Assembly: GCA_963746855.1 (NCBI GenBank)
Contig: CAVVDC010000015.1
Span: 55,295-119,294, forward strand
Reading direction: 5' to 3'
Source of the DNA: an uncultured Chloroflexia bacterium
GTDB taxonomy: Bacteria > Chloroflexota > Limnocylindria > Limnocylindrales > CSP1-4
Length of the DNA stretch: 64,000 nt
Part shown: positions 1 through 64,000 of the stretch, in pieces
Layout: each line of letters opens with the position of its first letter
Numbering within the stretch: the first letter of the stretch is position 1
Made by a program: the position numbers and the translations under genes
Notes under the pieces: model-generated
Database searches by the model: none
Told to the model about the DNA's origin: nothing
The model's input: the letters and a program-made list of their open reading frames with translations, nothing else

Positions 1-1873
1 GCCCGTACTCATCTCGACCATCGCCATCGGGCTCGTCGCCGCGTTCGTCGGCGGCTTGATCGCGCAACGGCTGCGGCTCCCGAGCATCGTCGGCTACATC
101 GCCGCGGGGGTGGCGCTCGGCCCGTTCACGCCGGGCGTCATCGCCGACCCGGAGATCGCAAGCGAGCTCGCCGAGATCGGCGTGATCCTGCTGATGTTCG
201 GCGTCGGCATCGAGTTCTCGATCAAGGACCTCCTGGCCGTCCGCCGGATCGCGGTACCCGGCGCCATCGGCCAGTTCGTCATCGCGACGCTGTTGGGCAT
301 CGGGCTCGGCTCGGCGCTCGGCTGGGGCGTTGGTGGTGGGCTGATCCTTGGCCTGGCCATCTCGGTGGCGAGCACCGTGGTGCTCCTCCGGACCCTCAAC
401 GACCGGAACGAGCTCGACACGCCGCAGGGTCGCATCGCCGTCGGCTGGCTCATCGTCGAGGACCTGTTCACGGTCGTCATCCTCGTCGTCCTGCCGACCA
501 TCGCGCCGCTCATCGGTGGGGTCGCCGCCACGTCGGGCGGCACCGATTCGGACGCCCTGGCGACGGTCGGCTCCGTCGCCCTGGCTGTGGGCAAGGCGGC
601 CGGGTTCGCCGTGATCATGATCGTGGTCGGGGCCCGGCTGGTCCCGTGGCTCCTGAACCTCGTGGCACGCGATGGCTCCCGGGAGCTGTTCACGCTGGCG
701 GTCCTGGCCATCGCGCTCGGGATCGCGTTCGTGTCGTCCACCGTGTTCGGGGTCTCCTTCGCCCTCGGCGCGTTCCTCGCGGGTGCGGTCGTCGGCGAGT
801 CGGACATGAGCCACCAGGCGGCGGCCGACGCCCTGCCGCTGCGCGACGCCTTTGCGGTGCTCTTCTTCGTCTCGGTCGGGATGCTCCTCGACCCGTCGTT
901 CCTGGTGACCTATCCGCTCGCGATCCTCGCCATGGTCGGGCTGATCGTCGTTTCCAAGGCGCTCGTCAAGTTCGCGATCGTCACACTGTTCGGGTACCCC
1001 CTCCGGACCGGCCTCACGGTCGGGGTCGGCCTGGCCCAGATCGGTGAGTTCTCGTTCATCCTGGGCACGGTCGGGGCGACGCTGGGCCTCCTGCCCGCCG
1101 AGGGGTTCCAGCTGATCGTCGCGGGATCGCTGCTCTCGATCGCCCTGAACCCGTTCCTGTTCCGGGCGATCGACCCGCTGGATCGCCGCCTCCGGGCGAC
1201 TGCGGTCCTGACCCGCTGGCTCGAGCGACGAGCCGGCGACCGGGCGACGCTGGAAGCCACGTCCGAGCAAGCCCCGCTCCGCGGCCACGCGATCCTGGTG
1301 GGCTACGGCCGCGTCGGACGACTGATCGGCCCGGCGCTCGACCGTCGCGGGTTCAGGTACGTCGTCCTCACGCTGCAGCGACGCGAAGTGGACCAGCTCC
1401 GGGCTCGGGGCGTGGCCGCCATCTACGGCGATGCCTCGAACGCGGACGTGCTCGAACGAGCACGCGTCGAGACGGCTCGACTCGTCATCGTGGCCAGCTC
1501 GGATCCGCACGTCACGCGACTGGTCGTGGAACGGGCGCTGGCGGCGAATCCGGCGATCGACTTCGTCGTGCGCACGCACAGCGACACGGAGGCGGCCCAC
1601 CTGCGCGCCGTCACGAGCCGGATCCAGACGGTGCACGGGGAGCGCGAACTCGCGGTCCAGATGGTGCGCTACTCACTCCGCCGGTTCGGCGTCGACTCGC
1701 GCGAGGCCGAGGCGATCGCCCAGGGGCTGCGACGGCACTCGACCCCAGCCACCGGGGTGGCCGGCGACGTCGGCGAAGGCGGACCGTTCAGGCGCTGGCG
1801 CGACCGGGTGCGAGGCCGGCGTGGCGCCGCGACGAACGACGTCGGTGGGACGAGTGAGGTCAGCGAGCCCTGA
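1..1873 (+). CDS. CPA2/Kef-type cation:proton antiporter with C-terminal RCK (TrkA-N) domain; 5' end outside window
   Basis: The frame is open from nt 2: PVLISTIAIGLVAAFVGG precedes the track start at 56. Many hydrophobic helices are followed by the Rossmann motif ILVGYGRVGRLIG, typical of KefB/YbaL-type RCK domains. Confidence 0.85.
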   Translation, partial: PVLISTIAIGLVAAFVGGLIAQRLRLPSIVGYIAAGVALGPFTPGVIADPEIASELAEIGVILLMFGVGIEFSIKDLLAVRRIAVPGAIGQFVIATLLGIGLGSALGWGVGGGLILGLAISVASTVVLLRTLNDRNELDTPQGRIAVGWLIVEDLFTVVILVVLPTIAPLIGGVAATSGGTDSDALATVGSVALAVGKAAGFAVIMIVVGARLVPWLLNLVARDGSRELFTLAVLAIALGIAFVSSTVFGVSFALGAFLAGAVVGESDMSHQAAADALPLRDAFAVLFFVSVGMLLDPSFLVTYPLAILAMVGLIVVSKALVKFAIVTLFGYPLRTGLTVGVGLAQIGEFSFILGTVGATLGLLPAEGFQLIVAGSLLSIALNPFLFRAIDPLDRRLRATAVLTRWLERRAGDRATLEATSEQAPLRGHAILVGYGRVGRLIGPALDRRGFRYVVLTLQRREVDQLRARGVAAIYGDASNADVLERARVETARLVIVASSDPHVTRLVVERALAANPAIDFVVRTHSDTEAAHLRAVTSRIQTVHGERELAVQMVRYSLRRFGVDSREAEAIAQGLRRHSTPATGVAGDVGEGGPFRRWRDRVRGRRGAATNDVGGTSEVSEP

Positions 1874-1944
1874 GGGGCCGCCTACGGCGCCCGCTTCGGC
1901 TCGCTCGAGCCCGTACCGACGAAGCTACGGTCGATGTGGCGGGT

Positions 1945-2943
1945 TCAGCCCGGAGCGCGCGGGACGAGGACGACCCGCCGGTTCGGCTCTTCGCCGATCG
2001 ACTGGGTCGCGACGGCCGCGTGATCGCGCAGGGTGAGGTGGATCCAGCGTCGTTCGAGCGCGGGCATCGGCTCGAGCTGCAGCATCTTGCCGGTCTCGAC
2101 GACGCGGGCGGCCGCCCGGTTGGCGAGGTCTCGAAGCTGGCGCTCGCGACGGCCGCGGTAGTCCTCGACATCGACGAGCACGCGGGTCCAGCTGCCCATC
2201 TCCTTGGACAACATGAGGTTGACGAGGTGCTGGAGGGCCGACAGGCGCTCGCCCTTGCGACCGATCAGGGCGCCGAGCGCATCGCGCTCCTCGCCCTCGC
2301 CGACCACGTTGAGACGGCTGGTCTCACCCGTGTCGACCTCGACCTTGACCTCGAAGCCCAGGTGGGTCATCAACTGCTCGAGGATCGCCTTGCCGGCCGC
2401 GAGCGCTTCCGGCGAGGCCTCGGCGGCCTCGAGTTCGGCGCGCTCGGAAGCGAGTGAGCCGCGCGCGGCGGCGACCTCGGCGGCCTCCGACGCGGTCAGG
2501 CCACCACCGGCGGTGTCGGGGCGAGGTCCACGGTCATCGCGGCGCGGTCCGCGATCATCCCGGCGCGGCGGGCGGTCGTTGCGGCGCGGCGGCCGGCTCT
2601 CGCTCTGCGGCGGTCGATCGACCGGGGTCGCGGCGGAGGCCATGGGCGGCTGCGATGACTGCGGCGGGCGGTCGTCGCGGCGCGGCGGGCGGTCATCCTG
2701 GTCGCGCGTCGGGGTCGGCAGTGGCGCCGCGGCCGCCGCCTCGCGCTTGGGTGCCGCCCCGCCGAGGGCGGCTCGCGGCGCGGCCACGATCCGGGCCGGC
2801 TCGGCGCCCATGCCGAGGACGCCGCGGCTGCCGGGCGTCAGGATCTCGAAGTCGAGGTCCTCGAGGCTCGCACCGAAGTCCTCGCGCGCCAGGCGCAGGG
2901 CCTCCTCGACGGTCTTGCCGGAGAACTCCTTGTAGGCACTCAT
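1945..2943 (-). CDS. jag: Jag/KhpB-type RNA-binding protein (Jag_N, KH, R3H) with long Arg/Asp/Pro-rich linker
   Basis: N-terminus MSAYKEFSGKTVEEALRLA (Jag_N). KH GxxG motif in LIGRKGERLSALQ. R3H-like ERRWIHLTLRDH...SIGEEPNRRVVL. Sits immediately downstream of yidC, as in Gram-positive origin regions. Confidence 0.85.
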   Translation of the reverse strand: MSAYKEFSGKTVEEALRLAREDFGASLEDLDFEILTPGSRGVLGMGAEPARIVAAPRAALGGAAPKREAAAAAPLPTPTRDQDDRPPRRDDRPPQSSQPPMASAATPVDRPPQSESRPPRRNDRPPRRDDRGPRRDDRGPRPDTAGGGLTASEAAEVAAARGSLASERAELEAAEASPEALAAGKAILEQLMTHLGFEVKVEVDTGETSRLNVVGEGEERDALGALIGRKGERLSALQHLVNLMLSKEMGSWTRVLVDVEDYRGRRERQLRDLANRAAARVVETGKMLQLEPMPALERRWIHLTLRDHAAVATQSIGEEPNRRVVLVPRAPG

Positions 2944-4131
2944 CTAGCGTCGTCTCCCTCGTCGGCCCTGGCGACCCCGCTCACGTGGGCGGATCGTCTT
3001 GTCGGCCGTCGTCTTCTTGTCCGCGTCGGTCAGGATGGCCGAACGCTTGCTGGGCTCGGGGGGTGGTGGCATGGACACCGGGAATCGGGGCGTATGCCCG
3101 ACGGCGAACGCAGGCGTCCGACCGAACAGCGGGAACATGCCGCCCCAACCCACGATGAGGTACTGCTGCACGATGCCGAAGATCGTCGCCGTGATCCAGT
3201 AGATGAACAGGCCGGCCGGCAGGAAGCCGCCGTAGGCGATCGAGATCAACGGCAGGAACAGCATCGTCTGCCGCTGGATCTTCGTGTTGGGATCGTCCTC
3301 GCCGCTGACCGGCGGGAGCATCATCCGCGACTGCACCAACTGCAGCAGGGCCGAGGTGATGGCCAGGATGCTGATCCCGAGCACGAACCCGCCGATCGCG
3401 AGGCTGAAGATCGTCGAGGGCTGGCTGACGTCGATACCGCCCAGGACCGGGATGACCGTGTCGATGCATGGTCCGAGGCTCGCGTCGGGCACACCGGCGG
3501 CGTTGAGATTCGTGCACTCGAGGGGGACGACCTGGACGCCGGCGATGGTCAGCATCGCCGTCGGGTCGACGTTGGTCAGCCCGTTCTGGATGACCGAGTA
3601 CATGATGAACAGCAGGGGCATCTGGAGGAGGAGCGGGAAGCACCCGGCCAGGGGGTTGATCCCGCGCTCCTTGAACAGCTCCTGCTGGGCGGCGCGGGCC
3701 TTCATCGCGTCGCCCTTGTAGCGCTTCTGGATCTCCTTGACCTCGGGCTGCAGGAGCTGCATCCGACGCTGCGACACCAGCTGCTTGCGCACGAGGGGGA
3801 TGACCAGGCTCCGGACGATCAGGGTCAGCACGACGATGGCCCAGCCGATGGCCGCCGGCACGCCGAGGCTCTCGAGGAACGAGTAGACCCCGACCATGAT
3901 GATCAACATGACCTGGAAGATCGGGGTGAACAGCCAAGCCAGGAAGCTGATCGGATCGGCGCCGGGCTGGGCCGGCGTCAGCGGTGGATGGGGCGTCGGC
4001 GACGCGACAGAACCCGACGCGCCCGGTCCGCCGGCGGGCGCGCACGCCGCGACCAGTAGGACGATGACGATCAGGAGCCCGATCGACGCGAACGGGATCC
4101 GGCGGAGGCGGGAGCTGGTCACGAGCTGCAC
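2944..4131 (-). CDS. yidC: YidC/Oxa1-family membrane protein insertase (lipoprotein type)
   Basis: Conserved core: LVRKQLVSQRRMQLLQPEVKEIQKRYKGD...INPLAGCFPLLLQMPLLF. Lipobox-like LVAAC after an N-terminal helix. Basic C-terminal tail RERGRQGRRGRRR, as in monoderm YidC. Synteny with yidD/rnpA/rpmH. Confidence 0.92.
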   Translation of the reverse strand: MQLVTSSRLRRIPFASIGLLIVIVLLVAACAPAGGPGASGSVASPTPHPPLTPAQPGADPISFLAWLFTPIFQVMLIIMVGVYSFLESLGVPAAIGWAIVVLTLIVRSLVIPLVRKQLVSQRRMQLLQPEVKEIQKRYKGDAMKARAAQQELFKERGINPLAGCFPLLLQMPLLFIMYSVIQNGLTNVDPTAMLTIAGVQVVPLECTNLNAAGVPDASLGPCIDTVIPVLGGIDVSQPSTIFSLAIGGFVLGISILAITSALLQLVQSRMMLPPVSGEDDPNTKIQRQTMLFLPLISIAYGGFLPAGLFIYWITATIFGIVQQYLIVGWGGMFPLFGRTPAFAVGHTPRFPVSMPPPPEPSKRSAILTDADKKTTADKTIRPRERGRQGRRGRRR

Positions 4132-4137
4132 GCCTCG

Positions 4138-4344
4138 CTAGCGGACCGGGTCATACCCGCCCGGATTCCATGGGTGGCAGCGGGCGATCCGTTTCGCGCC
4201 CATCCAGCTGCCCTTGAGCAGGCCGTACTTCTCGATGGCCTGCTCCGTGTAGCGAGAGCAGGTCGGTTCGAACCGGCAACTGGCCGGCAGCCACGCGAAG
4301 ACGATCCGGTAGAGCTTGATCATCCCGATCCCGATCCGCTTCAC
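4138..4344 (-). CDS. yidD: Membrane protein insertion efficiency factor YidD
   Basis: 68 aa with the hallmark CRFEPTCSRYTEQAIEKYG...RIARCHPWNPGGYDP. Overlaps the rnpA stop by 4 nt. Confidence 0.92.
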   Translation of the reverse strand: MKRIGIGMIKLYRIVFAWLPASCRFEPTCSRYTEQAIEKYGLLKGSWMGAKRIARCHPWNPGGYDPVR

Positions 4345-4673
4345 GCGTCTGGTCCTCCAAGCGCGCCACCCCTGGTCAGGGTCCGGCGCAACGCTCCGAC
4401 CAGCGTGTCATGGTCGGCCTCGACGATCGCGGGCCGGGCGATGATGAGGACGTCCCAGCCGGGCTGGAACGAGGGCGCCATCACCCTGAGCGCCTCTCGA
4501 AGTCGTCGACGGACGCGATTCCGGATCACGGCTCCGCCGAGCTTTCGCCCGGTCGACAGCCCGAACCGGGTCGTCTCGAGGTCGGTCCGCAGGAACCTGG
4601 CGGTGAACAGTGGATGGGACCGCGTCGTCCCGGCTCCGCCGATCGCCGTGAAGTCCGTTGGGCGGGAGAGCAT
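4341..4673 (-). CDS. rnpA: Ribonuclease P protein component
   Basis: GLSTGRKLGGAVIRNRVRRRLREALR motif. I placed the start at ATG 4673 (MLSRPTDF), downstream of the rpmH stop. The track ORF extension to 4868 runs through rpmH in another frame. Confidence 0.85.
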   Translation of the reverse strand: MLSRPTDFTAIGGAGTTRSHPLFTARFLRTDLETTRFGLSTGRKLGGAVIRNRVRRRLREALRVMAPSFQPGWDVLIIARPAIVEADHDTLVGALRRTLTRGGALGGPDA

Positions 4674-4708
4674 CTCGAGCCGCGGCGAGTGAGGGCCGCG
4701 CTCCGTCG

Positions 4709-4843
4709 TCAGGCCGTCAGCCGCTTTCGACCGCGTGCCCGTCGCGCTGCCAGGACGCGGCGACCCGGAGTCGTCTTCATCCGGGCGCGGAACCCGTGTT
4801 CCTTGGCGCGATGGCGCTTCTTCGGCTGGTAGGTCTGCTTCAT
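4709..4843 (-). CDS. rpmH: 50S ribosomal protein L34
   Basis: Hand translation of the minus strand from ATG 4843 gives [44 protein letters not shown], then TGA at 4709-4711. It is too short for the ORF track. Classic position opposite dnaA. Confidence 0.96.
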
Positions 4844-5104
4844 GGGGGTGGTCCGGGATCCTCTCCATCCGGCCTCGGGGACGGTGTCAGTGTTCGACCC
4901 CTAGAGGCACGCAAACGCGCCCGGCGCCCGAAAGCGCGGAGCGCGTCGTCGTCCGGCGGATGATACGGCCGCCTCGGAAGGGGTGTCAAACCTCGTCGAG
5001 CCGCGATCGCCCGTCCCGGCACGGCCCGCCGGGCGTATGGTGCGTCCGCGCACGCGCGAGACAGGTCGACTCGAACGGCGAGGCGTCGGCCCTGCCAAGC
5101 ATGG

Positions 5105-5121
5105 ATACTCCCCGGGAGTAT
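5105..5121. promoter_or_regulatory. 17-bp perfect palindrome ATACTCCC-C-GGGAGTAT in the rpmH-dnaA spacer
   Basis: Read directly at 5105-5121, about 235 nt upstream of the dnaA ATG. Function unknown; it could be an operator or paired -10-like elements. Confidence 0.3.
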
Positions 5122-5354
5122 GACGGAATCGCCTTGCGACGCGCCGTCCGCCGGTGCTATCCTCTCCGGGCCCATCGGCGCCGGGACGCCTGCGGGACAC
5201 CCGGAAACCCCAACGATTCCGGGGCCTGGAACACGCTTCGCCCGGTGCGACGACGGCCATCTCGAGAACGCGCGTGCCCCCGGCCCCTCGCTCGGATCCC
5301 TGGTCAACGCTACCCATCCACGGCCCCCTCCGTATCACAGGTCCCATCGAACGA

Positions 5355-6734
5355 ATGGACGCGAAGCAGGTCTGGCGGGCGGCTCTCGGCGAGCTGCAGG
5401 TGTCACTCTCGCCGGCCAACTACGAGACGTGGCTGCGGGACACGCAGCTGGTCGACGTGGATGAGCAACGCTTCCGGATCTCGGTCCCCAACGGGTTCGC
5501 CAAGGACTGGCTGGAGACGCGCTATCGGTCCCTGATCAGCCAGACCCTGGCCCGGATCGTCGGCTACAGCGTCCAGGTCGAGTTCGTCATCGGCTCCGCC
5601 CCCGCCCAGCCCGACGTCACCGCAGAGGACGGCGGGCCCCCGGCGCCATCGTCCTCCGGCTCGAGCCAGGTCCGCGTCGAGCCCACCCGCGTCGGCGGCG
5701 AAGGCGGCACGAGCAACATCAACCCGCGCTACACGTTCGCGAACTTCATCGTCGGCTCGGCGAACCGCCTCGCCCACGCCGCGAGCCTGTCCGTCGCGGA
5801 GCGACCGGGGCATGCCTACAACCCGCTCTTCCTGTACGGCGGCGTGGGCCTGGGCAAGACCCACCTGATGCACGCGATCGGCAACCAGGTCATCGCCAAG
5901 TTCCCGCGCAAGCGCGTCGTGTACGCGACGAGCGAGAAGTTCACGAACGAGTTCATCACCTCGATCCAGCAGGGCAAGATCGACGACTTCCGGGCCCGCT
6001 ACCGACGGATCGACCTGCTCCTCATCGACGACATCCAGTTCATCGCCGACAAGGAGCGGACCCAGGAGGAGTTCTTCCACACGTTCAATGCCATCCACGA
6101 GGACGGCAAGCAGATCGTCATGTCCTCGGATCGCCCGCCGAAGGCGATCCTCACCCTCGAGGAGCGCCTGCGCAGTCGGTTCGAGTGGGGCCTGATCGCC
6201 GACCTGACGGCGCCTGACCTCGAGACGCGCATCGCGATCCTGCGGGCGAAGGCCGAGGAGGGCGCGCTCCCGATCACTTCGGACGTCATCGAGTTCATCG
6301 CGCGCAAAGTCGTGAGCAACATCCGCGAGCTCGAGGGCGCGCTCAACCGCATCATCGCGTTCGCGAGCATGGGCGCGACACCCATCAGCATCGAGCTCGC
6401 CCAGGCGGTCCTCTCGAACGTCCTGTACAACCCGAAGAAGCGCCAGGTGACGCCCGAGCGCATCGCCAAGGCAGTCTCGGACTACTACAGCGTCCCGCTC
6501 GACGTCCTGCAGGGCCAGAAGCGCGACAAGTCGATCGTCATGCCCCGCCAGATCGCGATGTTCCTGATGCGCGAGGAGACCGACGTGTCGCTCCTCCGAA
6601 TCGGCGCCGAGCTTGGCGGGCGGGACCACTCGACGGTCCTGCACGCCTGCGACAAGATCACCCGCGAGGCCGCGGTGAACGACGAACTCCGTCGGGAGAT
6701 CGCCGCGGTCCGGGAGCTCATCTACGCCGACTGA
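5355..6734 (+). CDS. dnaA: Chromosomal replication initiator protein DnaA
   Basis: N-terminus MDAKQVWRAALGELQ. AAA+ Walker A LFLYGGVGLGKTHL, Walker B LLLIDDIQF, and the C-terminal DNA-binding helix RDHSTVLHACDKI. Start trimmed to ATG 5355; the upstream part of the track ORF is Pro/Arg-rich and not DnaA-like. Confidence 0.96.
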   Translation: MDAKQVWRAALGELQVSLSPANYETWLRDTQLVDVDEQRFRISVPNGFAKDWLETRYRSLISQTLARIVGYSVQVEFVIGSAPAQPDVTAEDGGPPAPSSSGSSQVRVEPTRVGGEGGTSNINPRYTFANFIVGSANRLAHAASLSVAERPGHAYNPLFLYGGVGLGKTHLMHAIGNQVIAKFPRKRVVYATSEKFTNEFITSIQQGKIDDFRARYRRIDLLLIDDIQFIADKERTQEEFFHTFNAIHEDGKQIVMSSDRPPKAILTLEERLRSRFEWGLIADLTAPDLETRIAILRAKAEEGALPITSDVIEFIARKVVSNIRELEGALNRIIAFASMGATPISIELAQAVLSNVLYNPKKRQVTPERIAKAVSDYYSVPLDVLQGQKRDKSIVMPRQIAMFLMREETDVSLLRIGAELGGRDHSTVLHACDKITREAAVNDELRREIAAVRELIYAD

Positions 6735-6812
6735 GCGCCGCGCCGGCGGGCACGGCCGGCCTGCCCGGCGACGTCATCTGGCCGTGAACCTTTTTGCAGG
6801 TGGTCGATCTCG

Positions 6813-7033
6813 TGTGGATAACCACGCGATATCGGTGGAAAACCCCCACCGGATGTGGACATCCGGACCGCCAGGCGTCGATGGGCCGGGGCCGGCCCGA
6901 AGCCGATGTGGAGCGGCCTTCGAGTCGTCCACGGCGGCGCCCCGATGACGTCCCCCGTCCGGGCGTCGGCGTCCACCGATGGGCTGGCCTCGTCCACGTC
7001 GGTCGCGAACGAGGCCGCGAGGGGCCGTCCACG
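6813..7033. promoter_or_regulatory. DnaA-box cluster, candidate oriC, in the dnaA-dnaN spacer
   Basis: TGTGGATAA (reverse complement of the consensus TTATCCACA) at 6813-6821. GGTGGAAAA at 6834-6842, TGTGGACAT at 6854-6862, TGTGGAGCG at 6907-6915. These are followed by four opposite-orientation CGTCCAC cores at 6925-6933, 6969-6977, 6990-6998 and 7025-7033. Confidence 0.7.
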
Positions 7034-7090
7034 TGTTCAACACCCTGATGGTGATGATGACGGGGTGAGAAGATAGAGAGAAGATACCCA
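7034..7090. other. Locally AT-rich stretch, candidate DNA unwinding element of oriC
   Basis: The sequence tgttcaacaccctgatggtgatgatgacggggtgagaagatagagagaagataccca is about 50% G+C by hand count in a very GC-rich window. It lies directly after the DnaA-box cluster and before dnaN. Confidence 0.5.
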
Positions 7091-7200
7091 CGACCCCACG
7101 CGGACAGCCCGGGGACCGATGTGCGAGCGATCGCCGACGGCCTGCATCCGCGATACGGTCGCATCGCCCGCCGTCACGGCATGCTTGGAGTGAAACCGAC

Positions 7201-8319
7201 GTGAGACTTTCGGTGATGCAGGAGCATCTGGCGCGCGGCCTGTCCATCGTCAGCCGGGCCGTGTCCAGCCGCAGCACCCTGCCGGTCCTGGCCAACGTCC
7301 TGCTCAAGACAGAGGATGGCGGGCTGAAGCTGACCGCCACGAACCTCGAGATCGGGATCACCTACTGGGTGCCCGGCAAGATCGAGACCGACGGCGCCAC
7401 GACCGTGCCGGCGAAGCTCCTGACCGACCTCGTCAACTCCCTGCCGGCGGGCGACAAGGTGGACCTTGAGCTCGGCCCCGGCGATTCGCTGCACATCCGT
7501 AGCGGCCGGTTCGAGACCCATGTCAAGGGGATCGAAGCCGACGAGTTCCCGGCCATCCAGACCGCCGGCGAGCGCCCGACCACGCGGGTCGCCCAGAACG
7601 TCCTGCGCCGGGCCCTCAACGAGACCGCCTTCGCGGCCGCCAGCGACGAAGCCCGGCCGATCCTGACCGGCGTGCTGGCGAAGTTCGAGGGCAACCAGCT
7701 CACCCTGGCGGCCGCCGACAACTACCGGATCGCGGTGAAGACCATCGACATCCTCGATGCGGTGCCCGAGACGAGCGTGGTCATCCCGGCCCGCGCCCTC
7801 AACGAGCTCGCGCGGGTCCTGGCCGACGTCGAGGACCCCGTCGAGATCGTGCTGGCCAGCGGCCGCAACCAGGTCCTCTTCCACCTCGATGGGATCGACC
7901 TCGTGAGCCGCCTCATCGATGGCCAGTTCCCGAACTACCAGCAGGTCGTCCCCAAGGAACACTCGACCCGGGCCGTGCTCGATCGCGAGGAGCTCCTGCG
8001 CGCCGTCCGCCCCGCGGCCCTGATCGCCCACGAGTCGGCCAACATCGTCAAGCTCCAGATCGGGGCCAACGGCGAGGCCGGGATCACCGTGAGCGCCAAT
8101 GCCGAGGTCGGCGATCATGTCGGGCAGGTCGAGGCCGCCGTCGAGGGCGATGGGACTACGATCGCGTTCAATGCGCGGTACCTGGCGGACGTCCTCACGA
8201 ACGTCGATGCCGACCAGTTCGCCCTCGAGCTCAACGGGCCGCTCTCGCCGGGGGTCTTCAAGCCCGTCGGGGACGACCACTACATCCACGTCGTCATGCC
8301 CGTCCGGACGACCTCCTAG
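7201..8319 (+). CDS. dnaN: DNA polymerase III beta sliding clamp
   Basis: 372 aa. N-terminus (M)RLSVMQEHLARGLSIVSRAV...TLPVLANVLL and three-domain length are typical of DnaN. GTG start at 7201. Follows dnaA. Confidence 0.95.
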   Translation: MRLSVMQEHLARGLSIVSRAVSSRSTLPVLANVLLKTEDGGLKLTATNLEIGITYWVPGKIETDGATTVPAKLLTDLVNSLPAGDKVDLELGPGDSLHIRSGRFETHVKGIEADEFPAIQTAGERPTTRVAQNVLRRALNETAFAAASDEARPILTGVLAKFEGNQLTLAAADNYRIAVKTIDILDAVPETSVVIPARALNELARVLADVEDPVEIVLASGRNQVLFHLDGIDLVSRLIDGQFPNYQQVVPKEHSTRAVLDREELLRAVRPAALIAHESANIVKLQIGANGEAGITVSANAEVGDHVGQVEAAVEGDGTTIAFNARYLADVLTNVDADQFALELNGPLSPGVFKPVGDDHYIHVVMPVRTTS

Positions 8320-8414
8320 CGACGACCGGAGGCCGGCCCGGCGGCGCCCGGACCGCGGAGACCCTGCTCGATTCCCTCAGCCTGCTCGACCTCCGCGGGT
8401 ACACCGCGCTGGAG

Positions 8415-9512
8415 GTGGCCTTCGGGCCCGGTCCGCAACTCATCGTGGGCCCGAACGCGGCGGGCAAGACGAGCCTGCTCGAGGCGGTCGTCCTGCTCGC
8501 CTGGGGCCGCTCCCACCGGACCTCGACGGATGGCGAGCTCATCCGTTGGGGCACGGACCTCGCCCGGGTCGAGGGTCGACTGGGGCTCGACGTGGTCGAG
8601 GTCGCGATCGTCCGGTCGGGTGTCGGGGGGACGGCCGGACGCAAGCGCCTCCGCGTGAACGGCGTGGGGCGACGGGCCAATGCGCTCGAGAGCCCGCTGC
8701 GCGTCGTCGTCTTCGCTCCCGAGGAGATGCTGCTGGTGGCCGGGTCACCGGGCCTCCGGCGCGCCGCGGTCGACCAGCTGGCGTCGGCGGCCTTCCCGGG
8801 CTACGCCAGCGCCCTCGCGACATACGGCCGGACGCTCCAGCAGCGCAACGGCTTGCTGCGCGCGATCCGGGAAGAGGGCGCCTCGCGCGACGAGCTCCGC
8901 TTCTGGGATGGCGCCTTCCTCGACGCCGGTGGCCGGATCGTCGCCGACCGGCTGCGCCTCCTCGAACAGATGGCCGGCCCACTCGCCGCCGCTCATGCGG
9001 AGATCGCCCCCGACGAGGCCGCCAGCGCGACGCTGGCCGTGCGCTACAGCACCAACGCTCCAGCAGCACCCGGCGAGACGCCGCGGGACGCCCTCGCCCG
9101 CCGGCTCGTGGAGACCGCGGACAAGGAGGTCTGGAACGGGGCGACGCTCGTCGGTCCCCATCGCGACGACTTGGTCTTCGACCTCGCGGGCCGCGATCTG
9201 GCGGGGTTCGCGTCGCGCGGCCAGCAGCGGACGGCGATCCTGTCGTTCAAGCTCGCCGAGCTCGACCTGCTCACGACACTCGACGGTCGCCCGCCGCTCC
9301 TGCTGCTCGACGACGTCTTCTCCGAGCTCGACCCCGATCGCCGTTCGCATCTCGTGCGTCGGATCGCCGAGCTGCCACAGGCTTTCGTCACCACGACGAC
9401 GCTCGACGACCTCGACCCGGCGCTGCGGGCCATCGCCACGACCTGGGAGGTCCGAGCCGGCCCTGATGGCGCCCGCCTCGAACCGGATCCGGCGACCGCG
9501 GGCCGGCCATGA
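8415..9512 (+). CDS. recF: DNA replication and repair protein RecF (true start probably upstream at a non-canonical codon near 8364)
   Basis: Walker A GPNAAGKTSLLEA, signature region FASRGQQRTAILSFKLAE, Walker B LLLLDDVFSELD. See the recF start-codon finding. Confidence 0.9.
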   Translation: MAFGPGPQLIVGPNAAGKTSLLEAVVLLAWGRSHRTSTDGELIRWGTDLARVEGRLGLDVVEVAIVRSGVGGTAGRKRLRVNGVGRRANALESPLRVVVFAPEEMLLVAGSPGLRRAAVDQLASAAFPGYASALATYGRTLQQRNGLLRAIREEGASRDELRFWDGAFLDAGGRIVADRLRLLEQMAGPLAAAHAEIAPDEAASATLAVRYSTNAPAAPGETPRDALARRLVETADKEVWNGATLVGPHRDDLVFDLAGRDLAGFASRGQQRTAILSFKLAELDLLTTLDGRPPLLLLDDVFSELDPDRRSHLVRRIAELPQAFVTTTTLDDLDPALRAIATTWEVRAGPDGARLEPDPATAGRP

Positions 9513-9540
9513 GCGCCCCGTGAGCCCGCGTCGACGGCCC

Positions 9541-9849
9541 ATGGTCCGCCTGGGCGACCTGATCCCCGATGCCGCCCGGGCCTTGGGCCTCGATGAGGAG
9601 CTGCGCCTGTCGAAGGCGATGGCCACGTTCGAGTCGCTCGTGGCCGAGCGCGTGCCGGCCGCCGCCGGCGCGTGCCGGGTCGTGCGCCTGGAAGGTTTCG
9701 CGGTCGACGTGGAAGCCGACGCCCCGATCGTCGCGCAGGAGCTCCGGCTGCGTTCGTCGGAGCTGTTGACGGCCTTCGGGGCGTCGCCGGGCGGGCTCGG
9801 GGTCCGCGAACTGCGCGTGCACGTGCGCCGCGGAGGTCCCCGCGTATAA
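9541..9849 (+). CDS. DUF721/DciA-like protein (position equivalent to mycobacterial Rv0004)
   Basis: About 100-aa basic protein immediately after recF: MVRLGDLIPDAARALGLDEELRLSKAMATFESLV...VEADAPIVAQELRLRSSELL. An alternative in-frame GTG start lies at 9520. The call rests on size, position and DUF721-like sequence pattern. Confidence 0.7.
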   Translation: MVRLGDLIPDAARALGLDEELRLSKAMATFESLVAERVPAAAGACRVVRLEGFAVDVEADAPIVAQELRLRSSELLTAFGASPGGLGVRELRVHVRRGGPRV

Positions 9850-9969
9850 TCCCGGGCACCTGCCAGCCATCTCGGGGCGAACGTCCCCGATCGTACCGGG
9901 ATCGTCCGCTGCTCGAACGCCTCGCACTCCATCGGAGCGCGGGGATCCGCCCGACCACGAGAGGCCCGC

Positions 9970-12243
9970 ATGGCCGTCCGACTCCAGATGAAACTCGGCG
10001 TCGTCGCCGAACATGACCGCCTCCCGGACTCGCCGGACACGCTTGTCGTCGTCGAGCCGAACGTCGGGTCGGTCGCCCGTTCCAAGGGCCTGCTCTACCT
10101 GCTCGTGACGTCGCGGATCAGCTCGCGCCATGCGCTCGAGGCGACGCGCCTCGCCGCCGAGACGATCCGGAACGAGTACTACTACGACGAGTCGGCCGGG
10201 ATCCGGGTCTGCCTCCAGAAGGCGATCGGCACCGCCAACAAGCGCCTCGCCCACCAGGCCGACCGACTGGGCCTGAAGTCGTCCGACGGGAACGGGCCGA
10301 TCGGGGTCGCGGTGGCGGTCGTCCGGGCCAACGAGATGTACGTCGCGACCGTCGGGCCGGCCGAGGCCTACCTGATCCGCCAGGCCCGCCTCTCGACGCT
10401 GCCCGATCCGCATCGCGAGCGAGGCCTGCCGTCGGGCGAGCTCGAGCCCGAGGTGTGGCGGGGCGAGGTCTCGGTCGGCGATTCGCTGGTCCTGGTCTCC
10501 CCGAACGTCATGGCCAAGCTCGGCCCGGACGAGCTCAAGGACGCGATGCTGACGCTTCACCCGCAGTCGGCGATGGAACACCTCCATCATCGGTTCGTCG
10601 CTGACGGCGGGGCCGGCAGCGACGGCGCGATCGCGTTCGAGGCGGGCGAGGTCTCGGCCACCGCGCGAGGGCGCGCACCCGTCCCGGTCAAGCCCGCCGA
10701 GCCGCTGGCGGGCGCTCCGGACCGTTCCCCGATCCCGCTCGCCGACAACGTGCAGGCCGCGGGCGTCGCGGTCAGCGCGGCCGCGGGCAGCGCCCGCATC
10801 GCCGCCGGCGGAGCGCTCGAGAAGGTCGTCGGGCGGGTCCAGGAGCTGTTGCCTCGCCGAAAGCCGGCCTACCGGCGCGTGACCCCGCTCGCGTCGCGCC
10901 GACAGACCCAGCGCCGGGCGGCGCTCGCCGTCCTCGCCCTGCTGGTCGTCGCGGCGGGCCTCGGGTTCGGGGTCTACGTCTTCGGCGGCCAGGGCAAGCA
11001 GGAGGCGATCCGGTCGGCCAACACCGGGCAGGAAGCCCTCGACAAGGCCAAGGAGAACCTCGCGAAGGTGAAGGGCCCGGGCGTCGACCTCGTCGTGGAC
11101 GATGCTGCCCAGGCGAAGGAACTCCTGACCGAGACATACCAGCTGCTCGACAACGCCCAGGGGGCGAACGTCAGCGCCGCGGTCATCGAGCCGTTGCGAA
11201 AGCAGGCCGTCGCCGGGCTGGACCGCCTGTACGGCGTCGTGCCGGTGGCCTCGTCGACGATCTTCACGTTCACGCCGGCCGAGGGAGCCGACCCGGTGGA
11301 TCTCGGGGGCATGGTCAAGGGCCCCGACGGCGCCCCGTACGTGCTGGATCGATCGACCAAGACGGTCTACCGGGTCGACCTCAAGGCCAAGAAGGCCACG
11401 GTCGTCGCGCGCGCCGGACAGAAGGCGGGTGGCACGACCGTGGCGACGCCGCGATTCCTCGCGGTCGGCGCCTCGGATCTGCTGATCCTGGATTCCAAGA
11501 ACAACCTGTGGCGCTGGCGGCCTTCCAACGCGAGCGGCAAGGGCACGCTCGCGAAGATCAAGGTGAACGGCGCCGCCTCATGGGGCGACGACGTGAGCGC
11601 CATCGGGACATACCTGCAGGACCCCGGACGCGGGCTCTACAAGCTCTACACGGTCGATCCGTCCGAACAGCAGATCCGCTCGTACGTGCCGGCCGCGGAC
11701 GGCAGCGGCTACCCGATCGTCTCGACCCCATGGCTGGCCACGGCCCGCCCGATCGACGGGATGAGCGCCCTGTTCATCGACGGCGACCTGTTCGTCGTCG
11801 AGGACGGCGTGCTCGAGCGGTTCGCCTCGGGCAAGGACGACGGCTGGAAGGCGGACCTGCCGGGCGACGATCTGCTCCGGCCGGCCCCGAAATACGCGCT
11901 CGTCGCGGGCGGGCTGGATCGACGCGCCGGGGTCGTCTACGCCTACGACAAGGCGAACGGCCGGATCGTGGCGATCGACAAGGCGAACGGCGACTACAAG
12001 GGCCAGTACCGGCCGGCGGGCAACGCCCCCGACTGGGCCGACGTCCGCGCGATCGCGATCACGCCGGGCGTGGAGGATGCCCCGGCCACGCTCATGTGGA
12101 TCTCCAAGGACGGGCTGCACCAGACCCTGCTCGAGGCGGTCCCGGACGTCGCTGCGGCCACGCCGGCGCCATCGGTCGCGGCGTCGCCGAGTCCCGCGAA
12201 GTCGAGCCCGAAACCGACCACGAAACCGACCAAGAAGCCGTAG
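9970..12243 (+). CDS. Membrane protein: N-terminal PP2C-like domain with degenerate catalytic motifs, one TM helix, large extracytoplasmic beta-propeller-like domain, Pro/Ser/Lys tail
   Basis: The PP2C-like pattern is VAVAVVRANEMYVATVGPAEAYLIRQ...VSVGDSLVLVSPNVMAKLGPDEL. GPAEA stands where PP2C has GDSR, and SPN where it has SDG. TM helix AALAVLALLVVAAGLGFGVYVF. The repetitive beta-strand-rich C-terminal half ends in SPSPAKSSPKPTTKPTKKP. Confidence 0.6.
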   Translation: MAVRLQMKLGVVAEHDRLPDSPDTLVVVEPNVGSVARSKGLLYLLVTSRISSRHALEATRLAAETIRNEYYYDESAGIRVCLQKAIGTANKRLAHQADRLGLKSSDGNGPIGVAVAVVRANEMYVATVGPAEAYLIRQARLSTLPDPHRERGLPSGELEPEVWRGEVSVGDSLVLVSPNVMAKLGPDELKDAMLTLHPQSAMEHLHHRFVADGGAGSDGAIAFEAGEVSATARGRAPVPVKPAEPLAGAPDRSPIPLADNVQAAGVAVSAAAGSARIAAGGALEKVVGRVQELLPRRKPAYRRVTPLASRRQTQRRAALAVLALLVVAAGLGFGVYVFGGQGKQEAIRSANTGQEALDKAKENLAKVKGPGVDLVVDDAAQAKELLTETYQLLDNAQGANVSAAVIEPLRKQAVAGLDRLYGVVPVASSTIFTFTPAEGADPVDLGGMVKGPDGAPYVLDRSTKTVYRVDLKAKKATVVARAGQKAGGTTVATPRFLAVGASDLLILDSKNNLWRWRPSNASGKGTLAKIKVNGAASWGDDVSAIGTYLQDPGRGLYKLYTVDPSEQQIRSYVPAADGSGYPIVSTPWLATARPIDGMSALFIDGDLFVVEDGVLERFASGKDDGWKADLPGDDLLRPAPKYALVAGGLDRRAGVVYAYDKANGRIVAIDKANGDYKGQYRPAGNAPDWADVRAIAITPGVEDAPATLMWISKDGLHQTLLEAVPDVAAATPAPSVAASPSPAKSSPKPTTKPTKKP

Positions 12244-12255
12244 CCCAGGATCCCC

Positions 12256-12978
12256 GTGATCCCACTCCGCGACGCCAACCCGACGCGTCGCACGCCGGTC
12301 GTGACGATCGGCATCGTGATCGCGTGTTTCGTCGTCTTCGCCTATGAGCTCGGACTGCTCGCCAGCGGCGGCGACGCGGCCCTCGAGACCTTCGTCACGC
12401 AGTGGGGGATCGTGCCGGCCGAACTGACGGCCGCCTGGGCCCGCGGCGACGTCGTGTCCGTCGAGACGGCCACGCTCATCACGAGCCAGTTCCTGCACGG
12501 CGGCTGGCTGCACCTGCTCGGCAACCTGCTGTACCTGTGGATCTTCGCCAACAACGTCGAGGACCGCTTCGGCCGACCGGTGTTCCTGGTCTTCTACCTG
12601 GCGGGCGGCGTCGCGGCCGGGCTCGCCCAGGTGGCGGTCGCGCCGTCCTCGACGATCCCGACGATCGGCGCATCCGGGGCGATCGCGGCGACCCTGGGTG
12701 CCTATCTCGTGCTATTCCCGCGGGCGCGCATCACCTCGCTCGTCTTCCTCGGCTTCTTCTACCAGTTGATCGCCGTGCCGGCGGTCCTGGTGCTGGGGTT
12801 CTGGTTCGTGCTCCAGATCATCGACGGCTTCGCGTCGGTCGGCATGGTCGAGACCAGCGGCGGCGTGGCGTTCTTCGCCCACATCGGCGGGTTCGTGGCC
12901 GGCGCGCTCGCGGCGCGGGTGCTGGCGGGCGTCCTGGACCGGTCCGGGCGGCCGCCCGCCCCGGCGACCGTGGGATAA
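12256..12978 (+). CDS. Rhomboid-family intramembrane serine protease
   Basis: FLHGGWLHLLGNLLYLWIFANNVEDRFGR, catalytic GASGAIAATLGAY, and FFAHIGGFVAG (catalytic His). Six or seven TM helices. Confidence 0.9.
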   Translation: MIPLRDANPTRRTPVVTIGIVIACFVVFAYELGLLASGGDAALETFVTQWGIVPAELTAAWARGDVVSVETATLITSQFLHGGWLHLLGNLLYLWIFANNVEDRFGRPVFLVFYLAGGVAAGLAQVAVAPSSTIPTIGASGAIAATLGAYLVLFPRARITSLVFLGFFYQLIAVPAVLVLGFWFVLQIIDGFASVGMVETSGGVAFFAHIGGFVAGALAARVLAGVLDRSGRPPAPATVG

Positions 12979-12985
12979 TCGATCG

Positions 12986-13546
12986 ATGCCGGAGACCGAG
13001 CTCGTGGAGATGGTCGTCGAGAGCGTGCGGGTCCACATGCTGTCCAGTCGGCACGTGGTCATCCTCAAGGAGACCGACCGTGACCGGTACCTGCCGATCT
13101 GGATCGGGCCATGGGAGGCGAGCGCGATCGCGATGAAGCTCCAGGGCCTCGCCCCGGAACGTCCGCTGACGCACGACCTGTTCGCGACGACCCTCGAGCA
13201 GCTCGGCGTGCGCGTCGAGCGGGTCATCATCTCCGAGCTGGCCGACGAGACGTTCCACGCCCGGCTCATCCTCGAGGGCGCGGGCCGGACCGTCGAGGTC
13301 GACGCCCGGCCGTCCGACGCGCTCGCCCTGGCGGTTCGGACGGGCGTCCGGATCTTCGCCGCCGACGCCGTGCTGGAGCAGGCCGGCCTTGGCGCCGACG
13401 GTGGCCTGGAGGACGACGAGGGCGAGGGCGGGATCCCGCTCGAATCGACCGGCGAGTCCATCGTCGACCCGCGGCTGGACGTCTTCCGGGACTTCGTCAA
13501 CTCGCTCGACGTGGACCCCGACGCCGAGGGCCGGCGCACGAGCTAG
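12986..13546 (+). CDS. Bifunctional nuclease (BFN/DUF151) family protein
   Basis: VVILKETDRDRYLPIWIGPWEASAIAMKLQG...RPLTHDL...FHARLILE...VDARPSDALALAVR matches the DUF151 pattern. Confidence 0.85.
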   Translation: MPETELVEMVVESVRVHMLSSRHVVILKETDRDRYLPIWIGPWEASAIAMKLQGLAPERPLTHDLFATTLEQLGVRVERVIISELADETFHARLILEGAGRTVEVDARPSDALALAVRTGVRIFAADAVLEQAGLGADGGLEDDEGEGGIPLESTGESIVDPRLDVFRDFVNSLDVDPDAEGRRTS

Positions 13547-14313
13547 TCGACCTGGGGACCGCCGTCGAGGATCGGTTCGCCGCGGCGCAGGGCCCGGCCC
13601 CGGTTCACCCACAGGGACAGCCGGAGTCGCCAGAAGTCGCGCACCGCGCGGAGGATGACCGTGGGCTTGGCTCCGGTCGCGGAGCCCGCCGTCCGGGGAT
13701 AGTGCGGCACCCCGACCTCGACGACCGAGCGACCGGCCTCGCGCAGCTTGATGAGCAGCTCGGCCGAGAAGAAGGCACCGTCCGACTCCACCCGGATGTC
13801 CTCGAGGGCGGCCCGCCGGAACAGCTTGCAGGCGCCGTCGACATCGGTCACGCGCAGGTCGAAGAACGTGCGATTGGCCAGTCGGAAGGCGCGCGCGTAG
13901 AGGGTCCGGATGAACGCATCCGCGCGCTTGATGCGGAAGCCGACCACGACGTCCGGGGCGTCCGCCTGGGCCGACCGGGCCGTCAGGCGCCCGATGTCGA
14001 CCACCTTGAACTGGCGATCGCCGTCGGTGAACGCGATGAGCTCATAGCGGGCGGCGGCGAAGCCCGATCGCAACGCGGCGCCGTAGCCCAGGTTGACGGG
14101 GTGGTGGACCACCCGCACGAGATCCGGATGACGCGCCGCGAGCTCGTCCGCGAGGCGAGGGGTGCCGTCGCGCGAGCCGTCGTCGACGGCGATGATCTCG
14201 AACTGGTCGGCGAGCGACGGCAAGGTCTCGAGCGCCTCGGCCACGAGACCCTCGATGTTCGCCTCCTCGTTGTGCGCCGGGAAGAAGTACGAGAGCCGGG
14301 CGACCCGGGTCAT
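13543..14313 (-). CDS. GT2-family glycosyltransferase, polyprenyl-phosphate sugar synthase-like (DPM1/GtrB type)
   Basis: YFFPAHNEEANIEGLV...IIAVDDGSRDGT...NLGYGAALRSGF...IAFTDGDRQF. Its start overlaps the stop of the DUF2723 gene by 4 nt. Confidence 0.85.
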   Translation of the reverse strand: MTRVARLSYFFPAHNEEANIEGLVAEALETLPSLADQFEIIAVDDGSRDGTPRLADELAARHPDLVRVVHHPVNLGYGAALRSGFAAARYELIAFTDGDRQFKVVDIGRLTARSAQADAPDVVVGFRIKRADAFIRTLYARAFRLANRTFFDLRVTDVDGACKLFRRAALEDIRVESDGAFFSAELLIKLREAGRSVVEVGVPHYPRTAGSATGAKPTVILRAVRDFWRLRLSLWVNRGRALRRGEPILDGGPQVD

Positions 14314-15971
14314 GTGGCCGCTCGAGGGCCGACCACGCGGACCAGCAAACCTGCCTCCTGTGGGATGAGGGTCTCGAGTTCGTAGCGCTGGGCGAGCTCG
14401 TCGATCTGGCCCGGGTCCTGGCGCATCACGTAGACCGGGCGCCGGCCGAGGTTGGCGTCGATGACGTCGGACAACTCGCCCAGGCCCAGGTCGAGGCGCG
14501 TCCGGTCGTCGACGATGAAGATATCAGGCCGACGGCCCTCGACCTTCTGGGCGTACCAGAGCGGCGTGGAATAGCTCCACCAGGAGATGACCACCGCGTC
14601 CTGGTCCAGCAGCGGCAGGACCCGCTCCAGCCAGGCCGCGGCGGCCGTGTCGCGGCTGGCGTCGACCGAGGCGAACCGGCCCGGCACCGCGAGCAGGGTC
14701 GGTGCCAGGAGCAGGGCCGCCAGGAACGCCGCCGGTAGGGCGGCGCTCCGCGACCGATCGCCCGCGCGGCCGCCGGCGGTCCAGGTGGAACCGCCCAGGC
14801 CCAGCCTGGCCGCCATCGCTTCGGCGACCAGGTCGGCCAGGACCGCGAGCCAGGTCCAGGCGATGAGGATCGGGCCGAGGTAATAGCGGCTGATGTCGGC
14901 GTTGACGTAGGAGGCGGCGAAGAAGCACGTGATGACGAGCGCCGACCCGGTCAGGAGCGCGTAGCGTGGCCGGCGGAACACGGTGGCGAGCAGGCCGAGC
15001 GGGATGAGTGGAGCCAGCAAGCCGAATTGCGCGACGGCGAGGGACACCAGCTGCCCCGCCTTGGTCGTCAGATCGCCGAACGGATCCACGAGGCTGCCCC
15101 GGAACTGTTCGGCGAGCACCACATACCAGAAACCCTCCCACGTCTCAGGTCGTCCGTAGACCAGCGGCGCCCGGAACGGGCCGGCGCGCAGGGGCAGTTC
15201 CAGGTACACGACGACGAGGGTGATCGCCAGCGCGGCGACGCACGTCGCGATGAGCCGGGGACGGCGCCAGATCCCGGGCTCGACAGCCAGCACGTACAGC
15301 CCGACCGGGATCGCCAGCAGGAGCGTCAACGAGTGATTGCCGACCGACAGCGCGAAGACGACCGCCGCCGCGACCAGGAAGCGATCGGCGTGGTCGCGGG
15401 GTCCTGGATCGCGGACACGGTCCTCCCAGGCCACCAGCAACCGCAGCAGCGCCGCCACGAGCGCAAGGTGCAGGGCGTGTGCGTCGGCGTGCGTGCCGAT
15501 GGCCCACGCGATCGGTGTCAGGGCGAGTCCGAGGCCGGCCAGCACGCCCACGACGACCGATCCCGTCAGGGCTCGCACGAGGTCGACGGTGATTCCGGCC
15601 GCGACGGCGAGGCAGAGCGCCGAGAGGAGGTTCATCCGGAACGCCGGGTCGCCGAGCGGCTGGAAGACGACCGAGGCGAGCCAACCCAGCAGGACGTACG
15701 TCGGGAAGCCGGTCGGGTGGGCCGTGCCCAACACCGGGCCGACCGTCTGGAACTCCCCGGTATCCCAGAACGCGACGCCCGGCTGCAGGGCGAGCCGAGC
15801 GGCCACGAACGCGATCACGGCGACGACGATCGCCGCGACCAGGTGCGAGGGGCTCGTCCGGCGACCCTGTGCTACGCTCCGATCCACCTTCCACGCTCGT
15901 GCAGGAGCCGTTCCCGGTGACCCGCCCCGCATCCGGCGGGACCGAGCGAGGCACACGAACGCCGTCGCCAT
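14310..15971 (-). CDS. DUF2723/TMEM260-like GT-C fold membrane glycosyltransferase
   Basis: FWDTGEFQTVGPVLGTAHPTGFPTYVLLGW near the N-terminus, then more than 10 TM helices and a soluble C-terminal domain. The start is uncertain: the track start lies 8 nt from the likely start of the divergent gene. Confidence 0.75.
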   Translation of the reverse strand: MATAFVCLARSRRMRGGSPGTAPARAWKVDRSVAQGRRTSPSHLVAAIVVAVIAFVAARLALQPGVAFWDTGEFQTVGPVLGTAHPTGFPTYVLLGWLASVVFQPLGDPAFRMNLLSALCLAVAAGITVDLVRALTGSVVVGVLAGLGLALTPIAWAIGTHADAHALHLALVAALLRLLVAWEDRVRDPGPRDHADRFLVAAAVVFALSVGNHSLTLLLAIPVGLYVLAVEPGIWRRPRLIATCVAALAITLVVVYLELPLRAGPFRAPLVYGRPETWEGFWYVVLAEQFRGSLVDPFGDLTTKAGQLVSLAVAQFGLLAPLIPLGLLATVFRRPRYALLTGSALVITCFFAASYVNADISRYYLGPILIAWTWLAVLADLVAEAMAARLGLGGSTWTAGGRAGDRSRSAALPAAFLAALLLAPTLLAVPGRFASVDASRDTAAAAWLERVLPLLDQDAVVISWWSYSTPLWYAQKVEGRRPDIFIVDDRTRLDLGLGELSDVIDANLGRRPVYVMRQDPGQIDELAQRYELETLIPQEAGLLVRVVGPRAAT

Positions 15972-15979
15972 CGACCGGG

Positions 15980-18900
15980 ATGCGCGGGGCCGTCGGCGCG
16001 GTCGTGATCGTCCTCGCGCTCGGGCTCGCCCTCCGCCTCATCATCGCATACCTGCTGCCGGGATCCGGCTTCGGCGTCGACCTGAGCGCGTTCCGGTACT
16101 GGGCGACCAACCTCGCCGACCAGGGCCCGTGGGGCTTCTACGAGCGCGACTTCTTCCACGACTACACGCCGGGCTACCTGTACGTGCTCTGGCTCGTCGG
16201 GCTCGTCGGCAAGGTCTTCGGCGGCGTCGGGGACCTGATCAAGATCCCGCCGATCCTGGCCGACCTCGCGATCGCCTGGCTCGTCCACTCGATGGTGCTG
16301 GAGCTCGGTGGGCGACGCCGGCTCGCGCTCGCGGCGGCCTTCGTCGCGGTCCTGAACCCGATCTCCTGGTTCGACAGCGTCGTGTGGGGCCAGGTCGACT
16401 CGTTCGGCGTCGTCTTCCTGCTGCTCGGCTTGCGCGAGCTGTGGCGCGACCGCACGGAGCGCGCGGCGGTCTACACGGTCATCGCCGCCATCATCAAGCC
16501 ACAGCTCGGGATCCTGGTCCCACTGGTCGCGGTCGTCACGATCCGGCGGGCGCTCTGGCCATCCGACGGGGGTGGCGGCGGGACCGACGGCCCGAGGCGG
16601 ATCCTGACGACCGGCCTGACCGGGCTCGTGACGGCGATCGTGCTGTCCATCCCGTTCGGCCTGACGCCCGTCGGCCTCATCCAGCAGATCGCGGTCGCCG
16701 GCGGGGGCTACCCGTACCTGACCGTCAACGCCTACAACCCGTGGGCGCTCATCCCGTCCGACCTCGGCATCACGCTCGCACGGACCGGCCAGTGGGTCTG
16801 CGATGCCGCCCTCGGCGCCGACCAGTGCGGGGCCGGCAGCGCCGTCATCGGGGTCGTGCCGGCCCTCGCCATCGGGATCGGCCTGCTCGTCGGGGCGTTC
16901 CTGGCCGTCCTCTGGGTCGTCGGACGGGAGCCGGATCGGCTCACGTTGCTCGTCGGTCTTGCGGTGCTCGCGCTGGCGTTCTTCGTGCTGCCGACCCGCG
17001 TGCACGAACGCTACGGCTACCCGTTCTTCGCCCTCGGGCTCATCCTGGCCGCCATCTCGCCGCGCTGGCGGGTGGCCTACGTCGTCCTGAGCGTCGCGAC
17101 GTTCCTGAACATGTACGTGGTACTGACCACGCTGTACCCGGACAACCCCTCGATCAGCGACTGGTTCGGGATCGGGCCCGCGATCCGGTCCGAGGCTGGC
17201 GTGGCGCTGATCGTGCTGCTCCACACGGTCGCCTTCGCCTGGTGCGCCCTCCAACTGCGGGTCAAGGCCCGCGACCGCCTGGAGGACGAGCTCGAACGCG
17301 CGTCCGTCGAGCCCGGGGCGTGGGAACCCGAGACGGAGCGCGCACCGGCCGACGGCTCGCTCACCGACCCCGAGCCGCGCACCGGCGTCGGGTCGCCACG
17401 ACCGGCCTGGTCGGCGCCGGCGCCGCCGGACGCGTCGGCGGCCGCACCGGCCGCGATCGCCGTCGCGGCGGCCGCGGAGGCCACGATGCCGACCTGGTCG
17501 AGGCCACTCGGCCTGGCCGAGAGCGGCGGGGTCGGCTGGTTCCGCGACCGCCTGGCCGAACGGCCGATCCGCGCCGATCGCAGCGCCTCTCTGCGCCACG
17601 AGACCGGCGGCCGACTGGACCGCCTGGACCTGTGGATCCTCGCCGTGCTGGTAGTGGCCTGCCTCACGCTTCGGACGTTCCGACTGCCCGAGCCGTACCA
17701 GATGCACTTCGACGAGGTCTACCACGCCCGGACCGCCACCGAGTTCCTCCAGTTCTGGCGCTACGGGATCTCGCACGACATCTACGAGTGGACGCACCCG
17801 CATCTCGCCAAGTACGCGATGGCGCTCGGCATCATGGCCTGGGGCGAGGACGACGTCAGCGCGATGAGCGACCTGGGCGTGCCGGTGCGGGCGGCGGTGG
17901 CCGAGCCGCGCCGCGACGATGCGACGGCTCCGGGCGGCCGCGCCGGCGAGCGCCTGCACGTGGCGACGGGCTCGGAGATCCGGACCTATGACCTGCATTC
18001 CCGGTCTTTGATCGCGACGCTCGCGGCGCCCGGGGTCAGCGCGCTCGCCATCGATCCGAGTGGCGAGCAGCTCGTGGTCGGCTTCGACGACGGACGCCTG
18101 GCCACGCTCGACCTGAACGCCATCGGACCTGACGCGGCTGCCAGCGGCGTCACCCCCCAACCACTCGGCAACGTGGCCGGCGCCGTGGACCTGCTGCACG
18201 TCACGAAGGACGGGGCCACGGTCATGGTCGGGTCGGGCGACCACCTCGACGCGCTCGACCTCTCGACCGGCGCGGTCGTCGGGGGCGTGGACCTGCCCGG
18301 CCTCGTGGACCTCGCCGACGGCGGCAACGGCGCCGCATTGATCGCGACCATCGAACAGGTCGACGATCCCGCGGCGGAGGCCGCCGTCCTCGCCGAGCTT
18401 CTCGCCGGTGACGCCGCCGATTACGAGGCGGACCTGTCGGGGGCCGGCCCCACGGTCATCCTCGGCAGCCCGGGCACCAGCGACACGCGGAAGAAGGTCG
18501 AGACCGCGATCGCCGACGGGCGCCTGCCGGGCGTCGAGATCCAGGACGTTGCCAGGGTCGCCGCCGCGACGGGCGACGGGGTCACGTTCGTCGATCCGGC
18601 GGGTGCCCGGGTCGTCTCGACGATCGGGCTCGACGGCGGCGCCCACGGCCTGGCCGAGGTCACCGGCCTGGAGGACCCGAAGCTGTTCGTGACGTCGGGA
18701 CCGTCGGGCACGCCGGTTTACCACGTCGTCGTCATCGGCGGCGACAAGGCCGCGAACGGGCCGGTCGACCAGGGTGCCCACCCGCTGCCTGGGCCCGGCA
18801 CGAAGGTCGTGTACGACGAGGCCAGCCAGATGGTCCACATCCTGGGCCTCGCTCCGAAAGCGCCGCGCCAGGACGTCGACACGACGACGGCGGGTCCGTG

Positions 18901-21229
18901 GACCGTCTACGTCGTCGAGCCGCACGGCAACGCGGTCTTCGCCGACGCGGCGCTCCCGACGGGTTTCGAGCCGGCCGCGTGGGCCGCCGACGTCGCCGCC
19001 GACGACCCGGCTGGCGACCGGCAGGAGCTGCTCGTCCTCGACGGCGACGGGTCGATGGCAGCGATCGAGCTTGGCTCGCACGCCTTCGCGTGGCGCCTGC
19101 CGGGGGTCATCTTCGGCGCGCTGACCGCCGCCTGCCTCTACCTGTTGGCGCGGATCCTCTTCCGGCGACGCTTCGTGGCCCTGCTGGTCGGGCTCTTCGT
19201 GCTGGTCGATGGGATGTTCTTCGTCCAGTCGCGGATCGGGATGAACGACGTCTACGTCGGCTTCTTCATCGTGGCCGCCTACATGGCCTTCGCGGCCGTC
19301 TGGACGGGCTGGTGGCGGGGCCGCAGCGCGTTCTGGGTCGCGTTGCCGCTCATCGGGGCGCTGCTGGGCCTCGCTCTCGCGAGCAAGTGGGTCGCGCTCT
19401 ATGCGATCGGTGGCGTGGCGCTGCTCATCCTCGTGCGCAGTGCGCTCGGACGGGTCGTCGCGATCCTCGGGCTGATCGCCCTGACCGGCGTGCTCGGGTA
19501 CATGGCGATGAGCGTTCCCGAGGGCCAGGGCTTCGGGAACCTGACGTTCCTGCTCGTGATGATGGCGCTGACGCTCATCGCGGTGGTGGTGGCGGTCATC
19601 CATCCGATCGCCTGGACCGACGAGGAGATGCGCTTCGCCGTGATCGCGCCGGCGGCGCTCGGCGCGCTCGTCTTCTTCGGCGCCCTGACCCTCGGGCGGC
19701 TCGACGCCCAGCTGGTCATCGGCAACCTGGCCATCACGCCCCTCCGCATGGCCATCTCGCTCGGCCTCGGCTCGGTCGCGGTCGTGGTGCTGTTCACCCT
19801 TGGCGGCCGTCTCGGGTTCGGGCCGCTGGCGGTCCCGCCCGGACCCGGCCGACCCGGCTACGGCCTGGAGCCTCCGTCCCCGCCCCCCGACGGCTGGCTT
19901 CGTCCGGGCTGGCTGCTGGGCCTGCCGGTCGTCTGGATGGCGGCCTGTCTCGCCGTCCTGCCCATCGCGATCTACGTGATCTCGTACATCCCGTGGGCGC
20001 TGGTCGAGAACCACCAGCTCGTCACCGGCTGGCCGGTCGGCCATACGGGCCAGACCCTGCTGGACCTGACGGGCCAGATGTACCGCTACCACAACGGGCT
20101 GACCGAGGCGCACCCAGCGTCCTCCCCGTGGTGGGCGTGGCCGCTCAACCTCAAGCCGGTCTGGTTCTACCAGGAAGGCCTCGCGGCGGGTACGGCGGCG
20201 GCCATCTACGACGCCGGCAACCTCGTCCTGTGGTGGGTGAGCGCGCCGGCCATGGTCTGGGTCAGCGTCATGGCGTTCCGCCGGCGGAGCCTGGCCCTGA
20301 CCTTGATCGCGGTCGGGTTCGCCGCCCAGTGGATCCCGTGGGCGCGGATCGACCGGGCCGCCTTCCAGTACCACTACTACACCTCGCTGCCCTTCGTCGT
20401 GCTGGGCCTCGCGTACTTCGTCGCCGAGCTCTGGCACGGCGCGTCGCGCGCGACGTGGCGCTTCGCCCGCCTGGTCGGCGCCGCCGCGATCGTGCTGCCG
20501 GCCGCGATGTGGCTGTTCTCGCGGCCGTTGTGCGCCATCGTCGGCGTCGAATCGGTGAACCCGGGTTCGCAGGCCTGCCCGGCCGTGATCCCCGAGTTCG
20601 TCCTGACCGCTCGCACGGCCGGTTTGGCCATCGTGGCCGGCGTCGGCTGCTTCTTCCTCATCCGCGCGATCCTCGCCCTCGCGGAGAGCGATCGGGATCC
20701 GGGCGCCGATCGGGGCTGGTACCGGTCGATCGCCCTGACCGGGGCTGCCGTCGCGCTCGGCTTCGTCGCGGTCTCGCTGCTGGAAGACACGGCCATCCTG
20801 ACCCTGACCAGCATCCCGGTCGAGCCGCTCGTCCTCATCGCGGCCCTGCCGCTCGCCTACCTCGCCCTCGGCGTCGTCGGCGGGCGCGATCCGCGCCGGT
20901 ACGTCGTCGGCTTCCTGGCGGCTGCGGTGGGCTGGTTCGTGGTCCTGTATCCGAACATCGCCGCGCTGCCCCTGCCAGGCGCCATCGTCAACGCGTACCA
21001 GGGCATCATCCCGACCTACCTGTACGCGTTCCAGTTCCCGGTGAGCAAGATCGACCGCAACGCCTCGGTGGCGCTCCTCACCCCACTGCTCGTCGTGCTC
21101 CTCGCGGCGATCGTCGTGACGTGCCTGGTGGTCGCCTACTCCGCCTGGGTCTGGCGGCTGTCGCTGGTCGACGATGCCTCGGATTCCCAGAGCGACGCCG
21201 ACGGCCTCGCGCGCAGCGGGGGCGCCTGA
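15980..21229 (+). CDS. Giant (1749 aa) polytopic fusion of two GT-C glycosyltransferase modules. The second is PMT/GT39-like with a ~400-aa insertion in loop 1.
   Basis: Module 1 (about 15980-17263): GFGVDLSAFRYWATNL...DFFHDYTPGYLY...TRVHERYGYPFF, resembling Gpi18/ALG-like GT-C enzymes. Module 2 starts near 17624: YQMHFDEVYHARTATEF...WTHPHLAKYAMALG, then the insertion (17849-19078), then FAWRLPGVIFGAL...VDGMFFVQSRIGMNDVY and a PMT_4TMC-like region MYRYHNGLTEAHPASSPWWAWP. Start trimmed to ATG 15980 (MRGAVGAVVIVLAL). Confidence 0.8.
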   Translation: MRGAVGAVVIVLALGLALRLIIAYLLPGSGFGVDLSAFRYWATNLADQGPWGFYERDFFHDYTPGYLYVLWLVGLVGKVFGGVGDLIKIPPILADLAIAWLVHSMVLELGGRRRLALAAAFVAVLNPISWFDSVVWGQVDSFGVVFLLLGLRELWRDRTERAAVYTVIAAIIKPQLGILVPLVAVVTIRRALWPSDGGGGGTDGPRRILTTGLTGLVTAIVLSIPFGLTPVGLIQQIAVAGGGYPYLTVNAYNPWALIPSDLGITLARTGQWVCDAALGADQCGAGSAVIGVVPALAIGIGLLVGAFLAVLWVVGREPDRLTLLVGLAVLALAFFVLPTRVHERYGYPFFALGLILAAISPRWRVAYVVLSVATFLNMYVVLTTLYPDNPSISDWFGIGPAIRSEAGVALIVLLHTVAFAWCALQLRVKARDRLEDELERASVEPGAWEPETERAPADGSLTDPEPRTGVGSPRPAWSAPAPPDASAAAPAAIAVAAAAEATMPTWSRPLGLAESGGVGWFRDRLAERPIRADRSASLRHETGGRLDRLDLWILAVLVVACLTLRTFRLPEPYQMHFDEVYHARTATEFLQFWRYGISHDIYEWTHPHLAKYAMALGIMAWGEDDVSAMSDLGVPVRAAVAEPRRDDATAPGGRAGERLHVATGSEIRTYDLHSRSLIATLAAPGVSALAIDPSGEQLVVGFDDGRLATLDLNAIGPDAAASGVTPQPLGNVAGAVDLLHVTKDGATVMVGSGDHLDALDLSTGAVVGGVDLPGLVDLADGGNGAALIATIEQVDDPAAEAAVLAELLAGDAADYEADLSGAGPTVILGSPGTSDTRKKVETAIADGRLPGVEIQDVARVAAATGDGVTFVDPAGARVVSTIGLDGGAHGLAEVTGLEDPKLFVTSGPSGTPVYHVVVIGGDKAANGPVDQGAHPLPGPGTKVVYDEASQMVHILGLAPKAPRQDVDTTTAGPWTVYVVEPHGNAVFADAALPTGFEPAAWAADVAADDPAGDRQELLVLDGDGSMAAIELGSHAFAWRLPGVIFGALTAACLYLLARILFRRRFVALLVGLFVLVDGMFFVQSRIGMNDVYVGFFIVAAYMAFAAVWTGWWRGRSAFWVALPLIGALLGLALASKWVALYAIGGVALLILVRSALGRVVAILGLIALTGVLGYMAMSVPEGQGFGNLTFLLVMMALTLIAVVVAVIHPIAWTDEEMRFAVIAPAALGALVFFGALTLGRLDAQLVIGNLAITPLRMAISLGLGSVAVVVLFTLGGRLGFGPLAVPPGPGRPGYGLEPPSPPPDGWLRPGWLLGLPVVWMAACLAVLPIAIYVISYIPWALVENHQLVTGWPVGHTGQTLLDLTGQMYRYHNGLTEAHPASSPWWAWPLNLKPVWFYQEGLAAGTAAAIYDAGNLVLWWVSAPAMVWVSVMAFRRRSLALTLIAVGFAAQWIPWARIDRAAFQYHYYTSLPFVVLGLAYFVAELWHGASRATWRFARLVGAAAIVLPAAMWLFSRPLCAIVGVESVNPGSQACPAVIPEFVLTARTAGLAIVAGVGCFFLIRAILALAESDRDPGADRGWYRSIALTGAAVALGFVAVSLLEDTAILTLTSIPVEPLVLIAALPLAYLALGVVGGRDPRRYVVGFLAAAVGWFVVLYPNIAALPLPGAIVNAYQGIIPTYLYAFQFPVSKIDRNASVALLTPLLVVLLAAIVVTCLVVAYSAWVWRLSLVDDASDSQSDADGLARSGGA

Positions 21230-22380
21230 GGGATCGGCGCCCGGAAGCCCTCCGGCAGGCGCCCCGTCGAGGCCAGTCGCCGGATCACGAACCCGTAGTA
21301 CTCCTCCACCTTGGCCGTGACGCGCGGCCAGCCGAACTCTTCGGCCCGCTGGCGACCGTTCGCGCTCATCTCGGCACGGAGCGCCGGTTCGTCGACCAGG
21401 CGGGCGATGGCCACCGCGAGGGCCTTCGGGTCGCGCGGCGGGACCAGCAGGCCTTCCCGTCCCCGTCGGACCACGCCCTTGTAGCCGTGGATGTCCGAGG
21501 CGACGATCGGGGCGCCGCCGGCCATCGCCTCGAGCAGGACGATCCCGAACAATTCGCCGCCGGTCGCGGGCGACGCGAAGATCGTGGCCGTGCGGTAGAG
21601 CTGCGCCTTCTCCTCCTCGCTGACGCGGCCCAGGAACTCGACGCCCTGGAGACCGCGCGTGGCCACGTACCGGCGTGCCTCGCGCTCCTGCGGCCCGGAC
21701 CCGACGACCAGCAGGCGCGTGCCGTAGCCGGTCTTGCGCAGGATCCGCTGGGCCTTCAGGAGGTCCAGCAGCCCCTTGCGCGGCTCGTGCCGGCCGACGA
21801 ACAGGACGTTCGGCGTCCCGTCCTGCCAGCGCGCGAGTGGCACGGCGTTGGCGAAACGGGGGATGTCGACGCCGTTGGGGATCACCTTGTAGTCGCCCGG
21901 GAAGAAGCGGTCGATGAAGTGGCGGGCCGCGGCGCTGACCGCGATCCGGCCGTGGAGGCGGGCGGCATGGCCGCGCATCATCCGGCTGCCAAGCTCGTAT
22001 GACGGCGAGAAGCCGGCGTAGGCGTGGAAGGTGGCGACGTTCACGCTGGTCGACTCGCGCAGCATGAACAGCGAGAGGAACGGCACGAACGGCTCGTGGA
22101 AGTGGAGCAGGTCGAAGCGCTCGCGCTCGAGCAGTCGCTGGACCTGGGTGATGTAGCGCGGCGAGAACGTCAGCGTCCCCACCGAGCCGTTGGTCGGCAT
22201 CGAGAACCCGACGCCGATGCGCAGGATGTCGCCCTCCGACGAGCGCTGGGGTCCGTGGCTGGCGGTGACGATCCGGACGTCATGGCCGCTCAGCCGGAGG
22301 TTCTCGTAGAGGAAGCGGACGTGCTGGGCGACACCGCCTGCTTCGGGGTAGATGTACGGGCAGACGAGGCCGATCTTCAT
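21136..22380 (-). CDS. pimA: GT4 glycosyltransferase, PimA-like phosphatidylinositol alpha-mannosyltransferase
   Basis: MKIGLVCPYIYPEAGGVAQHV...FHEPFVP...RHEPRKGL...GGELFGIVLLEAMAGGAPIVASD (E-x7-E region). ATG 22380 overlaps the PHP gene stop (ATGA). Operon context with PIP synthase, Ino1 and acyltransferases. The symbol is assigned by homology and context, not proven. Confidence 0.8.
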   Translation of the reverse strand: MKIGLVCPYIYPEAGGVAQHVRFLYENLRLSGHDVRIVTASHGPQRSSEGDILRIGVGFSMPTNGSVGTLTFSPRYITQVQRLLERERFDLLHFHEPFVPFLSLFMLRESTSVNVATFHAYAGFSPSYELGSRMMRGHAARLHGRIAVSAAARHFIDRFFPGDYKVIPNGVDIPRFANAVPLARWQDGTPNVLFVGRHEPRKGLLDLLKAQRILRKTGYGTRLLVVGSGPQEREARRYVATRGLQGVEFLGRVSEEEKAQLYRTATIFASPATGGELFGIVLLEAMAGGAPIVASDIHGYKGVVRRGREGLLVPPRDPKALAVAIARLVDEPALRAEMSANGRQRAEEFGWPRVTAKVEEYYGFVIRRLASTGRLPEGFRAPIPQAPPLRARPSASLWESEASSTSDSRQTQAE

Positions 22381-23183
22381 GGCTCGTGCCGGGGCGGTCG
22401 CAGCCGGCCGCCCGGGTAGCCGTGATCGCGGCCCGTCCCGTCCTGGCGCCACCGGCCGACGAGCTCGTCGCGGGCATCGCGCCCGCGCTTGGACAGCTGT
22501 CGTCCGAAGACGCTCAGCTGGCCGCTCGCCCCGTGGAACGTCCCGTGATGCTCGGTCCCGCCGGTCGCGATGGCGTCGCGCAGGTCGTCTGCCGTCCGGC
22601 CCGGGAAGCTGGTCCAGCCGGCGCCGACTGCGGTGAGCGCGTGCGCATCGCTGTTGCCGATGTGGGCGAGGCCGTATCGATCGGCGAAGCGCACGACCCG
22701 CGCGTGCCACGGACGCCCGAGCGCGGTCGGGTTGAAGGTCTCGATGGCGTCCGGGTGGAACCGCTCGTCCATGTCCTCGATGAGGCGGCGCAGGACCCAG
22801 CCCTGCGCACACAACGGGACGGGCACGAGCGGGTGGGCCGGCACCGCGAGGCCGCCGGCGTCGTGGACGGCCGCGATCGTGTCCCGGAGCGAGCGGTACG
22901 GTCGGATCCGGGTCTCGATGAAGAGCGCGAGGAGATGGCCGCCGCGGGTGGTGACCTCCTCGCCGATGACGATCTCGACGGGCATCCCGCGATCCGCCGC
23001 GATCCGCCGCGCCGCCAGCGCGGCATCGATCCGATCGTGGTCGGTGATGGCGATGACGTCGAGGTCGCCCCGGGCGACGACGTGGTCGAGGATCGTCGTG
23101 ACGCCGGCCGTCCCGTCCGAGGCGACCGTGTGGATGTGGAGGTCCGCCCGGCCGAGGCGCGCCGGGGCGGGCTCGCCCGCCAC
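22377..23183 (-). CDS. PHP-family metal-dependent phosphoesterase
   Basis: ADLHIHTVASDG...IAITDHD...AHP motifs of the polymerase/histidinol-phosphatase (PHP) fold. Confidence 0.85.
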   Translation of the reverse strand: MAGEPAPARLGRADLHIHTVASDGTAGVTTILDHVVARGDLDVIAITDHDRIDAALAARRIAADRGMPVEIVIGEEVTTRGGHLLALFIETRIRPYRSLRDTIAAVHDAGGLAVPAHPLVPVPLCAQGWVLRRLIEDMDERFHPDAIETFNPTALGRPWHARVVRFADRYGLAHIGNSDAHALTAVGAGWTSFPGRTADDLRDAIATGGTEHHGTFHGASGQLSVFGRQLSKRGRDARDELVGRWRQDGTGRDHGYPGGRLRPPRHEP

Positions 23184-23207
23184 CGCGTCCGACGTCCGAC
23201 GCTGGGC

Positions 23208-24143
23208 TCACGCCGCGTCCGCCTCGAGGTCCGGCCAGATCGGGAAGAACACCGCCCACCACTGCGCTGGAGCGTCCTCGACGATCCGCTCGAACGCCGT
23301 GGCCAGGCTCGTCATCGTGGCCGTCACCCGCTCGCGCCGCGTTCCCTCGGACGGGACGTCGACCGGCTCCAGCCGGCCGAGGTAACGCCCGTGCGCGACG
23401 CGACGGACGCCCACGACATACGGCGTGGCGCCGCTCTCGACCGCGAGCATGGCCGGGCCGAGGGGAAGCGAGGCCGGCGCCCCGAACAGCGGCACCAGCG
23501 TCCCGCCGCCCGTCAGGTCGCGGTCCCCGACCAGCCCGACCGACGTCCCGTCGCGCAGGGCGGTCAGCAGCGCCCGTCGCGCCTCGCGCAGGCCCACGAT
23601 CCGAACGCCGGCCGCGCCCCGCGTCCGGACGAACCAGGCCTGGAGGGCCTCGTCGTCGATCGTCTCCATTGGCGCGACCGCGCCACCGACCCGTGACGCG
23701 AGGAGGAGCGCCGGCAGTTCGATGGCCCCGAAGTGGAGTCCGACGAACAGGACGGCGCGATCGGGCTTGAAGGCCTCGGCGACGATCTCGGGCGTCTCGA
23801 TCTCGAGGCGGCGATCGACCTCGCCCGGCCGGATCGCCGGCGTCCGGGCGACCTCGAGGTAGTACCGCGCGGCATGGCGGAACGCGGAGCGGACCAGCCG
23901 CTCGAGCGCGCGCGGGTCGGTGGCGGCTGCCTGTACGAGCGCGCTGCCGCGGCCCGACGCGGCCAGGGCGACGCAGACCCGCCGGAGGTTGCGCCGGGCC
24001 TGGCCCGCACGCCCTGGCGCCACGCGGTACCACAGGTCGCCGGCAAGCTCGGCCGCCGTCGTCAGTGGTCCCTCCGGAAGATGGCAGGCGAGCCAGGACG
24101 CCCCGATGAGCGCGCGGGTCCGGACGGCCCGGCCGACCGTCAC
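23208..24143 (-). CDS. Lysophospholipid/lipid A-type (LpxL/HtrB/PatA-like) acyltransferase, copy 2
   Basis: FVGLHFGAIELPALL (H-x4-E variant of HX4D) and LVGDRDLTGGG...FGAPASLPLGPAMLA. GTG 24143 overlaps the stop of copy 1 (GTGA). The track ORF extension to 24428 is out of frame with copy 1 and Arg-rich. Confidence 0.8.
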   Translation of the reverse strand: MTVGRAVRTRALIGASWLACHLPEGPLTTAAELAGDLWYRVAPGRAGQARRNLRRVCVALAASGRGSALVQAAATDPRALERLVRSAFRHAARYYLEVARTPAIRPGEVDRRLEIETPEIVAEAFKPDRAVLFVGLHFGAIELPALLLASRVGGAVAPMETIDDEALQAWFVRTRGAAGVRIVGLREARRALLTALRDGTSVGLVGDRDLTGGGTLVPLFGAPASLPLGPAMLAVESGATPYVVGVRRVAHGRYLGRLEPVDVPSEGTRRERVTATMTSLATAFERIVEDAPAQWWAVFFPIWPDLEADAA

Positions 24144-25246
24144 GAGACGGCCTCGCCGCGGGCGGGTTCGGCGTCGGCGGGGTCCGGGCCGGCGACCCGC
24201 TCGACCCCGGCTCCCGCGGGACCGGGATCGGGGCGTCCGGCCTGCATCAGCCGGGCTCGACGCTCCAGATCGGCACCCTCGGCGGCCGCCGAGGGCCACA
24301 GGGGCTTGAAGCTGTACCACTGCTCGGGCACGGCGGCGATCGATGCCGCGAGCGCGTCGGCCACGAGCTGCGTCACGCGCTGGAGTTCGGCCGGCTCCTC
24401 GGACTCGACGTCGATGATCTCGCCCCACTCGACATCGAAGCGGTCGTCCCCTCGACGCTGGATGGCGACGGGCAGGATGCGCGACCCGGTGCGGGCCGCC
24501 AGGGTGGCCGGACCGGCCGGGAGCGTGGTCCAGGCGTCGAACATGCGGACCGGGATGCCGTCATCGCGGTAGCCCCAATCGATGACGAGTCCCAGCATCT
24601 CGCGTCGACGGAGCACGCCGTAGATGGCCCGCAGGTTCCGCCACGCGATGACCCGGAGCCCCCATGCCTCGCGCTGGCCTCGAAGGTGCTCGAACAGCTC
24701 TGGCAGCGACGTATCGTCGGCGACGACGCTGATCGGCAGGCCGAGCTGGCCGATCGCCGCCGCGACGGCCTCGTTGTTACCGACGTGACCGAGCGCGAAG
24801 ATGAGCCCGCCACCGCGCGGGGCGGCCTGCCAGTCGCGGATGACGCGCTCCCGATGCAGGTCCGGGACCATCTGGGTGATCTCGGTGGCCGGGCGACCCG
24901 GCAGGCGCATCAGCTCGACGAGGTAGCGACCGTACTCACCGTAGGCGCGCAACGCCAGCCGGCGAACGCGCGGGTCCGAAGGCGGCAGGCCGAGGACGTG
25001 GCCGAAGTTCTGGTTCGACCAGCGCCGCTTCGTGGGCCAGAGCAGGTACGAGGCCTGCGCCAGCCGACCCAGGAAGGGACGCGCGATGGTGGGCGAGACC
25101 CGGGCGAACAGCCACGCGGTCGCGCGGTAGGCCAGGATCGACACGCGTTCGACGACGCGAGGCCGGCCGCTCCCGCGTCGATGCGGCGCCTCGAGTCGAC
25201 GATCCGTGGGACTCGAGGCGGTCGGTCGGCGTTGGCCGTCGGTCAC
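24140..25246 (-). CDS. Lysophospholipid/lipid A-type (LpxL/HtrB/PatA-like) acyltransferase, copy 1
   Basis: [15 protein letters not shown] (H-x4-E), [32 protein letters not shown], and [12 protein letters not shown]. Its start overlaps the ino1 stop by 4 nt. Confidence 0.8.
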
Positions 25247-26493
25247 TTCGCCGCGGCGGTCGCGACCCTGGCTTTCGTCCCGGCCAGCCGCTTGAGTGTC
25301 CGCTTGGCCGGTGCCTCCGTCCCCACGAGCGTCTCGTCGTCGTCGCCGCGGATGAACGCCTCGACCCGGTTGAACGCGATGTCGTCATGGATCTGCTGAG
25401 GCGGGCTCTTCATGAAGTAGCTCGACGGGGCGACGAGCGTGCCCTTCAGGCCACGGTCGAGACCGAGCTTGAGGCAGCGGATCGCGTCGGTGATGACGCC
25501 GGCGCTGTTGGGGCTGTCCCAGACCTCGAGCTTGAGCTCGGCGTTGAGCGGCACGTCGCCGAAGGTCGTGCCCTCCATCCGGATGTAGCACCACTTGCGG
25601 TCGAGCAGCCACGGCACGTGGTCGCTCGGGCCGACGTGGACGTCATCGGGATCCATCTCGTAGTCGAGCATGGAGGTGACGGCGTTGGTCTTGCTGATCT
25701 TCTTGGACTCGAGGCGTTCGCGCTCGAGCATGTTCAGGAAGTCGGTGTTGCCGCCGAAGTTGAGCTGGTACGTGCGATCGAGGCGCACGCCGCGATCCAT
25801 GAACAGCCGGGTCAGGACCCGGTGGCTGATCGTCGCACCGACCTGGCTCTTGATGTCGTCGCCGATGACCGGCAGGCCGGCTTCCGCGAAGCGTCGCTGC
25901 CAGTACGGCTCACGCCCGATGAACACCGGGATCGCGTTGATGAACCCGACGCCGGCCCGGAGCGCCTGTTCCACGTACCACTTGGTCGCCTCCTCGCTCC
26001 CGACCGGGAGGTAGGAGACCATGACGTCGACCTCGCGCTCCTTGAGGATGTTCACGATGTCGGCGGTCGGGCCGGGCGCCTTCTCGATGATCTGGCTCAG
26101 GTACTTGCCCAGGCCGTCGTGGGTCATGCCCCGCTCGACGGTGACGCCGGTCTTCGGCACCTGCTGGAAGACGTACGTGTTGTTCGGCTTCGTGTAGATG
26201 GCCTCGGAGAGGTCCTTGCCGACCTTGTTCTTGTCGATGTCGAATGCGGCCACGAACTCGATGTCGCGGACGTGGTACCCGCCGAGCTCGACGTGCATCA
26301 GCCCTGGGACGAAGTCGTCCTTCTTGGCATTCTCGTAGTAGTAGCGGCCCTGGACGAGGCTGCTGGCGCAGTTCCCGACGCCCACGATGGCGACGCGGAT
26401 CTTGCCGTCGCCCCGCCGACCGGCCCCGGCCCAGGTGTTGCCCGGCGTCGCGCCGTTCTTGCCGTTGCTGCCGTTGGTTCCGTTCTTGGCCAC
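25243..26493 (-). CDS. ino1: myo-Inositol-1-phosphate synthase
   Basis: [18 protein letters not shown]...[29 protein letters not shown]...[19 protein letters not shown]...NFGGNTDF, typical of bacterial/archaeal MIPS. Confidence 0.93.
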
Positions 26494-26511
26494 TGGTGTT
26501 CTCCGTCGTTC

Positions 26512-27153
26512 CTACTGGGGCTGGGTTGATGGATGTTTGTCCTGGCTGCGGACATGGAGGATCCGCTGGATGACGGTGATGGTGGCGCCCACGAGGATGA
26601 CCCCGAGCGCGAACTCGATCGCCGTGATGCCGATGCTCGTCCCGGTCAGGACGATGCCGAGCGAGATGATCACGAGGCGGACCTCGCGGGGCATGATCCC
26701 GACCGCGGCCAGGCCCATGCCCGACGAATAGCCGAGTCCGTCCGACTTCGCCCGAGCGTAGCTGACCATGATCGAGGCGCCCAGCGCCGCGGCGGCCACG
26801 AGTACGGGCACATCCGCGGCGCCTGCGGCCTGGAGCCCGGCGATGACGCCGAGGAAGACGATGATCTCACCGGCCTTGTCGAAGGTGGAGTCCATGAACG
26901 CGCCGAGCTTGCTGGCCTGGCCCGTGGCGCGGGCCAACGTGCCGTCGAACATGTCGAACACGCCGCCGATGAAGACGACGAGGCCACCGACGACCCAGGC
27001 CTGCAGGCCGACGAGGATGGATCCGACCGCGGTGATCGTGAACCCGATGAGGGTCAGCCCATTCGGCGTGAGCCCGACACGGCCCATCGCGAGCGCGATC
27101 GGCTCGAAGACCTTCTTGATACGGGTGCGGGAATCGTTCGAGATGGTCATCAA
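26512..27153 (-). CDS. CDP-alcohol phosphatidyltransferase, phosphatidylinositol-phosphate synthase-like
   Basis: CDP-OH_P_transf signature D-x2-DG-x2-AR...G-x3-D-x3-D, seen as FDMFDGTLARATGQASKLGAFMDSTFDKAGE. Six TM helices. Adjacent to ino1. Confidence 0.88.
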   Translation of the reverse strand: MMTISNDSRTRIKKVFEPIALAMGRVGLTPNGLTLIGFTITAVGSILVGLQAWVVGGLVVFIGGVFDMFDGTLARATGQASKLGAFMDSTFDKAGEIIVFLGVIAGLQAAGAADVPVLVAAAALGASIMVSYARAKSDGLGYSSGMGLAAVGIMPREVRLVIISLGIVLTGTSIGITAIEFALGVILVGATITVIQRILHVRSQDKHPSTQPQ

Positions 27154-27155
27154 GC

Positions 27156-27488
27156 TCAGCCCGCGAATCCGAGGATGGCGCGCTGTCGTTCGGCGACCTC
27201 GTCGAACGCCTCGGGTCGGAGCCGGCAGACCGTCTCGCGACCGACTCGTCGGGTCTCGACGAGTCCCGCGACCCGGAGCCGCTTCAGGTGATGACTGACC
27301 AGGGGCTGGCTCAGTCCGATCTGGCTGATCAGGTCGGCGACCGAGGCCTCGCCCTCGGCCAATCGACGCACGATGCGGAGCCGGTTCACGTCCGCCAGGG
27401 CCTTGTGGAAGGCACGGAGGTCGCGCAGGTCATCGGGCTGCATGACGATCGAGGCGATCGTCGAGCGGATCCGGGCGGGGGTCGGCAC
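27156..27488 (-). CDS. ArsR/SmtB-family transcriptional regulator lacking the metal-sensing Cys motif
   Basis: wHTH LRAFHKALADVNRLRIVRRLAEGEASVADLISQIGLSQPLVSHHLKRLRVAGLV, with ASVADL where metal sensors have CVCDL. Start set at GTG 27488, 11 nt after AAGGAG (27500-27505). The track TTG start at 27536 lies inside the operator palindrome. Confidence 0.8.
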   Translation of the reverse strand: MPTPARIRSTIASIVMQPDDLRDLRAFHKALADVNRLRIVRRLAEGEASVADLISQIGLSQPLVSHHLKRLRVAGLVETRRVGRETVCRLRPEAFDEVAERQRAILGFAG

Positions 27489-27513
27489 GGCTGGGGAGTC
27501 TCCTTTGGGCGTT

Positions 27514-27575
27514 GCATCAACGACGGTTGATATCAACGGGCGTTGATGCTATTCGGGGCTGGCCACCGGTGTCAA
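27514..27575 (-). promoter_or_regulatory. Promoter plus palindromic operator upstream of the ArsR-led PI/PIM operon
   Basis: On the minus strand: TTGACA (27570-27575), an 18-nt spacer, then TAGCAT (27546-27551). The composite palindrome GCATCAACG-ACGG-TTGATATCAA-CGGG-CGTTGATGC (27514-27549) overlaps the -10 element and the start-site region. Confidence 0.6.
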
Positions 27576-27615
27576 GCCGGGGCCAGCCGCCGAATCGCCG
27601 ATCAGGACGCTCCCG

Positions 27616-30600
27616 CTATGGGAGCAGGTATCCCATGGCCTGTCTCATCACCAGGTCGCGGCTCGCCGCATCGGAGATGCCTTCGAACCCGAACCCCATG
27701 TAGAGCGTGTCGCCGGTCGCGATGACCGCGCCCTCCGGGAAGCCGGCCGAGGTCGTGCGGATGAAGTCATTCGCGTTCGACGCGCTTCCAGGCGGCTGGC
27801 CAGGGATCGTCCACCCATCAAGGCTCGTCTCGAACGAGGTCGAGCCGTCGGGGGCAACGATGTCGTCGACGAAGACCCCCAGGCCCTGGGTCGACCAGTC
27901 GCTGGCATACGCGATGGAGACCTCGATCTGCGAGCCCGCGTATGGGCCGAGATCGACCTCCCACTGCTCCCAGTTGCCCGAAGCCCCACTGGCCGCGTTC
28001 CAGTGCCCACTCGTGCCGGTCGGTGAGCACGTCCCGTCCGCTTCGAGCGTCTGGTAGTGGTCGAGGAACGGATGGAGGTCACGCCAGCCGGCGGGGCAGC
28101 TCTCGCCTGTGGCGGTGTCGGTGTGGCCATTCAGGTCAGGGAGGGTCGTCCAGTCCTCCGTACCGAGGGTGTGCGCCTCGACGAACATGAAGTCCCAGTC
28201 CTGCTCGGTGTCACGCGAGACCCAGAACGACATCGACCCGCCACCGGCGGGCACGTCGATCGTCCGCGTCAGGCGCTTGTAGGTGATGTCGGCGATCTGC
28301 GAGTAGACGTACTGCGATCCGGTGTGCGGCTCGAACGGGCCACCGGGACGATCGTAGCGGGCGACGCCGCTGCTCTCGAACTGCGGGTACTGATCGACGG
28401 GCAGCAGCCCACTCGTCGCGATGAACGACGCATCATGGTCCTGGTTGTCCGCGCTGTTCGGCCCGTTGAACGCCCAGGCCGAGCCGACGAATGGGTCGGC
28501 GACGCCCTTGACCCCGAATGGATCGCCCGTGTCCGGATCGAAGCCAGCGTTCTCGTTCACGAGCGAGGCGCCGAACCAGTACTGGAGCACATCGTTGACC
28601 GCATCGCCGGAGCCTGGCAGTGGGCGGCAGCGGGCGTTGATCTCGGGCAGCGAGCACTGCTTGTTCTCGAACGGGTCGTACAGCTGCGTGCCGTGGCCGG
28701 TCGCGTACTGGTGTCCGGCGTATTTGCCGGTGTACAGGAGCTTGCCGCCCTCGTTCAGGTAGTCGCGAACCTCGTACAGCTCGCGGAGGGCGAGGCGTGA
28801 CGCGTTTCCGGGGCCCCAACCCGGTTCGCGGGTGATGACGTCGTCTCCGGTGTACCAGACGACGGCGTCGTAGTGACTCAGGACGCCGAGTGCGTCCGGG
28901 GCCGTCCGGCCGTTGGCGTCGACGTCGTAGACGTCGTAGTCGATCCCGTTGTCGGCCAGCGCGTCCTCGTAGAACGACAGGTAGCTCGGCCCGGATGCCT
29001 GGACGGGCGACGCGCCCGTGTAGTCCTCGGCCGAGAGGATGAGGACCGGGTTGCCTGTCTCCGACACGGCCGTGTAGGTGAACGAGTCACTCGCCACGAG
29101 CGAAGATTGCGATCGGCCAAACCCCTTGCCGCCCGCCTCGAACCAGACCTGGACCTTGTCGTTGGGCCTGGTGCCCCGGATCTTGGCGCCGACCACGTGG
29201 TAGTACGTGCCCTTGCCGGGGCCATAGCGCTCGCCGCCGGTCCATTCGGTGGTCTTGGCGCTCTTGATCGTTCCGCCGTTGATCCGGTACTTGAGGGTGA
29301 CCTCACCGAGGCTGCGCTTCGCGAGGACGCGAACGACCTGTGGGTCGCCATACGACTTGTCGAACGTGAAATCGAACATCGCGAGCGCGCCGTTCTCCGG
29401 ATCGACCTCCGTCTGTGAGAGGTAGAAGGGTTTGACGGTGTTTCCGAGGTGCGATGTCGGGTTCGCCGGGTTCGTGGCCGATCGCGCGATGTCGAGGTCG
29501 AATGGGAGGGTCTTCTCGAACTCCGCCTGGATCAGGGCCTCGTCATCGGGAAACACGAATCCGCAGCCCTCACAACCCTCCTCGAGTTCCGGCGTGAGCG
29601 CGATCGAACCGGCGTGGACATCCGCGTAGTCGGTCGTCTCGCCGTTGGTCACGTAGAGCTCCTCGGCGGAGAGGCCCGGATCGAAGCCCGGGATCCCCGG
29701 GTTCGCATCGGTTCCGGCGAGCGCCGCGTAGATCGGATTGTCGGCGTCGGGTGTCCCGACCTGCCAGCCCTGCGGATAGAGGATCAGCGGACCATACGAG
29801 TGGTAGTTGACGAGGAACTTGGGCTTGACGCGGTCGATGAGGCCGGCCGCGGCCCTCGTCTCCGGCTCGGACTGCGCCGCCTTGCCGCGGTACGTGTCGC
29901 TCGAGAGCGCGCTGGATGAGCCCTCGTTGTCATAGTTCCAGTGCGCGTCGTAGTTGCGGTTCGGGTCGACCCCGTCGGAGCCCGTGATCTGGCCGTCGCC
30001 GTCGTTGTCGCGCAGGTTCCTGCGCCAGAGGCGCTCGTGATCGAAGGTGTACTGGTAGCCGTCCGGGTTGGCGCTGATGATGAACCACAGCTCGGTCGAC
30101 TTGAGCAGCTTGACGATCTCCGGGTTCCTCGCCTTGCGCTGATCGAGGAACCAGTGGAGGAGTCGCCGGTTGACCTCGACGGAGATCCATTCACGCGCGT
30201 GCTGATTGGACATGTACAGGACGGCCGGTCGCTTGCCGTCCTTGGTATCCCGGGCGTCGTCGGTGACCTTGAGGGCGATGATGTCGCGCCCCTGGAGCGT
30301 CCGGCCGATGACCTCGAGCTTCACGAAGTCGCGGAACTGCCTCGCGACCGCACGGAGCTCGTCGCGGATCCCGCCCGCCTCGTCCCATGAGCGGTAGACG
30401 TTGTAACCGGTGGCCGCCTGCGCCAGCGCGCGCTCGCGTGAGGTCCGGCCCTTGGCATCCCGGACGGCGCGGGTCTGGATCCCCTCCTCCTGGAGCGTCG
30501 TCCGTTCCGCCGGCGACAGGACGAGGGTGATCGTCACGGTCCCGTCCGCTTCGAGCTCCGTGTCCGTGATGTCGTAGCCGGCCTTGGTGAGCTCGGCAGC

Positions 30601-30726
30601 ACGCTCCGGGCTGACCTTCGCCGAGTACATGTCGAGCTGTCCGACCGGATGATCCTGGGCCGCCGCGGGGGCCACCATCGACAGGCTGAGGACGATCGCG
30701 AACGCGACCACACCGAGGGCCTTCAT
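27616..30726 (-). CDS. Secreted M14 zinc carboxypeptidase with ~600-aa C-terminal extension (InhA/M6-like jelly-roll region at the end)
   Basis: Signal peptide MKALGVVAFAIVLSLSMVAPAAAQ after GGAGGAG. M14 motifs SNQHAREW, ANPDGY, WRRNL, NRNY, HSYG. C-terminal SMSFWVSRDTEQDWDFMFVEAHT resembles the immune-inhibitor-A C-terminal domain. Confidence 0.85.
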   Translation of the reverse strand: MKALGVVAFAIVLSLSMVAPAAAQDHPVGQLDMYSAKVSPERAAELTKAGYDITDTELEADGTVTITLVLSPAERTTLQEEGIQTRAVRDAKGRTSRERALAQAATGYNVYRSWDEAGGIRDELRAVARQFRDFVKLEVIGRTLQGRDIIALKVTDDARDTKDGKRPAVLYMSNQHAREWISVEVNRRLLHWFLDQRKARNPEIVKLLKSTELWFIISANPDGYQYTFDHERLWRRNLRDNDGDGQITGSDGVDPNRNYDAHWNYDNEGSSSALSSDTYRGKAAQSEPETRAAAGLIDRVKPKFLVNYHSYGPLILYPQGWQVGTPDADNPIYAALAGTDANPGIPGFDPGLSAEELYVTNGETTDYADVHAGSIALTPELEEGCEGCGFVFPDDEALIQAEFEKTLPFDLDIARSATNPANPTSHLGNTVKPFYLSQTEVDPENGALAMFDFTFDKSYGDPQVVRVLAKRSLGEVTLKYRINGGTIKSAKTTEWTGGERYGPGKGTYYHVVGAKIRGTRPNDKVQVWFEAGGKGFGRSQSSLVASDSFTYTAVSETGNPVLILSAEDYTGASPVQASGPSYLSFYEDALADNGIDYDVYDVDANGRTAPDALGVLSHYDAVVWYTGDDVITREPGWGPGNASRLALRELYEVRDYLNEGGKLLYTGKYAGHQYATGHGTQLYDPFENKQCSLPEINARCRPLPGSGDAVNDVLQYWFGASLVNENAGFDPDTGDPFGVKGVADPFVGSAWAFNGPNSADNQDHDASFIATSGLLPVDQYPQFESSGVARYDRPGGPFEPHTGSQYVYSQIADITYKRLTRTIDVPAGGGSMSFWVSRDTEQDWDFMFVEAHTLGTEDWTTLPDLNGHTDTATGESCPAGWRDLHPFLDHYQTLEADGTCSPTGTSGHWNAASGASGNWEQWEVDLGPYAGSQIEVSIAYASDWSTQGLGVFVDDIVAPDGSTSFETSLDGWTIPGQPPGSASNANDFIRTTSAGFPEGAVIATGDTLYMGFGFEGISDAASRDLVMRQAMGYLLP

Positions 30727-30959
30727 GGACTCTCCTCCCATCCGCGACGTTCCCTCCGCCGCAGGCGAACGCGCACTCGCAGGGGTCGAATTCTAGCCCG
30801 GTCCGGGTGGTCGATGCGCGGCTCCGCCGACGCGAGCCATGTGTCGCCGCGGCGCGGGTGGGCTCGTCGACGAGCGCGTCAAGCACGGGCTGGGAACCGT
30901 CACCAGGGCACCGTACGCCCTCGAGAGCGCGAACCCGGCGCGCCGATACACTCCGCGCC

Positions 30960-32636
30960 ATGGATCGCCGCTCGGCGCTCGTGCTGCTCGTCGTGTTCGG
31001 GACCGGCGTGTTCCTGGCGGGCCTCGAGCTGATGATCACCGCGGTCGCGCTGCCATCGATCCTCGACGACCTGGCCGACGCGACCGGTGGCTCCGCCTGG
31101 ATCGAGCTTCGCAAGGCAAGCTGGATCATCAACGGCTACCTGCTCGTGTACATCCTCGTGATGCCCCTGGCGGGCCGCCTGACCGACCTGTGGGGCGCCC
31201 GTCGGCCGTTCATGGCCGCGCTGGGCATCTTCATCGTCGGGTCGTTGCTCGCGGGCCTCTCGCAGAGCCTCGACCAGCTCATCGCGGCGCGGCTCGTCCA
31301 GGCCCTCGGCGGGGGCGTCCTGGTCCCGGTGGGGACGGCCGCGGCCGCCCACCTCTACGACGGCCCGGATCGGCCGCGGGCCCTGGGCGTCATCGGGGCG
31401 CTGACGTTCCTGGGGATGGCCGCGGGGCCGTTCGTCGGGGCGGCGATCCTCTCGTCGGTCCACGCGGAGGATGCGCTGGCCGGCGCCGACCTCGGCGGAT
31501 CGTGGGCGGACCTGGTCTCACCCGCCTGGCGCTGGGTCTTCTTCGTGAACGTGCCGATCGGCCTGATCGCGCTCGTCCTGGGCTGGGCGGCATCGGCGGG
31601 CTGGGACACCCCCCGCCGTCCGGGACGCGTCGATATCGTCGGCGCGGTCCTGTTCGGATCGGCGTTGCTGACGGGTCTCGTGGGCCTGACCCTGATCGGC
31701 ACGACCGAGATCGCGGGCAGTGCCGTCGAGCCGGCCGCAGTGACCGTCGCCCTCCTGGCCGGCTCGGTGGTCCTGACGGCCATCGTCGTCATCCGCGGCC
31801 TGCGCGTCCACGATCCATTCCTGGATCCACGACTGTTCCGGATCCCGGTGTTCTCGGCCGCGGCGCTCGTGTCGTTGCTCACCGGCTACGCGTTCGCGAC
31901 CGCGATCATCGGTGGCGCGGTCTTCGTCGATCGCGTCCTGTACGGCGGGCCGGACGACCAGCGCCTGGCGCTCGGTGCCCTGGCCGGCGCGACGGCGCTC
32001 GGGGCGCTGCTCTCCGGCCTGGCGCTCCGGGCCATGTCCCTGCGCCTGGTCACCCTGATCGGGCTCACCCTCAGCGTCGTGGGTCTCGTGGCCATGGCGA
32101 TGTGGCAGCCGGAGACGACGATCGCGATCGTGGCGCTCACGCTCGGCACCTTCGGATTGGGCTTCGGGCTGACGGTCACGCCCCGGTCGACGGCGGCGGT
32201 GGAGGCCGCGGGACGGCGCGCGTTCGGCGCCGCGTCGTCGGTCGTCACCGTCGCGCGGATGATCGGGATGGCGGTCGGCCTGGCGATCCTCACCGCCTAC
32301 GGCTCGACGACCATCGACCGGTTGGCGAAGGACGTCTACGCGACGCCCGAGGCGTACCTCGCCCTCATCCCGGAGTCCCTTCGCGATCGCCCGTTGCGGG
32401 ACCCGCTGGTCGTCGACGCGCTCGAGGAGTGGGCGTCGCGGGAGGCCGCCCGGATCATGGTCGGACTGTTCATCGTGGCCGCCGGCGTGAGCCTCCTCGC
32501 GATCCCGCCGTCACTCGTGCTGGGGAGCCGGCCGCGTATGCTGGCAGGCGTCGAGGCCGACCCTGACGCGGCCATCGCCGTCGGAGGCGCCGATCCAGAT
32601 GGCAGCCAAGCGACCGAGCCGGGGATCGCGCTCTGA
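30960..32636 (+). CDS. MFS transporter, DHA2/EmrB-like (14-TM type)
   Basis: FLAGLELMITAVALPSI...GYLLVYILVMPLAGRLTDLWGARRPF...ARLVQALGGG. Start trimmed to ATG 30960. Confidence 0.85.
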   Translation: MDRRSALVLLVVFGTGVFLAGLELMITAVALPSILDDLADATGGSAWIELRKASWIINGYLLVYILVMPLAGRLTDLWGARRPFMAALGIFIVGSLLAGLSQSLDQLIAARLVQALGGGVLVPVGTAAAAHLYDGPDRPRALGVIGALTFLGMAAGPFVGAAILSSVHAEDALAGADLGGSWADLVSPAWRWVFFVNVPIGLIALVLGWAASAGWDTPRRPGRVDIVGAVLFGSALLTGLVGLTLIGTTEIAGSAVEPAAVTVALLAGSVVLTAIVVIRGLRVHDPFLDPRLFRIPVFSAAALVSLLTGYAFATAIIGGAVFVDRVLYGGPDDQRLALGALAGATALGALLSGLALRAMSLRLVTLIGLTLSVVGLVAMAMWQPETTIAIVALTLGTFGLGFGLTVTPRSTAAVEAAGRRAFGAASSVVTVARMIGMAVGLAILTAYGSTTIDRLAKDVYATPEAYLALIPESLRDRPLRDPLVVDALEEWASREAARIMVGLFIVAAGVSLLAIPPSLVLGSRPRMLAGVEADPDAAIAVGGADPDGSQATEPGIAL

Positions 32637-33696
32637 CAAGACGGTGACGGGTCCCGCGGCCGTCGTGACGCCGATCGGCGAACCGGTCTCGCCCCGCCGT
32701 CGGGGCGCCACGGCCACGGGCGGCCCCGGGACCCTCACGGTCGTGGCCGTCGTCGAGGGCAAGACCCTTGAGACGACCGGCGACGAGGCGCTCCGACGCC
32801 TGCCGGGATTCCTCCGCCAGCCGAACGCGAGCGTCTGGGTCGACCTGTCAGGACCCTCGAACGAGCAGGTCGAGCAGGTCGGGGCGGCCCTCGGGCTTCA
32901 CCCGCTCGTCGTCGAGGACGTCCTCGAGGGCAATCAGCGGGCGAAGATCGAGATCACCGACGGCATCGTCCACATCGTCCTGTTCCACCTCGACTATGAC
33001 GCCATCCTGACGGCGGTCGAACTCGACATCGTGCTCGGCCCCGGGTTCCTCTTCACCGCCCACGATTCGAGCTGGGAGCCGCGGTCGACCCACCACCTGC
33101 GGTCCGGGGTCGGCCCGATCCTGGCGCACGGTCCGGACCATCTCCTGTGGGCCCTCGCCGACGACGTCGTGGACGGGTACTTCCCGTTCGCCGACCGGCT
33201 AGGGTTCGCCATCGACGAGATCCAGGACGAGGTCGTCCGGAGCGCCAAGCCGGAGACGCTCGAGGGCCTGTTTGCCCTGAAGCGCGAGCTCATCGAGGTC
33301 CGACGCTCGATCAGCCCGGTCCGGGAGATCTTCAACCAGCTCACGAATCGCGACATGCCCCTCATCGACGTGGACGAGATCGTCTACTTCCGCGACATCT
33401 ACGATCACGTCATCCGCCTGACCGACGAGCTCGACAACTACCGTGAGCTCGCGTCGGCCACGCTCGACGTCTACCTGACGACGATCAACAACAACCTTTC
33501 GGTGATCATGAAGCGGCTGACCGGGGTCACCGTCATCGTCGCCGGTGTCGGGGCGATCGCGGGGATCTTCGGCATGAGCGAGGCCGGAACGGCCCTCGCC
33601 GGGCAGCAGCTGCCGGGATTCTGGGCCGTCACCGCCCTGACGATCGCCGCCGCGGCCGCCGCGGCGGTCTTCCTCCGCAGGATCGGTTGGATCTAG
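32599..33696 (+). CDS. corA: CorA-family divalent cation transporter with GMS in place of the GMN motif
   Basis: Soluble N-terminal domain followed by two C-terminal TM helices. VTVIVAGVGAIAGIFGMSEAG aligns with the canonical YGMNF loop. The start is uncertain: the track start overlaps the MFS gene by 38 nt. Confidence 0.75.
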   Translation: MAAKRPSRGSRSDKTVTGPAAVVTPIGEPVSPRRRGATATGGPGTLTVVAVVEGKTLETTGDEALRRLPGFLRQPNASVWVDLSGPSNEQVEQVGAALGLHPLVVEDVLEGNQRAKIEITDGIVHIVLFHLDYDAILTAVELDIVLGPGFLFTAHDSSWEPRSTHHLRSGVGPILAHGPDHLLWALADDVVDGYFPFADRLGFAIDEIQDEVVRSAKPETLEGLFALKRELIEVRRSISPVREIFNQLTNRDMPLIDVDEIVYFRDIYDHVIRLTDELDNYRELASATLDVYLTTINNNLSVIMKRLTGVTVIVAGVGAIAGIFGMSEAGTALAGQQLPGFWAVTALTIAAAAAAAVFLRRIGWI

Positions 33697-33708
33697 CGGC
33701 TCGCAACG

Positions 33709-34413
33709 TCACCCACACTTGACGGGCTTGGGCTTCGGGTGGGCAGCCGCGTGGTCGGCCGCCTCCTGCGAGATCGGCCGGGCGATCACCTGGAGCTTGC
33801 CGGGCGTGCCCTTGGGACCCTCCGAGGTCTGGAGCCAGAGCTGTTCCTGCGTCGCGGCCAGGGCGTCGTCGAGGTTGAGCTGGTGCGGTCGAACCTCGAC
33901 GATCTCGTACAGGAACCGCTGGTCGTCGCTCGTCCAGACCTCGACGACCATGCCCAGCATCTTCTTGCCCTTCTTGGTCCGCGACGCCTCGAGGAGCGGC
34001 AGGAACATGCCTTCGCGGGCGTGGGCGTAGAGGTAGGTGGCGCGGCCCTGGCCGGGCTGTCCGAGCGCGCCGATCCACATCGCGACGTCGCACAGCGGGT
34101 AGTCGTTGCTGTCGCCCGGCTTGACCACCGGCAGGTCGATCTTGAGGGCGGCGACCCGGACCCGGGTCGCGACCCGGTCGGCCGGGGCGCTCGGGCTTGT
34201 CGACGGCCCGACCGACGCGAGCGGCGGCAAGGTGATCCGCGGTGCCGGCGTCGCGATCGCCGTCCCGGTGCGGCTCGGACTCGTCGTCGGGATGGCCTCG
34301 GCGGTGACCGGCATCGTGTAGCTGAGCAGGCCCGCGGCCAGCAGCGTGACGCCGAGAGCGGTCAGGAGGGCGGGAACGAATCGGGAGCGAGCGCGCTCGG
34401 CCAGACCTGACAT
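33709..34413 (-). CDS. Membrane-anchored sortase-fold protein with Ser in place of the catalytic Cys
   Basis: N-terminal TM helix and a Pro/Ser/Thr linker. Sortase-like order of elements: VAALKIDLPVV, PGQGRATYLYAHAREGMFLPLL (His), VVEVWTSDDQRFLYEIVEV, LWLQTSEGP (where sortases have TLxTC), KLQVIARP (Arg). Confidence 0.55.
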   Translation of the reverse strand: MSGLAERARSRFVPALLTALGVTLLAAGLLSYTMPVTAEAIPTTSPSRTGTAIATPAPRITLPPLASVGPSTSPSAPADRVATRVRVAALKIDLPVVKPGDSNDYPLCDVAMWIGALGQPGQGRATYLYAHAREGMFLPLLEASRTKKGKKMLGMVVEVWTSDDQRFLYEIVEVRPHQLNLDDALAATQEQLWLQTSEGPKGTPGKLQVIARPISQEAADHAAAHPKPKPVKCG

Positions 34414-34481
34414 GGGACCGGCATCGTAGCAGTGGGCCCCTGGGGCCGCCGCCGACCGCTCGTACTGGTACGCTCCCGCCC

Positions 34482-35156
34482 ATGTGGCCTCGTCTGGCGA
34501 TCGTCGCCGGCCTCCTGACCGGCGTCGCCGCGGCGGCGCTCGTCCTCGGGGGGATCCTGTTCCTGGGCCCGGGGCCGGCGCCGGCGCCGGCGCCGGTGTT
34601 CACCCCCGCACCGTCCGCCCCTCCCCCGACCGCGACTGCGTCGGACGCGCTTGCGTCCCCGACCGCCCCGGTCGCCTCCGCCTCGCCGTCGCCGTCGCCG
34701 TCGGGTTCGGCCGGCGCGTTCCATATCGGCGAACCGGCCCCGGCCCTGGTGGTGCCCCGGGTCGGCGGCGGGACGATCGACCTCGCGAGCCTCAAGGGCC
34801 AGCCGGTCTGGGTGAACTTCATGGGCACGTACTGCCCGCCTTGCCAGGACGAGTTCCCACTGATGAACGGCTTCGCCGCCCGGTACGGTGACGACGGCCT
34901 CGTCATCCTCGCGATCGACGTCAAGGAGGACGAGGGCACGGTGGCGGCGTTCGCCAATGAACTGGACGCGACGTTCCCGCTCGGGCTCGACTCGGACGGT
35001 TCCGCCGCGGCCGCGTGGGACGCCGCGGTCCTGCCGGTCCATTTCTGGATCGACACCGACGGGATCATCCGCGACGGCGCCCTCGGCGGGATCGGCGCGG
35101 ACGTCATGGTGCGCGGCGTCCAGACGATCCTGCCCGGCGTCGAGGTCACGCCCTGA
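34482..35156 (+). CDS. TlpA/ResA-like membrane-anchored thiol:disulfide oxidoreductase
   Basis: N-terminal TM helix and Pro/Ala/Ser linker, then a thioredoxin fold with WVNFMGTYCPPCQDEFP (CxxC). Confidence 0.85.
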   Translation: MWPRLAIVAGLLTGVAAAALVLGGILFLGPGPAPAPAPVFTPAPSAPPPTATASDALASPTAPVASASPSPSPSGSAGAFHIGEPAPALVVPRVGGGTIDLASLKGQPVWVNFMGTYCPPCQDEFPLMNGFAARYGDDGLVILAIDVKEDEGTVAAFANELDATFPLGLDSDGSAAAAWDAAVLPVHFWIDTDGIIRDGALGGIGADVMVRGVQTILPGVEVTP

Positions 35157-35206
35157 GCCAGCCGGCGAGCGATCCGGCTGCGATCGGCGCGGCGCTCGAC
35201 CGGCTC

Positions 35207-36049
35207 GTGGCTGCGCCGGGGCCACTGCTGCTCATCGCCGACTTCGACGGCACGCTGGCCGCCGGCTCGCGCGACCCCGCGGCGGCGAGCATCGATCCCG
35301 GCGCTCGTCGGGCGCTGCGCCGGCTGGCCGGCATCGCGGCCGCGCGCCCGGGCCGGCTGCACGCCGCCATCCTGACGGGGCGCACGGTGCCAGACGTGGC
35401 GGCTCGGGCCCGGGTCGGGGGCATCGAGTATCTCGGCGACCACGGCCTGCAGTCCGCGTGGCTGGACCGGGGCCGGTCGGCGGACGCCATCGCCGCCGTC
35501 GTCGAGCCCGGCCTTGAGGCCCACGGCGTCACCGCCGAGGCGCTCGCATCGGGCGTCGCCGAGGAGCTCGGACGCCCGCCGTGGCTGTTCGTCGAGCGCA
35601 AGGGCGCTTCGGTCGCGTTCCACGTCCGCCAGGCGGACGACATCCCCGCGGCCCGGGCGGAGGTCTTCGTGGCGATCGCGGCGGTCGAGGACCGGCTCGG
35701 GCTCGTCGATCACGGCCTGCGACCCTATCGCGGCCGGTCCGTCGTGGACCTGCGACCCGGCGACGCGGGCGGCAAGCGCGAGGCGGTCGAGCGTCTCATC
35801 GCCCGTCATCGACCCGGCGCGGTCGTGTCGTTCGGCGACGACCTGAGCGACGCGGACGCCTTCGACGCCGTGCTGGCCGCGCGCGACGCGGGGCCCGTCG
35901 TCGGGCTGACCATCGCCGTCCACGGTCGCCTCGCGGCGCCGCCGGACGTGCTCGAACGAGCGGACCTGGTCGTCGGGTCGGCACGCGACGTCGGGCGGCT
36001 GCTCGCGCGGCTCGCCCGCCGGCTCGAGAGCGAGGGCCTCCGGGGCTGA
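35207..36049 (+). CDS. otsB: Trehalose-6-phosphate phosphatase-like HAD hydrolase
   Basis: HAD motif I LIADFDGTL, with LTGR and GKREAV..., and motif IV FGDDLSDADAF. The start is uncertain. I chose in-frame GTG 35207 just after the tlpA stop; the track start at 35015 overlaps tlpA with an Arg-rich sequence. Confidence 0.7.
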   Translation: MAAPGPLLLIADFDGTLAAGSRDPAAASIDPGARRALRRLAGIAAARPGRLHAAILTGRTVPDVAARARVGGIEYLGDHGLQSAWLDRGRSADAIAAVVEPGLEAHGVTAEALASGVAEELGRPPWLFVERKGASVAFHVRQADDIPAARAEVFVAIAAVEDRLGLVDHGLRPYRGRSVVDLRPGDAGGKREAVERLIARHRPGAVVSFGDDLSDADAFDAVLAARDAGPVVGLTIAVHGRLAAPPDVLERADLVVGSARDVGRLLARLARRLESEGLRG

Positions 36050-36073
36050 GGTGCGCTCCCGGGTCGGTGGAGG

Positions 36074-37549
36074 CTAGGTCGGCAGCGTGGAGATCGCCGC
36101 GGCAGCCGACTCGACGAACTCGATGATGGCGTTGGGGAAGATCCCGAGCACGATCGTCAACGCCGTCGCAGCCGCCAGTCCGCCCCAGACCAGGGCGCCG
36201 TGCCGCGGTGCCGGCGCGTCGGTCGCTGGATCGCGCATGTACATGTAGACGATGACTCGCAGGTAGTAGAAGGCGGCCACGGCCGCGTTCAGGACAGCGA
36301 TGACGGCCAGGAACGACAGGGGCCCGCCCGCCTCGACCGCGGCGAGGATGACGTAGGCCTTGGCGAAGAACCCGGCCGTCGGCGGGATCCCGGTCAGGGA
36401 CAGCAGGAACAGGGCCATGAGGATGCCCAGCAGCGGCTCCTTGCGCCCGAGCCCCGCGAAGGTGTCGAGCTGGGACGTCACGCCGGTCCGCTTCTGGAGC
36501 GCCGCGACGACCGCGAACGCCCCGAGGTTCATGAACGTGTAGGCGGCACCGTAGTAGAGCAGGCCCTCGAGGCCCTGGATCTCGCCGGCCGCGTAGGCCG
36601 CCAGCCCGACCAGCATGTAGCCGGTGTGGGCGATCGAGCTGTACCCCAGCATCCGCTTGACGTTGTCCTGGGTCAGCGCGACCAGGTTGCCGAGGGTCAT
36701 CGTGAGCGTGGATAGCACGAGCATGACCGGCATCCACCACTCGGCCAGCGGGCCGAGCGCCTCGACGAAGAGCCGCAGGATGAGCGCGAACGCGCCGATC
36801 TTCGGGCCGACCGAGAGGTAGCCCGTGACGGGCGTCGGCGAGCCCTGGTAGGCGTCCGGCGTCCAGTAGTGGAACGGGACCGCCGCGATCTTGAACGCGA
36901 CACCCGTGGTCATGAACGCGAGCCCCATCGCCAGTCCCGGTGAGAGCGGGGCGTTCCCCGCCACGATGTCGCCAAGCGCGGCGGCGACATCATCGACCCG
37001 TGTCGAACCGGTCAGGCCGAAGACGAACGCGAGTCCGAACAGGAAGATCGCCGAGCTGAAGGAGCCCAGCAGGAAGTACTTGATCGCACCCTCGGTCGAG
37101 TAGGAATCGGTCTTGTGGAACCCGGCCAGGAGGTAGCCCGGCAGCACCATCAGCTCGAGCCCGAGGAACAGGAGCAGCAGATCGGTCCCACCGGCCAGCA
37201 GCATCGCGCCGGTCATCGCGAAGACGAGGACGATGGAGAACTCCGCCACCGGCAGCCCGCGAGGCAGGAGGTAATCCGGGGCGAACATGATCGTCAGCAC
37301 GACGATCGAGATGAACAGGATGTCGAGGAAGCTCGTGAGCGCGTCGACCGTGTACGCACCGCCGAACGCGGTCGCCTCGGTCGTCCCGATCGCGATGGTC
37401 GCCGCGGTCGTCAGCGCGAGCCCGATGAAGGCCGTCCCGACCGCCAGCGCGGTGTGCCCGGGCCGGATCAGGTCGACGACGAGGATCGCGACCGCCGTCA
37501 GGATCGCGAGGACGATCGGGCCGATGGTGACCAGGTCCTGCCAGCTCAA
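36074..37549 (-). CDS. nuoN: NADH-quinone oxidoreductase subunit N
   Basis: 491-aa polytopic antiporter-like subunit (FHYWTPDAYQGSPTPVT). Last gene of the nuo operon. Its start overlaps the nuoM stop by 4 nt. Confidence 0.9.
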   Translation of the reverse strand: MSWQDLVTIGPIVLAILTAVAILVVDLIRPGHTALAVGTAFIGLALTTAATIAIGTTEATAFGGAYTVDALTSFLDILFISIVVLTIMFAPDYLLPRGLPVAEFSIVLVFAMTGAMLLAGGTDLLLLFLGLELMVLPGYLLAGFHKTDSYSTEGAIKYFLLGSFSSAIFLFGLAFVFGLTGSTRVDDVAAALGDIVAGNAPLSPGLAMGLAFMTTGVAFKIAAVPFHYWTPDAYQGSPTPVTGYLSVGPKIGAFALILRLFVEALGPLAEWWMPVMLVLSTLTMTLGNLVALTQDNVKRMLGYSSIAHTGYMLVGLAAYAAGEIQGLEGLLYYGAAYTFMNLGAFAVVAALQKRTGVTSQLDTFAGLGRKEPLLGILMALFLLSLTGIPPTAGFFAKAYVILAAVEAGGPLSFLAVIAVLNAAVAAFYYLRVIVYMYMRDPATDAPAPRHGALVWGGLAAATALTIVLGIFPNAIIEFVESAAAAISTLPT

Positions 37550-39207
37550 TGCGCGGCCCCGCCTTCAGCCGGTGCCGGCAGGGCGGTCTCGACCCGCCCG
37601 TTCATCAGCACGTAGACGATTCGGGCGAGGATGCCGCCCACAAGGAGGAGCAGCAGGCCGGCCACCACGACCGACGAGATCGCGATCGGCGTGCCGGCCT
37701 GGGCTGCGACGATCGTTTCGGTCACGGTCGTCTCGACGAGGTCGAGGAGGAGCCCGGGCTGGACGCCGAATACGACCACCAGGGCCGCCAGCGGCACGAG
37801 CGTCAGGATCTCAACGGGGGTCATGTCGGTCAGGTGGTCGCCCAGGCCCGCGAAGAAATCCGACAGCTCGCCGAACGCGATCCGGCCGAACATGTACAGC
37901 AGGTAGCCGGCGGCCAGGATCATGACGAAGGCGGCGATCGCGGCGGCTCCCGGGTTCACCACAAAGGTGCCCACCAGCACCAGGAACTCGCCGACGAAGC
38001 CCGAGAGGCCGGGCAGCCCGCCGGACGCGAAGACGAAGAACCCGAACACCGTGACGTAGACCGGCATCTTCGCCGACAGGCCGCCCATCCTCGCGATCGT
38101 CCGGTCGTGAGTCCGCTCATAGATGACGCCGACCAGCAGGAAGAGGGCGCCCGTGATGAGGCCGTGGTTGATCATCTGCAGGATCGCGCCCTGGATGCCC
38201 TGCTGGGTGAACACGAAGATCCCGAGCGTGACGAAGCCCATGTGGCTGACCGACGAATACGCCACGAGCCGCTTGAGGTCGGGCTGGACGAGGGCCACGA
38301 CCGCGCCGTAGATGATCGCGATGAGCGAGAGCACGATGATCGCCGGGGCGAACGTCTGCGCCGCATCGGGGAAGAGCGGCACGGCGAACCGGATGAAGCC
38401 GTACGCGCCGAGCTTCAGCATGATCGCGGCGAGGATCACGGAGCCGGCCGTCGGGGCCTCGGTGTGGGCGTCCGGCAGCCAGGTGTGGAACGGGAACATC
38501 GGCACCTTGATGGCGAACGCCAGGAAGAAGGCGATGAACGCCCCGAGTTGCAGCCCGTCGGAGAAGCCGCCGCCGGGCGTCGTGGCGAACGCGCGCAGGT
38601 TCTCGAAGTCGAACGCGCCCGCCCAGCTGCCCGTCGCGTCCTGGTAGAAGAACGCGGTCGCCAGGATGGCCACGAGCATCAGCAGCGAGCCGACGAGCGT
38701 GTACAGCACGAACTTGATCGTCGCGTAGATCCGGTTCGCGCCGCCCCAGATCCCGATGATCAGGTACATCGGGACCAGGACGATCTCCCAGAAGATGTAG
38801 AAGAGGAAGAGGTCGAGCGCGAGGAAGACCCCGATCATGCCGACCTCGAGGACGAGGAAGGCGATCATGTACTCCTTGATCCGGGTCTGGATCGGGGCGA
38901 AGCTCGCGAGGATGCTGATCCAGCTCAGGGTGGTCGTCAGCACGACCAGCGCGATCGAGAGCCCATCGGCGCCGAGCTTGTACTGGATGCCGAAGAACGG
39001 GATCCAGTCGACGGTCGTCTCGAACTCGAAGCCCTCGTTGCCGGGCAGGTACGCCACCAGCAGGACGAGCGAGACGACCCAGGCCAGGAGCGCGAACCCG
39101 AGCGCGACCGGACGCGCGACGCTCGTCGGCAGGACCGCGACGGCGATCGCGCCGACGAGCGGCACGAACGTGACGATGGTCAGGATCGGCAGGCTGGCGA
39201 GGTCCAT
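37546..39207 (-). CDS. nuoM: NADH-quinone oxidoreductase subunit M
   Basis: Start MDLASLPILTIVTFVPLVGA at ATG 39207, just after the nuoL stop. Contains FPFHTWLPDAHTEAPTAGSVILA. The track extension to 39564 is out of frame over nuoL. Confidence 0.9.
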   Translation of the reverse strand: MDLASLPILTIVTFVPLVGAIAVAVLPTSVARPVALGFALLAWVVSLVLLVAYLPGNEGFEFETTVDWIPFFGIQYKLGADGLSIALVVLTTTLSWISILASFAPIQTRIKEYMIAFLVLEVGMIGVFLALDLFLFYIFWEIVLVPMYLIIGIWGGANRIYATIKFVLYTLVGSLLMLVAILATAFFYQDATGSWAGAFDFENLRAFATTPGGGFSDGLQLGAFIAFFLAFAIKVPMFPFHTWLPDAHTEAPTAGSVILAAIMLKLGAYGFIRFAVPLFPDAAQTFAPAIIVLSLIAIIYGAVVALVQPDLKRLVAYSSVSHMGFVTLGIFVFTQQGIQGAILQMINHGLITGALFLLVGVIYERTHDRTIARMGGLSAKMPVYVTVFGFFVFASGGLPGLSGFVGEFLVLVGTFVVNPGAAAIAAFVMILAAGYLLYMFGRIAFGELSDFFAGLGDHLTDMTPVEILTLVPLAALVVVFGVQPGLLLDLVETTVTETIVAAQAGTPIAISSVVVAGLLLLLVGGILARIVYVLMNGRVETALPAPAEGGAAH

Positions 39208-39209
39208 GG

Positions 39210-41174
39210 TCAGCGCCCCACCAGCACGAGATACGAGCCGGCCATGACGATCAGCCCGACCGCGATGCCGAGGGCGTAGTTCTGCACCCGACCGGTCTGG
39301 ACGCGGCGGAGCCCGCGCCCCGACGCGACGGTCCCGCGGCCGACGGCGTTGACCGTGCCATCGACGACCTCGCGATCGAACCACCACATGGCGTTCGCGA
39401 CGCGGCCGCCGATGACCATGAACAGCAGGTGGTTGAGATCGTCGAACCACCACTTGTTGAGCGAAGCGCGATACAGGAAGGGCACCCTTGCGGTGAGCTC
39501 GCGGACGCGCTCCGGACGCGCGGGGAGGCGCAGGCCGAGGATCTCGGCGCCGAAGAGTCGCCATGCGATGGCGATACCGACGACCGCCACGGTCACGCTC
39601 GCGAGGATGAGGACGCCGTCGATGCCGGCCAGCTGGAAGGCCGCCTCCTCGTGCTGCAGGAGCTCGGTGGCCTCGGCGAACACGGGTTCCAGCCAGGCCT
39701 GGATCGTGCTCGCCCCGAACGGCAGCCCGAGCGCCATGCCCAGGACGACGGACGCGATGGCCAGCAGGATGAGCGGGATCGTCATGACCGGCGCCGACTC
39801 GTGGACCCGGTCCCAGACGGCCTTCGGGCCGCGGAACGCGCCCCAGAACGTCAGGCCCATCAAGCGGAACATGTAGAACGCGGTCAGCCCGGCGACGATG
39901 AAGCCGATGAGCCAGACCCAGGTGAACCCGAGCTTGAACGACTCGCCGAGGATCTCATCCTTCGAGAAGAAGCCGGCCAGCGGCGGGATGCCCGCGATGG
40001 CCAAGGAGCCGATGAGCATCGTCACGTAGGTGATCGGGATCTTCTTCGAAAGGCCGCCCATGTGGCGCATGTCCTGTTCCTCGTGGACGGCGTGGATGAC
40101 CGAACCCGAGCCGAGGAACAACAGCCCCTTGAAGAAGCCGTGGGTCATGAGATGGAAGATGGCCGCGGTGAACGCCCCGACGCCCAGGGCCGCGAACATG
40201 TAGCCGAGCTGGGACAGCGTCGAATAGGCGAGCACGCGCTTGATGTCGGTCTGGGTCATCGCGATCGAGGCCGCGAGGATGGCCGTGAAGATGCCGATGG
40301 CTGCGACGACGACCATCGTGTCCGGCGACGCGGCGAAGAGCAGGTTCGCGCGGGCGACGAGATAGACGCCGGCGTTGACCATCGTCGCGGCATGGATGAG
40401 GGCCGAGACTGGGGTCGGGCCCTCCATCGCGTCGGGCAGCCAGACGTGCAGTGGGAACTGCGCGCTCTTGCCCATCGCGCCCGCGAAGACCAGGAGCGCG
40501 ACCACGGCGATCGGGATCGGGAACGCCACGAGGGTCGGGCTCAGCATGACCTCGATGGAGTCGCGGATGTTCAGCGTCCCGGTGTTCGCGAAGATGGCCA
40601 TGATCCCGAGCGCGAACCCGACGTCGCCGACGCGGTTGACGATGAACGCCTTCTTGGCCGCCAGGGCCGCCGAGCGCTTCCGGTACCAGAAGCCGATGAG
40701 CAGGTAGCTCGAGAGGCCCACCAGCTCCCAGGCGACGAACACGACCAGCCACGAGTCAGCCAGGACCAGCAGCAGCATGCTGAACATGAACAGGTTGAGG
40801 TAGGCGAAGAAGCGCCAGTAGCCCGGGTCGTGGCTCATGTAGCCGATCGAGTAGACGTGGACGAGCAGGCCGATGGTCGTGACGACGATCAGCAGGCAGG
40901 CCGTCAGCTGGTCGACGAAGAAGCCGACCTCGACCGTGAACTGGCCGGCCGGGATCCAGTCGAAGTAGGTCACGCCGTAGCCGTGCTCGCCGAACGGCTC
41001 GGCGCCGGTCAGCGCGCCGTACGCCACGGCCATCGCGATCGCCCAGACGGCGAGGATGGCGAGGACCGGGATCCAGTGGGCCTGCTTGCCCAGCCGGCGG
41101 CCGATGAGGGCCGTGATCGCGAAGCCGGCGAGCGGCAGGCTGACGAGCAGCGGCAGGAGCGACTCGGGGCTCAC
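39210..41174 (-). CDS. nuoL: NADH-quinone oxidoreductase subunit L
   Basis: GTG 41174 ([18 protein letters not shown]) overlaps the nuoK stop (GTGA). Contains [30 protein letters not shown]. Confidence 0.9.
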
Positions 41175-41482
41175 TGGCGCATCACGTCGTACTCGTCGAC
41201 GAGCGGTGTCTTCTTGTTGCGGTAGATAGCGATGACGATGGCCAGCCCGACCGTTGCCTCGGCGGCCGCCACGGCCATGACCATCAGCGCGATGACCGAT
41301 GCCTGGGACCCGAGCTCCGGGATGAACGCCCCGAACGCGAGGATCGAGAGGTTGACGGCGTTGAGCATCAACTCGATCGACATCAGCATGCTGATGGCGT
41401 TGCGCCGGGCCAGGAACCCGAACGACCCGATGGCGAACAGGATCCCAGACAGGACGAGATAGGCGTCGAGCGAATCGCTCAC
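41171..41482 (-). CDS. nuoK: NADH-quinone oxidoreductase subunit K
   Basis: 103 aa, three TM helices: [35 protein letters not shown]...[14 protein letters not shown] 41482 overlaps the nuoJ stop. Confidence 0.9.
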
Positions 41483-42072
41483 GACGGGCCGCCCGGTTCC
41501 CGCTTGGCCAGGAAGACGCCACCGACGACGGCGGCGAGCAGCAGGACGCTGACGATCTCGAAGGGCAGCACGAAGTCGCTGAACAGCAGGCGCGAGAGCG
41601 CGTCGGTGCCCTGGTGGATCCGTTCGCCCACCTCGTGCCAGTCCGTGGCGCTGACGGCCAGCGCGATGAGCACGGCGATGATGACCGCGGCGATCGCCGC
41701 CGGCCCGGCCTGCGTCTGGAAGACCAGGCGGCTGGGCGCGTCCTTGGTCTGGGTCAGCATGATGGCGAACAGGATCAGGACGCTGATGGCCCCGATGTAG
41801 ACGATCACCTGGGCGGCCCCGAGCAGCGGCGCGCCCATCAGCACGTAGATGCCGGCCAGGGCCCCGAAGCACACGATCATGGCCAGGCCGCAGCGGATGA
41901 TGTCGCGCATCGTGACCACGAGCAGGCCGCTGATGAGCATCAGGGCGGCGAGGACGAAGAACAGGGCGTCGGCCCAGTCCTGGCCGAGGAACAGGAGCAT
42001 CACCCCGGCGAAGCCGAGGACCGCGCCGACCACCATGGCCGCGAGGACGATGGGGATGAGCTTCTTGAGCAC
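41479..42072 (-). CDS. nuoJ: NADH-quinone oxidoreductase subunit J
   Basis: 197 aa, five TM helices. [31 protein letters not shown]...[21 protein letters not shown] is typical of NuoJ. Confidence 0.88.
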
Positions 42073-42078
42073 GACCCG

Positions 42079-44703
42079 CTACTCGTGGCCGCCGGGGCCG
42101 AGGGCCGGACCGGCGCCGTGGCCGTTGCCGTGGGCATGGCCGTTGCCGTGGTCGTGCCCGTTGCCCGAGCGTGCCGCGATGCCCGGGATCGTCGCCGGGA
42201 GGACGGGCAGCATGCGGGCTGGATCGAACGTACGACCCTCGGCCGCCGCGGCGTCCACCCAGTTCCGCTCGCGGCGGACGTACGTCACCTCGGTCTCGCG
42301 GGCGATCTCGGCGAGCGAGATGAGGTCGATGGTCGGTTCCGCGCGACTGGTGTGGGCGAGCTCGATATCGCCGCCGTCGCGCAGGGCGTCGTACGGACAC
42401 GCATCGACACAGATGCCGCACAGGATGCAGCGGCTCTCATCGACCTCGTACTTCTCGAGCACCCGCGGCTTGGGCATGAGCGCGCCCGTCGGACAGGTCT
42501 CGGCGCACCGCCCGCAGGACACGCACGGCGTGTCGTTGAGGCTCATGTCCAGCGGCGTCGTCACGAGCGTGTCGAAGCCGATGCGCATGAAGTCGTAGCA
42601 GGCCGCGCCGACGACCTCGGAGCACACCTGGGCACACCGGCCGCAGTCGATGCAGCGCGACGGCTCGCGCAGGATGAAGGCGTGCGAATCGTCGCGGACG
42701 TAGTCGTGGTTGACGCCGGTGAAACGGTTCTCGGTCACGCTCCGGTAGCCGGCCCCCTGGTCGTACTGGGGCTCGAGCGTCTTGAGCGTCGTGCCGTATT
42801 CGATGCCGAGGCGGCGCAGGTCGCAGAAGCCGATGGCCTCGCACGTGCACTGCAGGCAGCGGGTCGATTCCGCCACCGCGTCCTCGCGTGTGTACGGAAG
42901 CTCGTACTCGATGTAGCTGTGGTTGCGCTCCTCGGCCTCGAGGGCCGTCATGCGGTAGCGCGGCTCCTTCACCTCGCCGGTGAAGGGCACGATGGACAGG
43001 AACTCGGGCTGCGGCTCGGCCAGCGTCTGGCGGGTCCGGATCGCGCCGAGGTCCAGGCCCTGGAGGAACGCGTCCACCGCGTAGGCCGCGCGCCGGCCCT
43101 CGGCGACGGCCTGCACGACGGTCGCGGCCCCGACCCGCACGTCGCCGGTGCCGAAGACCCCGGGACGCCCGGTCTCGAAGGTGACCGCGTCGGCCTTGAG
43201 CCGGTGCTGCTTGGTCGCCTCGACACCGTCGGCACCCGAGCCGATCCAGCTGAGGTCCGGTCCCTGCCCGATGGCGAGCAGGACGCGGTCGCAGGGCACG
43301 GTGAACTCCGTGCCGGGCGCCGGTTCCGGTCGCCGCCGACCGGACGCGTCCGGCTCGCCGAGCTGCATCCGGATGAATTCGACGCCGGTCACGTTGCCCG
43401 CCTTGTCGGTGATGACCCGGGTCGGGCCGGCCTGGAAGATGGCCGTGACGCCCTCTTCGATGGCCTCGTGGACCTCGTTGGACGCGGGCATGTCCTTCAT
43501 GTCGCGGCGGTAGACGAGGGTCACGTCCTTCGCGCCCTGGCGGACCGAGGTCCGGCTGCAGTCCATCGAGGTGAACCCGCCGCCGATGACCACGACCCGC
43601 TTGCCGGCATGGTCCGGGTAGGGCAGGCCGAGCGTCGCGGTGCGCAGGTACTCGAGCCCGTCGAGGACCTCCGCCGCATCCTCGCCCGGGATGCCGAGCT
43701 TGTTGGTGTCGTAGCAGCCGATGGCCACGATCACGGCGTCGAAGCCCTGGTTGGTCAGGTCATCGAGCGTGAAGTCGGTGCCGAGCCCGGCGTTGCACAC
43801 GATCTTGCCGCCGAGCCGGGTGACCAATTCGTATTCGGCGTCGAGGACCTCGATCTTCGGCAGCCGGTACTGCGGGATGCCGTAGCGCAGCATCCCGCCC
43901 GGGGCCGGATCGCGCTCGAAGACGGTGACGTCGTGTCCGGCGATGAGCAGGTAGAACGCGGCGGCCATCCCGGCCGGGCCCGACCCGATGACCGCGGCGC
44001 GGCGGCCACTCGGCGCCTGGCGCTCGAACGGCAGCGGCGGGTCGACGCCCTCGTCGAGCATCGCCTTGAGTACCTGGTCGCCGGCGTAGCGGTGGCTGTC
44101 GCGGATGGCGATCGCCTCGTCGACCTCGTCACGCCGGCAGTGCTCCTCGCACGGCGCCGGGCAGACCCGACCGAGGACGGACGGGAACGGGATCGTCCGC
44201 TTGAAGATGCGCGTGCTCTCGCGCCAGTTGGCTTCGGCGTTGGCCTTGAGGAAGCCCGGGATGTCGATGTGGCTCGGGCACTTGTTCTGGCAGGGCGGCA
44301 GGCAGTAGGCGTTGTGGTCGCTGAAGATCAGCTCGAGGTTCGTCCGGCGCAACCGGCGGACTTCCTCGGTCTGGGTCTGGACCTTCATCCCCGGTTCGCA
44401 CGTCCGCGAGCAGCTGATGGGCGGGTGCTCCTCGCCCTCGACCTCGACGACGCACATCCGGCACGCCCCGAAGCCGGGCAGCTTCGGCTCGTAGCACAGG
44501 GTCGGGATCTCGATCCCGTTGTCGCGGCAGACCTCGAGGATGGTCTGCCCGGCGAAGCCCTCGACGACCCGCCCGTCGACCTCGATGCGGATCCGCGGCG
44601 ACGTCTGAGGCCGTTGGGGCGAGCGGGTCTCCAGGAGACGCTCGGCGAGCGAATCCGTCTCCGTGTCGGGGTGGCTGTCGGGACGCGTCAACAGGTCGGC
44701 CAT
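42079..44703 (-). CDS. 874-aa Fe-S flavoprotein fusion in the position of nuoG. Domain order: NuoG-type [2Fe-2S] domain, GltD-like NAD(P)H/FAD oxidoreductase, C4 motif, 2x[4Fe-4S] domain, orphan NuoI-like C-terminal half-motif, His-rich tail.
   Basis: aa 37-125: [10 protein letters not shown]...[16 protein letters not shown]...SCSRTC. aa 130-550: H-x3-C-x3-C-x3-[52 protein letters not shown]. aa 616-627: [12 protein letters not shown]. aa 684-737: [11 protein letters not shown]...[16 protein letters not shown]. aa 750-800: [28 protein letters not shown]. Tail: [17 protein letters not shown]. No molybdopterin-like NuoG C-terminal domain. Start trimmed to ATG 44703, 8 nt after the upstream stop. 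Confidence 0.8.
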
Positions 44704-44711
44704 GGGTCGCC

Positions 44712-46037
44712 TTATCGGCTCGCGCCGACGGCCACCGCGATCGGGTGGCAGACGCCGGCAGGGCAGGAGCTGTTCAGGAGGTGCTCGTCCAGTTCCGCCC
44801 GGAAGTATCGCATCACGCTCGTCAGCGGGAGGGTCGCCAGCCGCTCGTGATCGCACAGCGCCGAACCGACGATGTCGGACGAGAGGTCGGCCAGGAGTTC
44901 GACATCGGTCGGGCGCGGCCGCCCGTCCACGGCGCGATCCGCGATCTCGACGAGCCGTCGCGTGCCGATCCGGCAGGGGATCGTCTTGCCGCAGGCCTCG
45001 CTCGCGCAGAACCCGGTCAGGAGCCGGGCGAGGTCGACGACGCAGGCACGGTCATCGGCGACGACGACCGAACCCGAGCCGATGTGGGCGCCGGCCGCGC
45101 GAAGCGGCTCGAAGTCGTACGCCGTGTTCAGCTGGTCGGCGGGCAGCAGGCCGCCCGACGGGCCACCGACCAGGACCGCCTTGATCGAGCGACCTGCCGG
45201 CAGGTCGCCGCCGAGCGCCACGACCTTGCGCAACGGCGTCCCGAGCGGCACTTCGGCGATCCCGTCCCGTGACGGGGTCCGGACCTGGACCAGCACGGTC
45301 CCCGGGCTCGTCTTCGAGCCCGTCTTCGCGAACTCGTCGGCGCCATGGCGGACGATCCAGCCGACGGCGGCCAGGGTCTGCACGTTGTGGACGACCGTCG
45401 GGGCGTCCCACAGGCCCCGCTCCGCAGGGTGTGGGGGCCGCTGCTCCGGCTGGCCGCGCTTGCCCTCGAGGGCCTTGAGCAGAACGGTCTCCTCGCCCAG
45501 CATGTAGGCGCCCTGGACGGGCCGGACCGTGACGGCCAGGTCGGTCCGCGGGCCGAAGGCGTCCGGGCCGATGTATCCGGCCTCCTCCGCCGCGCCGATC
45601 GCCGACTCGAGCCCGCGGATCGCCTCGGCGTCCTCGGCCCGGACCGCGATGATCGCCTCGGTCGCGCCCGTGGCGAAGGCCGCGATGGCCAGCCCCGCGA
45701 TGACGGCATACGGGTCGCGTTCGAGCAGGAACCGGTCCGTCCCCGAGGCCGGGTCCGCGCCGTAGCCATTGGCGACGACGAACCGGCGCGGGGCGTCGCT
45801 CGCGGCGGCGGTCCGCCACTTCTCGGCGGCGAGGTAGCCGGCGCCGCCCCGGCCCCGCAGGCCGGACGCCGCGATGACCCCGATGGTCGCGCTCGGACCG
45901 AGGTCGCGAACCGCCTTCGCCAAGCCCTCGAAGGCGCCCGACCGGACCGCGGCGTCGAGGTCGGTGGGATCGTCGGCATCGGCACGCTCGAGCAGGATCG
46001 TCGGCCATCCGGCCGGGGTCTTGAGGCGATCGACCAC
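44712..46037 (-). CDS. NuoF-like (51-kDa family) subunit with degenerate nucleotide motif and one missing N3-cluster Cys
   Basis: GLRGRGGAGY, GAYMLGEETVLLKALEG, RPPHPAERGLWDAPTVVHNVQTLA. It has ANGYGADPASGTDR where NuoF has NADEsEPGtfKDR, and EACGKTIPCRIG where NuoF has ESCGKCtPCReG. GTG start at 46037. Confidence 0.8.
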   Translation of the reverse strand: MVDRLKTPAGWPTILLERADADDPTDLDAAVRSGAFEGLAKAVRDLGPSATIGVIAASGLRGRGGAGYLAAEKWRTAAASDAPRRFVVANGYGADPASGTDRFLLERDPYAVIAGLAIAAFATGATEAIIAVRAEDAEAIRGLESAIGAAEEAGYIGPDAFGPRTDLAVTVRPVQGAYMLGEETVLLKALEGKRGQPEQRPPHPAERGLWDAPTVVHNVQTLAAVGWIVRHGADEFAKTGSKTSPGTVLVQVRTPSRDGIAEVPLGTPLRKVVALGGDLPAGRSIKAVLVGGPSGGLLPADQLNTAYDFEPLRAAGAHIGSGSVVVADDRACVVDLARLLTGFCASEACGKTIPCRIGTRRLVEIADRAVDGRPRPTDVELLADLSSDIVGSALCDHERLATLPLTSVMRYFRAELDEHLLNSSCPAGVCHPIAVAVGASR

Positions 46038-46039
46038 GG

Positions 46040-46744
46040 TCAGGCGCTCGCCGCAGAGCTCGGACCGCGACCAGCGCGACCGGTGGGTCGCCCGAGCGCG
46101 GTCTCCAGCGCGGACACGTAGTCCGCCTCGGGCGGCCGGTGTGCGGTCACGGCCGCCGCCTGCTCGAGCGCCGCCGGCGGCTCGAAGCGCAGGTGCCCGT
46201 AGTAGCTGGCAGTGCCGTAGATCATCGCGTACCAGGCCCCGGTGAGATGGCTGATCCGCTTGAGCGCCGCGACCGGCAGGTAGCCGTACGCCGCCTGGGT
46301 CGCCTCGAGGATCTGCAGCATCCGGGCCGGATCGTGGTCGTGCTCCTCGAGGACGGCGTCCACGAGCGCGAGGTCGACCGGCGTGAAGGGGACAAAGGCG
46401 GGATCAGGGACGGTGCGCCCGGAGCGCCGGAGCGCCGATTCCTCGCGCCGCTCGCCGTAGGTCTCCGGGGCGCCCCAGTGGACGTGATAGCGGCCGCGCG
46501 TGTCGATGCCGCCCATGTCGATGCACTCGATCGGGCAGGCCTGGGCACACTGGAAGCAGGTCTCGCACTTGAGCGTGCCCCACTCGTCGTATAGCAGCTG
46601 GAGGCGGCCGCGGAACTTGCCCGGGACGTCGAGGCGGACCTCGGGATACATCACCGTGACCTTCGGTTCGAAGAACCGGCGCAAGGTCAGGCTCATGCCC
46701 TTGACGATGCCGAGGCCGGGAACCAGGCCGGACAGGAAGCTCAT
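46040..46744 (-). CDS. Chimeric subunit: NuoI N-terminal half (single 4Fe-4S motif) fused to a NuoE-like N-terminal helical domain without the [2Fe-2S] part
   Basis: aa 1-90: LRRFFEPKVTVMYPE...KFRGRLQLL...KCETCFQCAQACPIECID (NuoI-like). aa ~120-190: VDAVLEEHDHDPARMLQILEATQAAYGYLPVAALKRISHLTGAWYAMIYGTASYYGHLRFEP (NuoE/24-kDa N-terminal-like). No further Cys. ATG 46744 overlaps the nuoH stop (ATGA). Confidence 0.75.
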   Translation of the reverse strand: MSFLSGLVPGLGIVKGMSLTLRRFFEPKVTVMYPEVRLDVPGKFRGRLQLLYDEWGTLKCETCFQCAQACPIECIDMGGIDTRGRYHVHWGAPETYGERREESALRRSGRTVPDPAFVPFTPVDLALVDAVLEEHDHDPARMLQILEATQAAYGYLPVAALKRISHLTGAWYAMIYGTASYYGHLRFEPPAALEQAAAVTAHRPPEADYVSALETALGRPTGRAGRGPSSAASA

Positions 46745-48096
46745 GTCCCGGACCGCAGCGACGTGAACACGACGATGGCCGTCGCCGTGACGAACAGGTT
46801 CAGCAGCGACGCCGGCAGCAACCACTTCCAGGCGAAGTCCATCAACTGGTCGATCCGGACCCGCGGCAGCGTCCCACGCATCCAGACGAAGGTGAACACG
46901 AACACGTACGTCTTGCCCATGAACCACACGATCCCGGCGACCCAGTCGAGGCCGATGTAGGCCCAGGCGCCGATGAGCGCCATGATGAAGAGATTGGCGA
47001 GGACGAATCCGATGACCAGCGCCTGCCAGCCCTTGATCCGGGAACTCGCGATCCAGACCGGTGCGGCGAAGACGAGGGTCAGGACGAGCGGCACGATCGC
47101 CACGAGGAGCAGCAGTCCGATCCCAAGCGAACCCGGGTCGAACCCGACGGTCACGGGCCACGGCCACGGGAACGGCGCGTTCCAACCGCCGAGGAAGAGC
47201 GTGACGAAGAGCGCCGAGACGATGAACACGTTCACGTATTCGGCGAAGAAGAAGAAGCCGAAGCGCATCCCGGAGTACTCGGTCGCGAAGCCCGCGACGA
47301 TCTCCGAGTCCGCCTCGGTCAGGTCGAACGGGGTCCGGTTCGCTTCGGCGGTCGCCGCGATGAAGAAGATCAGCGCCCCCAGCGGCTGCTGGAAGACGTA
47401 CCAGTCGGTGAACCAGCCGGACTGGTTCTGGACGATCTGGTTGAGGCTCATCGTCCCGGCGAGGAGGATGAGCCCGACGACCGACAGCGTCAGCGGGATC
47501 TCGTAGGAGACGACCTGGGCCGCGGCCCGCAGGCCGCCGAGCAGCGAGTACTTGTTGTAGCTGGACCAGCCGGCCATCAGCAGGCCGACGACGGACAGGC
47601 CACCGATGGCGAAGAAGTACAGCAGCCCGAGGTTCAGGTCCTGCCCGAAGAGCCCCGGCGCGAACGGGATGACCAGCAGGCTCATGACGCTCGCCAGGTA
47701 CACGACGACCGGCGCCCAGGTGAAGACGATCGGATCGGCCCCGGTCGGGGTGAAGTCCTCCTTCATCAGGACCTTCAGGCCGTGCACCACCGACAGCAGC
47801 GACCCGAACGGGCCCACCCGATCCGGCCCGATCCGAAGGTTCATCAGCGCGATGACCTTCATCTCCATGTAGATGATCAGGAACGCGGTCGGGATCGTGA
47901 TCAGCAGGATGACCGTCGCCGCGACCACGAACCGGACGATCGGCAGGTTGTCGGCCAGGATGTCGATGACGGTCGGGCCGAGGAACACGATGGCCGCGAC
48001 CGAACCGACGGTCAGCGCGATCAACAGCGGCACGACCGTGAACACGATCTTGCCCGGCACCGTCAGCCGGTTCCAACTTTTGGCGATCACGGTCAC
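46741..48096 (-). CDS. nuoH: NADH-quinone oxidoreductase subunit H (with ~45-aa N-terminal extension)
   Basis: MEMKVIALMNLRIGPDRVGPFGSLLSVVHGLKVLMKEDF...NRTPFDLTEADSEIVAGFATEYSGMRFGFFFFAEY. Confidence 0.92.
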   Translation of the reverse strand: MTVIAKSWNRLTVPGKIVFTVVPLLIALTVGSVAAIVFLGPTVIDILADNLPIVRFVVAATVILLITIPTAFLIIYMEMKVIALMNLRIGPDRVGPFGSLLSVVHGLKVLMKEDFTPTGADPIVFTWAPVVVYLASVMSLLVIPFAPGLFGQDLNLGLLYFFAIGGLSVVGLLMAGWSSYNKYSLLGGLRAAAQVVSYEIPLTLSVVGLILLAGTMSLNQIVQNQSGWFTDWYVFQQPLGALIFFIAATAEANRTPFDLTEADSEIVAGFATEYSGMRFGFFFFAEYVNVFIVSALFVTLFLGGWNAPFPWPWPVTVGFDPGSLGIGLLLLVAIVPLVLTLVFAAPVWIASSRIKGWQALVIGFVLANLFIMALIGAWAYIGLDWVAGIVWFMGKTYVFVFTFVWMRGTLPRVRIDQLMDFAWKWLLPASLLNLFVTATAIVVFTSLRSGT

Positions 48097-48133
48097 GTCG
48101 AACTGCCTTGCGCGCCGTCGGACGAGAGGGCCG

Positions 48134-49354
48134 TCACTTGTCGACGCCTCCCATGATCGGGTCCAGGCTGGCCATGACGGCCATGGTGTCGGCGATCAAG
48201 TGCCCGGGCATCATCAGGCCGACGGCCTGGAGGTGGATGAACGAGGGGTCGTGGATACGCATCCGGAACGGCTGGTCGGTGCCGTCGCTCACGACATAGG
48301 CGGCGTACTGGCCGCGCGGTCCTTCCACCGCCGCGTACGCCCTGCCGGGCCGCGGCCGCAGGAGCCGCGGCAGCTTGGCCATGATCGGGCCGTCGGGCAT
48401 CTGGTGGAGGCATTGGTCGATGATGCGCAGGCTCTGCTTGATCTCATCCATCCGGAGCAGGTAACGCGCCAGGCAGTCGCCCTCCGTCCGGGTCGGGATG
48501 TCGAACTCGAGCTCCGGGAAGACGCTATACGGATGCGCCCGCCGGACGTCGAACGGCACGCCCGTCGCCCGCAGGTTCGGGCCCGTCATCGCCATCCGGA
48601 GTGCCGCGGGCGAGTCGATGACGCCGAGTCCGCGCATCCGGCGCACGAAGATCTCGTTCTCGTTGAGCAGCGCGTTGCCGGCTTCGATCTGCTCGGTCGC
48701 GTGGCTCATCCAGTCGCCGAGCCGGCTCAGGAACTCGTGGTTGAGGTCGCCGTTGACGCCGCCGATGCGCATGTAGTTGAAGAGCATCCGCTGGCCCGTC
48801 AGGGACGCGAGCATGTCGACGATCTCGTCGCGCTCGATGAACGACCACAGGATCGGTGTCAGGCCGCCCAGGTCCAGGGCCATCCAGCCGAGGAAGAGGG
48901 CGTGGCTGGCGATCCGGTTGAGCTCGGTGGCCAGGACGCGGATGTACTCCGCCCGGCGCGGCACTTGGACGTCGAGCAGCTTCTCGAACGCCAGGACGCC
49001 CGGCCACTCGCAGTAGAGCGAGCTGACGTACTCGAGCGGGTCCAGGTAGCAGATCGCCTGGTGGTAGTCCGCGTTCTCGCACAGCTTCTCGACGCCCCGG
49101 TGGAGGTAGCCCAGGACCGGGTCGAGGTCGACGACCTTCTCGCCGTCGAGCTTGAGCACGACCCGCAGGACGCCGTGGGTGGACGGGTGCTGCGGGCCCA
49201 TGTTGATGAGCATCTGGCCGTCGCCGAGGGTGTAGAACTCGGCCTCGCGCTCCGTGCGTGGCGGATACGGCGGGACCGGCTCGAAGACGCCCAGGTCGCG
49301 GTCGAGGGTGACGCGCGGGTCGTCGGAGGGCGGCCGGTCGGTGGTGGTCGTCAT
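48134..49354 (-). CDS. nuoD: NADH-quinone oxidoreductase subunit D
   Basis: NMGPQHPSTHGVLRVVLKLDGEKV...LGYLHRGVEKLCE...ERYLLRMDE; 406 aa. Confidence 0.93.
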   Translation of the reverse strand: MTTTTDRPPSDDPRVTLDRDLGVFEPVPPYPPRTEREAEFYTLGDGQMLINMGPQHPSTHGVLRVVLKLDGEKVVDLDPVLGYLHRGVEKLCENADYHQAICYLDPLEYVSSLYCEWPGVLAFEKLLDVQVPRRAEYIRVLATELNRIASHALFLGWMALDLGGLTPILWSFIERDEIVDMLASLTGQRMLFNYMRIGGVNGDLNHEFLSRLGDWMSHATEQIEAGNALLNENEIFVRRMRGLGVIDSPAALRMAMTGPNLRATGVPFDVRRAHPYSVFPELEFDIPTRTEGDCLARYLLRMDEIKQSLRIIDQCLHQMPDGPIMAKLPRLLRPRPGRAYAAVEGPRGQYAAYVVSDGTDQPFRMRIHDPSFIHLQAVGLMMPGHLIADTMAVMASLDPIMGGVDK

Positions 49355-49370
49355 CGTCGAAGGGCCTCGG

Positions 49371-49919
49371 TCAGTTCGTTCCCCGGCGGATCAGCGCCGT
49401 GCTCGCCACCGCGGGTGGCGTATGCGTCCGCTCCATCGGGCGGACGCCGCCGCCCGGCGATCGGGCGGCGTCATCGGGCAGGTAGAAGTCCTTGCGGAGC
49501 GGGAAGCTCTGGTAGTCGGGCGGCATGTATATGCGGCGCAGGTCGCGGTTGCCCTCGAACGTGATCCCGAACATGTCGTAGGCCTCGCGCTCCATCCACT
49601 CGGCGCCCTTCCACAGGAAGGTGGCCGACGGCACGCGGGGATCCTCGCGCGACAGGCCGTCGGCGATGACCCGGAGCCAGTCGGGCGTCGTCTCGCTCCA
49701 CAGGTGGTAGACGACCTGCATGACCACCCCGGTGTCGACCCCGGCGAGGTCCGCGAGGAACTCGAAGTGGAAGGCCGGCTCATCGTGGAGCGCGGTGAGG
49801 ACCGGCACGACATCGCCCGGCGCGATGCGGATCTCGGTCTCGTCGTGGCGCTGGCGCACGGGACCCGTCAGCTGGTCGGCGAAGCGAGCCTCCAGGCGCT
49901 CCTTGAACCGTCGGTCCAC
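49371..49919 (-). CDS. nuoC: NADH-quinone oxidoreductase subunit C
   Basis: FEFLADLAGVD...VVYHL...WKGAEWMEREAYDMFGITFEGNRDLRRI. GTG 49919 lies directly after the nuoB stop. The track extension to 50177 is out of frame over nuoB. Confidence 0.85.
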   Translation of the reverse strand: MDRRFKERLEARFADQLTGPVRQRHDETEIRIAPGDVVPVLTALHDEPAFHFEFLADLAGVDTGVVMQVVYHLWSETTPDWLRVIADGLSREDPRVPSATFLWKGAEWMEREAYDMFGITFEGNRDLRRIYMPPDYQSFPLRKDFYLPDDAARSPGGGVRPMERTHTPPAVASTALIRRGTN

Positions 49920-49921
49920 GA

Positions 49922-50659
49922 TCAGACGTCCTGCGGCACGGTCGGCCCGATCGCCCGGTCCGGCCAATGGCCGCGGCGATCCTTGACCAGCTGCTGGAGC
50001 TTCATCATCCCGTAGATGAGGCCCTCGGGTCGGGGCGGGCAACCGGGCACGTAGACGTCGACGGGCATGACCCGGTCGATGCCCTCGACCGTCGAATAGC
50101 TGCGTTTGTACCGGCCGCCCGAACAGGTGCAGTCGCCGAGGGCGACACACCACTTCGGCTCGGGCATCTGCTCCCACAGCCGGACGAGCGGTCCAGCCAT
50201 CTTGGTCGTCAGCGTGCCCGCGACGATGAGCACGTCGGCCTGGCGCGGGCTGGCCCGGAACGGGAACATGCCCCAGCGATCCATGTCGTTCTTGGAGGTC
50301 GCGGTGGACATCATCTCGATGGCGCAGCAGGCCAGCCCCGACAGCAGCGGCCAGAGGCTGTTCATCCGGATCAGGTCGAGGACGTAGTCCGCCTTCGTCG
50401 GGATGACCTCGAGGAACCCGCCCCAGCGCGCATCGTCGCGCCGGCCGAGCCCGCTGGCCTCGAACTCGCGCAGGTGGGTGATGTCGCTCTCGCGCCCGCC
50501 CTCGTAGGCGGCCGGGTCGGCTGCCTGCCAGAGCGTGTTCGGGACGACGATCGGCGCCAGGACCGCACGATCGCGATCCGTGGTCGTGAGGGCATCGGCG
50601 GCGGGCTCGTCCTTGGCCGCGCGGCCCTTGGGCGTGCCGGTCCCCGGCGTCACCGCCAT
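49922..50659 (-). CDS. nuoB: NADH-quinone oxidoreductase subunit B (extended N-terminus)
   Basis: N2-cluster ligands are present: GLACCAIEMM, ALGDCTCSGG, VPGCPPRPE. Confidence 0.92.
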   Translation of the reverse strand: MAVTPGTGTPKGRAAKDEPAADALTTTDRDRAVLAPIVVPNTLWQAADPAAYEGGRESDITHLREFEASGLGRRDDARWGGFLEVIPTKADYVLDLIRMNSLWPLLSGLACCAIEMMSTATSKNDMDRWGMFPFRASPRQADVLIVAGTLTTKMAGPLVRLWEQMPEPKWCVALGDCTCSGGRYKRSYSTVEGIDRVMPVDVYVPGCPPRPEGLIYGMMKLQQLVKDRRGHWPDRAIGPTVPQDV

Positions 50660-51006
50660 GTCAGGGCTCCCTTCCGCCAGGCGTAGGCCAGCCCCAGCAG
50701 GAGGATCGCCACGAAGATGAGCATGCTCACCAGGCCGCCCAGGAGCAGGTCGCGGAACACGAGGGCCCAGAGGTAGATGAACACGACCTCGATGTCGAAC
50801 GCGACGAACAACAGGGCGTAGATGTAGAACGACAGGCCGAACCGGCCGTGCGTGTCACCGTACGTGTCGATGCCGGATTCGTAGGGCAGGCCCTTGTGCT
50901 CGTCGCCGCGGTTCCGATGCGAGATCAGCCAGGCGGCGCCGAACGTCACGAACACGAACGAGACGCCCGCGAAGGCAAAGCCCACGACGTACCAGATGCC
51001 GGTCAA
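50650..51006 (-). CDS. nuoA: NADH-quinone oxidoreductase subunit A
   Basis: 118 aa, three TM helices: YESGIDTYGDTHGRFGLSFYIYALLFVAFDIEVVFIYLWA. Confidence 0.9.
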   Translation of the reverse strand: MTGIWYVVGFAFAGVSFVFVTFGAAWLISHRNRGDEHKGLPYESGIDTYGDTHGRFGLSFYIYALLFVAFDIEVVFIYLWALVFRDLLLGGLVSMLIFVAILLLGLAYAWRKGALTWR

Positions 51007-51200
51007 CCGAACTCCCTTCGGGACGACGAGCGGGAGGGCCGTCGTCGCTGTTGGAGACCCCTTGGCGAGCGGGCAGGCACACCCACAAGGGGCGCGCCGG
51101 CGCCCACGTCATTCTAGCAGTGGACGCCGTGCCGAAGCGCTCGCTCGGCCCGGGACGGGGAGGGGTCGGAAGGGACACCGGCGGCCGTGAAGGACGCGTC

Positions 51201-51249
51201 GGGGAGCGGCGCGCGCCGAGCGCGCGTGCAGGTTCGCGCGCCGCTCCCC
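51201..51249 (-). terminator. Strong GC hairpin between the MidA-like gene and the nuo promoter region
   Basis: A perfect 15-bp inverted repeat, GGGGAGCGGCGCGCG (51201-51215) and CGCGCGCCGCTCCCC (51235-51249), with a 19-nt loop. It lies about 70 nt downstream of the stop at 51322. No U-tract, so terminator function is inferred only. Confidence 0.45.
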
Positions 51250-51321
51250 GTCAGGTCGTGCCCGACCATGGCGAAGCGTGCGCGACGCCGCGGATGGGCG
51301 GCAATAGGTACATCGCCGTAG

Positions 51322-52569
51322 TCAGGCGCGGTCCTGGGGGGTCTCCCGCGAGGCATCTTGCGATGCCCGCGTCGCGCGCATCGGGAGCCGGAAGTCGAGC
51401 GCTGCGAGCGGCGGGCCGGCTGGCCAGTCGCGCCCGAAGGCCATCACCCGGAAGCGACCCATCGCGGCCGGGTCGAGCAGCCGCATCAACGCGGATCGGA
51501 CCTCGAGGTACGCCTCGAGCGACGTGGCCGGGTCCGCCTGGATGGCGCGCAGCAGCTCGTCGGTGCCGGCCCCGACGAGGAACTCGGCCTGGGTCGTCGT
51601 GGCGAGGTGGGCGAGCCCCATTCTGGCTGCGGCCCGCTCCACGGCCGTGACATCGACATGAGCCGTGAGGTCCTGCCGACCGACATGCCGGTATGGGTCG
51701 TCGTGGACACGGTGGCGGACATATGCCCGCAGCGTGCCGTCGCGCCGGCGGACCGGGTCGTAGAGGTCGGTCGCGGCGTGGCCGTAGTCGATGAGCAGCA
51801 GCATGCCGCGGCCAAGACCCGCGGCCGCGTCGGCGACCCAGCGGTCGATCGCCAGGCAGATCTCCGCCGTTTGGCCGTCGACGAGTTCGATCCCCTCCGA
51901 GATGAGGCGGTCGGCGAGCGCCGTCGTCGTCGGTTCGATCTCGACCTCGACGAACCGCTCGTCATCGAGGCCGACCGCGAGTTCGACCAGGGCTTCGCCT
52001 CGACGCCGGACCCGATGGACCGGGAGCGCGTCGAGGACCTCGTTGGCCAGGACCGACCCGACGATCGGCGCGTCACGCTCGTCCGTGGCGAGGAAGACGT
52101 CGTCGAAGCCGGCCTCGGCCAGTCGGGAGGCGATGGCGTCGATGCGTCGGGCTTCGATGTCGATCGGGTCGTAGCGCAGGGCGTTCGCCAACCCCGACCC
52201 GTCACGCCGGAGGCCATCGAGGACGGCCAGTGCCAGGGCCCCCTCGCCGGCGCCGTACTCGCGCAGGAGGAACCGGCCGGGCTCGCCGAGACGGCGCCAG
52301 GTCTCGTCGAGCACCCGGGCCACGGCCCGCCCGAAGATCGGATGCGCTTCGGGCGCCGTCAGGAAGTCGCCCGCCCGGCCGGGCCGAGGCTCGGTGCCGC
52401 GGTAGTAGCCGCCGTCCAGGTCGTAGAGCGCGAGGTCCATGAACCGCGCGAAGGGCATCGGACCGTCACGCCGGATCTCGTCGCGGATCCGGGCCGTCAG
52501 GGCCTCGTCCTCGCCGATCGCGTCGAGGTCCGGGGCCGGCTCGCGACGCAGCCCCGGGGTCATCTCCAT
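51322..52569 (-). CDS. MidA/NDUFAF7-like (DUF185) SAM-dependent methyltransferase
   Basis: GPMPFARFMDLALYDLDGGYY...GDFLTAPEAHPIFGRAVA...LREYGAGEGALA...VLANEVLDALPVHR. Start ATG 52569 overlaps the upstream stop (TGATG). An alternative ATG lies at 52563. Confidence 0.8.
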   Translation of the reverse strand: MEMTPGLRREPAPDLDAIGEDEALTARIRDEIRRDGPMPFARFMDLALYDLDGGYYRGTEPRPGRAGDFLTAPEAHPIFGRAVARVLDETWRRLGEPGRFLLREYGAGEGALALAVLDGLRRDGSGLANALRYDPIDIEARRIDAIASRLAEAGFDDVFLATDERDAPIVGSVLANEVLDALPVHRVRRRGEALVELAVGLDDERFVEVEIEPTTTALADRLISEGIELVDGQTAEICLAIDRWVADAAAGLGRGMLLLIDYGHAATDLYDPVRRRDGTLRAYVRHRVHDDPYRHVGRQDLTAHVDVTAVERAAARMGLAHLATTTQAEFLVGAGTDELLRAIQADPATSLEAYLEVRSALMRLLDPAAMGRFRVMAFGRDWPAGPPLAALDFRLPMRATRASQDASRETPQDRA

Positions 52570-53639
52570 CAGGCGTCGCCGCGGGTTCGGCGTCGGCGTC
52601 CGACTACCAGCCGCACGCCCGGGCCGACGAGCGTGTGGCCGCCGAGGAGGACCGGGATCGGGGCGGCGAGGGCCGAAGCCGTCAGGGCGCGAAGCCACGG
52701 ATCGGTGACGCGGTCCGGGATGAGCAGGTCGGAGGCGTAGCGATCCTCCGCGCTCGGCCAGGTCGCCGCATCCGCCCCGAACCGATGGGCCAGCAGCACC
52801 CGGCTGTCGACGAGCGCCGCGTCGCCGAGTCGGGCGAGGTGGTCGCCCAGAGACCCGGGTCCGTCGCGCTCGAGCAGGGCGCCCAGGATGGACGCCGCGG
52901 GGCGCTGCCCGTCGATCGCGGTCCGCATCCCGCGCTCCTCGATCAGGGCCCGCGTCCGTGAGGCGGTCCGCCGCTCCAGCCAGAGGATGCTCCGGGCGGA
53001 TGTCCGCCCCGCGACAAGCAACTCGGCCGACGGGTCGGCCGCCGTCCGACGGATTGCCTCGACGCGTTGCGAGACCGGCCCGAGGTCGATGCCGGCGTCG
53101 TGACCCGCGGCGCCATCGATGTCGCCGATCAGGACGACATCGAGCGGGCCATCGATGTCGATCGCGAGGCGCCAGCGCCGGCGCAGGTCGCCGACCGCGT
53201 ACCCGGCGACCTCGTCGAGCCAGCGCGGCAGGGCGTTGTCGCCGGTCAGGCCCGGCACGTCCGCGAGTGCCTCGGTCGCACGGGCGATCGCGACGACGTC
53301 CGCCGAGTAGCGATTGTTCGCGAGGGCCCGCCGATCCGCGGACGCGGCGACCGCGACGAACTCGCCTCGGTCCGTGGCGCTGGCCAGCGGGATGGCCCCG
53401 GAACCGAGGATGACGAGGCCGGCCGGGCGCTCGGCACGGACCAGCTCTCGGAGCCGGGTCCCGAACGGTGTATCGTCGGGCGGCCCGGCGACGACCCGGA
53501 CATCGTCCGCGCCGGCCGCCTGGAACCCGACCCGGTGACGCTCCGCCACGATCGCCCGTGCGGCCGCGACCCAGCGCTCGATGGGACCGGCGGACGGGCC
53601 CGGCTCCGGGTGCAGGATTCGGACGGCGACCGGGGGCAT
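52569..53639 (-). CDS. Hypothetical protein (weak GT-A/DUF2064-like nucleotidyltransferase-fold resemblance in the N-terminal half)
   Basis: 356-aa ORF with protein-like composition, translationally coupled to the MidA-like gene. PFGTRLRELV...GLVILGSGAIPLAS loosely resembles MobA/DUF2064 proteins. No firm motif identified. Confidence 0.5.
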   Translation of the reverse strand: MPPVAVRILHPEPGPSAGPIERWVAAARAIVAERHRVGFQAAGADDVRVVAGPPDDTPFGTRLRELVRAERPAGLVILGSGAIPLASATDRGEFVAVAASADRRALANNRYSADVVAIARATEALADVPGLTGDNALPRWLDEVAGYAVGDLRRRWRLAIDIDGPLDVVLIGDIDGAAGHDAGIDLGPVSQRVEAIRRTAADPSAELLVAGRTSARSILWLERRTASRTRALIEERGMRTAIDGQRPAASILGALLERDGPGSLGDHLARLGDAALVDSRVLLAHRFGADAATWPSAEDRYASDLLIPDRVTDPWLRALTASALAAPIPVLLGGHTLVGPGVRLVVGRRRRTRGDA

Positions 53640-53673
53640 GCCCGCGAGTCTAGCCGTCGCCGTCGGAGGAGCC

Positions 53674-54309
53674 GTGACCGCGAACCGCGCCCGCCGCGTC
53701 CGTGCCTACATCGGCCTCGGGGCGAACATCGGCGACGCCGAGGCGACGCTCGCCGACGCGGTCCGATCGCTCGCCACGATGCCGGGCGCTCGCCTCCGCG
53801 GTGTCTCGCGCCTCTACGCGACCACCCCGGTCGGCGTCACGGACCAGCCAGCGTTCCGCAATGCGGTCGTCACGCTCGACGTTCCGGCCGGCCCCGACCC
53901 GGCGACCGGCGCGACCGACCTGCTCGTCGCGCTCAAGGATCTCGAACGCGGGTTCGGCCGGCGGCGGCGCGAACGCTGGGGCCCGCGCGAGCTCGACCTC
54001 GACATCCTGCTGTTCGGTCGCGCGCGACTCGCCATCGAGCGGCCGCCGGACGGTCGCTCGCTCGACGCGGCGAACGACCCGGCGAAGGCCTCGAAGCTCC
54101 TTGAGGTGCCCCATCCCGAGGCCCACCACCGGCTGTTCGTCCTGGCCCCGCTGGCCGACCTGGCGCCCGGCCTGCGGCCGCCGGGATGGGGCGAGACCGT
54201 CGAGACGGCCCGGCGGCGACAGGCGGGCATCGAAGGTCCCGACGCGGCCCGCCCGATCGGTGCCTGGGACGCGTCCGGCGGCCGCTGGCGGGCGGATCAG
54301 CCGAGGTAG
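53674..54309 (+). CDS. folK: 2-amino-4-hydroxy-6-hydroxymethyldihydropteridine pyrophosphokinase (HPPK)
   Basis: RAYIGLGANIGD...VSRLYATTPVG...QPAFRNAVV...RWGPRELDLDILLFG...LEVPHPEAHHRLFVLAPL. The start is uncertain: GTG 53674 was chosen, and ATG 53638 is also in frame. Confidence 0.85.
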   Translation: MTANRARRVRAYIGLGANIGDAEATLADAVRSLATMPGARLRGVSRLYATTPVGVTDQPAFRNAVVTLDVPAGPDPATGATDLLVALKDLERGFGRRRRERWGPRELDLDILLFGRARLAIERPPDGRSLDAANDPAKASKLLEVPHPEAHHRLFVLAPLADLAPGLRPPGWGETVETARRRQAGIEGPDAARPIGAWDASGGRWRADQPR

Positions 54310-55016
54310 CGGGTCGGGAGCTCGGTCTCGATCGCGGTCCCGTCGGGTCCAGGCTCCACTCGATAGGCACGCGCCGTCGGTCGCGAGGCCACGACCTCGT
54401 CGAGGACCTGGTCCCGGAAGATGAGCGCCGCCCCGTCATCCGCCGCGTAGCCGGCCGGCAAACGGCCCTCGCCGACCAGTCGCTGGTACTGGGGCCGGCG
54501 CTGCGGCTCGCCGTCGTAATGCGGACAGTGGCTACCGGGCACGAACGCGAGCCCGCCGTGCAGCGGCTGGAGGGTGGGCCCGAAGGAATCGGTGGTGCCG
54601 GCCTCGAACCAGCACAGGGAACCGGCGGACAGCCCCGCCATGACCACGCCGGACTCCCAGGCCCGCCGCAGCGCCCGGTCGACGCCATGCAGCTGCCAGA
54701 TGCCGAGCATGTTGGCGGTGTTGCCGCCGCCGACGTAGATCGCGTCCTGGTCGAGCAGGAAGCCCTCGACGTCATCGACGGTCCGGACGAACAGGGCCAG
54801 GTGACTCGCCTCGCTCCGCCCGTCGAACGCCGCGTGGAAGCCCTCGATGTACGCCTCGGCGTCGCCGCTCGCGGTCGCCAGGAAGGAGACGCGCGGTCGG
54901 TCGCGGCCGCGGACTCGCCGGGCGAGGTCCAGCACGACGTCGTCGAGCAGCGGGTTCTCCGGCTCCATCGTGAACCCACCGCCGCCCATCGCGACGATCC
55001 GGCGCGGCTCGGCCAT
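54297..55016 (-). CDS. Peptidase E / S51-family (cyanophycinase-like) dipeptidase
   Basis: IVAMGGGGF...VSFLATASGD...AIYVGGGNTANML...VMAGLSAGSLCWF. Confidence 0.8.
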   Translation of the reverse strand: MAEPRRIVAMGGGGFTMEPENPLLDDVVLDLARRVRGRDRPRVSFLATASGDAEAYIEGFHAAFDGRSEASHLALFVRTVDDVEGFLLDQDAIYVGGGNTANMLGIWQLHGVDRALRRAWESGVVMAGLSAGSLCWFEAGTTDSFGPTLQPLHGGLAFVPGSHCPHYDGEPQRRPQYQRLVGEGRLPAGYAADDGAALIFRDQVLDEVVASRPTARAYRVEPGPDGTAIETELPTRYLG

Positions 55017-55072
55017 GGCCCGATGCTACTCTCGACACCTGCCCCGCCGCCCGCCACCGGAGAGCCCCAGCG

Positions 55073-56068
55073 ATGACCAAGATCGGCTACGCCGCCATGC
55101 TCGAGCAGTTCCACCCGACCGACCTGCTCGACTGGTGCGCCCAGGCGGAAGGCGCCGGCTTCGAGGCCGGCTTCATGGTCAGCGAGCACTTCCATCCGTG
55201 GACCCCGCAGCAGGGCCAGAGCGCCTTCGCGTGGTCGTTCATGGGCGCGCTCGGCACGCGGACGTCGCTGCGGTTCGGGACCGCCGTCACCTGTCCCGGC
55301 TTCCGCTACCACCCGGCCGTCATCGCCCACGCGGCGGCGACGCTGGGCGCGATGTATCCGGGCCGCTTCTATCTCGGTCTGGGCGCCGGCGAGGCGCTCA
55401 ACGAGCACGTTGTGGGTGGGGCCTGGCCGGAGATCGGCGTCCGCAGCTCGATGATGTTCGAGTCCATCGAGATCATCAACAAGCTGTTCACGGGCAAGGT
55501 CGTGAAGCACCGGGGCGAGTTCTTCACGCTCGAGAGCGCCCGGCTCTACACGATCCCAGACGAGGCGCAACGCGTCCCCGTGTACGTCGCGACCGCCGGC
55601 CCGGTCAACGCGAAGAAGACCGGCCGGTTCGCCGACGGGATCATCACGGTCGGGGCGGCCGACGAGAAGATCGCGATGCTGTGGGACAAGTTCGAGGAAG
55701 GGGCCAAGGAAGCCGGCAAGGACGTCACCACCTCGCCGAAGCTGCTCCAGATCCACGTCTCCTGGGCGCCGACCGAGGAGGAGGCCGTCGAGAACGCCGT
55801 CCGCGAATGGCCCAACGGTGGGATGCCCTTCCCCAAGCAGGACATCAAGAACCCCGAGGACTTCGCGGCGATGGCGAAGATGGTCACGCCCGCCGACTTC
55901 ACGAACCGGGTCCTGATGAGCAGCGACCTCGAGGTCCACACGAAGCACATCCAGCGGTATGTGGACATGGGCTTCGACGAGGTCCATCTCCACAACGTCG
56001 GACGGAACCAGGCCGGGTTCATCGAGACGTTCGGCCGCGAGGTGTTGCCGAACCTCAAGCTGGGCTGA
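55073..56068 (+). CDS. LLM-class (luciferase-like) oxidoreductase, F420-dependent G6PD-related family
   Basis: IGYAAMLEQFHPTDLLDW...GFMVSEHFHPW...FYLGLGAGEALNEH...VATAGPVNAKKTGRFADGIIT. Confidence 0.75.
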   Translation: MTKIGYAAMLEQFHPTDLLDWCAQAEGAGFEAGFMVSEHFHPWTPQQGQSAFAWSFMGALGTRTSLRFGTAVTCPGFRYHPAVIAHAAATLGAMYPGRFYLGLGAGEALNEHVVGGAWPEIGVRSSMMFESIEIINKLFTGKVVKHRGEFFTLESARLYTIPDEAQRVPVYVATAGPVNAKKTGRFADGIITVGAADEKIAMLWDKFEEGAKEAGKDVTTSPKLLQIHVSWAPTEEEAVENAVREWPNGGMPFPKQDIKNPEDFAAMAKMVTPADFTNRVLMSSDLEVHTKHIQRYVDMGFDEVHLHNVGRNQAGFIETFGREVLPNLKLG

Positions 56069-56086
56069 GCGCGATCCAGGCGGGCC

Positions 56087-57070
56087 TTACAAGCGGACGC
56101 GCGGTGGCGAGTCGCGGTCGAACATGTGGACCGTGTCGACGAACCGGACCTGCTTGGTCTGGTAGGCCATCACCAGCGAGTGGGTGCGGGCGCCGCCGCC
56201 GAAGAAGCGGACGCCCTGGAGCAGGTCACCGGCGGTGACGCCGGTGGCAGCGAAGACCAGGTTCTCGCCGGGTGCGAGGTCCTCGGTCGCGTAGACCCGG
56301 CTCTCATCGCCGTGGCCCATCCGGGCACCCCGCTCGCGCTCGTCGTCACTCCGATAGCGGAACCGAGCCTGGATCTCGCCGCCGAGGCAGCGCAGCGCGC
56401 CCGCGGTGATGACGCCCTCCGGCGCGCCGCCGATGCCCATGACCGCGTGGACGCCGGTGCCGGAGACGGCACAGGAGATCGCCGCGGACAGGTCGCCGTC
56501 ACCGATCAGCTTGATGCGCGCGCCCGCCTCGCGGACCTCGGCGATGAGGTCGTCGTGGCGCGGCCGTTCGAGGATGACCACCGTGATGTCGCGCACGCGC
56601 CGGCCGAGTGCCTCGGCGATCCGGCCGAGGTTCTCCGTCGGCGACTCCCGGATGTCGACCTTGCCCGCCGCGATCGGCCCGACGCAGAGCTTCTCCATGT
56701 ACGTGTCGGGGGCGTGCGTCAGGCCGCCCGCTTCCGACGCCGCGAGGACCGTGATGGCGCCGGCCTGGCCGTGCGCCACCAGGTTCGTACCCTCGAGTGG
56801 ATCGACCGCGATATCGACGTCCGGCGCGGCGCCCCGCCCGCGCCTGGCCCGGCCGACCTTCTCGCCGATGTAGAGCATGGGCGCCTCGTCGCGCTCGCCC
56901 TCCCCGATGACGATCCGGCCCGCGAACTCGATCTCGTCCATGGTCCGGCGCATGGCCTCGGTGGCCGCGGCGTCCGCCTCGTCATTCTTGCCTCGACCCA
57001 TGAACCGCGCGGACTCGATCGCCGCCGCCTCCGTGACCCGGATCATCTCGAGCGCGAGCAGCTGTTCCAT
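56087..57070 (-). CDS. glpX: Class II fructose-1,6-bisphosphatase
   Basis: [37 protein letters not shown]...[15 protein letters not shown]...VDPLEGT...GIGGAPEGV. Confidence 0.92.
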
Positions 57071-57204
57071 GTGGTGCTGCTTTGGTCCCGCTCAGCCGGT
57101 CCGTCCGCAAGGCGGACGCGAGCACGGGAGCGAGCGAACTTGGAGGTGCGTGAGCGACCGCGCGCAGCGCCCAACGCGGCGGCGGGCCGGATCAGCGGGA
57201 CCCG

Positions 57205-58767
57205 TCAATGTCGGAAGTGCCTTCGGCCGGTGAAGACCATGGCCATGTGGTGGCGGTCGGCGACCTCGATCGCCATCTCGTCGCGGATCGAGCCACCCGG
57301 CTGGATGATGGCGGTGACGCCCGCCCCGGCGGCCGCCTGGATGCCGTCCGGGAACGGGAAGTACGCATCGGAGGCCATGACCGCGAGCTTCGCCCGGTCG
57401 CCCGCGCGGCGGAGCGCGATCTCGACCGAGACCTGGCGTGACGCCTGCGCCGCCCCGATCCCGACCGTGGCGCCGTTGCGAGCGAGGACGATGGCGTTCG
57501 AGCGGACGTGGCGGACCGCCCGCCAGGCGAAGAGGAGGTCGGTCAGCTCCTCGAGGGTCGGCCGGCGCTTCGTGACCACCTGGAGCCGCCCACGGTCGAG
57601 CCCGAGATCGTCCTGGGTCTCGACCAGCAGGCCGCCCGCCACGCGCTTGAAGTCGAGGCTGGCGATGCCGTAATCGCGCATCCCCTCGGTCGGGTCGGCC
57701 GGCACGGACAGGAGCTCGAGGCCGGGCTTGCCGCGCAGGAACCCGAGCGCCGACTGGCTGAACCCCGGCGCGACGACCGCCTCGTACGAGTTGGCGGCGA
57801 TCTCCCGGGCCGTCGCCCCGTCGAGCTCGCGATTGACGCCGACGATGCCACCGAACGAGGCGACCGGGTCGGTCTCCAGCGCGTGCCGGTAGGCCTCGGC
57901 CAGCTCATCGTGCGAGGCGAGCCCGACCGGGTCGGTGTGCTTGACGATGGCGACCGTCGGGGCCGTGTAGTCGCGGGCGATGCGGTACGCCGCATCGAGG
58001 TCCAGGAGGTTGTTGAACGACGGCCGTTCGCCCTGGAGCGCGGTCGCGTCGGCCAGGGTCCCGCTTCGATGCGTCGTCTCGCGGTAGAAGGCCCCGCGCT
58101 GTTGCGGGTTCTCGCCGTACGGCAGGTCGGCGACCTTCTCGAGGACCACAGCGAGGCGGCTCGGGAAGGTGTTGCCGGAGATCTGGTTGAGGTAGGCCGC
58201 GATCTCCGCGTGGTAGGCCGCGACCGTGCTGAACGCCTCGGCCGCGAGCTGCGCCCGCGTCTCCGGGCTCACGTGTCCGTGCTCGCGCAACTCCGCCACG
58301 ATCCGCTCGTAGTGGGTCGGGTCAGAGGCCGCCACGACTCCGGCCGAGTTGCGGGCGGCCGCCCCGAGGAGTGCCGCCCCGCCGACGTCGATCATCTCGA
58401 TGGCTTCATCGAGCCCGACCAGCTTGACCCCGATCGCCGGCGCGAACGGCTTGACGTTGACGATGACGAGGTCGATCGGGACGATCCCCTGCGCGGCGAG
58501 CTCGGCCATCTGCGCCGGGACGTCACGGCGAGCGAGGATCCCGGCGTAGACCGCATGGTGGAACGTCTTGACCTGGCCGCCGACCGTCGGCTCGCCGGCC
58601 GTCAGGTCCGCGACGGATGGGACCTCGATGCCTTCGCCGGCGAGGAACTCCCGCGTCCCGTCGGTCGCGAACATCTCCACGTCCAGCTCGCGCAGGTCAC
58701 GGGCCAGCGCGGCGATCCCGTCGCGATTGGCGACTGACAGCAGGGCTCGCACCCGGGCCTCCTCCAT
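57205..58767 (-). CDS. purH: Bifunctional AICAR transformylase / IMP cyclohydrolase
   Basis: MGS-like N-terminus ALLSVANRDGIAALARDL. C-terminal hallmark IIQPGGSIRDEMAIEVADRHHMAMVFTGRRHFRH. Confidence 0.95.
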   Translation of the reverse strand: MEEARVRALLSVANRDGIAALARDLRELDVEMFATDGTREFLAGEGIEVPSVADLTAGEPTVGGQVKTFHHAVYAGILARRDVPAQMAELAAQGIVPIDLVIVNVKPFAPAIGVKLVGLDEAIEMIDVGGAALLGAAARNSAGVVAASDPTHYERIVAELREHGHVSPETRAQLAAEAFSTVAAYHAEIAAYLNQISGNTFPSRLAVVLEKVADLPYGENPQQRGAFYRETTHRSGTLADATALQGERPSFNNLLDLDAAYRIARDYTAPTVAIVKHTDPVGLASHDELAEAYRHALETDPVASFGGIVGVNRELDGATAREIAANSYEAVVAPGFSQSALGFLRGKPGLELLSVPADPTEGMRDYGIASLDFKRVAGGLLVETQDDLGLDRGRLQVVTKRRPTLEELTDLLFAWRAVRHVRSNAIVLARNGATVGIGAAQASRQVSVEIALRRAGDRAKLAVMASDAYFPFPDGIQAAAGAGVTAIIQPGGSIRDEMAIEVADRHHMAMVFTGRRHFRH

Positions 58768-58904
58768 CGGGCGGTGTCGGCGGCGCGCTCGGGGTCCGGC
58801 GGAAGGCGCCCCGGTGGGTCAGGGCGCCGCACCGCTCGCCCGAGTATAGCGCCCGGCATGGCATACTCCGGAGACCTCTCAACACCCGAACACGAGGTCG
58901 GCGC

Positions 58905-59348
58905 GTGACGCTTGCCCCCTGGGATTACCTGTTCGAGTCGTTCAACAGCCACAACTTCCCGGATCTCTTCCATCCGACCTGGATCGCCTCGGCGATCCTG
59001 CTCGCGGTGCTCCTCATCCTGTACAACGTCCGCACGAAGGCCCTACACCGCCACCCGCCGTACGCGGATATGTGGGAGTGGCTGTGGTGGACCGGCCTGA
59101 TCACGTTCGGCCTGATCATCATCGGGTCGCTCTTCGTCTTCGACTTCTTCATCGTGCTGCTGACCGAGATCATCGGGATCGGCACCCTGGTCTGGATCCG
59201 CTTCCGGCGCTTCCCGCCGATCCTCGCCGCCCACCAGGCCAGGCTCGCCCGCGAGCGCTACTACACGAAGCAGAAGTTCGCGGATCCGGAAGCCACGATC
59301 CGCAAGCGCAGCTCGGGCCGTCGCCGGAACCAGCGCCGCCGGCGCTGA
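58905..59348 (+). CDS. Small integral membrane protein with basic C-terminal tail (hypothetical)
   Basis: From GTG 58905: VTLAPWDYLFESF..., three predicted TM helices, and the tail KRSSGRRRNQRRRR. The track ORF portion upstream of 58905 is Arg/Pro-rich and overlaps the purH promoter region. Confidence 0.55.
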   Translation: MTLAPWDYLFESFNSHNFPDLFHPTWIASAILLAVLLILYNVRTKALHRHPPYADMWEWLWWTGLITFGLIIIGSLFVFDFFIVLLTEIIGIGTLVWIRFRRFPPILAAHQARLARERYYTKQKFADPEATIRKRSSGRRRNQRRRR

Positions 59349-59374
59349 TCCTGCTGAAGGCGAGCAGCGGCCCG

Positions 59375-59851
59375 ATGCCCATCGAGATCCGCCGGTTCGG
59401 CGTCGGGCATCGACGACCCGACGGACCGCCCGGGACCGTCGGCCTGACCGGCCAGGTCATCCACTCGGACGGCCGCGGCGTGATCAGCGAGCTCGCGTTC
59501 GGCCGCGGGGCCAGGATCGAGCCGCATTCCAACCCGAACACCACCTGGTTCATCGTCATCGAGGGCGGCGGCTGGGTCGGCGTCGACGAGGACCGCGCCC
59601 GGATCGCGGCCGGCGAGGCCGCCCTGTGGCCGGCCGACGTCCCGCACGCCGCGTGGACGGAACACTCGGAGATGCGCGCCTTCGTCGTCGAGTTCACCGG
59701 CGCCGACGATCCAGAGGTCGTCGGGATCGTCGGCGGTGGCGCTCGGGGGCTGATCCCGGACGGCGCGACGCCGGCGGACCGCGGTGAGGGCGCGCTCGCC
59801 GAACGTCCACGCCACGAAACGAGTGACCGCTCGCACGGCGAGCCGGACTGA
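59375..59851 (+). CDS. Cupin-domain protein
   Basis: ARIEPHSNPNTTWFIVIEGGGWVGVDE...AGEAALWPADVPHAAW has the cupin two-motif pattern. Start at ATG 59375. Confidence 0.65.
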   Translation: MPIEIRRFGVGHRRPDGPPGTVGLTGQVIHSDGRGVISELAFGRGARIEPHSNPNTTWFIVIEGGGWVGVDEDRARIAAGEAALWPADVPHAAWTEHSEMRAFVVEFTGADDPEVVGIVGGGARGLIPDGATPADRGEGALAERPRHETSDRSHGEPD

Positions 59852-59862
59852 GGCTCGGTCGG

Positions 59863-61131
59863 TCAGCCCCGGAGCAGGCCGCGATGCCGTGCTTCGCGTC
59901 GCAGGCGGCCGGCCAGGCGACGGCTCTCGCGTCGGACGCGTCCGAGGCGGGGGACGCCTGTGTAGCCGACCGCCGGCGGGAAGTCGGTGGCCGCCAGCCG
60001 GGCGTCGAAGGCGGCGGGGTCCTCGCCGGGCTCGAAGACGTGCCGGAGCCCGTGCTTCGCGAGATAGTCGGTGAAGGTCCGGAACCGGGCCGCGTGGCCG
60101 TCGTTGAGCGGGCCGAAGTCGGCCTCGGCATAGAGGTCCGCCGCGTCCACGTCGGGCGGAACATCGGACATCCGCCGATGCGGGATCTCGAAGTAGCGGG
60201 CCAGCTCCAGGGTCCGCGAATCGTGCGCGAAGACATAGGCCGGCGTGCCCGCCAGGAGCGCGGCGATGTTGCCGTGGATCCTGGTCCCGAACGAGAGATC
60301 GGCCTCGCGCAGGTCGGCGATCCACGGCCACGGGTCCACGTAGTAGCGGACCTTGCGCTCCTGGAAGAGGGGGTGCGTCGTGTGCGTCGGATTCGCGACC
60401 GGTCCCCCGGGCGCCGCGGACCTGTCGCCCCACAGGAGCATCTCGAGCGTGTCGAGGTCCTGGGCGACGTAGCGCAGGGCCGGGTAACGCTCGACGTGCG
60501 ACGTGACGATCGGGCCCATCGCCTTGACGTACGGCGAGACGTTCATCGAGACGATGGCGTCCCGGCCCAGCGCGGGCAGGCGCCTCTCGACCCGCAACCG
60601 GTCGCCGTTGAGGAACATCGAGGGGCAGCCGATGACCTCCACGTCGCGGTAGCCGAGGCTTCGCAGGTAGTCGTACGTGAACTCGCCCCGGACGCCGACC
60701 GACGGCGAGCGGTCGAGGACCGCCGACATGAATGCCCGGATGGACGCCTCGATGGGACGGAGCCTGGCCGGGCTGTACTTCGCGTTCGCCTGGGCTCCGA
60801 CGCCGAGCACGACGATCGGGATCGTGAGCTTGCGGAGCAGCGCCGTCAGCCGCTGGACCTCGCCCTCGAAACTCGGTCGGAAGGCGTTGGCGAGGGGGAT
60901 GACGTAGGCATCGAAGCGCTCGTTGATGTGGCCGGCGCCGAGCTTGTATGCGGCGAACCGGTCGGGGGTGATCTCGACGTCCGCGACGGACAGGATGCGC
61001 TGCGCCGCCTCGGTGAAGACCAGGTTGCCGCTGTTGCCGCCGACCATGTTCTGGGCGAGCGCCGTCGCCGGCGAGACCACCTCGAACACGTCCTTGGGGG
61101 TGCGCAGCAGCAGTCGCTTCATGCGCCCCAA
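59863..61131 (-). CDS. Polysaccharide pyruvyl transferase family protein
   Basis: GGNSGNLVFTEAAQ..., VGVRGEFTYDYLRSLGY..VEVIGCPS, and FGTRIHGNIAALLAGTPAYVFAHDSRTLELA match the PS_pyruv_trans pattern. Confidence 0.65.
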   Translation of the reverse strand: MGRMKRLLLRTPKDVFEVVSPATALAQNMVGGNSGNLVFTEAAQRILSVADVEITPDRFAAYKLGAGHINERFDAYVIPLANAFRPSFEGEVQRLTALLRKLTIPIVVLGVGAQANAKYSPARLRPIEASIRAFMSAVLDRSPSVGVRGEFTYDYLRSLGYRDVEVIGCPSMFLNGDRLRVERRLPALGRDAIVSMNVSPYVKAMGPIVTSHVERYPALRYVAQDLDTLEMLLWGDRSAAPGGPVANPTHTTHPLFQERKVRYYVDPWPWIADLREADLSFGTRIHGNIAALLAGTPAYVFAHDSRTLELARYFEIPHRRMSDVPPDVDAADLYAEADFGPLNDGHAARFRTFTDYLAKHGLRHVFEPGEDPAAFDARLAATDFPPAVGYTGVPRLGRVRRESRRLAGRLRREARHRGLLRG

Positions 61132-61156
61132 CGATATCGCCGGGGACGCGACGCGA

Positions 61157-61798
61157 TCAGCGAGGTGCGAGGATCGCCCCGAGCTGGCTGAGGATCCGTG
61201 CGGTCGCGCCCCAGACGGACAGGCCCTCGATGGCGTAGGCGCCGTAGCGCAGCGGCCAGTCCCGGACCGTGCGCTCGACGATCTCGAACGGCGCGTCCGG
61301 CAGGAACATCGCCATCGGGGCCTCCACGATCCGGGCCACCTCCGCCGGCGCCGCGCGCAGCGCCGGGCGCCGCTCCGCGACGGCCACGACCGGCGTCACC
61401 GCGAAGTCGCTGACCGGGATCCAGAACGGCTCGAGGACACCGACGACCCGAACGCCGGCCACCGCGGGATCGAGGGCGACCTCCTCGGCCGCCTCGCGCA
61501 GCGCGGTCGCGCTGACGTCGGCGTCGCCGGGCTCGCTCTTCCCGCCCGGGAAGCTGACCTCGCCCGAGTGGTGACCACCGCCGCTCGACCGCTCGATGAG
61601 GACGACGTTCGCGTTGCCGGCCTGGTCGGGGAAGAGGAGCGCGAGCACGGCCGCCGGCCGTCCGGGTCGGTCGGGCGGCGGGTTCGGCGTCGGCCGCCAG
61701 CCGGCGCGGCCGACCACGACCGGCATGAGCGCCTCGGCCGGAGCGGGCAGCGGCTCGGGTAGCACCGCGAGTCGTTCCACGACCTCCTCGAAGCGCAC
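61157..61798 (-). CDS. Nudix hydrolase, CoA pyrophosphatase-like
   Basis: Nudix box FPGGKSEPGDADVSATALREAAEEVAL, preceded by AAVLALLFP...VVLIERS. Confidence 0.85.
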   Translation of the reverse strand: MRFEEVVERLAVLPEPLPAPAEALMPVVVGRAGWRPTPNPPPDRPGRPAAVLALLFPDQAGNANVVLIERSSGGGHHSGEVSFPGGKSEPGDADVSATALREAAEEVALDPAVAGVRVVGVLEPFWIPVSDFAVTPVVAVAERRPALRAAPAEVARIVEAPMAMFLPDAPFEIVERTVRDWPLRYGAYAIEGLSVWGATARILSQLGAILAPR

Positions 61799-61815
61799 GA
61801 TCGGGGCGGTTCGCG

Positions 61816-64000
<2,185 letters not shown>

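What the first reader, a model, noticed from the sequence alone, without database searches (positions are those of the whole stretch)
22377..23183. PHP phosphoesterase embedded in the PI/PIM operon: candidate for the unassigned phosphatidylinositol-phosphate phosphatase
In bacteria that make PI via the PIP-synthase route, inositol-1-phosphate (from Ino1) is condensed with CDP-DAG to give PIP. PIP must then be dephosphorylated to PI before PimA can act. To my knowledge, the phosphatase for that step has not been assigned.

This operon encodes Ino1, PIP synthase, two acyltransferases and a PimA-like GT4. Between them sits a PHP-family phosphoesterase whose stop overlaps the pimA start (ATGA). 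PHP enzymes include histidinol-phosphate and 3',5'-bisphosphonucleotide phosphatases, so phosphomonoesterase chemistry is plausible. The function is an inference from context only.
Basis: inference. Interest (0 to 1): 0.7.

Follow-up and report, generated by a model that had tools for sequence, protein, structure and literature searches.

The report
PHP phosphoesterase inside a phosphatidylinositol-mannoside operon
A small metal-dependent phosphoesterase gene sits, translationally coupled to pimA, inside the inositol-lipid operon of an uncultured soil Chloroflexota bacterium; it is a credible but untested candidate for the enzyme that removes the phosphate from phosphatidylinositol phosphate.

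Summary
On the minus strand, 21136-27536 is one tight operon: ArsR regulator, PIP synthase, Ino1, two PatA-like acyltransferases, a 268-aa PHP/PHP_C phosphoesterase (22377-23183) and a PimA-like GT4. The PHP stop overlaps the pimA start (ATGA).

The organism is a Limnocylindria-type Chloroflexota bacterium, not an actinobacterium.

The same seven-gene order occurs in all 54 orthologous loci retrieved. The 4-nt PHP/pimA overlap is kept in 43 of 52 of them. PHP also stays next to pimA in at least three rearranged operon types from other lineages.

The PIP synthase keeps both arginines that define inositol-phosphate use, so a PIP phosphatase is required. PHP is the only hydrolase in the operon. 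All nine trinuclear metal ligands are conserved. The nucleotide-binding insertion of TrpH/RNase AM-type enzymes is missing.

Three caveats apply:
- A bacterial PIP phosphatase is already known (Bacteroides BT_1525, PgpA family).
- In a PimA-seeded sample, 35 of 62 informative clusters lack PHP, and PHP tracks the acyltransferases rather than the PIP synthase.
- No biochemical evidence exists.

Verdict: a well-supported context-based candidate for a non-orthologous PIP phosphatase. Confidence is about 0.5.

The parts
27546..27575 (-). sigma-70-like promoter candidate (TTGACA-18-TAGCAT) upstream of the operon
   Evidence: the only promoter-like site in 20900-27900 (0.2 expected from shuffles). 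It lies 10 nt upstream of the ArsR start.
27156..27536 (-). ArsR/HTH_5 family transcription regulator, first gene of the operon
   Evidence: PF01022, 56.7 bits. It heads the cluster in the Limnocylindria loci and in variants B and C.
26512..27153 (-). phosphatidylinositol-phosphate synthase (CDP-alcohol phosphatidyltransferase)
   Evidence: PF01066; NF040950 131 bits and NF045883 123 bits, both below equivalog cut-offs; the best solved structures are R. salmoninarum PIPS and M. tuberculosis PgsA1 (E about 1e-18 to 1e-19). The RxxR arginine and the C-terminal QR arginine, equivalent to Mt R155 and R195, are both present (alignment, read against PMC4634129).
25243..26493 (-). myo-inositol-3-phosphate synthase (Ino1)
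   Evidence: PF01658; TIGR03450 534.7 bits. 4-nt overlap with the next gene.
24140..25246 (-). PatA-like acyltransferase A
   Evidence: PF03279; NF005919 PIM acyltransferase 122 bits; PatA structures at E=3e-19.
23208..24143 (-). PatA-like acyltransferase B (GTG start overlapping the stop of acyltransferase A, GTGA)
   Evidence: PF03279 105 bits; NF005919 124 bits. The start was read.
22377..23183 (-). PHP/PHP_C metal-dependent phosphoesterase, candidate PIP phosphatase
21136..22380 (-). PimA-like GT4 mannosyltransferase; its ATG overlaps the PHP stop
   Evidence: 209 bits, E=1e-60, full length to PimA 2gej/4n9w; the next best hit is 85 bits. One search shows the ATGA overlap.

Best explanation
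The 268-aa PHP protein is a cytoplasmic, probably membrane-peripheral, trinuclear-metal phosphomonoesterase. It would remove the inositol-ring phosphate from phosphatidylinositol phosphate (PIP), the product of the operon's PIP synthase, and so supply PI to the translationally coupled PimA. The operon would then encode the whole route: Ino1 (glucose-6-P to inositol-3-P), PIP synthase (CDP-DAG + inositol-P to PIP), PHP (PIP to PI), PimA (PI to PIM1), and two PatA-like acyltransferases (acylated PIM).

The PHP would be a non-orthologous replacement for the PgpA-family PIP phosphatase of Bacteroides.

Shown: gene content, operon structure, conserved linkage, an intact catalytic site, and the requirement for a PIP phosphatase. 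Inferred: the substrate.
For: 1. Pathway hole. The PIP synthase keeps both Arg residues that define inositol-phosphate use. PimA is a clear orthologue-level match. PHP is the only hydrolase in the operon.

2. Linkage within the class. All 54 loci with PHP at 42% identity or more carry the same gene order wherever the contig reaches. L081, L083 and L095 agree, and L081 and L083 have different outer flanks. The 4-nt stop/start overlap of PHP and pimA is kept in 43 of 52 loci.

3. Linkage survives rearrangement:
- Ino1-AcT-AcT-PHP-PimA-PIPS (L084, whose PHP cluster has members named 'Ca. Dormibacteraeota' and Chloroflexota; L091; L094 shows the same AcT-PHP-PimA-PIPS part).
- Ino1-AcT-PHP-PimA-PIPS (L090).
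- PHP-DUF2238-PimA (L088).
- PimA-PHP with the acyltransferases divergent (L096, L097, L099).
Sources.

4. Catalytic site. H16, H18, D23, H49, E76, H83, H117, D179 and H181 are invariant or nearly so. D23, H49, E76, H83, H117, D179 and H181 are invariant in 36 PimA-linked sequences down to 28% identity. The AF2 model is confident (pLDDT 88.6), and every Foldseek match with E up to 0.001 is a PHP-fold protein.

5. Relatives that act on nucleotides. The roughly 100-residue insertion of TrpH / RNase AM / Cv1693 is absent: query residues 81-96 correspond to chain residues 71-171.

6. Precedent. Lipid head-group phosphatases are repeatedly recruited from unrelated, often soluble, families: PgpA-type BT_1525 (PMC9246714), and HAD-type PgpP and PgpC (PMC11804483).

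7. Paralogues. The nearest paralogue clade is coupled to a membrane-lipid protein (mreB-PHP-LPG_synthase_TM) and carries no PI genes.
Against: - There is no biochemical or genetic evidence. Substrate specificity cannot be read from the sequence.
- In a PimA-seeded sample unbiased for PHP, 35 of 62 informative clusters have no PHP. None of the 15 acyltransferase-less Ino1-PimA-PIPS clusters with both flanks visible has one.
- In L096, L097 and L099, PHP stays with PimA and the acyltransferases while PIPS and Ino1 are not nearby. PHP therefore tracks the PIM-specific genes at least as well as it tracks PIP synthesis.
- The protein has no transmembrane segment (maximum Kyte-Doolittle 19-residue mean 1.14) and only a moderately amphipathic basic C-terminal helix. 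Membrane access is assumed, not shown.
- The best NCBIfam hit is a domain model named after carbamate hydrolases, so ester hydrolysis other than phosphate cannot be excluded.
- Conserved accessory hydrolases of unclear role also exist in the mycobacterial PI operon (Nudix Rv2609c, HIT Rv2613c; from my own knowledge).
Confidence: 0.5

Rival explanations
1. PHP acts on a later, PIM-specific intermediate rather than on PIP itself. One option is dephosphorylation of mannosylated or acylated PIP, if PimA accepts PIP. Another is action as an esterase/deacylase that works with the two acyltransferases in acyl remodelling.
For: PHP presence follows the PatA-like acyltransferases and PimA, not PIPS. 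PHP is present in roughly two thirds of the clusters where an acyltransferase is seen beside pimA, and in none of the acyltransferase-less clusters with both flanks visible. In L096, L097 and L099 it stays with PimA and the acyltransferases while PIPS and Ino1 are absent from the locus. The best NCBIfam hit is the CehA/McbA (carbamate ester hydrolase) domain model, at 71 bits.
Against: The full set of nine ligands of the trinuclear phosphoesterase site is retained. The correlation with acyltransferases may simply reflect lineage. A phosphate on the carbon next to the mannosylation site would probably hinder PimA (inference).
Confidence: 0.2
2. PHP is a soluble inositol-monophosphate phosphatase (IMPase-like function) that produces free inositol or controls the inositol-3-phosphate pool.
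For: It is a soluble-looking protein with no transmembrane segment. It shares an operon with Ino1. PHP enzymes hydrolyse small phosphomonoesters such as histidinol phosphate and pAp (known family chemistry, from my own knowledge; Foldseek matches to 2yxo and 2yb1).
Against: The PIP synthase uses inositol phosphate directly (Arg pair retained). An IMPase in the same operon would therefore destroy its substrate. PHP is coupled to pimA, not to ino1, and it stays with PimA where Ino1 is elsewhere.
Confidence: 0.1
3. PHP is a TrpH-like nucleotide or RNA enzyme (pAp phosphatase or RNase AM-type 5'-3' exoribonuclease), and its place in the operon has no bearing on lipid synthesis.
For: The closest solved sequences are RNase AM (9etk, 7ug9) and the pAp phosphatase Cv1693 (2yb1). 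JGI names the homologues 'phosphoesterase TrpH'.
Against: Only the N-terminal 70 residues align well, and the roughly 100-residue insertion domain is missing. NCBIfam scores are far below cut-off: RNase RNM 56.8 against 375, bisphosphate phosphatase 40.6 against 400. Linkage and translational coupling are conserved across several operon architectures.
Confidence: 0.07

Closest known systems
BT_1525, the PIP phosphatase of Bacteroides thetaiotaomicron (PgpA family; Heaver et al. 2022, PMC9246714)
   Same: It catalyses the reaction proposed here (PIP to PI). It is encoded in the inositol-lipid cluster next to the PIP synthase and the inositol-phosphate synthase.
   Different: It has an unrelated fold (PgpA, not PHP). 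Its role is backed by a knockout with PIP accumulation and by complementation; the PHP protein has no experimental support. The PHP protein gives only PHP-type Pfam hits.
TrpH/YciV family: RNase AM (7ug9, 9etk) and the 3',5'-bisphosphonucleotide phosphatase Cv1693 (2yb1)
   Same: They share the PHP barrel, the HxH...DxH metal ligands and the PHP_C region. They are the best sequence matches among solved structures.
   Different: The window protein lacks their roughly 100-residue insertion domain and scores far below the NCBIfam equivalog cut-offs. Its genomic context is lipid synthesis.
Short uncharacterised PHP proteins TM0559 (2anu) and BVU_3505 (3e38)
   Same: They are the best structural matches (Foldseek E 1e-10 to 1e-12; TM-score up to 0.73 on the target) and are of similar compact size.
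   Different: Sequence identity is only 18-19%. Their functions are unknown, so they do not help to assign a substrate.
Mycobacterial PI/PIM operon Rv2613c-pgsA1-patA-pimA-Rv2609c (from my own knowledge; PgsA1, PatA and PimA matches)
   Same: It also encodes a PIP synthase, a PatA-type acyltransferase and PimA in one operon. It has the same missing phosphatase step (PMC7502851; bioRxiv 10.64898/2026.07.15.738315).
   Different: The mycobacterial operon has no PHP, no ino1 and only one acyltransferase, and it carries HIT and Nudix genes instead. No actinobacterial record was among the 80 best of 282 relatives in the genome scan.
Soluble or peripheral PGP phosphatases PgpP and PgpC (HAD superfamily; PMC11804483)
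   Same: They perform the analogous step, removal of the head-group phosphate after a CDP-alcohol phosphatidyltransferase, using cytoplasmic non-integral enzymes. They illustrate frequent non-orthologous replacement.
   Different: They have a different fold and mechanism (Asp nucleophile, not a trinuclear metal site) and a different substrate (PGP).

Membership tests
PHP superfamily (Pfam PF02811 / PF13263) | Profile match to the PHP and PHP_C models | tested here: met
   PHP_C 50.1 bits (cut-off 21.3). PHP 23.4 bits over residues 14-80, just under the 26.4 cut-off.
PHP superfamily (Pfam PF02811 / PF13263) | Nine ligands of the trinuclear metal site (HxH, D, H, E, H, H, DxH) | tested here: met
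   H16, H18, D23, H49, E76, H83, H117, D179 and H181 are invariant or nearly so in the orthologues and in 36 PimA-linked sequences. Assignment of each residue to a metal site rests on my own knowledge of HisK and Cv1693.
PHP superfamily (Pfam PF02811 / PF13263) | Distorted (beta/alpha)7 barrel fold | tested here: met
   AF2 model with pLDDT 88.6 and pTM 0.84. All 36 Foldseek matches with E up to 0.001 are PHP-fold proteins.
TrpH / RNase AM / pAp phosphatase (NF047791, NF041577) | Score above the equivalog cut-off | tested here: not met
   56.8 bits against 375, and 40.6 bits against 400.
TrpH / RNase AM / pAp phosphatase (NF047791, NF041577) | Insertion domain of about 100 residues between the fourth strand region and the AHP motif | tested here: not met
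   query residues 81-96 correspond to chain residues 71-171 in 9etk, 2yb1 and 7ug9.
CehA/McbA family metallohydrolase (NF038032) | Score above the domain cut-off | tested here: not met
   71 bits against 80, covering model positions 4-184 of 315.
Bacterial PIP phosphatase (functional class; only proven member BT_1525) | Hydrolysis of PIP to PI in vitro or in vivo | not testable with these tools
   This needs an enzyme assay or genetics.
Bacterial PIP phosphatase (functional class; only proven member BT_1525) | Encoded with a PIP synthase that uses inositol phosphate | tested here: met
   the two genes share an operon, and the synthase retains both phosphate-binding Arg residues.
Bacterial PIP phosphatase (functional class; only proven member BT_1525) | Homology to the PgpA family | tested here: not met
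   only PHP-type Pfam hits. If it is a PIP phosphatase, it is a non-orthologous one.
Bacterial PIP phosphatase (functional class; only proven member BT_1525) | Co-occurrence with PIP synthase across genomes | tested here: inconclusive
   Co-occurrence is universal in the 54 Limnocylindria-type loci and is kept in rearranged operons. It is absent from 35 of 62 PimA-seeded clusters. Whole-genome profiles were not available.
PI/PIM biosynthesis operon | PimA, PatA, PIP synthase and Ino1 homologues in one transcription unit | tested here: met
   The gene junctions are -4, -4, 24 and -4 nt from Ino1 to PimA. There is a single promoter-like site upstream.

The most novel reading that the evidence does not exclude
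Compact PHP/PHP_C proteins of Chloroflexota and their relatives are a previously unrecognised family of cytoplasmic lipid head-group phosphatases. The pimA-coupled clade would be the PIP phosphatase. The widespread paralogue, translationally coupled to an LPG_synthase_TM/flippase-like membrane protein next to mreB, would dephosphorylate another membrane lipid precursor such as PGP. PIP dephosphorylation would then have been solved independently at least three times: by PgpA in Bacteroidota, by PHP here, and possibly by a PP2C-like enzyme in other lineages.
Probability: 0.15. Interest if true: 0.8.

Novelty: new variant of a known kind. Interest (0 to 1): 0.55.

Why it matters
PIP dephosphorylation is the one step of prokaryotic PI synthesis whose enzyme is known only in Bacteroides. 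It is still described as long-sought in mycobacteria, where PI and PIM synthesis is essential and a drug target.

A soluble 268-aa enzyme with a clear genomic signature gives a directly testable candidate in a second phylum. If confirmed, three things would follow:
- The substrate range of the PHP superfamily would extend to membrane lipids.
- This step would be shown to be filled by non-orthologous enzymes, which would guide searches in Actinobacteria and Archaea.
- Abundant uncultured soil and freshwater Chloroflexota (Limnocylindria, and relatives whose PHP cluster is labelled Dormibacteraeota) would be documented as makers of acylated PIM-like glycolipids.

It would not by itself solve the mycobacterial problem, because no actinobacterial member of this clade was seen.

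Tried and rejected
- Rfam (gathering threshold) and tRNA scans of the window found nothing. No riboswitch or RNA element is involved.
- Literature searches for any link between PHP and PIP or inositol lipids, for an archaeal AIP phosphatase, and for Limnocylindria inositol lipids found none.
- Loose tblastn (E up to 1) for PI genes around the 26 paralogue loci found none. The paralogue clade is therefore not PI-linked.
- Long database ORFs that fuse PHP with GT4 (P0244, P0370) or with an acyltransferase (P0384) were considered as Rosetta-stone evidence. I set them aside, because a single indel at the 4-nt overlaps would create them.
- I tried to name the lineage of L090 (57% GC, 3.6-Mb genomes) through cluster members of its MetK and PimA. 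No organism names were attached.
- Two low-GC members that nest in the PI-linked clade of an unsupported NJ tree (P0299, P0312) are not next to PI genes. The clade is therefore not exclusively PI-linked, or the tree is unreliable there.
- My simple ORF caller was too noisy in high-GC metagenome loci to annotate the PHP-less acyltransferase-containing clusters further.
- The window holds no second PHP and no PgpA, PAP2 or IMPase-type gene among the 45 ORFs scanned. The only other phosphatase is a trehalose-phosphatase-like HAD at 35015-36049, which is unlinked.
Full report
**Observation**

The window is about 70% G+C. GC3 analysis shows that 22377-23183 (-) is true coding sequence: GC3 0.92-0.93, GC2 0.53-0.54. 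The 268-aa product matches Pfam PHP_C at 50.1 bits (cut-off 21.3). It matches the N-terminal part of the PHP model at 23.4 bits, just under the cut-off. Its best NCBIfam hit is the CehA/McbA metallohydrolase domain at 71 bits, below the cut-off of 80.

The stop codon overlaps the ATG of the next gene (ATGA). The minus-strand genes from 27536 to 21136 form one tight unit:
- ArsR regulator.
- CDP-alcohol phosphatidyltransferase.
- Ino1.
- Two LpxL/PatA-type acyltransferases.
- PHP.
- GT4.

From Ino1 to the GT4 the junctions are -4, -4, +24 and -4 nt. The only sigma-70-like site in 7 kb lies directly upstream of ArsR.

**Identity of the neighbours**

- The GT4 aligns over its full length with M. 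smegmatis PimA (209 bits, E=1e-60). The next best solved structure scores 85 bits.
- Acyltransferase A matches PatA structures at E=3e-19. Both acyltransferases hit the NCBIfam PIM-acyltransferase model.
- The phosphatidyltransferase is closest to R. salmoninarum PIPS and M. tuberculosis PgsA1. In those alignments it keeps the RxxR arginine and the C-terminal QR arginine, equivalent to Mt R155 and R195.
- Clarke et al. showed that these two arginines bind the phosphate of inositol phosphate, are conserved in all PIP synthases, and are absent from eukaryotic PI synthases (PMC4634129).

The pathway therefore passes through PIP, and a PIP phosphatase is needed. PHP is the only hydrolase in the operon.

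**Organism**

The closest homologues and loci are MAGs labelled Chloroflexia, Chloroflexota or Candidatus Limnocylindrales/Limnocylindria. This is not an actinobacterium. No actinobacterial record was among the 80 best of the 282 relatives found in the species-representative genome collection.

**Conservation of the linkage**

- I compared the seven window proteins with the 80 PHP-seeded genome loci by tblastn. Every locus with PHP identity of 42% or more (54 loci) has ArsR-PIPS-Ino1-AcT-AcT-PHP-PimA wherever the contig extends.
- Every locus at 40% or less (26 loci) has no PI gene at all, even at E up to 1.
- Three further orthologous loci agree (L081, L083, L095), and L081 and L083 have different outer flanks from the window.
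- The 4-nt overlap of the PHP stop with the pimA start is kept in 43 of 52 loci.
- At the deepest divergence within the class, PHP is 42% identical. This is similar to PIPS and the acyltransferases (35-42%). PimA is 56% and Ino1 83%.

**Beyond the class**

The exhaustive search of 50%-identity representatives found 171 clusters at E up to 1e-30. I looked up the genomic context of eight clusters at 37-46% identity. Six are in PI clusters:
- ArsR-Ino1-AcT-AcT-PHP-PimA-PIPS in L091. L084 (Ino1-AcT-AcT-PHP-PimA-PIPS) and L094 (AcT-PHP-PimA-PIPS) show the same order on shorter contigs. The PHP cluster of L084 has members named Candidatus Dormibacteraeota and Chloroflexota.
- ArsR-Ino1-AcT-PHP-PimA-PIPS in L090 (57% GC, 3.6-Mb genomes, taxon not identified).
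- PHP-DUF2238-PimA in L088.
- The window's own gene order in L095.

Two low-GC members are not PI-linked: L092 (LytR/LCP-PHP-DUF5656) and L093.

**Reverse test**

I seeded the metagenome collection with a PimA alignment, independently of PHP. This gave 80 loci at 41-53% PimA identity. The results were:
- 62 loci have enough flank to judge.
- 24 have a PHP directly upstream of pimA.
- 3 have it directly downstream, in a further arrangement with both acyltransferases on the other strand and no PIPS or Ino1 nearby (L096, L097, L099).
- 35 have none.
- All 15 minimal Ino1-PimA-PIPS clusters with both flanks visible lack PHP. So do several AcT-PimA-PIPS clusters.

PHP-pimA adjacency has thus been preserved through several independent rearrangements, which argues for functional coupling to PimA. 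However, PHP is not universal. Its presence follows the acyltransferases rather than the PIP synthase. This is the main reason I hold confidence at about one half and keep a 'later PIM intermediate or acyl remodelling' rival.

Four PHP-less clusters carry a roughly 226-aa PP2C/SpoIIE-type phosphatase directly upstream of Ino1. This fits the idea that different phosphatase families fill this slot.

**The protein itself**

- The AF2 model is confident: pLDDT 88.6, pTM 0.84.
- Foldseek finds only PHP-fold proteins at E up to 0.001. The best are the uncharacterised BVU_3505 (3e38) and TM0559 (2anu), then RNase AM, PsfC, Bad1165, Cv1693, DNA polymerase III PHP domains and histidinol-phosphate phosphatase.
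- By sequence, the best solved relatives are RNase AM and Cv1693. Only residues 12-80 align well, and the roughly 100 residues that follow in those enzymes are replaced by 16 residues here. This, with NCBIfam scores far below the equivalog cut-offs, argues against a pAp phosphatase or RNase AM role.
- H16, H18, D23, H49, E76, H83, H117, D179 and H181 are invariant or nearly so in the orthologues. D23, H49, E76, H83, H117, D179 and H181 remain invariant in 36 PimA-linked sequences down to 28% identity. By my knowledge of HisK and Cv1693, these nine are the ligands of the trinuclear site.
- The bacterial paralogue clade has Asp in place of H83.
- There is no transmembrane segment. A basic C-terminal helix (219-246), only moderately amphipathic, is predicted, so membrane access would be peripheral. 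Soluble HAD-type PGP phosphatases set a precedent for this (PMC11804483).

**The paralogue clade**

The PHP proteins at 40% identity or less, from Chloroflexota including Limnocylindrales, sit in a conserved atpG-atpD-atpC-murA-mreB-PHP-LPG_synthase_TM context. Their stop overlaps the start of the PF03706 membrane protein. An NJ tree separates them from the PI-linked sequences (no support values). The compact PHP/PHP_C family as a whole thus seems tied to envelope and membrane genes, which fits a lipid substrate but does not prove one.

**Literature**

- Heaver et al. 2022 showed that deleting BT_1525 (PgpA family) in B. thetaiotaomicron abolishes PI and causes PIP to accumulate. They named it the PIP phosphatase (PMC9246714).
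- For mycobacteria, reviews still describe an unknown phosphatase (PMC7502851). A July 2026 preprint calls it 'long-sought' and proposes the alpha/beta-hydrolase EphE without biochemical evidence.
- I found no paper that links a PHP protein to PIP.

**Verdict**

The most likely function is a non-orthologous PIP phosphatase that feeds PimA (confidence about 0.5). The rivals are:
- Action on a later PIM intermediate, or an esterase role alongside the acyltransferases (0.2).
- A soluble inositol-phosphate phosphatase (0.1).
- An unrelated TrpH-like nucleotide function (0.07).

The finding is a new variant of a known kind of enzyme step. It is readily testable, and it is of moderate to good interest.

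Noticed in passing
L120 4004-4687, L158 4029-4709, L121 3009-3689, L136 1457-2134: In four PHP-less Ino1-PimA-PIPS clusters from metagenomes, a roughly 226-aa PP2C/SpoIIE-family phosphatase gene lies directly upstream of Ino1. It may be an analogous phosphatase for the same missing step.
   Followed up: partly
L059 6962-9736 (also L065, L069, L075): The nearest PHP paralogue clade sits in a conserved atpG-atpD-atpC-murA-mreB-PHP-LPG_synthase_TM (PF03706) context. The PHP stop overlaps the start of the membrane protein. A PF03706 gene also abuts the PI cluster in L090 (10635-11648).
   Followed up: partly
window 13543-21229: Three glycosyltransferase genes lie just beyond the operon: a 1786-aa GT-C/PMT-like membrane protein (15869-21229, convergent on pimA), a TMEM260/PMT_2-like GT-C (14310-15971) and a GT2 (13543-14313). 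A similar 2048-aa PMT protein follows the operon in L095. This may be machinery for extending a lipomannan-like glycolipid.
   Followed up: no
L158 7687-8727: An alpha/beta-hydrolase gene directly follows PimA-PIPS in one PHP-less cluster. It recalls the alpha/beta-hydrolase EphE recently proposed as the mycobacterial PIP phosphatase. This is a single case.
   Followed up: no
L096 1665-3987, L097 3672-5657, L099 6001-7831: A further operon architecture has PimA followed by PHP on the same strand, two PatA-like acyltransferases on the opposite strand, and no PIPS or Ino1 within the locus. PHP is only 28-31% identical to the window protein, yet the metal ligands are kept.
   Followed up: partly
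P0244, P0370, P0384 (database proteins): Predicted proteins fuse PHP with the GT4 or with an acyltransferase. These are probably frameshift artefacts at the 4-nt gene overlaps rather than natural fusions.
   Followed up: partly
window 1945-9512: The genes yidC and jag (minus strand) and dnaA, dnaN and a recF-like gene (plus strand) place the window at the chromosomal replication-origin region. The PI operon lies about 12 kb beyond this gene block.
   Followed up: no
window 35015-36049 and 36074-50659: A trehalose-phosphatase-like HAD protein and a long nuo (complex I) operon lie on the minus strand. Neither is linked to the PI operon.
   Followed up: no
L088 8871-9449: In one lineage a 192-aa protein with a weak precomputed DUF2238 hit (no Pfam hit in my own scan) is inserted between PHP and pimA, breaking the usual overlap.
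   Followed up: no

Follow-up and report, generated by a model that had tools for sequence, protein, structure and literature searches.

A complex I operon of uncultured Chloroflexota with NuoI split around an Stn/NfnABC-type input module

We describe a complex I operon in which the NuoI subunit is divided between two polypeptides, a design that is conserved in hundreds of uncultured species. The 13 genes of the operon probably specify a single enzyme, with an electron-input module that is a reduced derivative of the Stn/NfnABC (Nfn-Bfu) type and is carried by three genes set inside nuoI; the two NuoI halves would rejoin, and electrons would pass from NAD(P)H to quinone. Judged from sequence, the most likely product is a proton-pumping NAD(P)H:quinone oxidoreductase with clusters N6a and N6b held by two chains. 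No description of a split-NuoI complex I was found in the literature searched, in line with what an earlier note on this DNA had supposed, and the arrangement is apparently an undescribed variant of complex I.

Layout of the operon

The DNA analysed (the window) is a 64-kb stretch of a soil Chloroflexota genome, and all positions given here refer to it. Its open reading frames place the genes on the minus strand in the order nuoA-B-C-D-H, P1, P2, P3, nuoJ-K-L-M-N. The respiratory core (A, B, C, D, H, J, K, L, M and N) is all in one operon, as seen from the reading frames, the Pfam families of the syntenic genes in locus L001 (given in brackets below) and matches to E. coli NuoB and NuoH. The first block comprises nuoA (50650..51006; 118 aa; PF00507), nuoB (49922..50659; 245 aa; PF01058), nuoC (49371..49919; 182 aa from a GTG start; PF00329, in a counterpart that likewise has 182 aa), nuoD (48134..49354; 406 aa; PF00346) and nuoH (46741..48096; 451 aa). 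NuoB has the N2-cluster cysteines (CC...C...CP), and E. coli NuoB matches the window at 48% identity in tblastn. Compared with its E. coli counterpart, NuoH has about 80 inserted aa, with 244 nt between the two E. coli NuoH segments matched in the window. The second block comprises nuoJ (41479..42072; 197 aa; PF00499), nuoK (41171..41482; 103 aa from a GTG start; PF00420), nuoL (39210..41174; 654 aa; PF00662 and PF00361), nuoM (37546..39207; 553 aa; PF00361) and nuoN (36074..37549; 491 aa; PF00361).

Between the blocks lie P1 (46040..46744; 234 aa), a fusion of the N-terminal half of NuoI with only the N-terminal domain of NuoE; P2 (44712..46037; 441 aa), a NuoF-like flavoprotein; and P3 (42079..44703; 874 aa), an StnC/NfnA-like fusion with the C-terminal half of NuoI at its end. 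The junctions are translationally coupled. The nuoH stop and the P1 start overlap as ATGA (46741-46744), the P1 stop TGA (46040-46042) is followed after 2 nt by the P2 GTG (46035-46037), the P2 stop TAA (44712-44714) is followed after 8 nt by the P3 ATG (44701-44703), and 6 nt separate the end of P3 from nuoJ. The coordinates and the first three of these junctions had been given in the earlier note, and all hold when re-read on the sequence. The locus has no canonical N module, which would consist of an N1a-bearing NuoE, a NuoF whose N3 has four Cys and a NuoG that keeps its molybdopterin-like domain.

The inserted module and its electron entry points

By their profile and chain matches, the nested genes derive from an Stn/NfnABC-type module. 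The earlier note had proposed an E/F/G-like input module nested in nuoI; the nesting stands and recurs in two further lineages, and the module itself is of a reduced Stn/NfnABC type rather than canonical nuoE/F/G. Among solved structures, those of the electron-bifurcating transhydrogenases StnABC/NfnABC (PDB 8oh5, 9bov and 9n5u; PMC10482914, PMC11829005, PMC12018979) come closest to each of the three inserted parts, P3 pairing with StnC/NfnA, P2 with StnB/NfnB and the NuoE domain of P1 with StnA/NfnC.

Profile searches of P3 return Fer2_4, Fer4_20 and Pyr_redox_2 (GltD), Fer4_Nqo3 and further Fer4 matches. The N-terminal 2Fe-2S domain (aa 37-112, 44368..44595; Fer2_4, E 8e-22) has the invariant cysteines C70, C81, C84 and C98. 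The GltD-like domain (aa 134-549, 43057..44304; Fer4_20, Pyr_redox_2), with two 4Fe-4S clusters and the FAD and NAD(P)H Rossmann folds, matches NfnB/GltD chains at E 1e-78 to 1e-66, and its YRR motif (Y398, R399, R400) is invariant in a 60-sequence alignment. A HydA/NuoG-type 2x[4Fe-4S] ferredoxin domain follows (aa 677-742, 42478..42675; Fer4_Nqo3), in which motif A and motif B each find their counterpart in the alignment with 9bov_A. All cluster cysteines of P3 are invariant among related loci. The protein has the composition of an A-type subunit (2Fe-2S domain, GltD FAD/NADPH insertion, NuoG-like Fe-S domains), and as in StnABC/NfnABC the 2Fe-2S domain, GltD insertion, Cys cluster and two-cluster ferredoxin domain come in the same order. 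Over aa 38-769 it aligns with 9bov_A (E 1e-161), 8oh5_C (StnC; 3e-144) and 9n5u_A (NfnA; 3e-139); against the NF009454 model it scores 549 bits, under the cut-off of 916. The StnC-type alignment ends at aa 769-772, where the FdhF-type cluster motif of StnC starts, and past this point P3 has only the NuoI C-half and a tail, with neither the FdhF-like C-terminal domain nor the molybdopterin-like domain of NuoG. P3 is an StnC-type subunit with the NuoI C-half and its motif 2 in the place of the formate-dehydrogenase-like C-terminal domain.

In P2, a profile search finds the Complex1_51K and NADH_4Fe-4S domains, a core of the Bfu/HydB/StnB type that is nearer HydB/StnB/NfnB (E about 1e-100) than true NuoF (1e-76 or weaker). 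The N-terminal and C-terminal Fe-S domains of the B subunit are missing, and P2 is an StnB/HydB-type FMN subunit that has lost the bifurcation-specific Fe-S domains. The NuoE/StnA-type N-terminal helical domain of P1 (aa ~119-192, 46169..46390) matches PF01257 over positions 2-64 of 145, where the match stops, and the 2Fe-2S thioredoxin-like domain of NuoE is absent from P1. Its best PDB match is 9bov_C (residues 20-89), and it is closest to this chain and to StnA. The Bfu family (Schut et al. 2022) bifurcates electrons with NAD(H) and ferredoxin. Its bifurcating BfuBC core (a B subunit with an extra 2Fe-2S and 2x[4Fe-4S], a C subunit with a 2Fe-2S) is lacking in P2 and P1 of the window, whereas the Thermoleophilia relatives L082 and L084 have it and keep the full Bfu features in the inserted module. 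Because the Bfu-specific clusters are absent, the window version is probably non-bifurcating; the Thermoleophilia version, in which they are retained, may bifurcate or confurcate.

In the Stn structure, the main path runs FAD-C7-C6-C5-C4-C3-B1-FMN, and C1/C2 form an off-pathway branch (PMC10482914). In the enzyme proposed here, electrons from NADPH would enter at the P3 FAD and those from NADH probably at the P2 FMN. Both streams would meet in the Fe-S junction of P3 and exit by way of the ferredoxin-domain branch, which leads nowhere in soluble Stn, to continue through N6a/N6b to N2 in NuoB and on to quinone, the reduction of which would drive proton pumping by NuoH, NuoJ-N and NuoA.

The NADH entry is uncertain, because catalytic positions of P2 are altered and because P2 and the NuoE domain of P1 are the fastest-evolving parts (median identity 72-74% among related loci), whereas P3 (88%) and NuoD (90%) change slowly. 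The N3 motif of P2 reads CGKTIPC in the window and CGK(T/S)IPC across sequences, the second N3 cysteine being Thr or Ser in 68 of 68. At the FMN/NADH site, DE(G)DPG has become YGADP (in the motif NGYGADP), so that the conserved acids D-E are replaced by Y-G, and NNVET has become HNVQT. Together with the loss of the NuoE 2Fe-2S domain and the invariance of the YRR motif for NADPH, these changes would suit an enzyme of the same architecture that reduces quinone with NADPH only, the GltD-FAD of P3 being the sole working input and P2 and the NuoE domain being kept as a scaffold in which the FMN site and N3 have decayed or been re-purposed. We consider this unlikely, though it deserves to be kept in view. 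The changed residues of P2 are themselves highly conserved (NGYGADP, together with the GRGGAG loop, GEET and an invariant LCDHER adjoining the fourth Cys), which points to a site that is modified yet selected, possibly with a His or Asp ligand to N3. Furthermore, P2 is full-length and translationally coupled in nearly all of the 80 loci described below, a partial or missing match mostly coinciding with a contig end.

The direction of flow could also differ. Complex I is reversible, the inserted module has its origin in a reversible NADH/Fd:NADP+ transhydrogenase, and one Fe-S junction wires two dinucleotide sites; the complex might then run mainly in reverse or as a coupled transhydrogenase, with the proton-motive force and quinol, or NADH, reducing NADP+ to supply NADPH. 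The sequence gives no sign of direction, however, and the labels of the organisms are those of Chloroflexota from soil and freshwater. We hold a mainly reverse mode to be quite improbable; it concerns direction, and overlaps with the quinone-reducing enzyme preferred here rather than excluding it.

The two halves of NuoI

The N-half of NuoI (P1 aa 1-95, 46460..46744) consists of the N-terminal helix, the segments KVTVMYPE and KFRGR, and ferredoxin motif 1 (CETCFQCAQACP, 46532-46567), the single CxxCxxCxxxCP motif of P1. These are the NuoI-specific N-terminal segment (..VT..YPE.., ..RFRG..) and the first motif in their usual succession. Residues 12-86 match NuoI models over the N-terminal half only (TIGR01971, positions 1-63 of 121; NF004536, 12-87 of 180), and the N-half aligns with NuoI chains in the PDB, e.g. 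7ar7_I residues 23-87. The C-half (P3 aa 746-805, 42289..42468) supplies a strand, the second CxxCxxCxxxCP motif with NuoI-type flanks (motif 2, or motif C of P3, 42394-42429) and an extension, ...IELAHTSR.... When the P3 C-terminus (aa 742-874) is searched in isolation, NuoI models are the best match (TIGR01971, 71-116 of 121), and the C-half aligns with residues 99-152 of NuoI chains (E 2.6e-11). The earlier note had described P1 as an NuoI N-half with one motif plus an E N-domain, and P3 as a complete 2x[4Fe-4S] pair followed by a third, orphan NuoI-like motif. The profile searches that it suggested, which found NuoI, the NuoE N-domain, GltD and the Nqo3 Fe-S domains, bear out both descriptions, including the NuoI relationship of the C-terminal motif that had been named beforehand as a point where the reading could fail.

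As that note had also claimed, the two orphan half-motifs are complementary: the halves cover non-overlapping parts of the NuoI profiles, and the TIGR01971 scores of 49.0 and 40.9 bits rise to 93.5 when they are joined as one stretch, although neither half nor the concatenation reaches the curated cut-off of 113. No single polypeptide here carries both NuoI motifs above the family cut-off, the P2 gene separating the two proteins. Joined in silico, the halves align end to end with NuoI/TYKY chains (E 1e-19) with 8 of 8 cysteines in register, and the cut falls within the hairpin between the two motifs. Two stretches of the window match E. coli NuoI accordingly, 46484-46735 with its residues 3-88 and 42337-42525 with its residues 60-129. 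Inside P3 there is one more, weaker match (42466-42819) just upstream of the latter, and none lies in the window outside P1 and P3.

In a regex scan the operon has exactly four CxxCxxCxxxC motifs, of which P1 carries one and P3 the other three, and a six-frame scan finds no further CxxCxxCxxxCP site in the 64-kb window (motif A of P3 lacks this stricter form). With no other such site, the four motifs are taken to pair as 2+2, and we infer one ferredoxin fold, with N6a and N6b, assembled in trans from P1 and P3. In complex I, N6a and N6b are the clusters of NuoI, the subunit that links NuoG to NuoB. The halves would associate with one strand of the inter-motif hairpin from each, and since this would rebuild the 2x[4Fe-4S] fold, each of N6a and N6b would be ligated by three cysteines of one chain and one of the other. 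The input module would be tethered to the Q module at both its ends, which could compensate for the missing C-terminal domain of NuoG. In single-chain AF2 models, pLDDT is 80-97 for the NuoE domain of P1 and below 50 in all Fe-S regions, the complete ferredoxin domain included.

A different pairing would have motifs B and C form a clostridial-type dicluster within P3, with motif A paired to the P1 motif or the P1 motif left unpaired. Generic dicluster families (Fer4_7, Fer4_9, Fer4_10, Fer4_21) do match P3 aa 720-774, spanning B and C, which lie 21 residues apart as is typical of small ferredoxins, and there are NuoI chains whose alignment takes in both B and C. We find this very unlikely, given that Fer4_Nqo3 spans aa 677-742, that A and B have their counterparts in the HydA/NuoG-type domain of StnC-type chains with solved structures, and these chains have no motif C, that the flanks of motif C are NuoI-specific in three lineages (second profile half, post-motif FE(L/M)A..(S/Y)R), and that the NuoI-specific N-terminus is present on P1.

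Conservation and known systems

The search of relatives for the same gene order, also suggested in the earlier note, yields 515 candidate stretches from species-representative genomes, all upheld by tblastn, and of these the best 80 Limnocylindria loci were looked at more closely. In these 80, the order D-H-P1-P2-P3-J, with the input genes between the NuoI halves as the note had it, is kept in all but two (L055 and L060) as far as their contigs extend; several loci are on contigs of more than 2 Mb. Both half-motifs are invariant across the roughly 70 distinct Limnocylindria sequences from these loci. The same split with the same nested genes is found in another Chloroflexota lineage and in Thermoleophilia, at 30-47% identity. 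All instances found come from MAGs or metagenome contigs, with no named isolate among the labelled hits.

A canonical NuoI, perhaps with NuoEFG, might be encoded elsewhere in the genome and serve the membrane subunits, leaving P1-P3 as a separate or accessory complex. One MAG does have another P1-P2 pair, which is not among nuo genes (L060), and in L086 nuoJ-N do not follow P3. This reading is nonetheless highly doubtful: there is no other nuoI-, nuoE-, nuoF- or nuoG-like sequence within the window, the start of P1 falls within the stop codon of nuoH and nuoJ follows P3 after 6 nt, the order H-P1-P2-P3-J persists in nearly all long-enough loci, and the NuoI N-terminal segment on P1 would be purposeless in a soluble enzyme. 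At a G+C content of about 70%, the window has many long but spurious ORFs lying across the real genes, and this background might speak for an artefact, be it a gene-calling error, a frameshifted pseudogene or misassembly. An artefact is effectively refuted by the 515 confirmed stretches from independent assemblies of different studies, the kept gene order (on contigs of megabase size and in two other lineages), the invariant motifs and cluster ligands, and more than 2900 homologues of P1 and 7900 of P3.

Compared with canonical complex I (T. thermophilus Nqo1-15, E. coli Nuo), the Q and P modules are complete, the N2 cysteines of NuoB are in place, and the NuoI N-terminal segment, two CxxCxxCxxxCP motifs and post-motif segment are all present, as are an FMN-type subunit and a NuoG-like N-terminus with 2Fe-2S and 4Fe-4S clusters. 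The differences are that NuoI is on two polypeptides, divided at the inter-motif hairpin; that the input genes follow nuoH and precede nuoJ, their usual place being between nuoD and nuoH; that N1a is absent from the NuoE part; that the NuoG-like protein has an inserted GltD FAD/NADPH domain and no molybdopterin-like C-terminal domain; and that the N3 motif and FMN site of the NuoF-like P2 are changed. Unlike the known StnABC/NfnABC enzymes, which are soluble, the module here sits inside a nuo operon with NuoI halves fused at both ends, its FdhF-like domain is replaced, and the window version lacks the bifurcation clusters of the B and C subunits, which the Thermoleophilia version has.

The predicted Nuo-Bfu of Geobacter, Nitrospirae and Planctomycetes (Schut et al. 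2022, PMC9304861) has, according to the available text of that account, 14 subunits A-N with BfuABC in place of the canonical NuoEFG module, and is alike in being a complex-I-like cluster whose NADH module is replaced by a mid-operon Bfu-type ABC module. It differs in that the same text makes no mention of a GltD/NADPH domain or of an NuoI that is split or fused, and does not list Chloroflexota or Actinomycetota among its phyla. In Mbx-like operons (Degli Esposti 2015, PMC4758237), a GltD-type NAD(P)H flavoprotein likewise accompanies a complex-I-like membrane module, but there it is said to take the place of the NuoI homologue, whereas here both NuoI halves are kept and fused to the module, NuoD and NuoB are of the complex I type, and E-like and F-like subunits are present.

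The nuo operon and the two halves of NuoI

In the window, where G+C content is about 70%, the nuo genes form one tightly packed run on the minus strand, in the order nuoA-B-C-D-H-P1-P2-P3-J-K-L-M-N. The genes nuoA (50650-51006), nuoB (49922-50659), nuoC (49371-49919), nuoD (48134-49354) and nuoH (46741-48096) are followed by the three genes that we call P1 (46040-46744, 234 aa), P2 (44712-46037, 441 aa) and P3 (42079-44703, 874 aa), and then by nuoJ (41479-42072), nuoK (41171-41482), nuoL (39210-41174), nuoM (37546-39207) and nuoN (36074-37549). The junctions are as close as first described: the nuoH stop and the P1 start share the tetranucleotide ATGA, 2 nt separate P1 from P2 and 8 nt separate P2 from P3. 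A further 6 nt lie between the end of P3 and nuoJ. Neither tRNA genes nor Rfam families (at the gathering threshold) were detected in RNA scans of the whole window (1-64000). NuoH is long in this operon, with 451 aa compared to 325 aa in Escherichia coli and 372-375 aa in the Thermoleophilia loci described below; about 80 additional, mostly hydrophobic residues (46929-47173) lie between the parts matching E. coli NuoH residues 263 and 269, and may form additional transmembrane segments.

The earlier note had proposed that nuoI is split around the electron-input genes, leaving two complementary half-ferredoxin motifs on two polypeptides. P1 matches only the first half of NuoI models (TIGR01971 positions 1-63 of 121, NF004536 positions 12-87 of 180), and its residues 13-77 align with NuoI/TYKY chains of solved structures. 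When the last 133 residues of P3 are searched alone, NuoI models are again the best match, at positions 71-116 of 121, the exact complement of P1; the match to solved NuoI chains covers residues 99-152, comprising the second motif and the segment after it (E 2.6e-11). Joined in silico, P1 (residues 1-93) and P3 (residue 746 onwards) match TIGR01971 positions 1-115 as one stretch with 93.5 bits, approximately the sum of the separate halves (49.0 and 40.9). The joined halves also align end to end with NuoI/TYKY chains (E 1e-19) with all eight cysteines in register, and the sole length difference, a short one, is in the hairpin between the motifs. The C-terminal motif of P3 is thus related to NuoI, and the two halves are complementary, as had been claimed.

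The operon contains four CxxCxxCxxxC motifs by regular-expression search, one in P1 and three in P3 (A, B and C, from N- to C-terminus), and a six-frame scan of the 64 kb for CxxCxxCxxxCP gave no further site. Motifs A and B are the motif-for-motif equivalents of the two-cluster domain in solved StnC-type chains, so the only unpaired motifs are motif C and the one in P1. A search of the window with E. coli NuoI recovered both half sites and one weaker, overlapping match within P3, with no match outside P1 and P3.

Identity and cofactor sites of the nested genes

Beyond its NuoI half, P1 matches the NuoE family at positions 2-64 of 145 only, corresponding to its helical N-terminal domain and excluding the thioredoxin-like part that carries the 2Fe-2S cluster. 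The best structural matches of residues 119-191 are the small subunits of StnABC-type enzymes (9bov_C and 8oh5_A), which are soluble transhydrogenases also known as NfnABC or Nfn-Bfu. P2 contains Complex1_51K and NADH_4Fe-4S domains; matches to HydB, StnB (8oh5_B), NfnB (9n5u_B) and 9bov_B have E-values of about 1e-100, and those to genuine NuoF 1e-76 or weaker, so that in sequence P2 is clearly nearer to the Bfu-type B subunits. Residues 38-769 of P3 align with StnC/NfnA-type chains (9bov_A, 1e-161; 8oh5_C, 3e-144; 9n5u_A, 3e-139), and on this basis P3 consists of an N-terminal 2Fe-2S domain, a GltD-type insert that holds two 4Fe-4S clusters as well as folds for FAD and NAD(P)H, then a cluster motif of four cysteines, and a HydA/NuoG-type two-cluster ferredoxin domain. 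The alignment ends where StnC runs on into a formate-dehydrogenase-like (FdhF-like) domain; in P3 that domain is replaced by the C-terminal half of NuoI, about 20 residues past the ferredoxin domain.

Profile searches recovered the NuoI halves, the NuoE N-domain, Complex1_51K and GltD, and the reading of a NuoI split around an input module is supported. The nested genes had been called E/F/G-like: they do encode an input module, but the structure-chain matches of all three proteins make it Stn/NfnABC-type rather than a descendant of nuoEFG. Single-chain AlphaFold2 models gave confident structures for the NuoE domain alone in P1 (50-sequence alignment; pLDDT below 50 in the NuoI half) and for GltD in P3 (60-sequence alignment), where the Fe-S regions at residues 619-815, the complete ferredoxin domain included, have pLDDT below 50.

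The NADPH site seems to be intact: the motif Y398-R399-R400 of P3 is invariant, and P3 is among the most conserved genes of the operon, with a median identity of 88%. P2 and the E domain of P1 are the fastest-evolving parts (72-74% median identity). Three motifs stand out in P2, at residues 90-102, 349-355 and 394-399. The N3 motif reads CGK(T/S)IPC, the second Cys being replaced in all 68 Limnocylindria homologues (Thr in 41, Ser in 27). The sequence LCDHER, invariant after the fourth N3 Cys, suggests a possible substitute N3 ligand. The FMN/NADH-site motif N(G/A)DE.(D/E)PG has become NGYGADP, and D-E-G-D-P-G reads Y-G-A-D-P-A. These changes suggest that the cluster has been re-ligated and the nucleotide site altered, rather than random decay; NADH input is plausible, although less certain than NADPH input. 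As outlined by Schut et al. 2022 (PMC9304861), the bifurcating BfuBC core is defined by its clusters. Those clusters are present in the Thermoleophilia version of the operon and absent from the window version, which we therefore expect to be non-bifurcating.

After the NuoI half, P3 ends in a His/Gly/Asn-rich tail (42082-42180) that varies in sequence and length among relatives and is absent from Thermoleophilia; it might bind metal or act as a linker. Two homologous proteins are longer than their counterparts. One has 1075 aa, is 92% identical to P3 and also matches the NuoJ Pfam family (P0467, on a 1.57-Mb contig); the other, probably a P1::P2 fusion, has 626 aa and an N-terminus matching P1 (P0244, on an 829-kb contig). 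Either these are further gene fusions or stop codons have been lost.

Conservation and related lineages

Public genome and metagenome collections hold more than 2900 homologues of P1. Identity is at least 80% for the best 120, and the named ones among them are labelled Candidatus Limnocylindrales (Chloroflexota). A species-level scan (one genome per species), with a four-sequence P1 alignment as the query, gave at least 515 confirmed loci. The best 80 are in Chloroflexota/Limnocylindria metagenome-assembled genomes (MAGs), including several contigs of over 2 Mb, and wherever the contig is long enough they keep the order nuoD-nuoH-P1-P2-P3-nuoJ, apart from L055 (no match to P3 or nuoJ) and L060 (without nuoH). 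The gene order is thus found in related genomes, as the earlier note had proposed to check. The P1 half-motif LKCETCFQCAQACPIECIDMGG and the 25-residue second half-motif are invariant in all distinct Limnocylindria sequences, as are all cluster-ligand cysteines of P3. Misassembly, a pseudogene and chance are ruled out by the recurrence of the locus (at least 515 confirmed) and the conservation of the half-motifs and P3 cysteines. None of the instances found is from a named isolate; all are MAGs or metagenome contigs, which may be why the arrangement has escaped notice.

The L060 locus (3055-7990 of JANOTJ010000375.1, from the same MAG as L032) holds a second P1-like and P2-like pair, 79% and 70% identical to those of the window. 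Upstream, in place of nuoH, is a gene for an 856-aa GltD protein ending in an ordinary two-motif ferredoxin domain, and the contig stops directly after P2. Either the operon could have been rearranged here, or the pair could represent a paralogous use of the module outside nuo.

An exhaustive search of representative sequences recovered fused NuoI-N::NuoE proteins down to about 30% identity, including a family of at least 1200 proteins labelled as Thermoleophilia (Actinomycetota). Two Thermoleophilia loci (L082 and L084) contain nuoA-B-C-D-H, the NuoI-N::NuoE fusion, a B subunit, an 824-aa P3 homologue and nuoJ-K-L-M-N. Here the fusion protein (253 aa) has a full NuoE with all four 2Fe-2S cysteines, and the B subunit (about 640 aa) is of the HydB/StnB type, with an N-terminal 2Fe-2S and a C-terminal 2x[4Fe-4S] domain. 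P3 and the 824-aa protein share 45-47% identity, and the latter ends ...CPTGAITTNPRLLIRYDLDESRCIFCGDCVEACPYDALEQTSYFELASYSR..., which is even more NuoI-like than the window version. A locus from a separate Chloroflexota lineage (L086, GCA_016190715.1, 6481-14281) has nuoA-B-C-D-H followed by P1-like, F-like and P3-like genes, the last again with a NuoI-type C-terminus. Genes for a flavin reductase, a GYD protein and pyruvate:ferredoxin oxidoreductase come after P3; nuoJ-N are not adjacent, and the membrane-arm genes must be located elsewhere. Since all three lineages have the cut at one and the same point of the structure, a single origin is likely, with the split older than the Limnocylindria lineage. 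The window version is a reduced form of the Thermoleophilia-like one: the E part no longer has its 2Fe-2S domain, and the B subunit has lost its two accessory Fe-S domains. One Thermoleophilia P3 homologue (L084:7034-9508) has LYWS where others have the NADPH 2'-phosphate motif LYRR, which hints at a changed nucleotide specificity in some members.

Proposed mechanism and comparison with known systems

In a 2x[4Fe-4S] ferredoxin fold, each cluster is bound by three cysteines of one motif and the CP cysteine of the other. Given this pattern and the split of NuoI, both N6a and N6b would be ligated across the P1/P3 interface, with the halves assembling in trans. In soluble Stn, electrons pass from FAD through C7, C6, C5, C4 (2Fe-2S), C3 and B1 to FMN, and clusters C2 and C1, which lead towards the FdhF-like domain, lie on a side branch off this pathway that appears to be vestigial (PMC10482914). 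With that domain replaced by the NuoI half, the former dead end would be the branch from which electrons can reach N6a/N6b, next N2 in NuoB and finally quinone. As one half is fused to the first protein of the module and the other half to the last, the module would be tethered twice to the Q module, and the double tether may stand in as a scaffold for the C-terminal domain of NuoG, which is missing here.

Substrate specificity, direction and proton pumping of the enzyme we infer from these features. The full proposal, which we hold to be evenly balanced between right and wrong, is that nuoI received, within the hairpin between its two motifs, the entire operon of a soluble, StnABC-like Nfn-Bfu transhydrogenase, so that the N6a/N6b domain is built in trans and the input module docks through the branch of the Fe-S Y-junction that is a dead end in soluble Stn. 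The Thermoleophilia form would then sit in the membrane and pump protons, with the bifurcating core complete and as many as four substrates (NADH, NADPH, ferredoxin and quinone), and the Limnocylindria form would be a streamlined quinone reductase, either dual for NADH and NADPH or specific for NADPH. Trans assembly of the halves would mean a natural 2x[4Fe-4S] ferredoxin fold made from two chains, both clusters being ligated across the interface. It would also show how a soluble bifurcating transhydrogenase came to be wired into a proton pump, would bear directly on how complex I gained its N module, and would predict NADPH-linked respiration or an NADPH supply driven by the proton-motive force in Limnocylindria and Thermoleophilia.

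Few enzymes have been studied as thoroughly as complex I, whose core subunit set is held to be fixed; we know of no reported case of a core Fe-S subunit split with the input module nested inside. The encoded enzyme would work like a complex I with an alternative input module, differing from the canonical one in having neither a single-chain NuoI above the family cut-off nor a canonical N module. The predicted 'Nuo-Bfu' complexes, with a BfuABC module in place of canonical NuoEFG, are alike in being complex-I-like clusters with a swapped input module; unlike for the window locus, no GltD domain and no split NuoI come up in the passages describing them (PMC9304861). Mbx-like operons, with a GltD protein in place of NuoI, recall the window locus in linking such a protein to a complex-I-like module (PMC4758237). 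These two were the nearest descriptions in open-access papers and preprints; our searches there found neither a split NuoI nor a nuo operon with an Nfn-Bfu module inside it.

P1 and P3 score under the cut-offs of curated NuoI, NuoE and NuoG models, and the deposited names of their homologues are generic ('ferredoxin', 'NAD(P)H-dependent oxidoreductase subunit E', 'FAD-dependent oxidoreductase'). Automated pipelines for metabolic reconstruction may therefore report NuoI, NuoE and NuoG as missing from these lineages, and their complex I as incomplete. Limnocylindria-type operons (about 80% identity) also occur under the labels 'Patescibacteria group' (L036) and 'Candidatus Polarisedimenticolia' (L076), probably as mis-binned contigs or mislabelled MAGs.

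What the first reader, a model, noticed from the sequence alone, without database searches (positions are those of the whole stretch)
42079..44703. NuoG position occupied by a GltD-containing Fe-S flavoprotein lacking the molybdopterin-like domain
The protein starts like NuoG, with [2Fe-2S] ligands in [16 protein letters not shown]...SCSRTC. At the point where NuoG has H-x3-C-x2-C-x5-C, it continues as H-x3-C-x3-C-x3-CP ([15 protein letters not shown]).

From there it becomes a full glutamate-synthase-small-subunit-like module:
- [12 protein letters not shown].
- FAD site [13 protein letters not shown].
- NAD(P)H site [13 protein letters not shown] with YRRD.
- GVFGTGDV.

It then returns to NuoG/FdhA-like Fe-S motifs. 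The large NuoG C-terminal domain is absent.

The input module would therefore carry a second flavin/NAD(P)H site in addition to the NuoF-like subunit. GltD-like and NuoF/NuoE-like modules are each used in flavin-based electron-bifurcating enzymes (the NfnAB and HydABC/Bfu families). A complex I that uses NADPH, or two pyridine nucleotides, is conceivable, but that is speculation.
Basis: partly seen in the sequence, partly recalled or inferred. Interest (0 to 1): 0.78.

Follow-up and report, generated by a model that had tools for sequence, protein, structure and literature searches.

The report
Complex I with a spliced-in NADPH module
A respiratory complex I operon from a soil or freshwater Chloroflexota bacterium has replaced the usual NADH-input subunits with a module taken from a soluble NADPH/NADH transhydrogenase and spliced into subunit NuoI. 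It probably lets the proton pump draw electrons from NADPH, and I found no description of this design in the literature.

Summary
An 874-aa protein is encoded on the minus strand at 42079-44703, and every quoted motif is present.

It is not a modified NuoG. From residue 37 to about 772 it is a full-length homologue of StnC/NfnA, the large subunit of the Stn/NfnABC (Bfu-family) transhydrogenases. That means a [2Fe-2S] domain, an inserted GltD-like FAD/NADPH module, and NuoG-type [4Fe-4S] motifs.

- Where StnC enters its FdhF-like domain, this protein carries the second Cys motif and C-terminal part of NuoI.
- The first half of NuoI is fused to a NuoE/StnA-like helical domain with no [2Fe-2S] cluster (46040-46744).
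- No intact nuoI, nuoE or nuoG exists in the window.
- The NuoF-like gene is a trimmed Bfu-B core.

The gene order is A-B-C-D-H-[I'::E']-F'-[G'/GltD::I'']-J-K-L-M-N. It looks like stnABC-type genes inserted into nuoI of an 11-subunit core.

The design is syntenic in all 80 Limnocylindria loci fetched. A less reduced form occurs in Thermoleophilia. The two lineages form one clade.

The elements required for bifurcation are absent here. I therefore read it as a non-bifurcating, proton-pumping NAD(P)H:quinone oxidoreductase with an NADPH-type FAD site. The function is inferred, not shown. Nine literature searches found no description.

The parts
50650..51006 (-). nuoA
   Evidence: Pfam Oxidored_q4, E 2e-31.
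49922..50659 (-). nuoB. The N2 ligands are present (GLACC..., GDCTCSGG, GCPPRP).
   Evidence: Pfam Oxidored_q6. Alignment to E. coli NuoB.
49371..49919 (-). nuoC. The likely GTG start at 49919 lies just after the nuoB stop.
   Evidence: Pfam Complex1_30kDa. Start-codon scan.
48134..49354 (-). nuoD. The quinone-site His (GPQHPSTHG) and Tyr (LDPLEY) are kept.
   Evidence: Pfam Complex1_49kDa. Alignment to E. coli NuoCD.
46741..48096 (-). nuoH
   Evidence: Pfam NADHdh, E 2e-106. NCBIfam NuoH.
46040..46744 (-). Chimeric gene nuoI'::nuoE' (234 aa). Its ATG overlaps the nuoH stop.
   Evidence: Translation. NCBIfam and PDB hits fall in two halves. The gene is conserved in 58 or more loci.
46481..46744 (-). 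Residues 1-88 of the chimera. This is the N-terminal half of NuoI, with the first CxxCxxCxxxCP motif (CETCFQCAQACP).
   Evidence: It matches TIGR01971 NuoI model positions 1-62 and TYKY/NuoI chains over residues 13-77. E. coli NuoI residues 3-88 hit here by tblastn.
46172..46390 (-). Residues 119-191 of the chimera. This is a NuoE/StnA-like N-terminal helical domain. It has no Cys, and the thioredoxin-like [2Fe-2S] domain is absent.
   Evidence: The best PDB hits are 9bov_C and StnA 8oh5_A. The sequence has no Cys after residue 74. Limnocylindria-type orthologues (over 80% identical) are 217-244 aa long.
44712..46037 (-). NuoF-like gene (441 aa). It is a Bfu-B/HydB-type core without the N-terminal and C-terminal cluster domains. 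The second Cys of N3 is replaced by Thr.
   Evidence: Pfam Complex1_51K plus NADH_4Fe-4S. PDB scores are about 340 bits for HydB/StnB/NfnB against 260 bits for NuoF. Motif census in 71 orthologues.
42079..44703 (-). The finding: an StnC/NfnA-like Fe-S flavoprotein fused to the C-terminal half of NuoI (874 aa plus stop).
44368..44595 (-). Residues 37-112: [2Fe-2S] domain, equivalent to N1b/A1.
   Evidence: Pfam Fer2_4. The Cys residues are invariant in alignment A1.
43054..44316 (-). Residues 130-550: the His130/Cys junction and the inserted GltD-like module. The module has two [4Fe-4S] sites, the FAD site GSGPAG, the NADPH-type site GGGFTSMD...YRRD, and His204 at the position of StnC Lys170.
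   Evidence: Pfam Fer4_20 and Pyr_redox_2. Alignments to StnC, E. coli GltD and PreT. pLDDT is mostly above 85.
42466..42882 (-). Residues 608-746: the CxxCxCx5C motif and the NuoG/HydA-type 2x[4Fe-4S] ferredoxin-like domain ([11 protein letters not shown] ... [12 protein letters not shown]).
   Evidence: Aligned to StnC. The Cys residues are invariant in A1. Weak Pfam Fer4_Nqo3 hit.
42304..42456 (-). Residues 750-800: the C-terminal half of NuoI ([16 protein letters not shown]...ELAH).
   Evidence: It matches TIGR01971 NuoI model positions 75-116. Rejoined with the other half, it gives one stretch over model positions 1-115, 100 bits. E. coli NuoI residues 60-129 hit here. It is not folded by AF2 on its own.
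42082..42201 (-). Residues 835-874: a variable His/Gly-rich tail.
   Evidence: Translation. Low conservation.
41479..42072 (-). nuoJ
   Evidence: Pfam Oxidored_q3.
41171..41482 (-). nuoK
   Evidence: Pfam Oxidored_q2. Start-codon scan.
39210..41174 (-). nuoL
   Evidence: Pfam Proton_antipo_N/M/C. Start-codon scan.
37546..39207 (-). nuoM
   Evidence: Pfam Proton_antipo_M. Start-codon scan.
36074..37549 (-). nuoN
   Evidence: Pfam Proton_antipo_M.

Best explanation
The 13-gene operon at 36074-51006 (minus strand) encodes a complex-I-type, proton-pumping quinone reductase. Its electron-input module did not come from NuoEFG. It came from a soluble Stn/NfnABC-type (Bfu-family) transhydrogenase whose three genes sit inside nuoI of an 11-subunit core.

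The module is held on the quinone module by two covalent fusions:
- NuoI's N-half is fused to the NuoE/StnA-like helical domain.
- The StnC/NfnA-like flavoprotein is fused to NuoI's C-half.

The two NuoI halves together would bind clusters N6a and N6b. The fusions would replace the docking role of the missing NuoG/FdhF-like domain.

Proposed electron path (inferred):
- NADPH gives a hydride to FAD in the GltD-like domain.
- Electrons pass through the two GltD clusters to the His-ligated N5-like cluster, then to the N4-like cluster.
- They leave through the second cluster of the NuoG ferredoxin-like domain. This branch is a dead end in Stn.
- They continue through N6a/N6b and N2 to quinone.

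The NuoF-like FMN site joins the same wire through N3 and the [2Fe-2S] cluster. It is a second, probably NADH-specific, entry if it is still active.

The bifurcation elements C1 and B3/B4 are absent, so this Limnocylindria enzyme does not bifurcate.

Shown here: the anatomy, the homologies, the conservation and the motifs. Inferred: assembly of the split NuoI, the exit path, the substrate and the direction of operation.
For: Homology of the finding:
- Residues 37-772 align to StnC 8oh5_C (E 3e-144) and Csac NfnA 9bov_A (E 1e-161).
- The AF2 model is confident for residues 33-746. Its top Foldseek hits are 9bov_A, 8oh5_C and 9n5u_A, with TMq 0.70-0.73.

Partner subunits:
- The E-like and F-like partners match StnA/NfnC and HydB/StnB better than they match NuoE and NuoF.

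Split NuoI:
- The two halves match complementary parts of TIGR01971 (model positions 1-62 and 75-116).
- Rejoined in silico they give one 100-bit match over positions 1-115 of 121. The Thermoleophilia lineage gives 98.6 bits.
- E. coli NuoI hits only these two regions in the window, and NuoE hits nothing.

Quinone and membrane modules:
- The N2 ligands and the NuoD His and Tyr are intact.
- All membrane subunits are present.

NADPH-type site:
- The window reads [23 protein letters not shown]-dependent E. coli GltD reads [18 protein letters not shown], and StnC has YRR. NADH-dependent PreT has AREE.
- YRR is nearly invariant.

Conservation and distribution:
- Synteny is conserved in all 80 Limnocylindria loci. 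The fusion protein averages 87% identity.
- The same design occurs in Thermoleophilia contigs L082-L085.
- The complex-I-linked proteins are monophyletic, 100 of 100 NJ bootstraps.

No bifurcation:
- The elements Li et al. (PMC11829005) require for bifurcation are missing.
Against: - No biochemical or expression data exist.
- Assembly of the split NuoI is inferred from sequence only. AF2 left residues 747-874 unfolded, and a single-sequence model of the rejoined NuoI failed with pLDDT 34.
- The exit route through the FS4A-like cluster is a guess from linear proximity.
- In Stn, deleting the FdhF domain destroyed the complex (PMC10482914). A truncated StnC therefore needs another scaffold.
- The F-like subunit is the least conserved in the operon (72% mean identity) and has altered FMN/NADH-pocket residues and N3 ligation. 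The second entry may be dead.
- The direction of operation (oxidising NADPH or reducing NADP+) cannot be read from sequence.
- I could not check whether these genomes also carry a canonical nuoEFG.
Confidence: 0.55

Rival explanations
1. NADPH-only complex I. The NuoF-like and NuoE-like proteins are vestigial scaffolds with no working FMN/NADH site, and the GltD-type FAD is the sole entry point.
For: - The F-like subunit is the least conserved in the operon: 71.7% mean identity against 87% for the fusion protein and 88.6% for NuoD.
- The second Cys of N3 is Thr/Ser in 71 of 71 orthologues.
- E. coli D92 and E93 are replaced by Tyr and Gly. The PR motif is PE, and NNVET is xNVQT.
- The window's own FMN loop reads GAGYLAA instead of GAGFPTG.
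- The NuoE-like part has lost its cluster domain.
- A Thermoleophilia sub-branch shows the opposite decay: the NADPH site is lost and the B subunit is intact. This suggests either site alone is enough.
Against: - GRGGAG, K73/W74, Y178 and GEET are invariant or nearly so. GEET includes the Glu that selects NADH in E. coli NuoF (my own knowledge: Morina et al. 2011).
- Three N3 Cys are 100% conserved. A new Cys five residues upstream is present in 69 of 71 orthologues, which looks like a ligand swap and not a loss.
- A pure scaffold would be expected to lose these residues.
Confidence: 0.2
2. The enzyme runs mainly in reverse or sideways. Either it uses the proton-motive force to reduce NADP+ from quinol and supply biosynthetic NADPH, or it acts as an internal NADH-to-NADP+ transhydrogenase wire.
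For: - The parent Stn/Nfn enzymes are reversible transhydrogenases that connect an FMN/NAD site and an FAD/NADP site through the same cluster chain.
- Complex I is reversible (established knowledge).
- Both flavin sites appear to be retained.
Against: - Nothing in the sequence indicates direction.
- Without bifurcation or coupling, the transhydrogenase reaction would only equilibrate the two pools.
- I have no information on the hosts' autotrophy or other NADPH sources. The window holds no CO2-fixation or hydrogenase genes among the ORFs scanned.
Confidence: 0.15
3. It is an electron-bifurcating or confurcating complex I, in which NAD(P)H oxidation is split between quinone and ferredoxin in the Bfu manner.
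For: - The module descends from bifurcating Bfu enzymes.
- Thermoleophilia relatives keep a full Bfu-type B subunit: an N-terminal Trx-like [2Fe-2S] domain, canonical FMN and N3 motifs, and a C-terminal 2x[4Fe-4S] domain. They also keep a NuoE-like domain with its [2Fe-2S] Cys residues.
Against: - In the window organism the C1 cluster domain and the B3/B4 domain are absent.
- B1 has altered ligation.
- These are exactly the elements reported as required for bifurcation (PMC11829005).
- This reading can apply only to the Thermoleophilia version.
Confidence: 0.05
4. The gene is an ordinary soluble enzyme, such as a glutamate synthase small subunit, an Stn-like transhydrogenase or an FDH-like protein, that merely lies inside a nuo operon.
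For: Public annotations call it 'FAD-dependent oxidoreductase', 'formate dehydrogenase major subunit' or 'glutamate synthase beta subunit-like'. The best NCBIfam hit is PRK12814, 'putative NADPH-dependent glutamate synthase small subunit', and it scores below its cut-off.
Against: - No gltB-sized partner appears among the ORFs scanned.
- The operon would otherwise lack NuoI, which is indispensable.
- The NuoI halves are fused to this protein and to its neighbour.
- The genes are tightly packed or overlapping.
- Synteny is identical in two phyla at 35-59% identity.
- No molybdopterin domain is present.
Confidence: 0.03

Closest known systems
StnABC (Sporomusa ovata) and NfnABC (Caldicellulosiruptor saccharolyticus, Thermococcus sibiricus): Bfu-family NADPH:NAD+/ferredoxin transhydrogenases. 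PDB 8oh5, 9bov, 9n5u.
   Same: - The large subunit has the same [2Fe-2S] domain, inserted GltD-like FAD/NADPH module and NuoG-type ferredoxin-like domain, aligned over residues 37-772.
- The partner subunits are related to StnA/NfnC and StnB/NfnB.
- The YRR NADPH signature and the Arg equivalent to StnC R239 are kept.
   Different: - There is no FdhF-like C-terminal domain. A NuoI C-half takes its place.
- His stands where StnC has its 'strictly conserved' Lys170.
- The NuoE-like partner lacks the C1 [2Fe-2S] domain and carries a NuoI N-half.
- The NuoF-like partner lacks the B2-B5 domains.
- The genes are embedded in a membrane nuo operon and do not form a soluble three-gene unit.
Canonical 14-subunit respiratory complex I (NuoA-N), for example E. 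coli or T. thermophilus
   Same: - All seven membrane subunits are present, together with NuoB, NuoC and NuoD with N2 ligands and the quinone-site His and Tyr.
- An FMN-type NuoF-like subunit is present.
- A NuoG-like N-terminal Fe-S domain is present.
   Different: - The gene order is A-B-C-D-H-[I'E']-F'-[G'GltD I'']-J-N.
- NuoI is split over two polypeptides.
- There is no N1a cluster.
- There is no NuoG C-terminal domain.
- There is an additional FAD/NADPH site.
- The input subunits are closer to Bfu enzymes than to NuoEFG.
11-subunit 'ancestral' complex I-like enzymes (nuoABCDHIJKLMN without EFG) and their alternative input modules (FpoF, NdhS/ferredoxin)
   Same: - If the three inserted genes are removed and the NuoI halves rejoined, exactly the A-B-C-D-H-I-J-K-L-M-N order remains.
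- The concept of a modular input device plugged onto a common core is the same.
   Different: Here the input device is genetically inserted into nuoI and covalently fused to both halves. I found no described precedent for this.
Mbx-like operons of Thermotoga and proteobacteria, in which a GltD-related flavoprotein replaces NuoI (Degli Esposti 2015, PMC4758237)
   Same: A GltD-type NAD(P)H flavoprotein takes the NuoI position of a complex-I-related membrane complex.
   Different: Those are Mrp/Mbx-type complexes without NuoE/F/G-like parts. They are thought to reduce NAD(P)+ from ferredoxin. They have no Stn-type large subunit and no split NuoI. I did not compare the sequences.
NfnAB/NfnSL and glutamate synthase small subunit GltD
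   Same: The GltD-like module has the same fold and the same cofactor motifs (Foldseek TMt about 0.8; alignment).
   Different: - These are stand-alone proteins of about 470 aa with partners NfnA/S or GltB.
- The non-Cys ligand of the FAD-proximal cluster is Glu, where the window protein has His.
- Neither partner is present in the window.

Membership tests
Stn/NfnABC large subunit (StnC/NfnA) | N-terminal [2Fe-2S] ferredoxin domain | tested here: met
   Pfam Fer2_4, E 8e-22. Cys70, 81, 84 and 98 are invariant in A1.
Stn/NfnABC large subunit (StnC/NfnA) | GltD-like insertion with two [4Fe-4S] sites, FAD and an NADPH-type Rossmann fold | tested here: met
   Pfam Fer4_20 and Pyr_redox_2. Aligned to StnC. 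YRR matches NADPH-dependent enzymes and differs from NADH-dependent PreT. pLDDT is around 90.
Stn/NfnABC large subunit (StnC/NfnA) | NuoG/HydA-type ferredoxin-like domain after the insertion | tested here: met
   The alignment to 8oh5_C and 9bov_A runs through residue about 770. Foldseek TMq is 0.70-0.73.
Stn/NfnABC large subunit (StnC/NfnA) | C-terminal FdhF-like (molybdopterin-fold) domain, needed for tetramer assembly | tested here: not met
   The protein ends about 100 residues after the last shared motif. No molybdopterin Pfam hit appears. StnC residues 683-1172 have no counterpart.
Stn/NfnABC large subunit (StnC/NfnA) | Lys170 ligand of the FAD-proximal cluster ('strictly conserved in StnC', PMC10482914) | tested here: not met
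   His204 occupies this position. It is 100% conserved in the 81 aligned sequences and is also His in Thermoleophilia. It is Lys in the Stn-like proteins aligned.
Bfu-type electron-bifurcating enzyme | Flavobicluster B1-FMN-C1: [4Fe-4S] in BfuB and [2Fe-2S] in BfuC | tested here: not met
   The NuoE-like part has no Cys and no thioredoxin-like domain. B1/N3 has only three of the four canonical Cys.
Bfu-type electron-bifurcating enzyme | BfuB C-terminal domain with B3/B4 clusters, which is the ferredoxin site | tested here: not met
   The F-like protein is 441 aa and ends at the CPAGVC motif. The domain is present in the Thermoleophilia relatives.
Respiratory complex I (NuoA-N) | Seven membrane subunits A, H, J, K, L, M and N | tested here: met
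   Pfam hits for all seven.
Respiratory complex I (NuoA-N) | Quinone module: NuoB with four N2 Cys, NuoC, and NuoD with the quinone-site His and Tyr | tested here: met
   Alignments to E. coli NuoB and NuoCD. Pfam hits.
Respiratory complex I (NuoA-N) | NuoI: a single polypeptide with two CxxCxxCxxxCP motifs (N6a/N6b) | tested here: inconclusive
   Both motifs and the flanking NuoI sequence are present, but on two different proteins. The rejoined sequence scores 100 bits against a 113-bit cut-off. Assembly was not tested.
Respiratory complex I (NuoA-N) | NuoE with the N1a [2Fe-2S] cluster | tested here: not met
   Only the N-terminal helical domain remains.
Respiratory complex I (NuoA-N) | NuoF with an FMN/NADH site and a four-Cys N3 cluster | tested here: inconclusive
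   The Gly loop, GEET and Y178 are kept. D92Y, E93G, E220Q and R198E are changed, and the second N3 Cys is Thr/Ser with a new upstream Cys.
Respiratory complex I (NuoA-N) | NuoG with a large molybdopterin-like C-terminal domain, and gene order D-E-F-G-H-I | tested here: not met
   Only NuoG residues 4-133 have a match. TIGR01973 scores 98 bits against a cut-off of 470. The gene order is D-H-[I'E']-F-[G'I'']-J.
Glutamate synthase small subunit (GltD) | A roughly 470-aa protein that partners with the GltB large subunit | tested here: not met
   The GltD-like part is an internal module of an 874-aa protein. NCBIfam GltD-family models score below their cut-offs. No GltB-like ORF appears among those scanned.

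The most novel reading that the evidence does not exclude
This is a third, independent way of equipping the 11-subunit complex I core with a pyridine-nucleotide input. A whole Stn/NfnABC transhydrogenase was inserted into nuoI. In Limnocylindria the result is a natural proton-pumping NADPH:quinone oxidoreductase, or an energy-linked NADH/NADPH/quinone node. In the less reduced Thermoleophilia form, the result is a complex I that keeps a complete Bfu flavobicluster and a ferredoxin site. That form could bifurcate NAD(P)H electrons between quinone and ferredoxin.
Probability: 0.3. Interest if true: 0.9.

Novelty: new variant of a known kind. Interest (0 to 1): 0.78.

Why it matters
Complex I is regarded as NADH-specific. 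Making it accept NADPH has required protein engineering.

A natural complex I with a dedicated NADPH-type FAD site would change how respiration and redox balance are modelled for two very abundant and almost uncultured groups. These are Limnocylindria (Chloroflexota) in soil and freshwater, and Thermoleophilia (Actinomycetota). Pathway tools currently score these operons as 'complex I lacking NuoE/G/I'.

It also gives a clear case of modular evolution. A soluble bifurcating enzyme was captured by gene insertion into nuoI and anchored by two fusions, and the two lineages then decayed in complementary ways.

The Thermoleophilia form makes it possible to ask directly whether a Bfu-type bifurcating module can be wired to a quinone-reducing proton pump.

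Tried and rejected
- **Modified NuoG.** Rejected. Only the first roughly 100 residues and the ferredoxin-like domain resemble NuoG. The whole protein aligns to StnC/NfnA.
- **The last two Cys motifs ([12 protein letters not shown] and [12 protein letters not shown]) form a self-contained NuoI-like ferredoxin domain.** Considered because E. coli NuoI aligns to both. Judged less likely for three reasons. The first of the two aligns to StnC's partner of motif [11 protein letters not shown] and is modelled confidently with it. That pairing would leave both motif b and the NuoI-N motif in the neighbouring protein without partners. The NuoI HMM also matches the two halves in a complementary way.
- **AF2 of an artificially rejoined NuoI, single sequence.** pLDDT was 34, so it is uninformative.
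- **'NuoF-like is dead'.** Not settled. See the first rival explanation.
- **Literature.** Nine searches found no description of this arrangement. They combined complex I, GltD, NuoG, NuoI, Bfu, NfnABC, Limnocylindria and Thermoleophilia. Papers outside the held library cannot be excluded.
- **Cultured hosts.** Cluster look-ups returned only MAG-derived names.

Full report
**1. Observation**

The region 42079-44703 encodes an 874-aa protein on the minus strand. The start is ATG at 44703, eight bases after the stop of the upstream NuoF-like gene. The stop codon is at 42079-42081.

Pfam gives these domains:

| Domain | Residues | E-value |
|---|---|---|
| Fer2_4 | 37-112 | 8e-22 |
| Fer4_20 (Fe-S domain of GltD/DPD) | 134-213 | 7e-18 |
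| Pyr_redox_2 | 236-536 | 2e-30 |
| Fer4_Nqo3 (weak) | 677-742 | 6e-5 |
| Fer4_7 | 727-773 | 9e-12 |

The NuoG His-cluster model matches only residues 119-135. No molybdopterin-type domain is found.

**2. What the protein is**

A sequence search of the PDB shows this is not a one-off rearrangement of NuoG:
- Residues 37-772 align without large gaps to StnC of the Sporomusa ovata StnABC transhydrogenase (8oh5_C, E 3e-144).
- They align equally to NfnA of Caldicellulosiruptor saccharolyticus NfnABC (9bov_A, E 1e-161).
- They also match NfnA of Thermococcus sibiricus (9n5u_A).

An AlphaFold2 model built on a 51-sequence alignment is confident for residues 33-746. Its best structural matches are the same three chains, with TMq 0.70-0.73 over 712-733 columns. 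NfnB/NfnL, GltD and DPD follow, matching the inserted module only.

The published StnC description is a NuoG-like protein with a GltD-like NADPH/FAD domain inserted after the [2Fe-2S] domain (PMC10482914). It fits the window protein residue by residue up to StnC position about 700.

**3. What differs from StnC**

*The C-terminus.* StnC continues into a 490-residue FdhF-like domain. At that point the window protein has [29 protein letters not shown] and a roughly 100-residue tail.
- This stretch is best matched by NuoI models (TIGR01971 positions 75-116).
- E. coli NuoI residues 60-129 also match it.

*The cluster ligand.* The Lys that ligates the FAD-proximal cluster in StnC (K170) is reported as strictly conserved in StnC. 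NfnB has Glu at this position. Here it is His204, invariant across the 81 aligned sequences.

**4. The neighbours**

The operon on the minus strand reads as follows:

| Gene | Coordinates |
|---|---|
| nuoA | 50650-51006 |
| nuoB | 49922-50659 |
| nuoC | 49371-49919 |
| nuoD | 48134-49354 |
| nuoH | 46741-48096 |
| 234-aa chimera | 46040-46744 |
| NuoF-like | 44712-46037 |
| the finding | 42079-44703 |
| nuoJ | 41479-42072 |
| nuoK | 41171-41482 |
| nuoL | 39210-41174 |
| nuoM | 37546-39207 |
| nuoN | 36074-37549 |

*The chimera.*
- Residues 13-77 are the N-terminal half of NuoI/TYKY, including the first CxxCxxCxxxCP motif.
- Residues 119-191 are the N-terminal helical domain of a NuoE-like protein. 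The best matches are NfnC 9bov_C and StnA 8oh5_A.
- It has no Cys after the NuoI motif and no thioredoxin-like [2Fe-2S] domain.

*No other copies.* E. coli NuoI finds only these two regions in the 64-kb window. NuoE finds nothing, and NuoG finds only the N-terminus of the finding.

*Test of the split-NuoI idea.* I joined chimera residues 1-88 to finding residues 750-836 and scanned NCBIfam.
- The NuoI model TIGR01971 matched in one stretch over positions 1-115 of 121, at 100 bits.
- The separate halves gave 51.8 bits (positions 1-62) and 39.8 bits (positions 75-116).
- The same construct from the Thermoleophilia lineage gave 98.6 bits.

*The NuoF-like protein.* It is closer to HydB/StnB/NfnB cores (about 340 bits) than to true NuoF (260 bits or less). 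It lacks their N-terminal and C-terminal cluster domains.

*The quinone module.* It looks ordinary. The NuoB N2 Cys residues and the NuoD His and Tyr are conserved.

**5. Reading of the gene order**

Removing the three inserted genes and rejoining the NuoI halves leaves A-B-C-D-H-I-J-K-L-M-N. That is the order of the 11-subunit 'ancestral' complex. The simplest history is insertion of a stnABC/nfnCBA-like unit into nuoI between its two cluster motifs, with in-frame fusion at both ends. This is an inference.

**6. Distribution and conservation**

*Limnocylindria.*
- A scan of species-representative genomes returned 552 relatives. The best 80 are all Chloroflexota/Limnocylindria MAGs at 83-96% identity.
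- Wherever the contig allows, all 80 loci show the same 13-gene synteny.
- Mean identity to the window is 87.0% for the finding, 88.6% for NuoD, 80.0% for the chimera and 71.7% for the NuoF-like protein. The last is the lowest in the operon.

*Relatives outside the family.*
- A search of 1.84 billion cluster representatives shows a sharp drop from the window's own family to 46% identity or less, in Stn-like proteins of about 1000-1260 aa.
- One exception is P0138 (816 aa, 45% identical). It ends in the same NuoI-like motif.

*Thermoleophilia.*
- The contigs carrying P0138 and its relatives (L082-L085) come from JGI and ENA metagenomes and from the NCBI MAG assembly GCA_040769125.1. Close homologues carry NCBI names of the form 'Thermoleophilia bacterium'.
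- They have the same operon, but a 253-aa chimera that keeps the NuoE-type [2Fe-2S] Cys residues.
- They also have a roughly 637-aa full Bfu-type B subunit. It has an N-terminal Trx-like domain, canonical GRGGAGFP, NGDEGDPGAF, NNVET and SCGKCVPC motifs, and a C-terminal 2x[4Fe-4S] domain.
- Their subunits are 35-59% identical to the window's.

*Phylogeny.* In an NJ tree of the shared core, the complex-I-linked proteins of both phyla form one clade in 100 of 100 bootstraps, nested among Stn/NfnA-like proteins.

*Shared derived characters*:
- His at the position of StnC Lys170.
- GGGFT where Stn-like proteins have GGGNT.
- The NuoI C-half.

**7. Cofactor sites**

*The NAD(P)H Rossmann fold of the finding*:

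| Protein | Cofactor | Sequence |
|---|---|---|
| Window | (predicted NADPH) | [18 protein letters not shown] |
| E. coli GltD | NADPH | [18 protein letters not shown] |
| StnC | NADPH | ...IIYRRT |
| E. coli PreT | NADH | ...CVAREE |

YRR is nearly invariant in the family. I therefore predict NADPH at the FAD site.

*The NuoF-like subunit across 71 orthologues*:
- Kept: the Gly-rich loop, K/W, Y178 and GEET.
- Changed: E. coli D92/E93 become Tyr/Gly, PR becomes PE, and NNVET becomes xNVQT.
- The second N3 Cys is Thr or Ser in 71 of 71.
- A new Cys five residues upstream of the first ligand is present in 69 of 71.

This looks like a remodelled site that is still under constraint. Whether it still oxidises NADH cannot be decided from sequence.

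*Complementary decay.* A derived Thermoleophilia sub-branch (P0138, P0400, P0402, P0405, P0407) has lost the NADPH signature while keeping the canonical B subunit. This is the mirror image of the Limnocylindria state.

**8. Mechanism**

Li et al. (PMC11829005) give two requirements for Bfu-type bifurcation:
- The minimal site is the flavobicluster B1-FMN-C1.
- The B3/B4 clusters of the BfuB C-terminal domain are also needed.

The window enzyme lacks both C1 and B3/B4. It should therefore not bifurcate.

In NfnABC the electron path is FAD-A7-A6-A3-A2-A1-B1-FMN, with a side branch into the Fdh-like domain.

I propose that in this enzyme the side branch has become the exit. This is the second cluster of the ferredoxin-like domain, whose motif lies 21 residues before the NuoI C-half. 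From there electrons go to N6a/N6b, N2 and quinone. FAD (NADPH) and possibly FMN (NADH) would then be two entries into one Y-shaped wire.

The two fusions would replace the docking function of the missing NuoG/FdhF-like domain. That function matters: deleting this domain in Stn abolished assembly.

Every step beyond the presence of the motifs is inferred.

**9. Known or new**

The domain architecture of the finding is known from StnC/NfnA. Three things appear new:
- The use of this module as the input device of a complex I.
- The split NuoI.
- The trimmed E and F partners.

The nearest precedent I found is the remark that a GltD-related flavoprotein replaces NuoI in Mbx-like operons (PMC4758237). 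Spero et al. noted that many Chloroflexi have 13 of 14 nuo genes, 'missing only NuoG' (PMC4453560). That may or may not concern related operons.

Public annotations are generic. Nine full-text searches found no description of this arrangement.

I classify it as a new variant of a known kind.

**10. Limits**
- There are no functional data.
- No multimer model could be made. The single-sequence model of the rejoined NuoI failed.
- AF2 left residues 747-874 unfolded. That is compatible with a missing partner, but also with a shallow alignment.
- I could not determine whether the same genomes carry a canonical nuoEFG/nuoI or a transhydrogenase.
- The NJ tree is a rough method.
- The 80 loci were selected by similarity to the finding, which inflates its apparent conservation relative to the other subunits.

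Noticed in passing
window 2944-8319: yidC (2944-4131, minus strand), dnaA (5154-6734) and dnaN (7201-8319) lie here. The window therefore spans the replication-origin neighbourhood, and the nuo operon lies about 30-45 kb from it.
   Followed up: no
window 14310-21229: A 1786-aa ORF (15869-21229, plus strand) has protein-O-mannosyltransferase domains (PMT, PMT_4TMC) only in its C-terminal third. It sits next to a TMEM260-like O-mannosyltransferase (14310-15971, minus strand). This is an unusually large glycosyltransferase locus.
   Followed up: no
window 42082-42201 (residues 835-874 of the finding): The C-terminal tail is His/Gly-rich ([14 protein letters not shown]) and poorly conserved. Orthologues fall into two length classes, matching the query to residue about 842 or to residue 874. 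It may bind metal. Its role is unknown.
   Followed up: partly
L030/L035 and L028/L062: Two MAGs carry two copies of the fusion gene on separate contigs: MFD06298.bin.2.198 and SMAG_U924. These may be paralogous operons or strain mixtures in the bins.
   Followed up: no
L082 10001-12451 (P0138); also P0400, P0402, P0405, P0407: A derived Thermoleophilia sub-branch has lost the NADPH-type signature. GGGFT becomes GDGFA, YRR is lost, and the [12 protein letters not shown] loop is deleted in P0138. It keeps a full Bfu-type B subunit. This is complementary to the Limnocylindria state.
   Followed up: partly
L082 7330-10004; L084 10001-12675; L085 7311-9994: Thermoleophilia operons keep a NuoI-N::NuoE fusion with the [2Fe-2S] Cys residues. 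They also keep a roughly 637-aa B subunit with all Bfu cluster domains, that is a potentially bifurcating module on a complex I. In L084, POR-family, ACT-domain and AMP-binding (CoA-ligase-like) genes lie nearby.
   Followed up: partly
window 44712-46037 (NuoF-like, residues 344-355): An apparent ligand swap at cluster N3. The canonical second Cys is Thr/Ser in 71 of 71 orthologues, while a Cys five residues upstream of the first ligand is present in 69 of 71.
   Followed up: partly
window 46741-48096 (nuoH): NuoH is 451 aa, against 325 aa in E. coli and 371 aa in the Thermoleophilia operon. It has extensions outside the Pfam domain, which covers residues 61-365.
   Followed up: no
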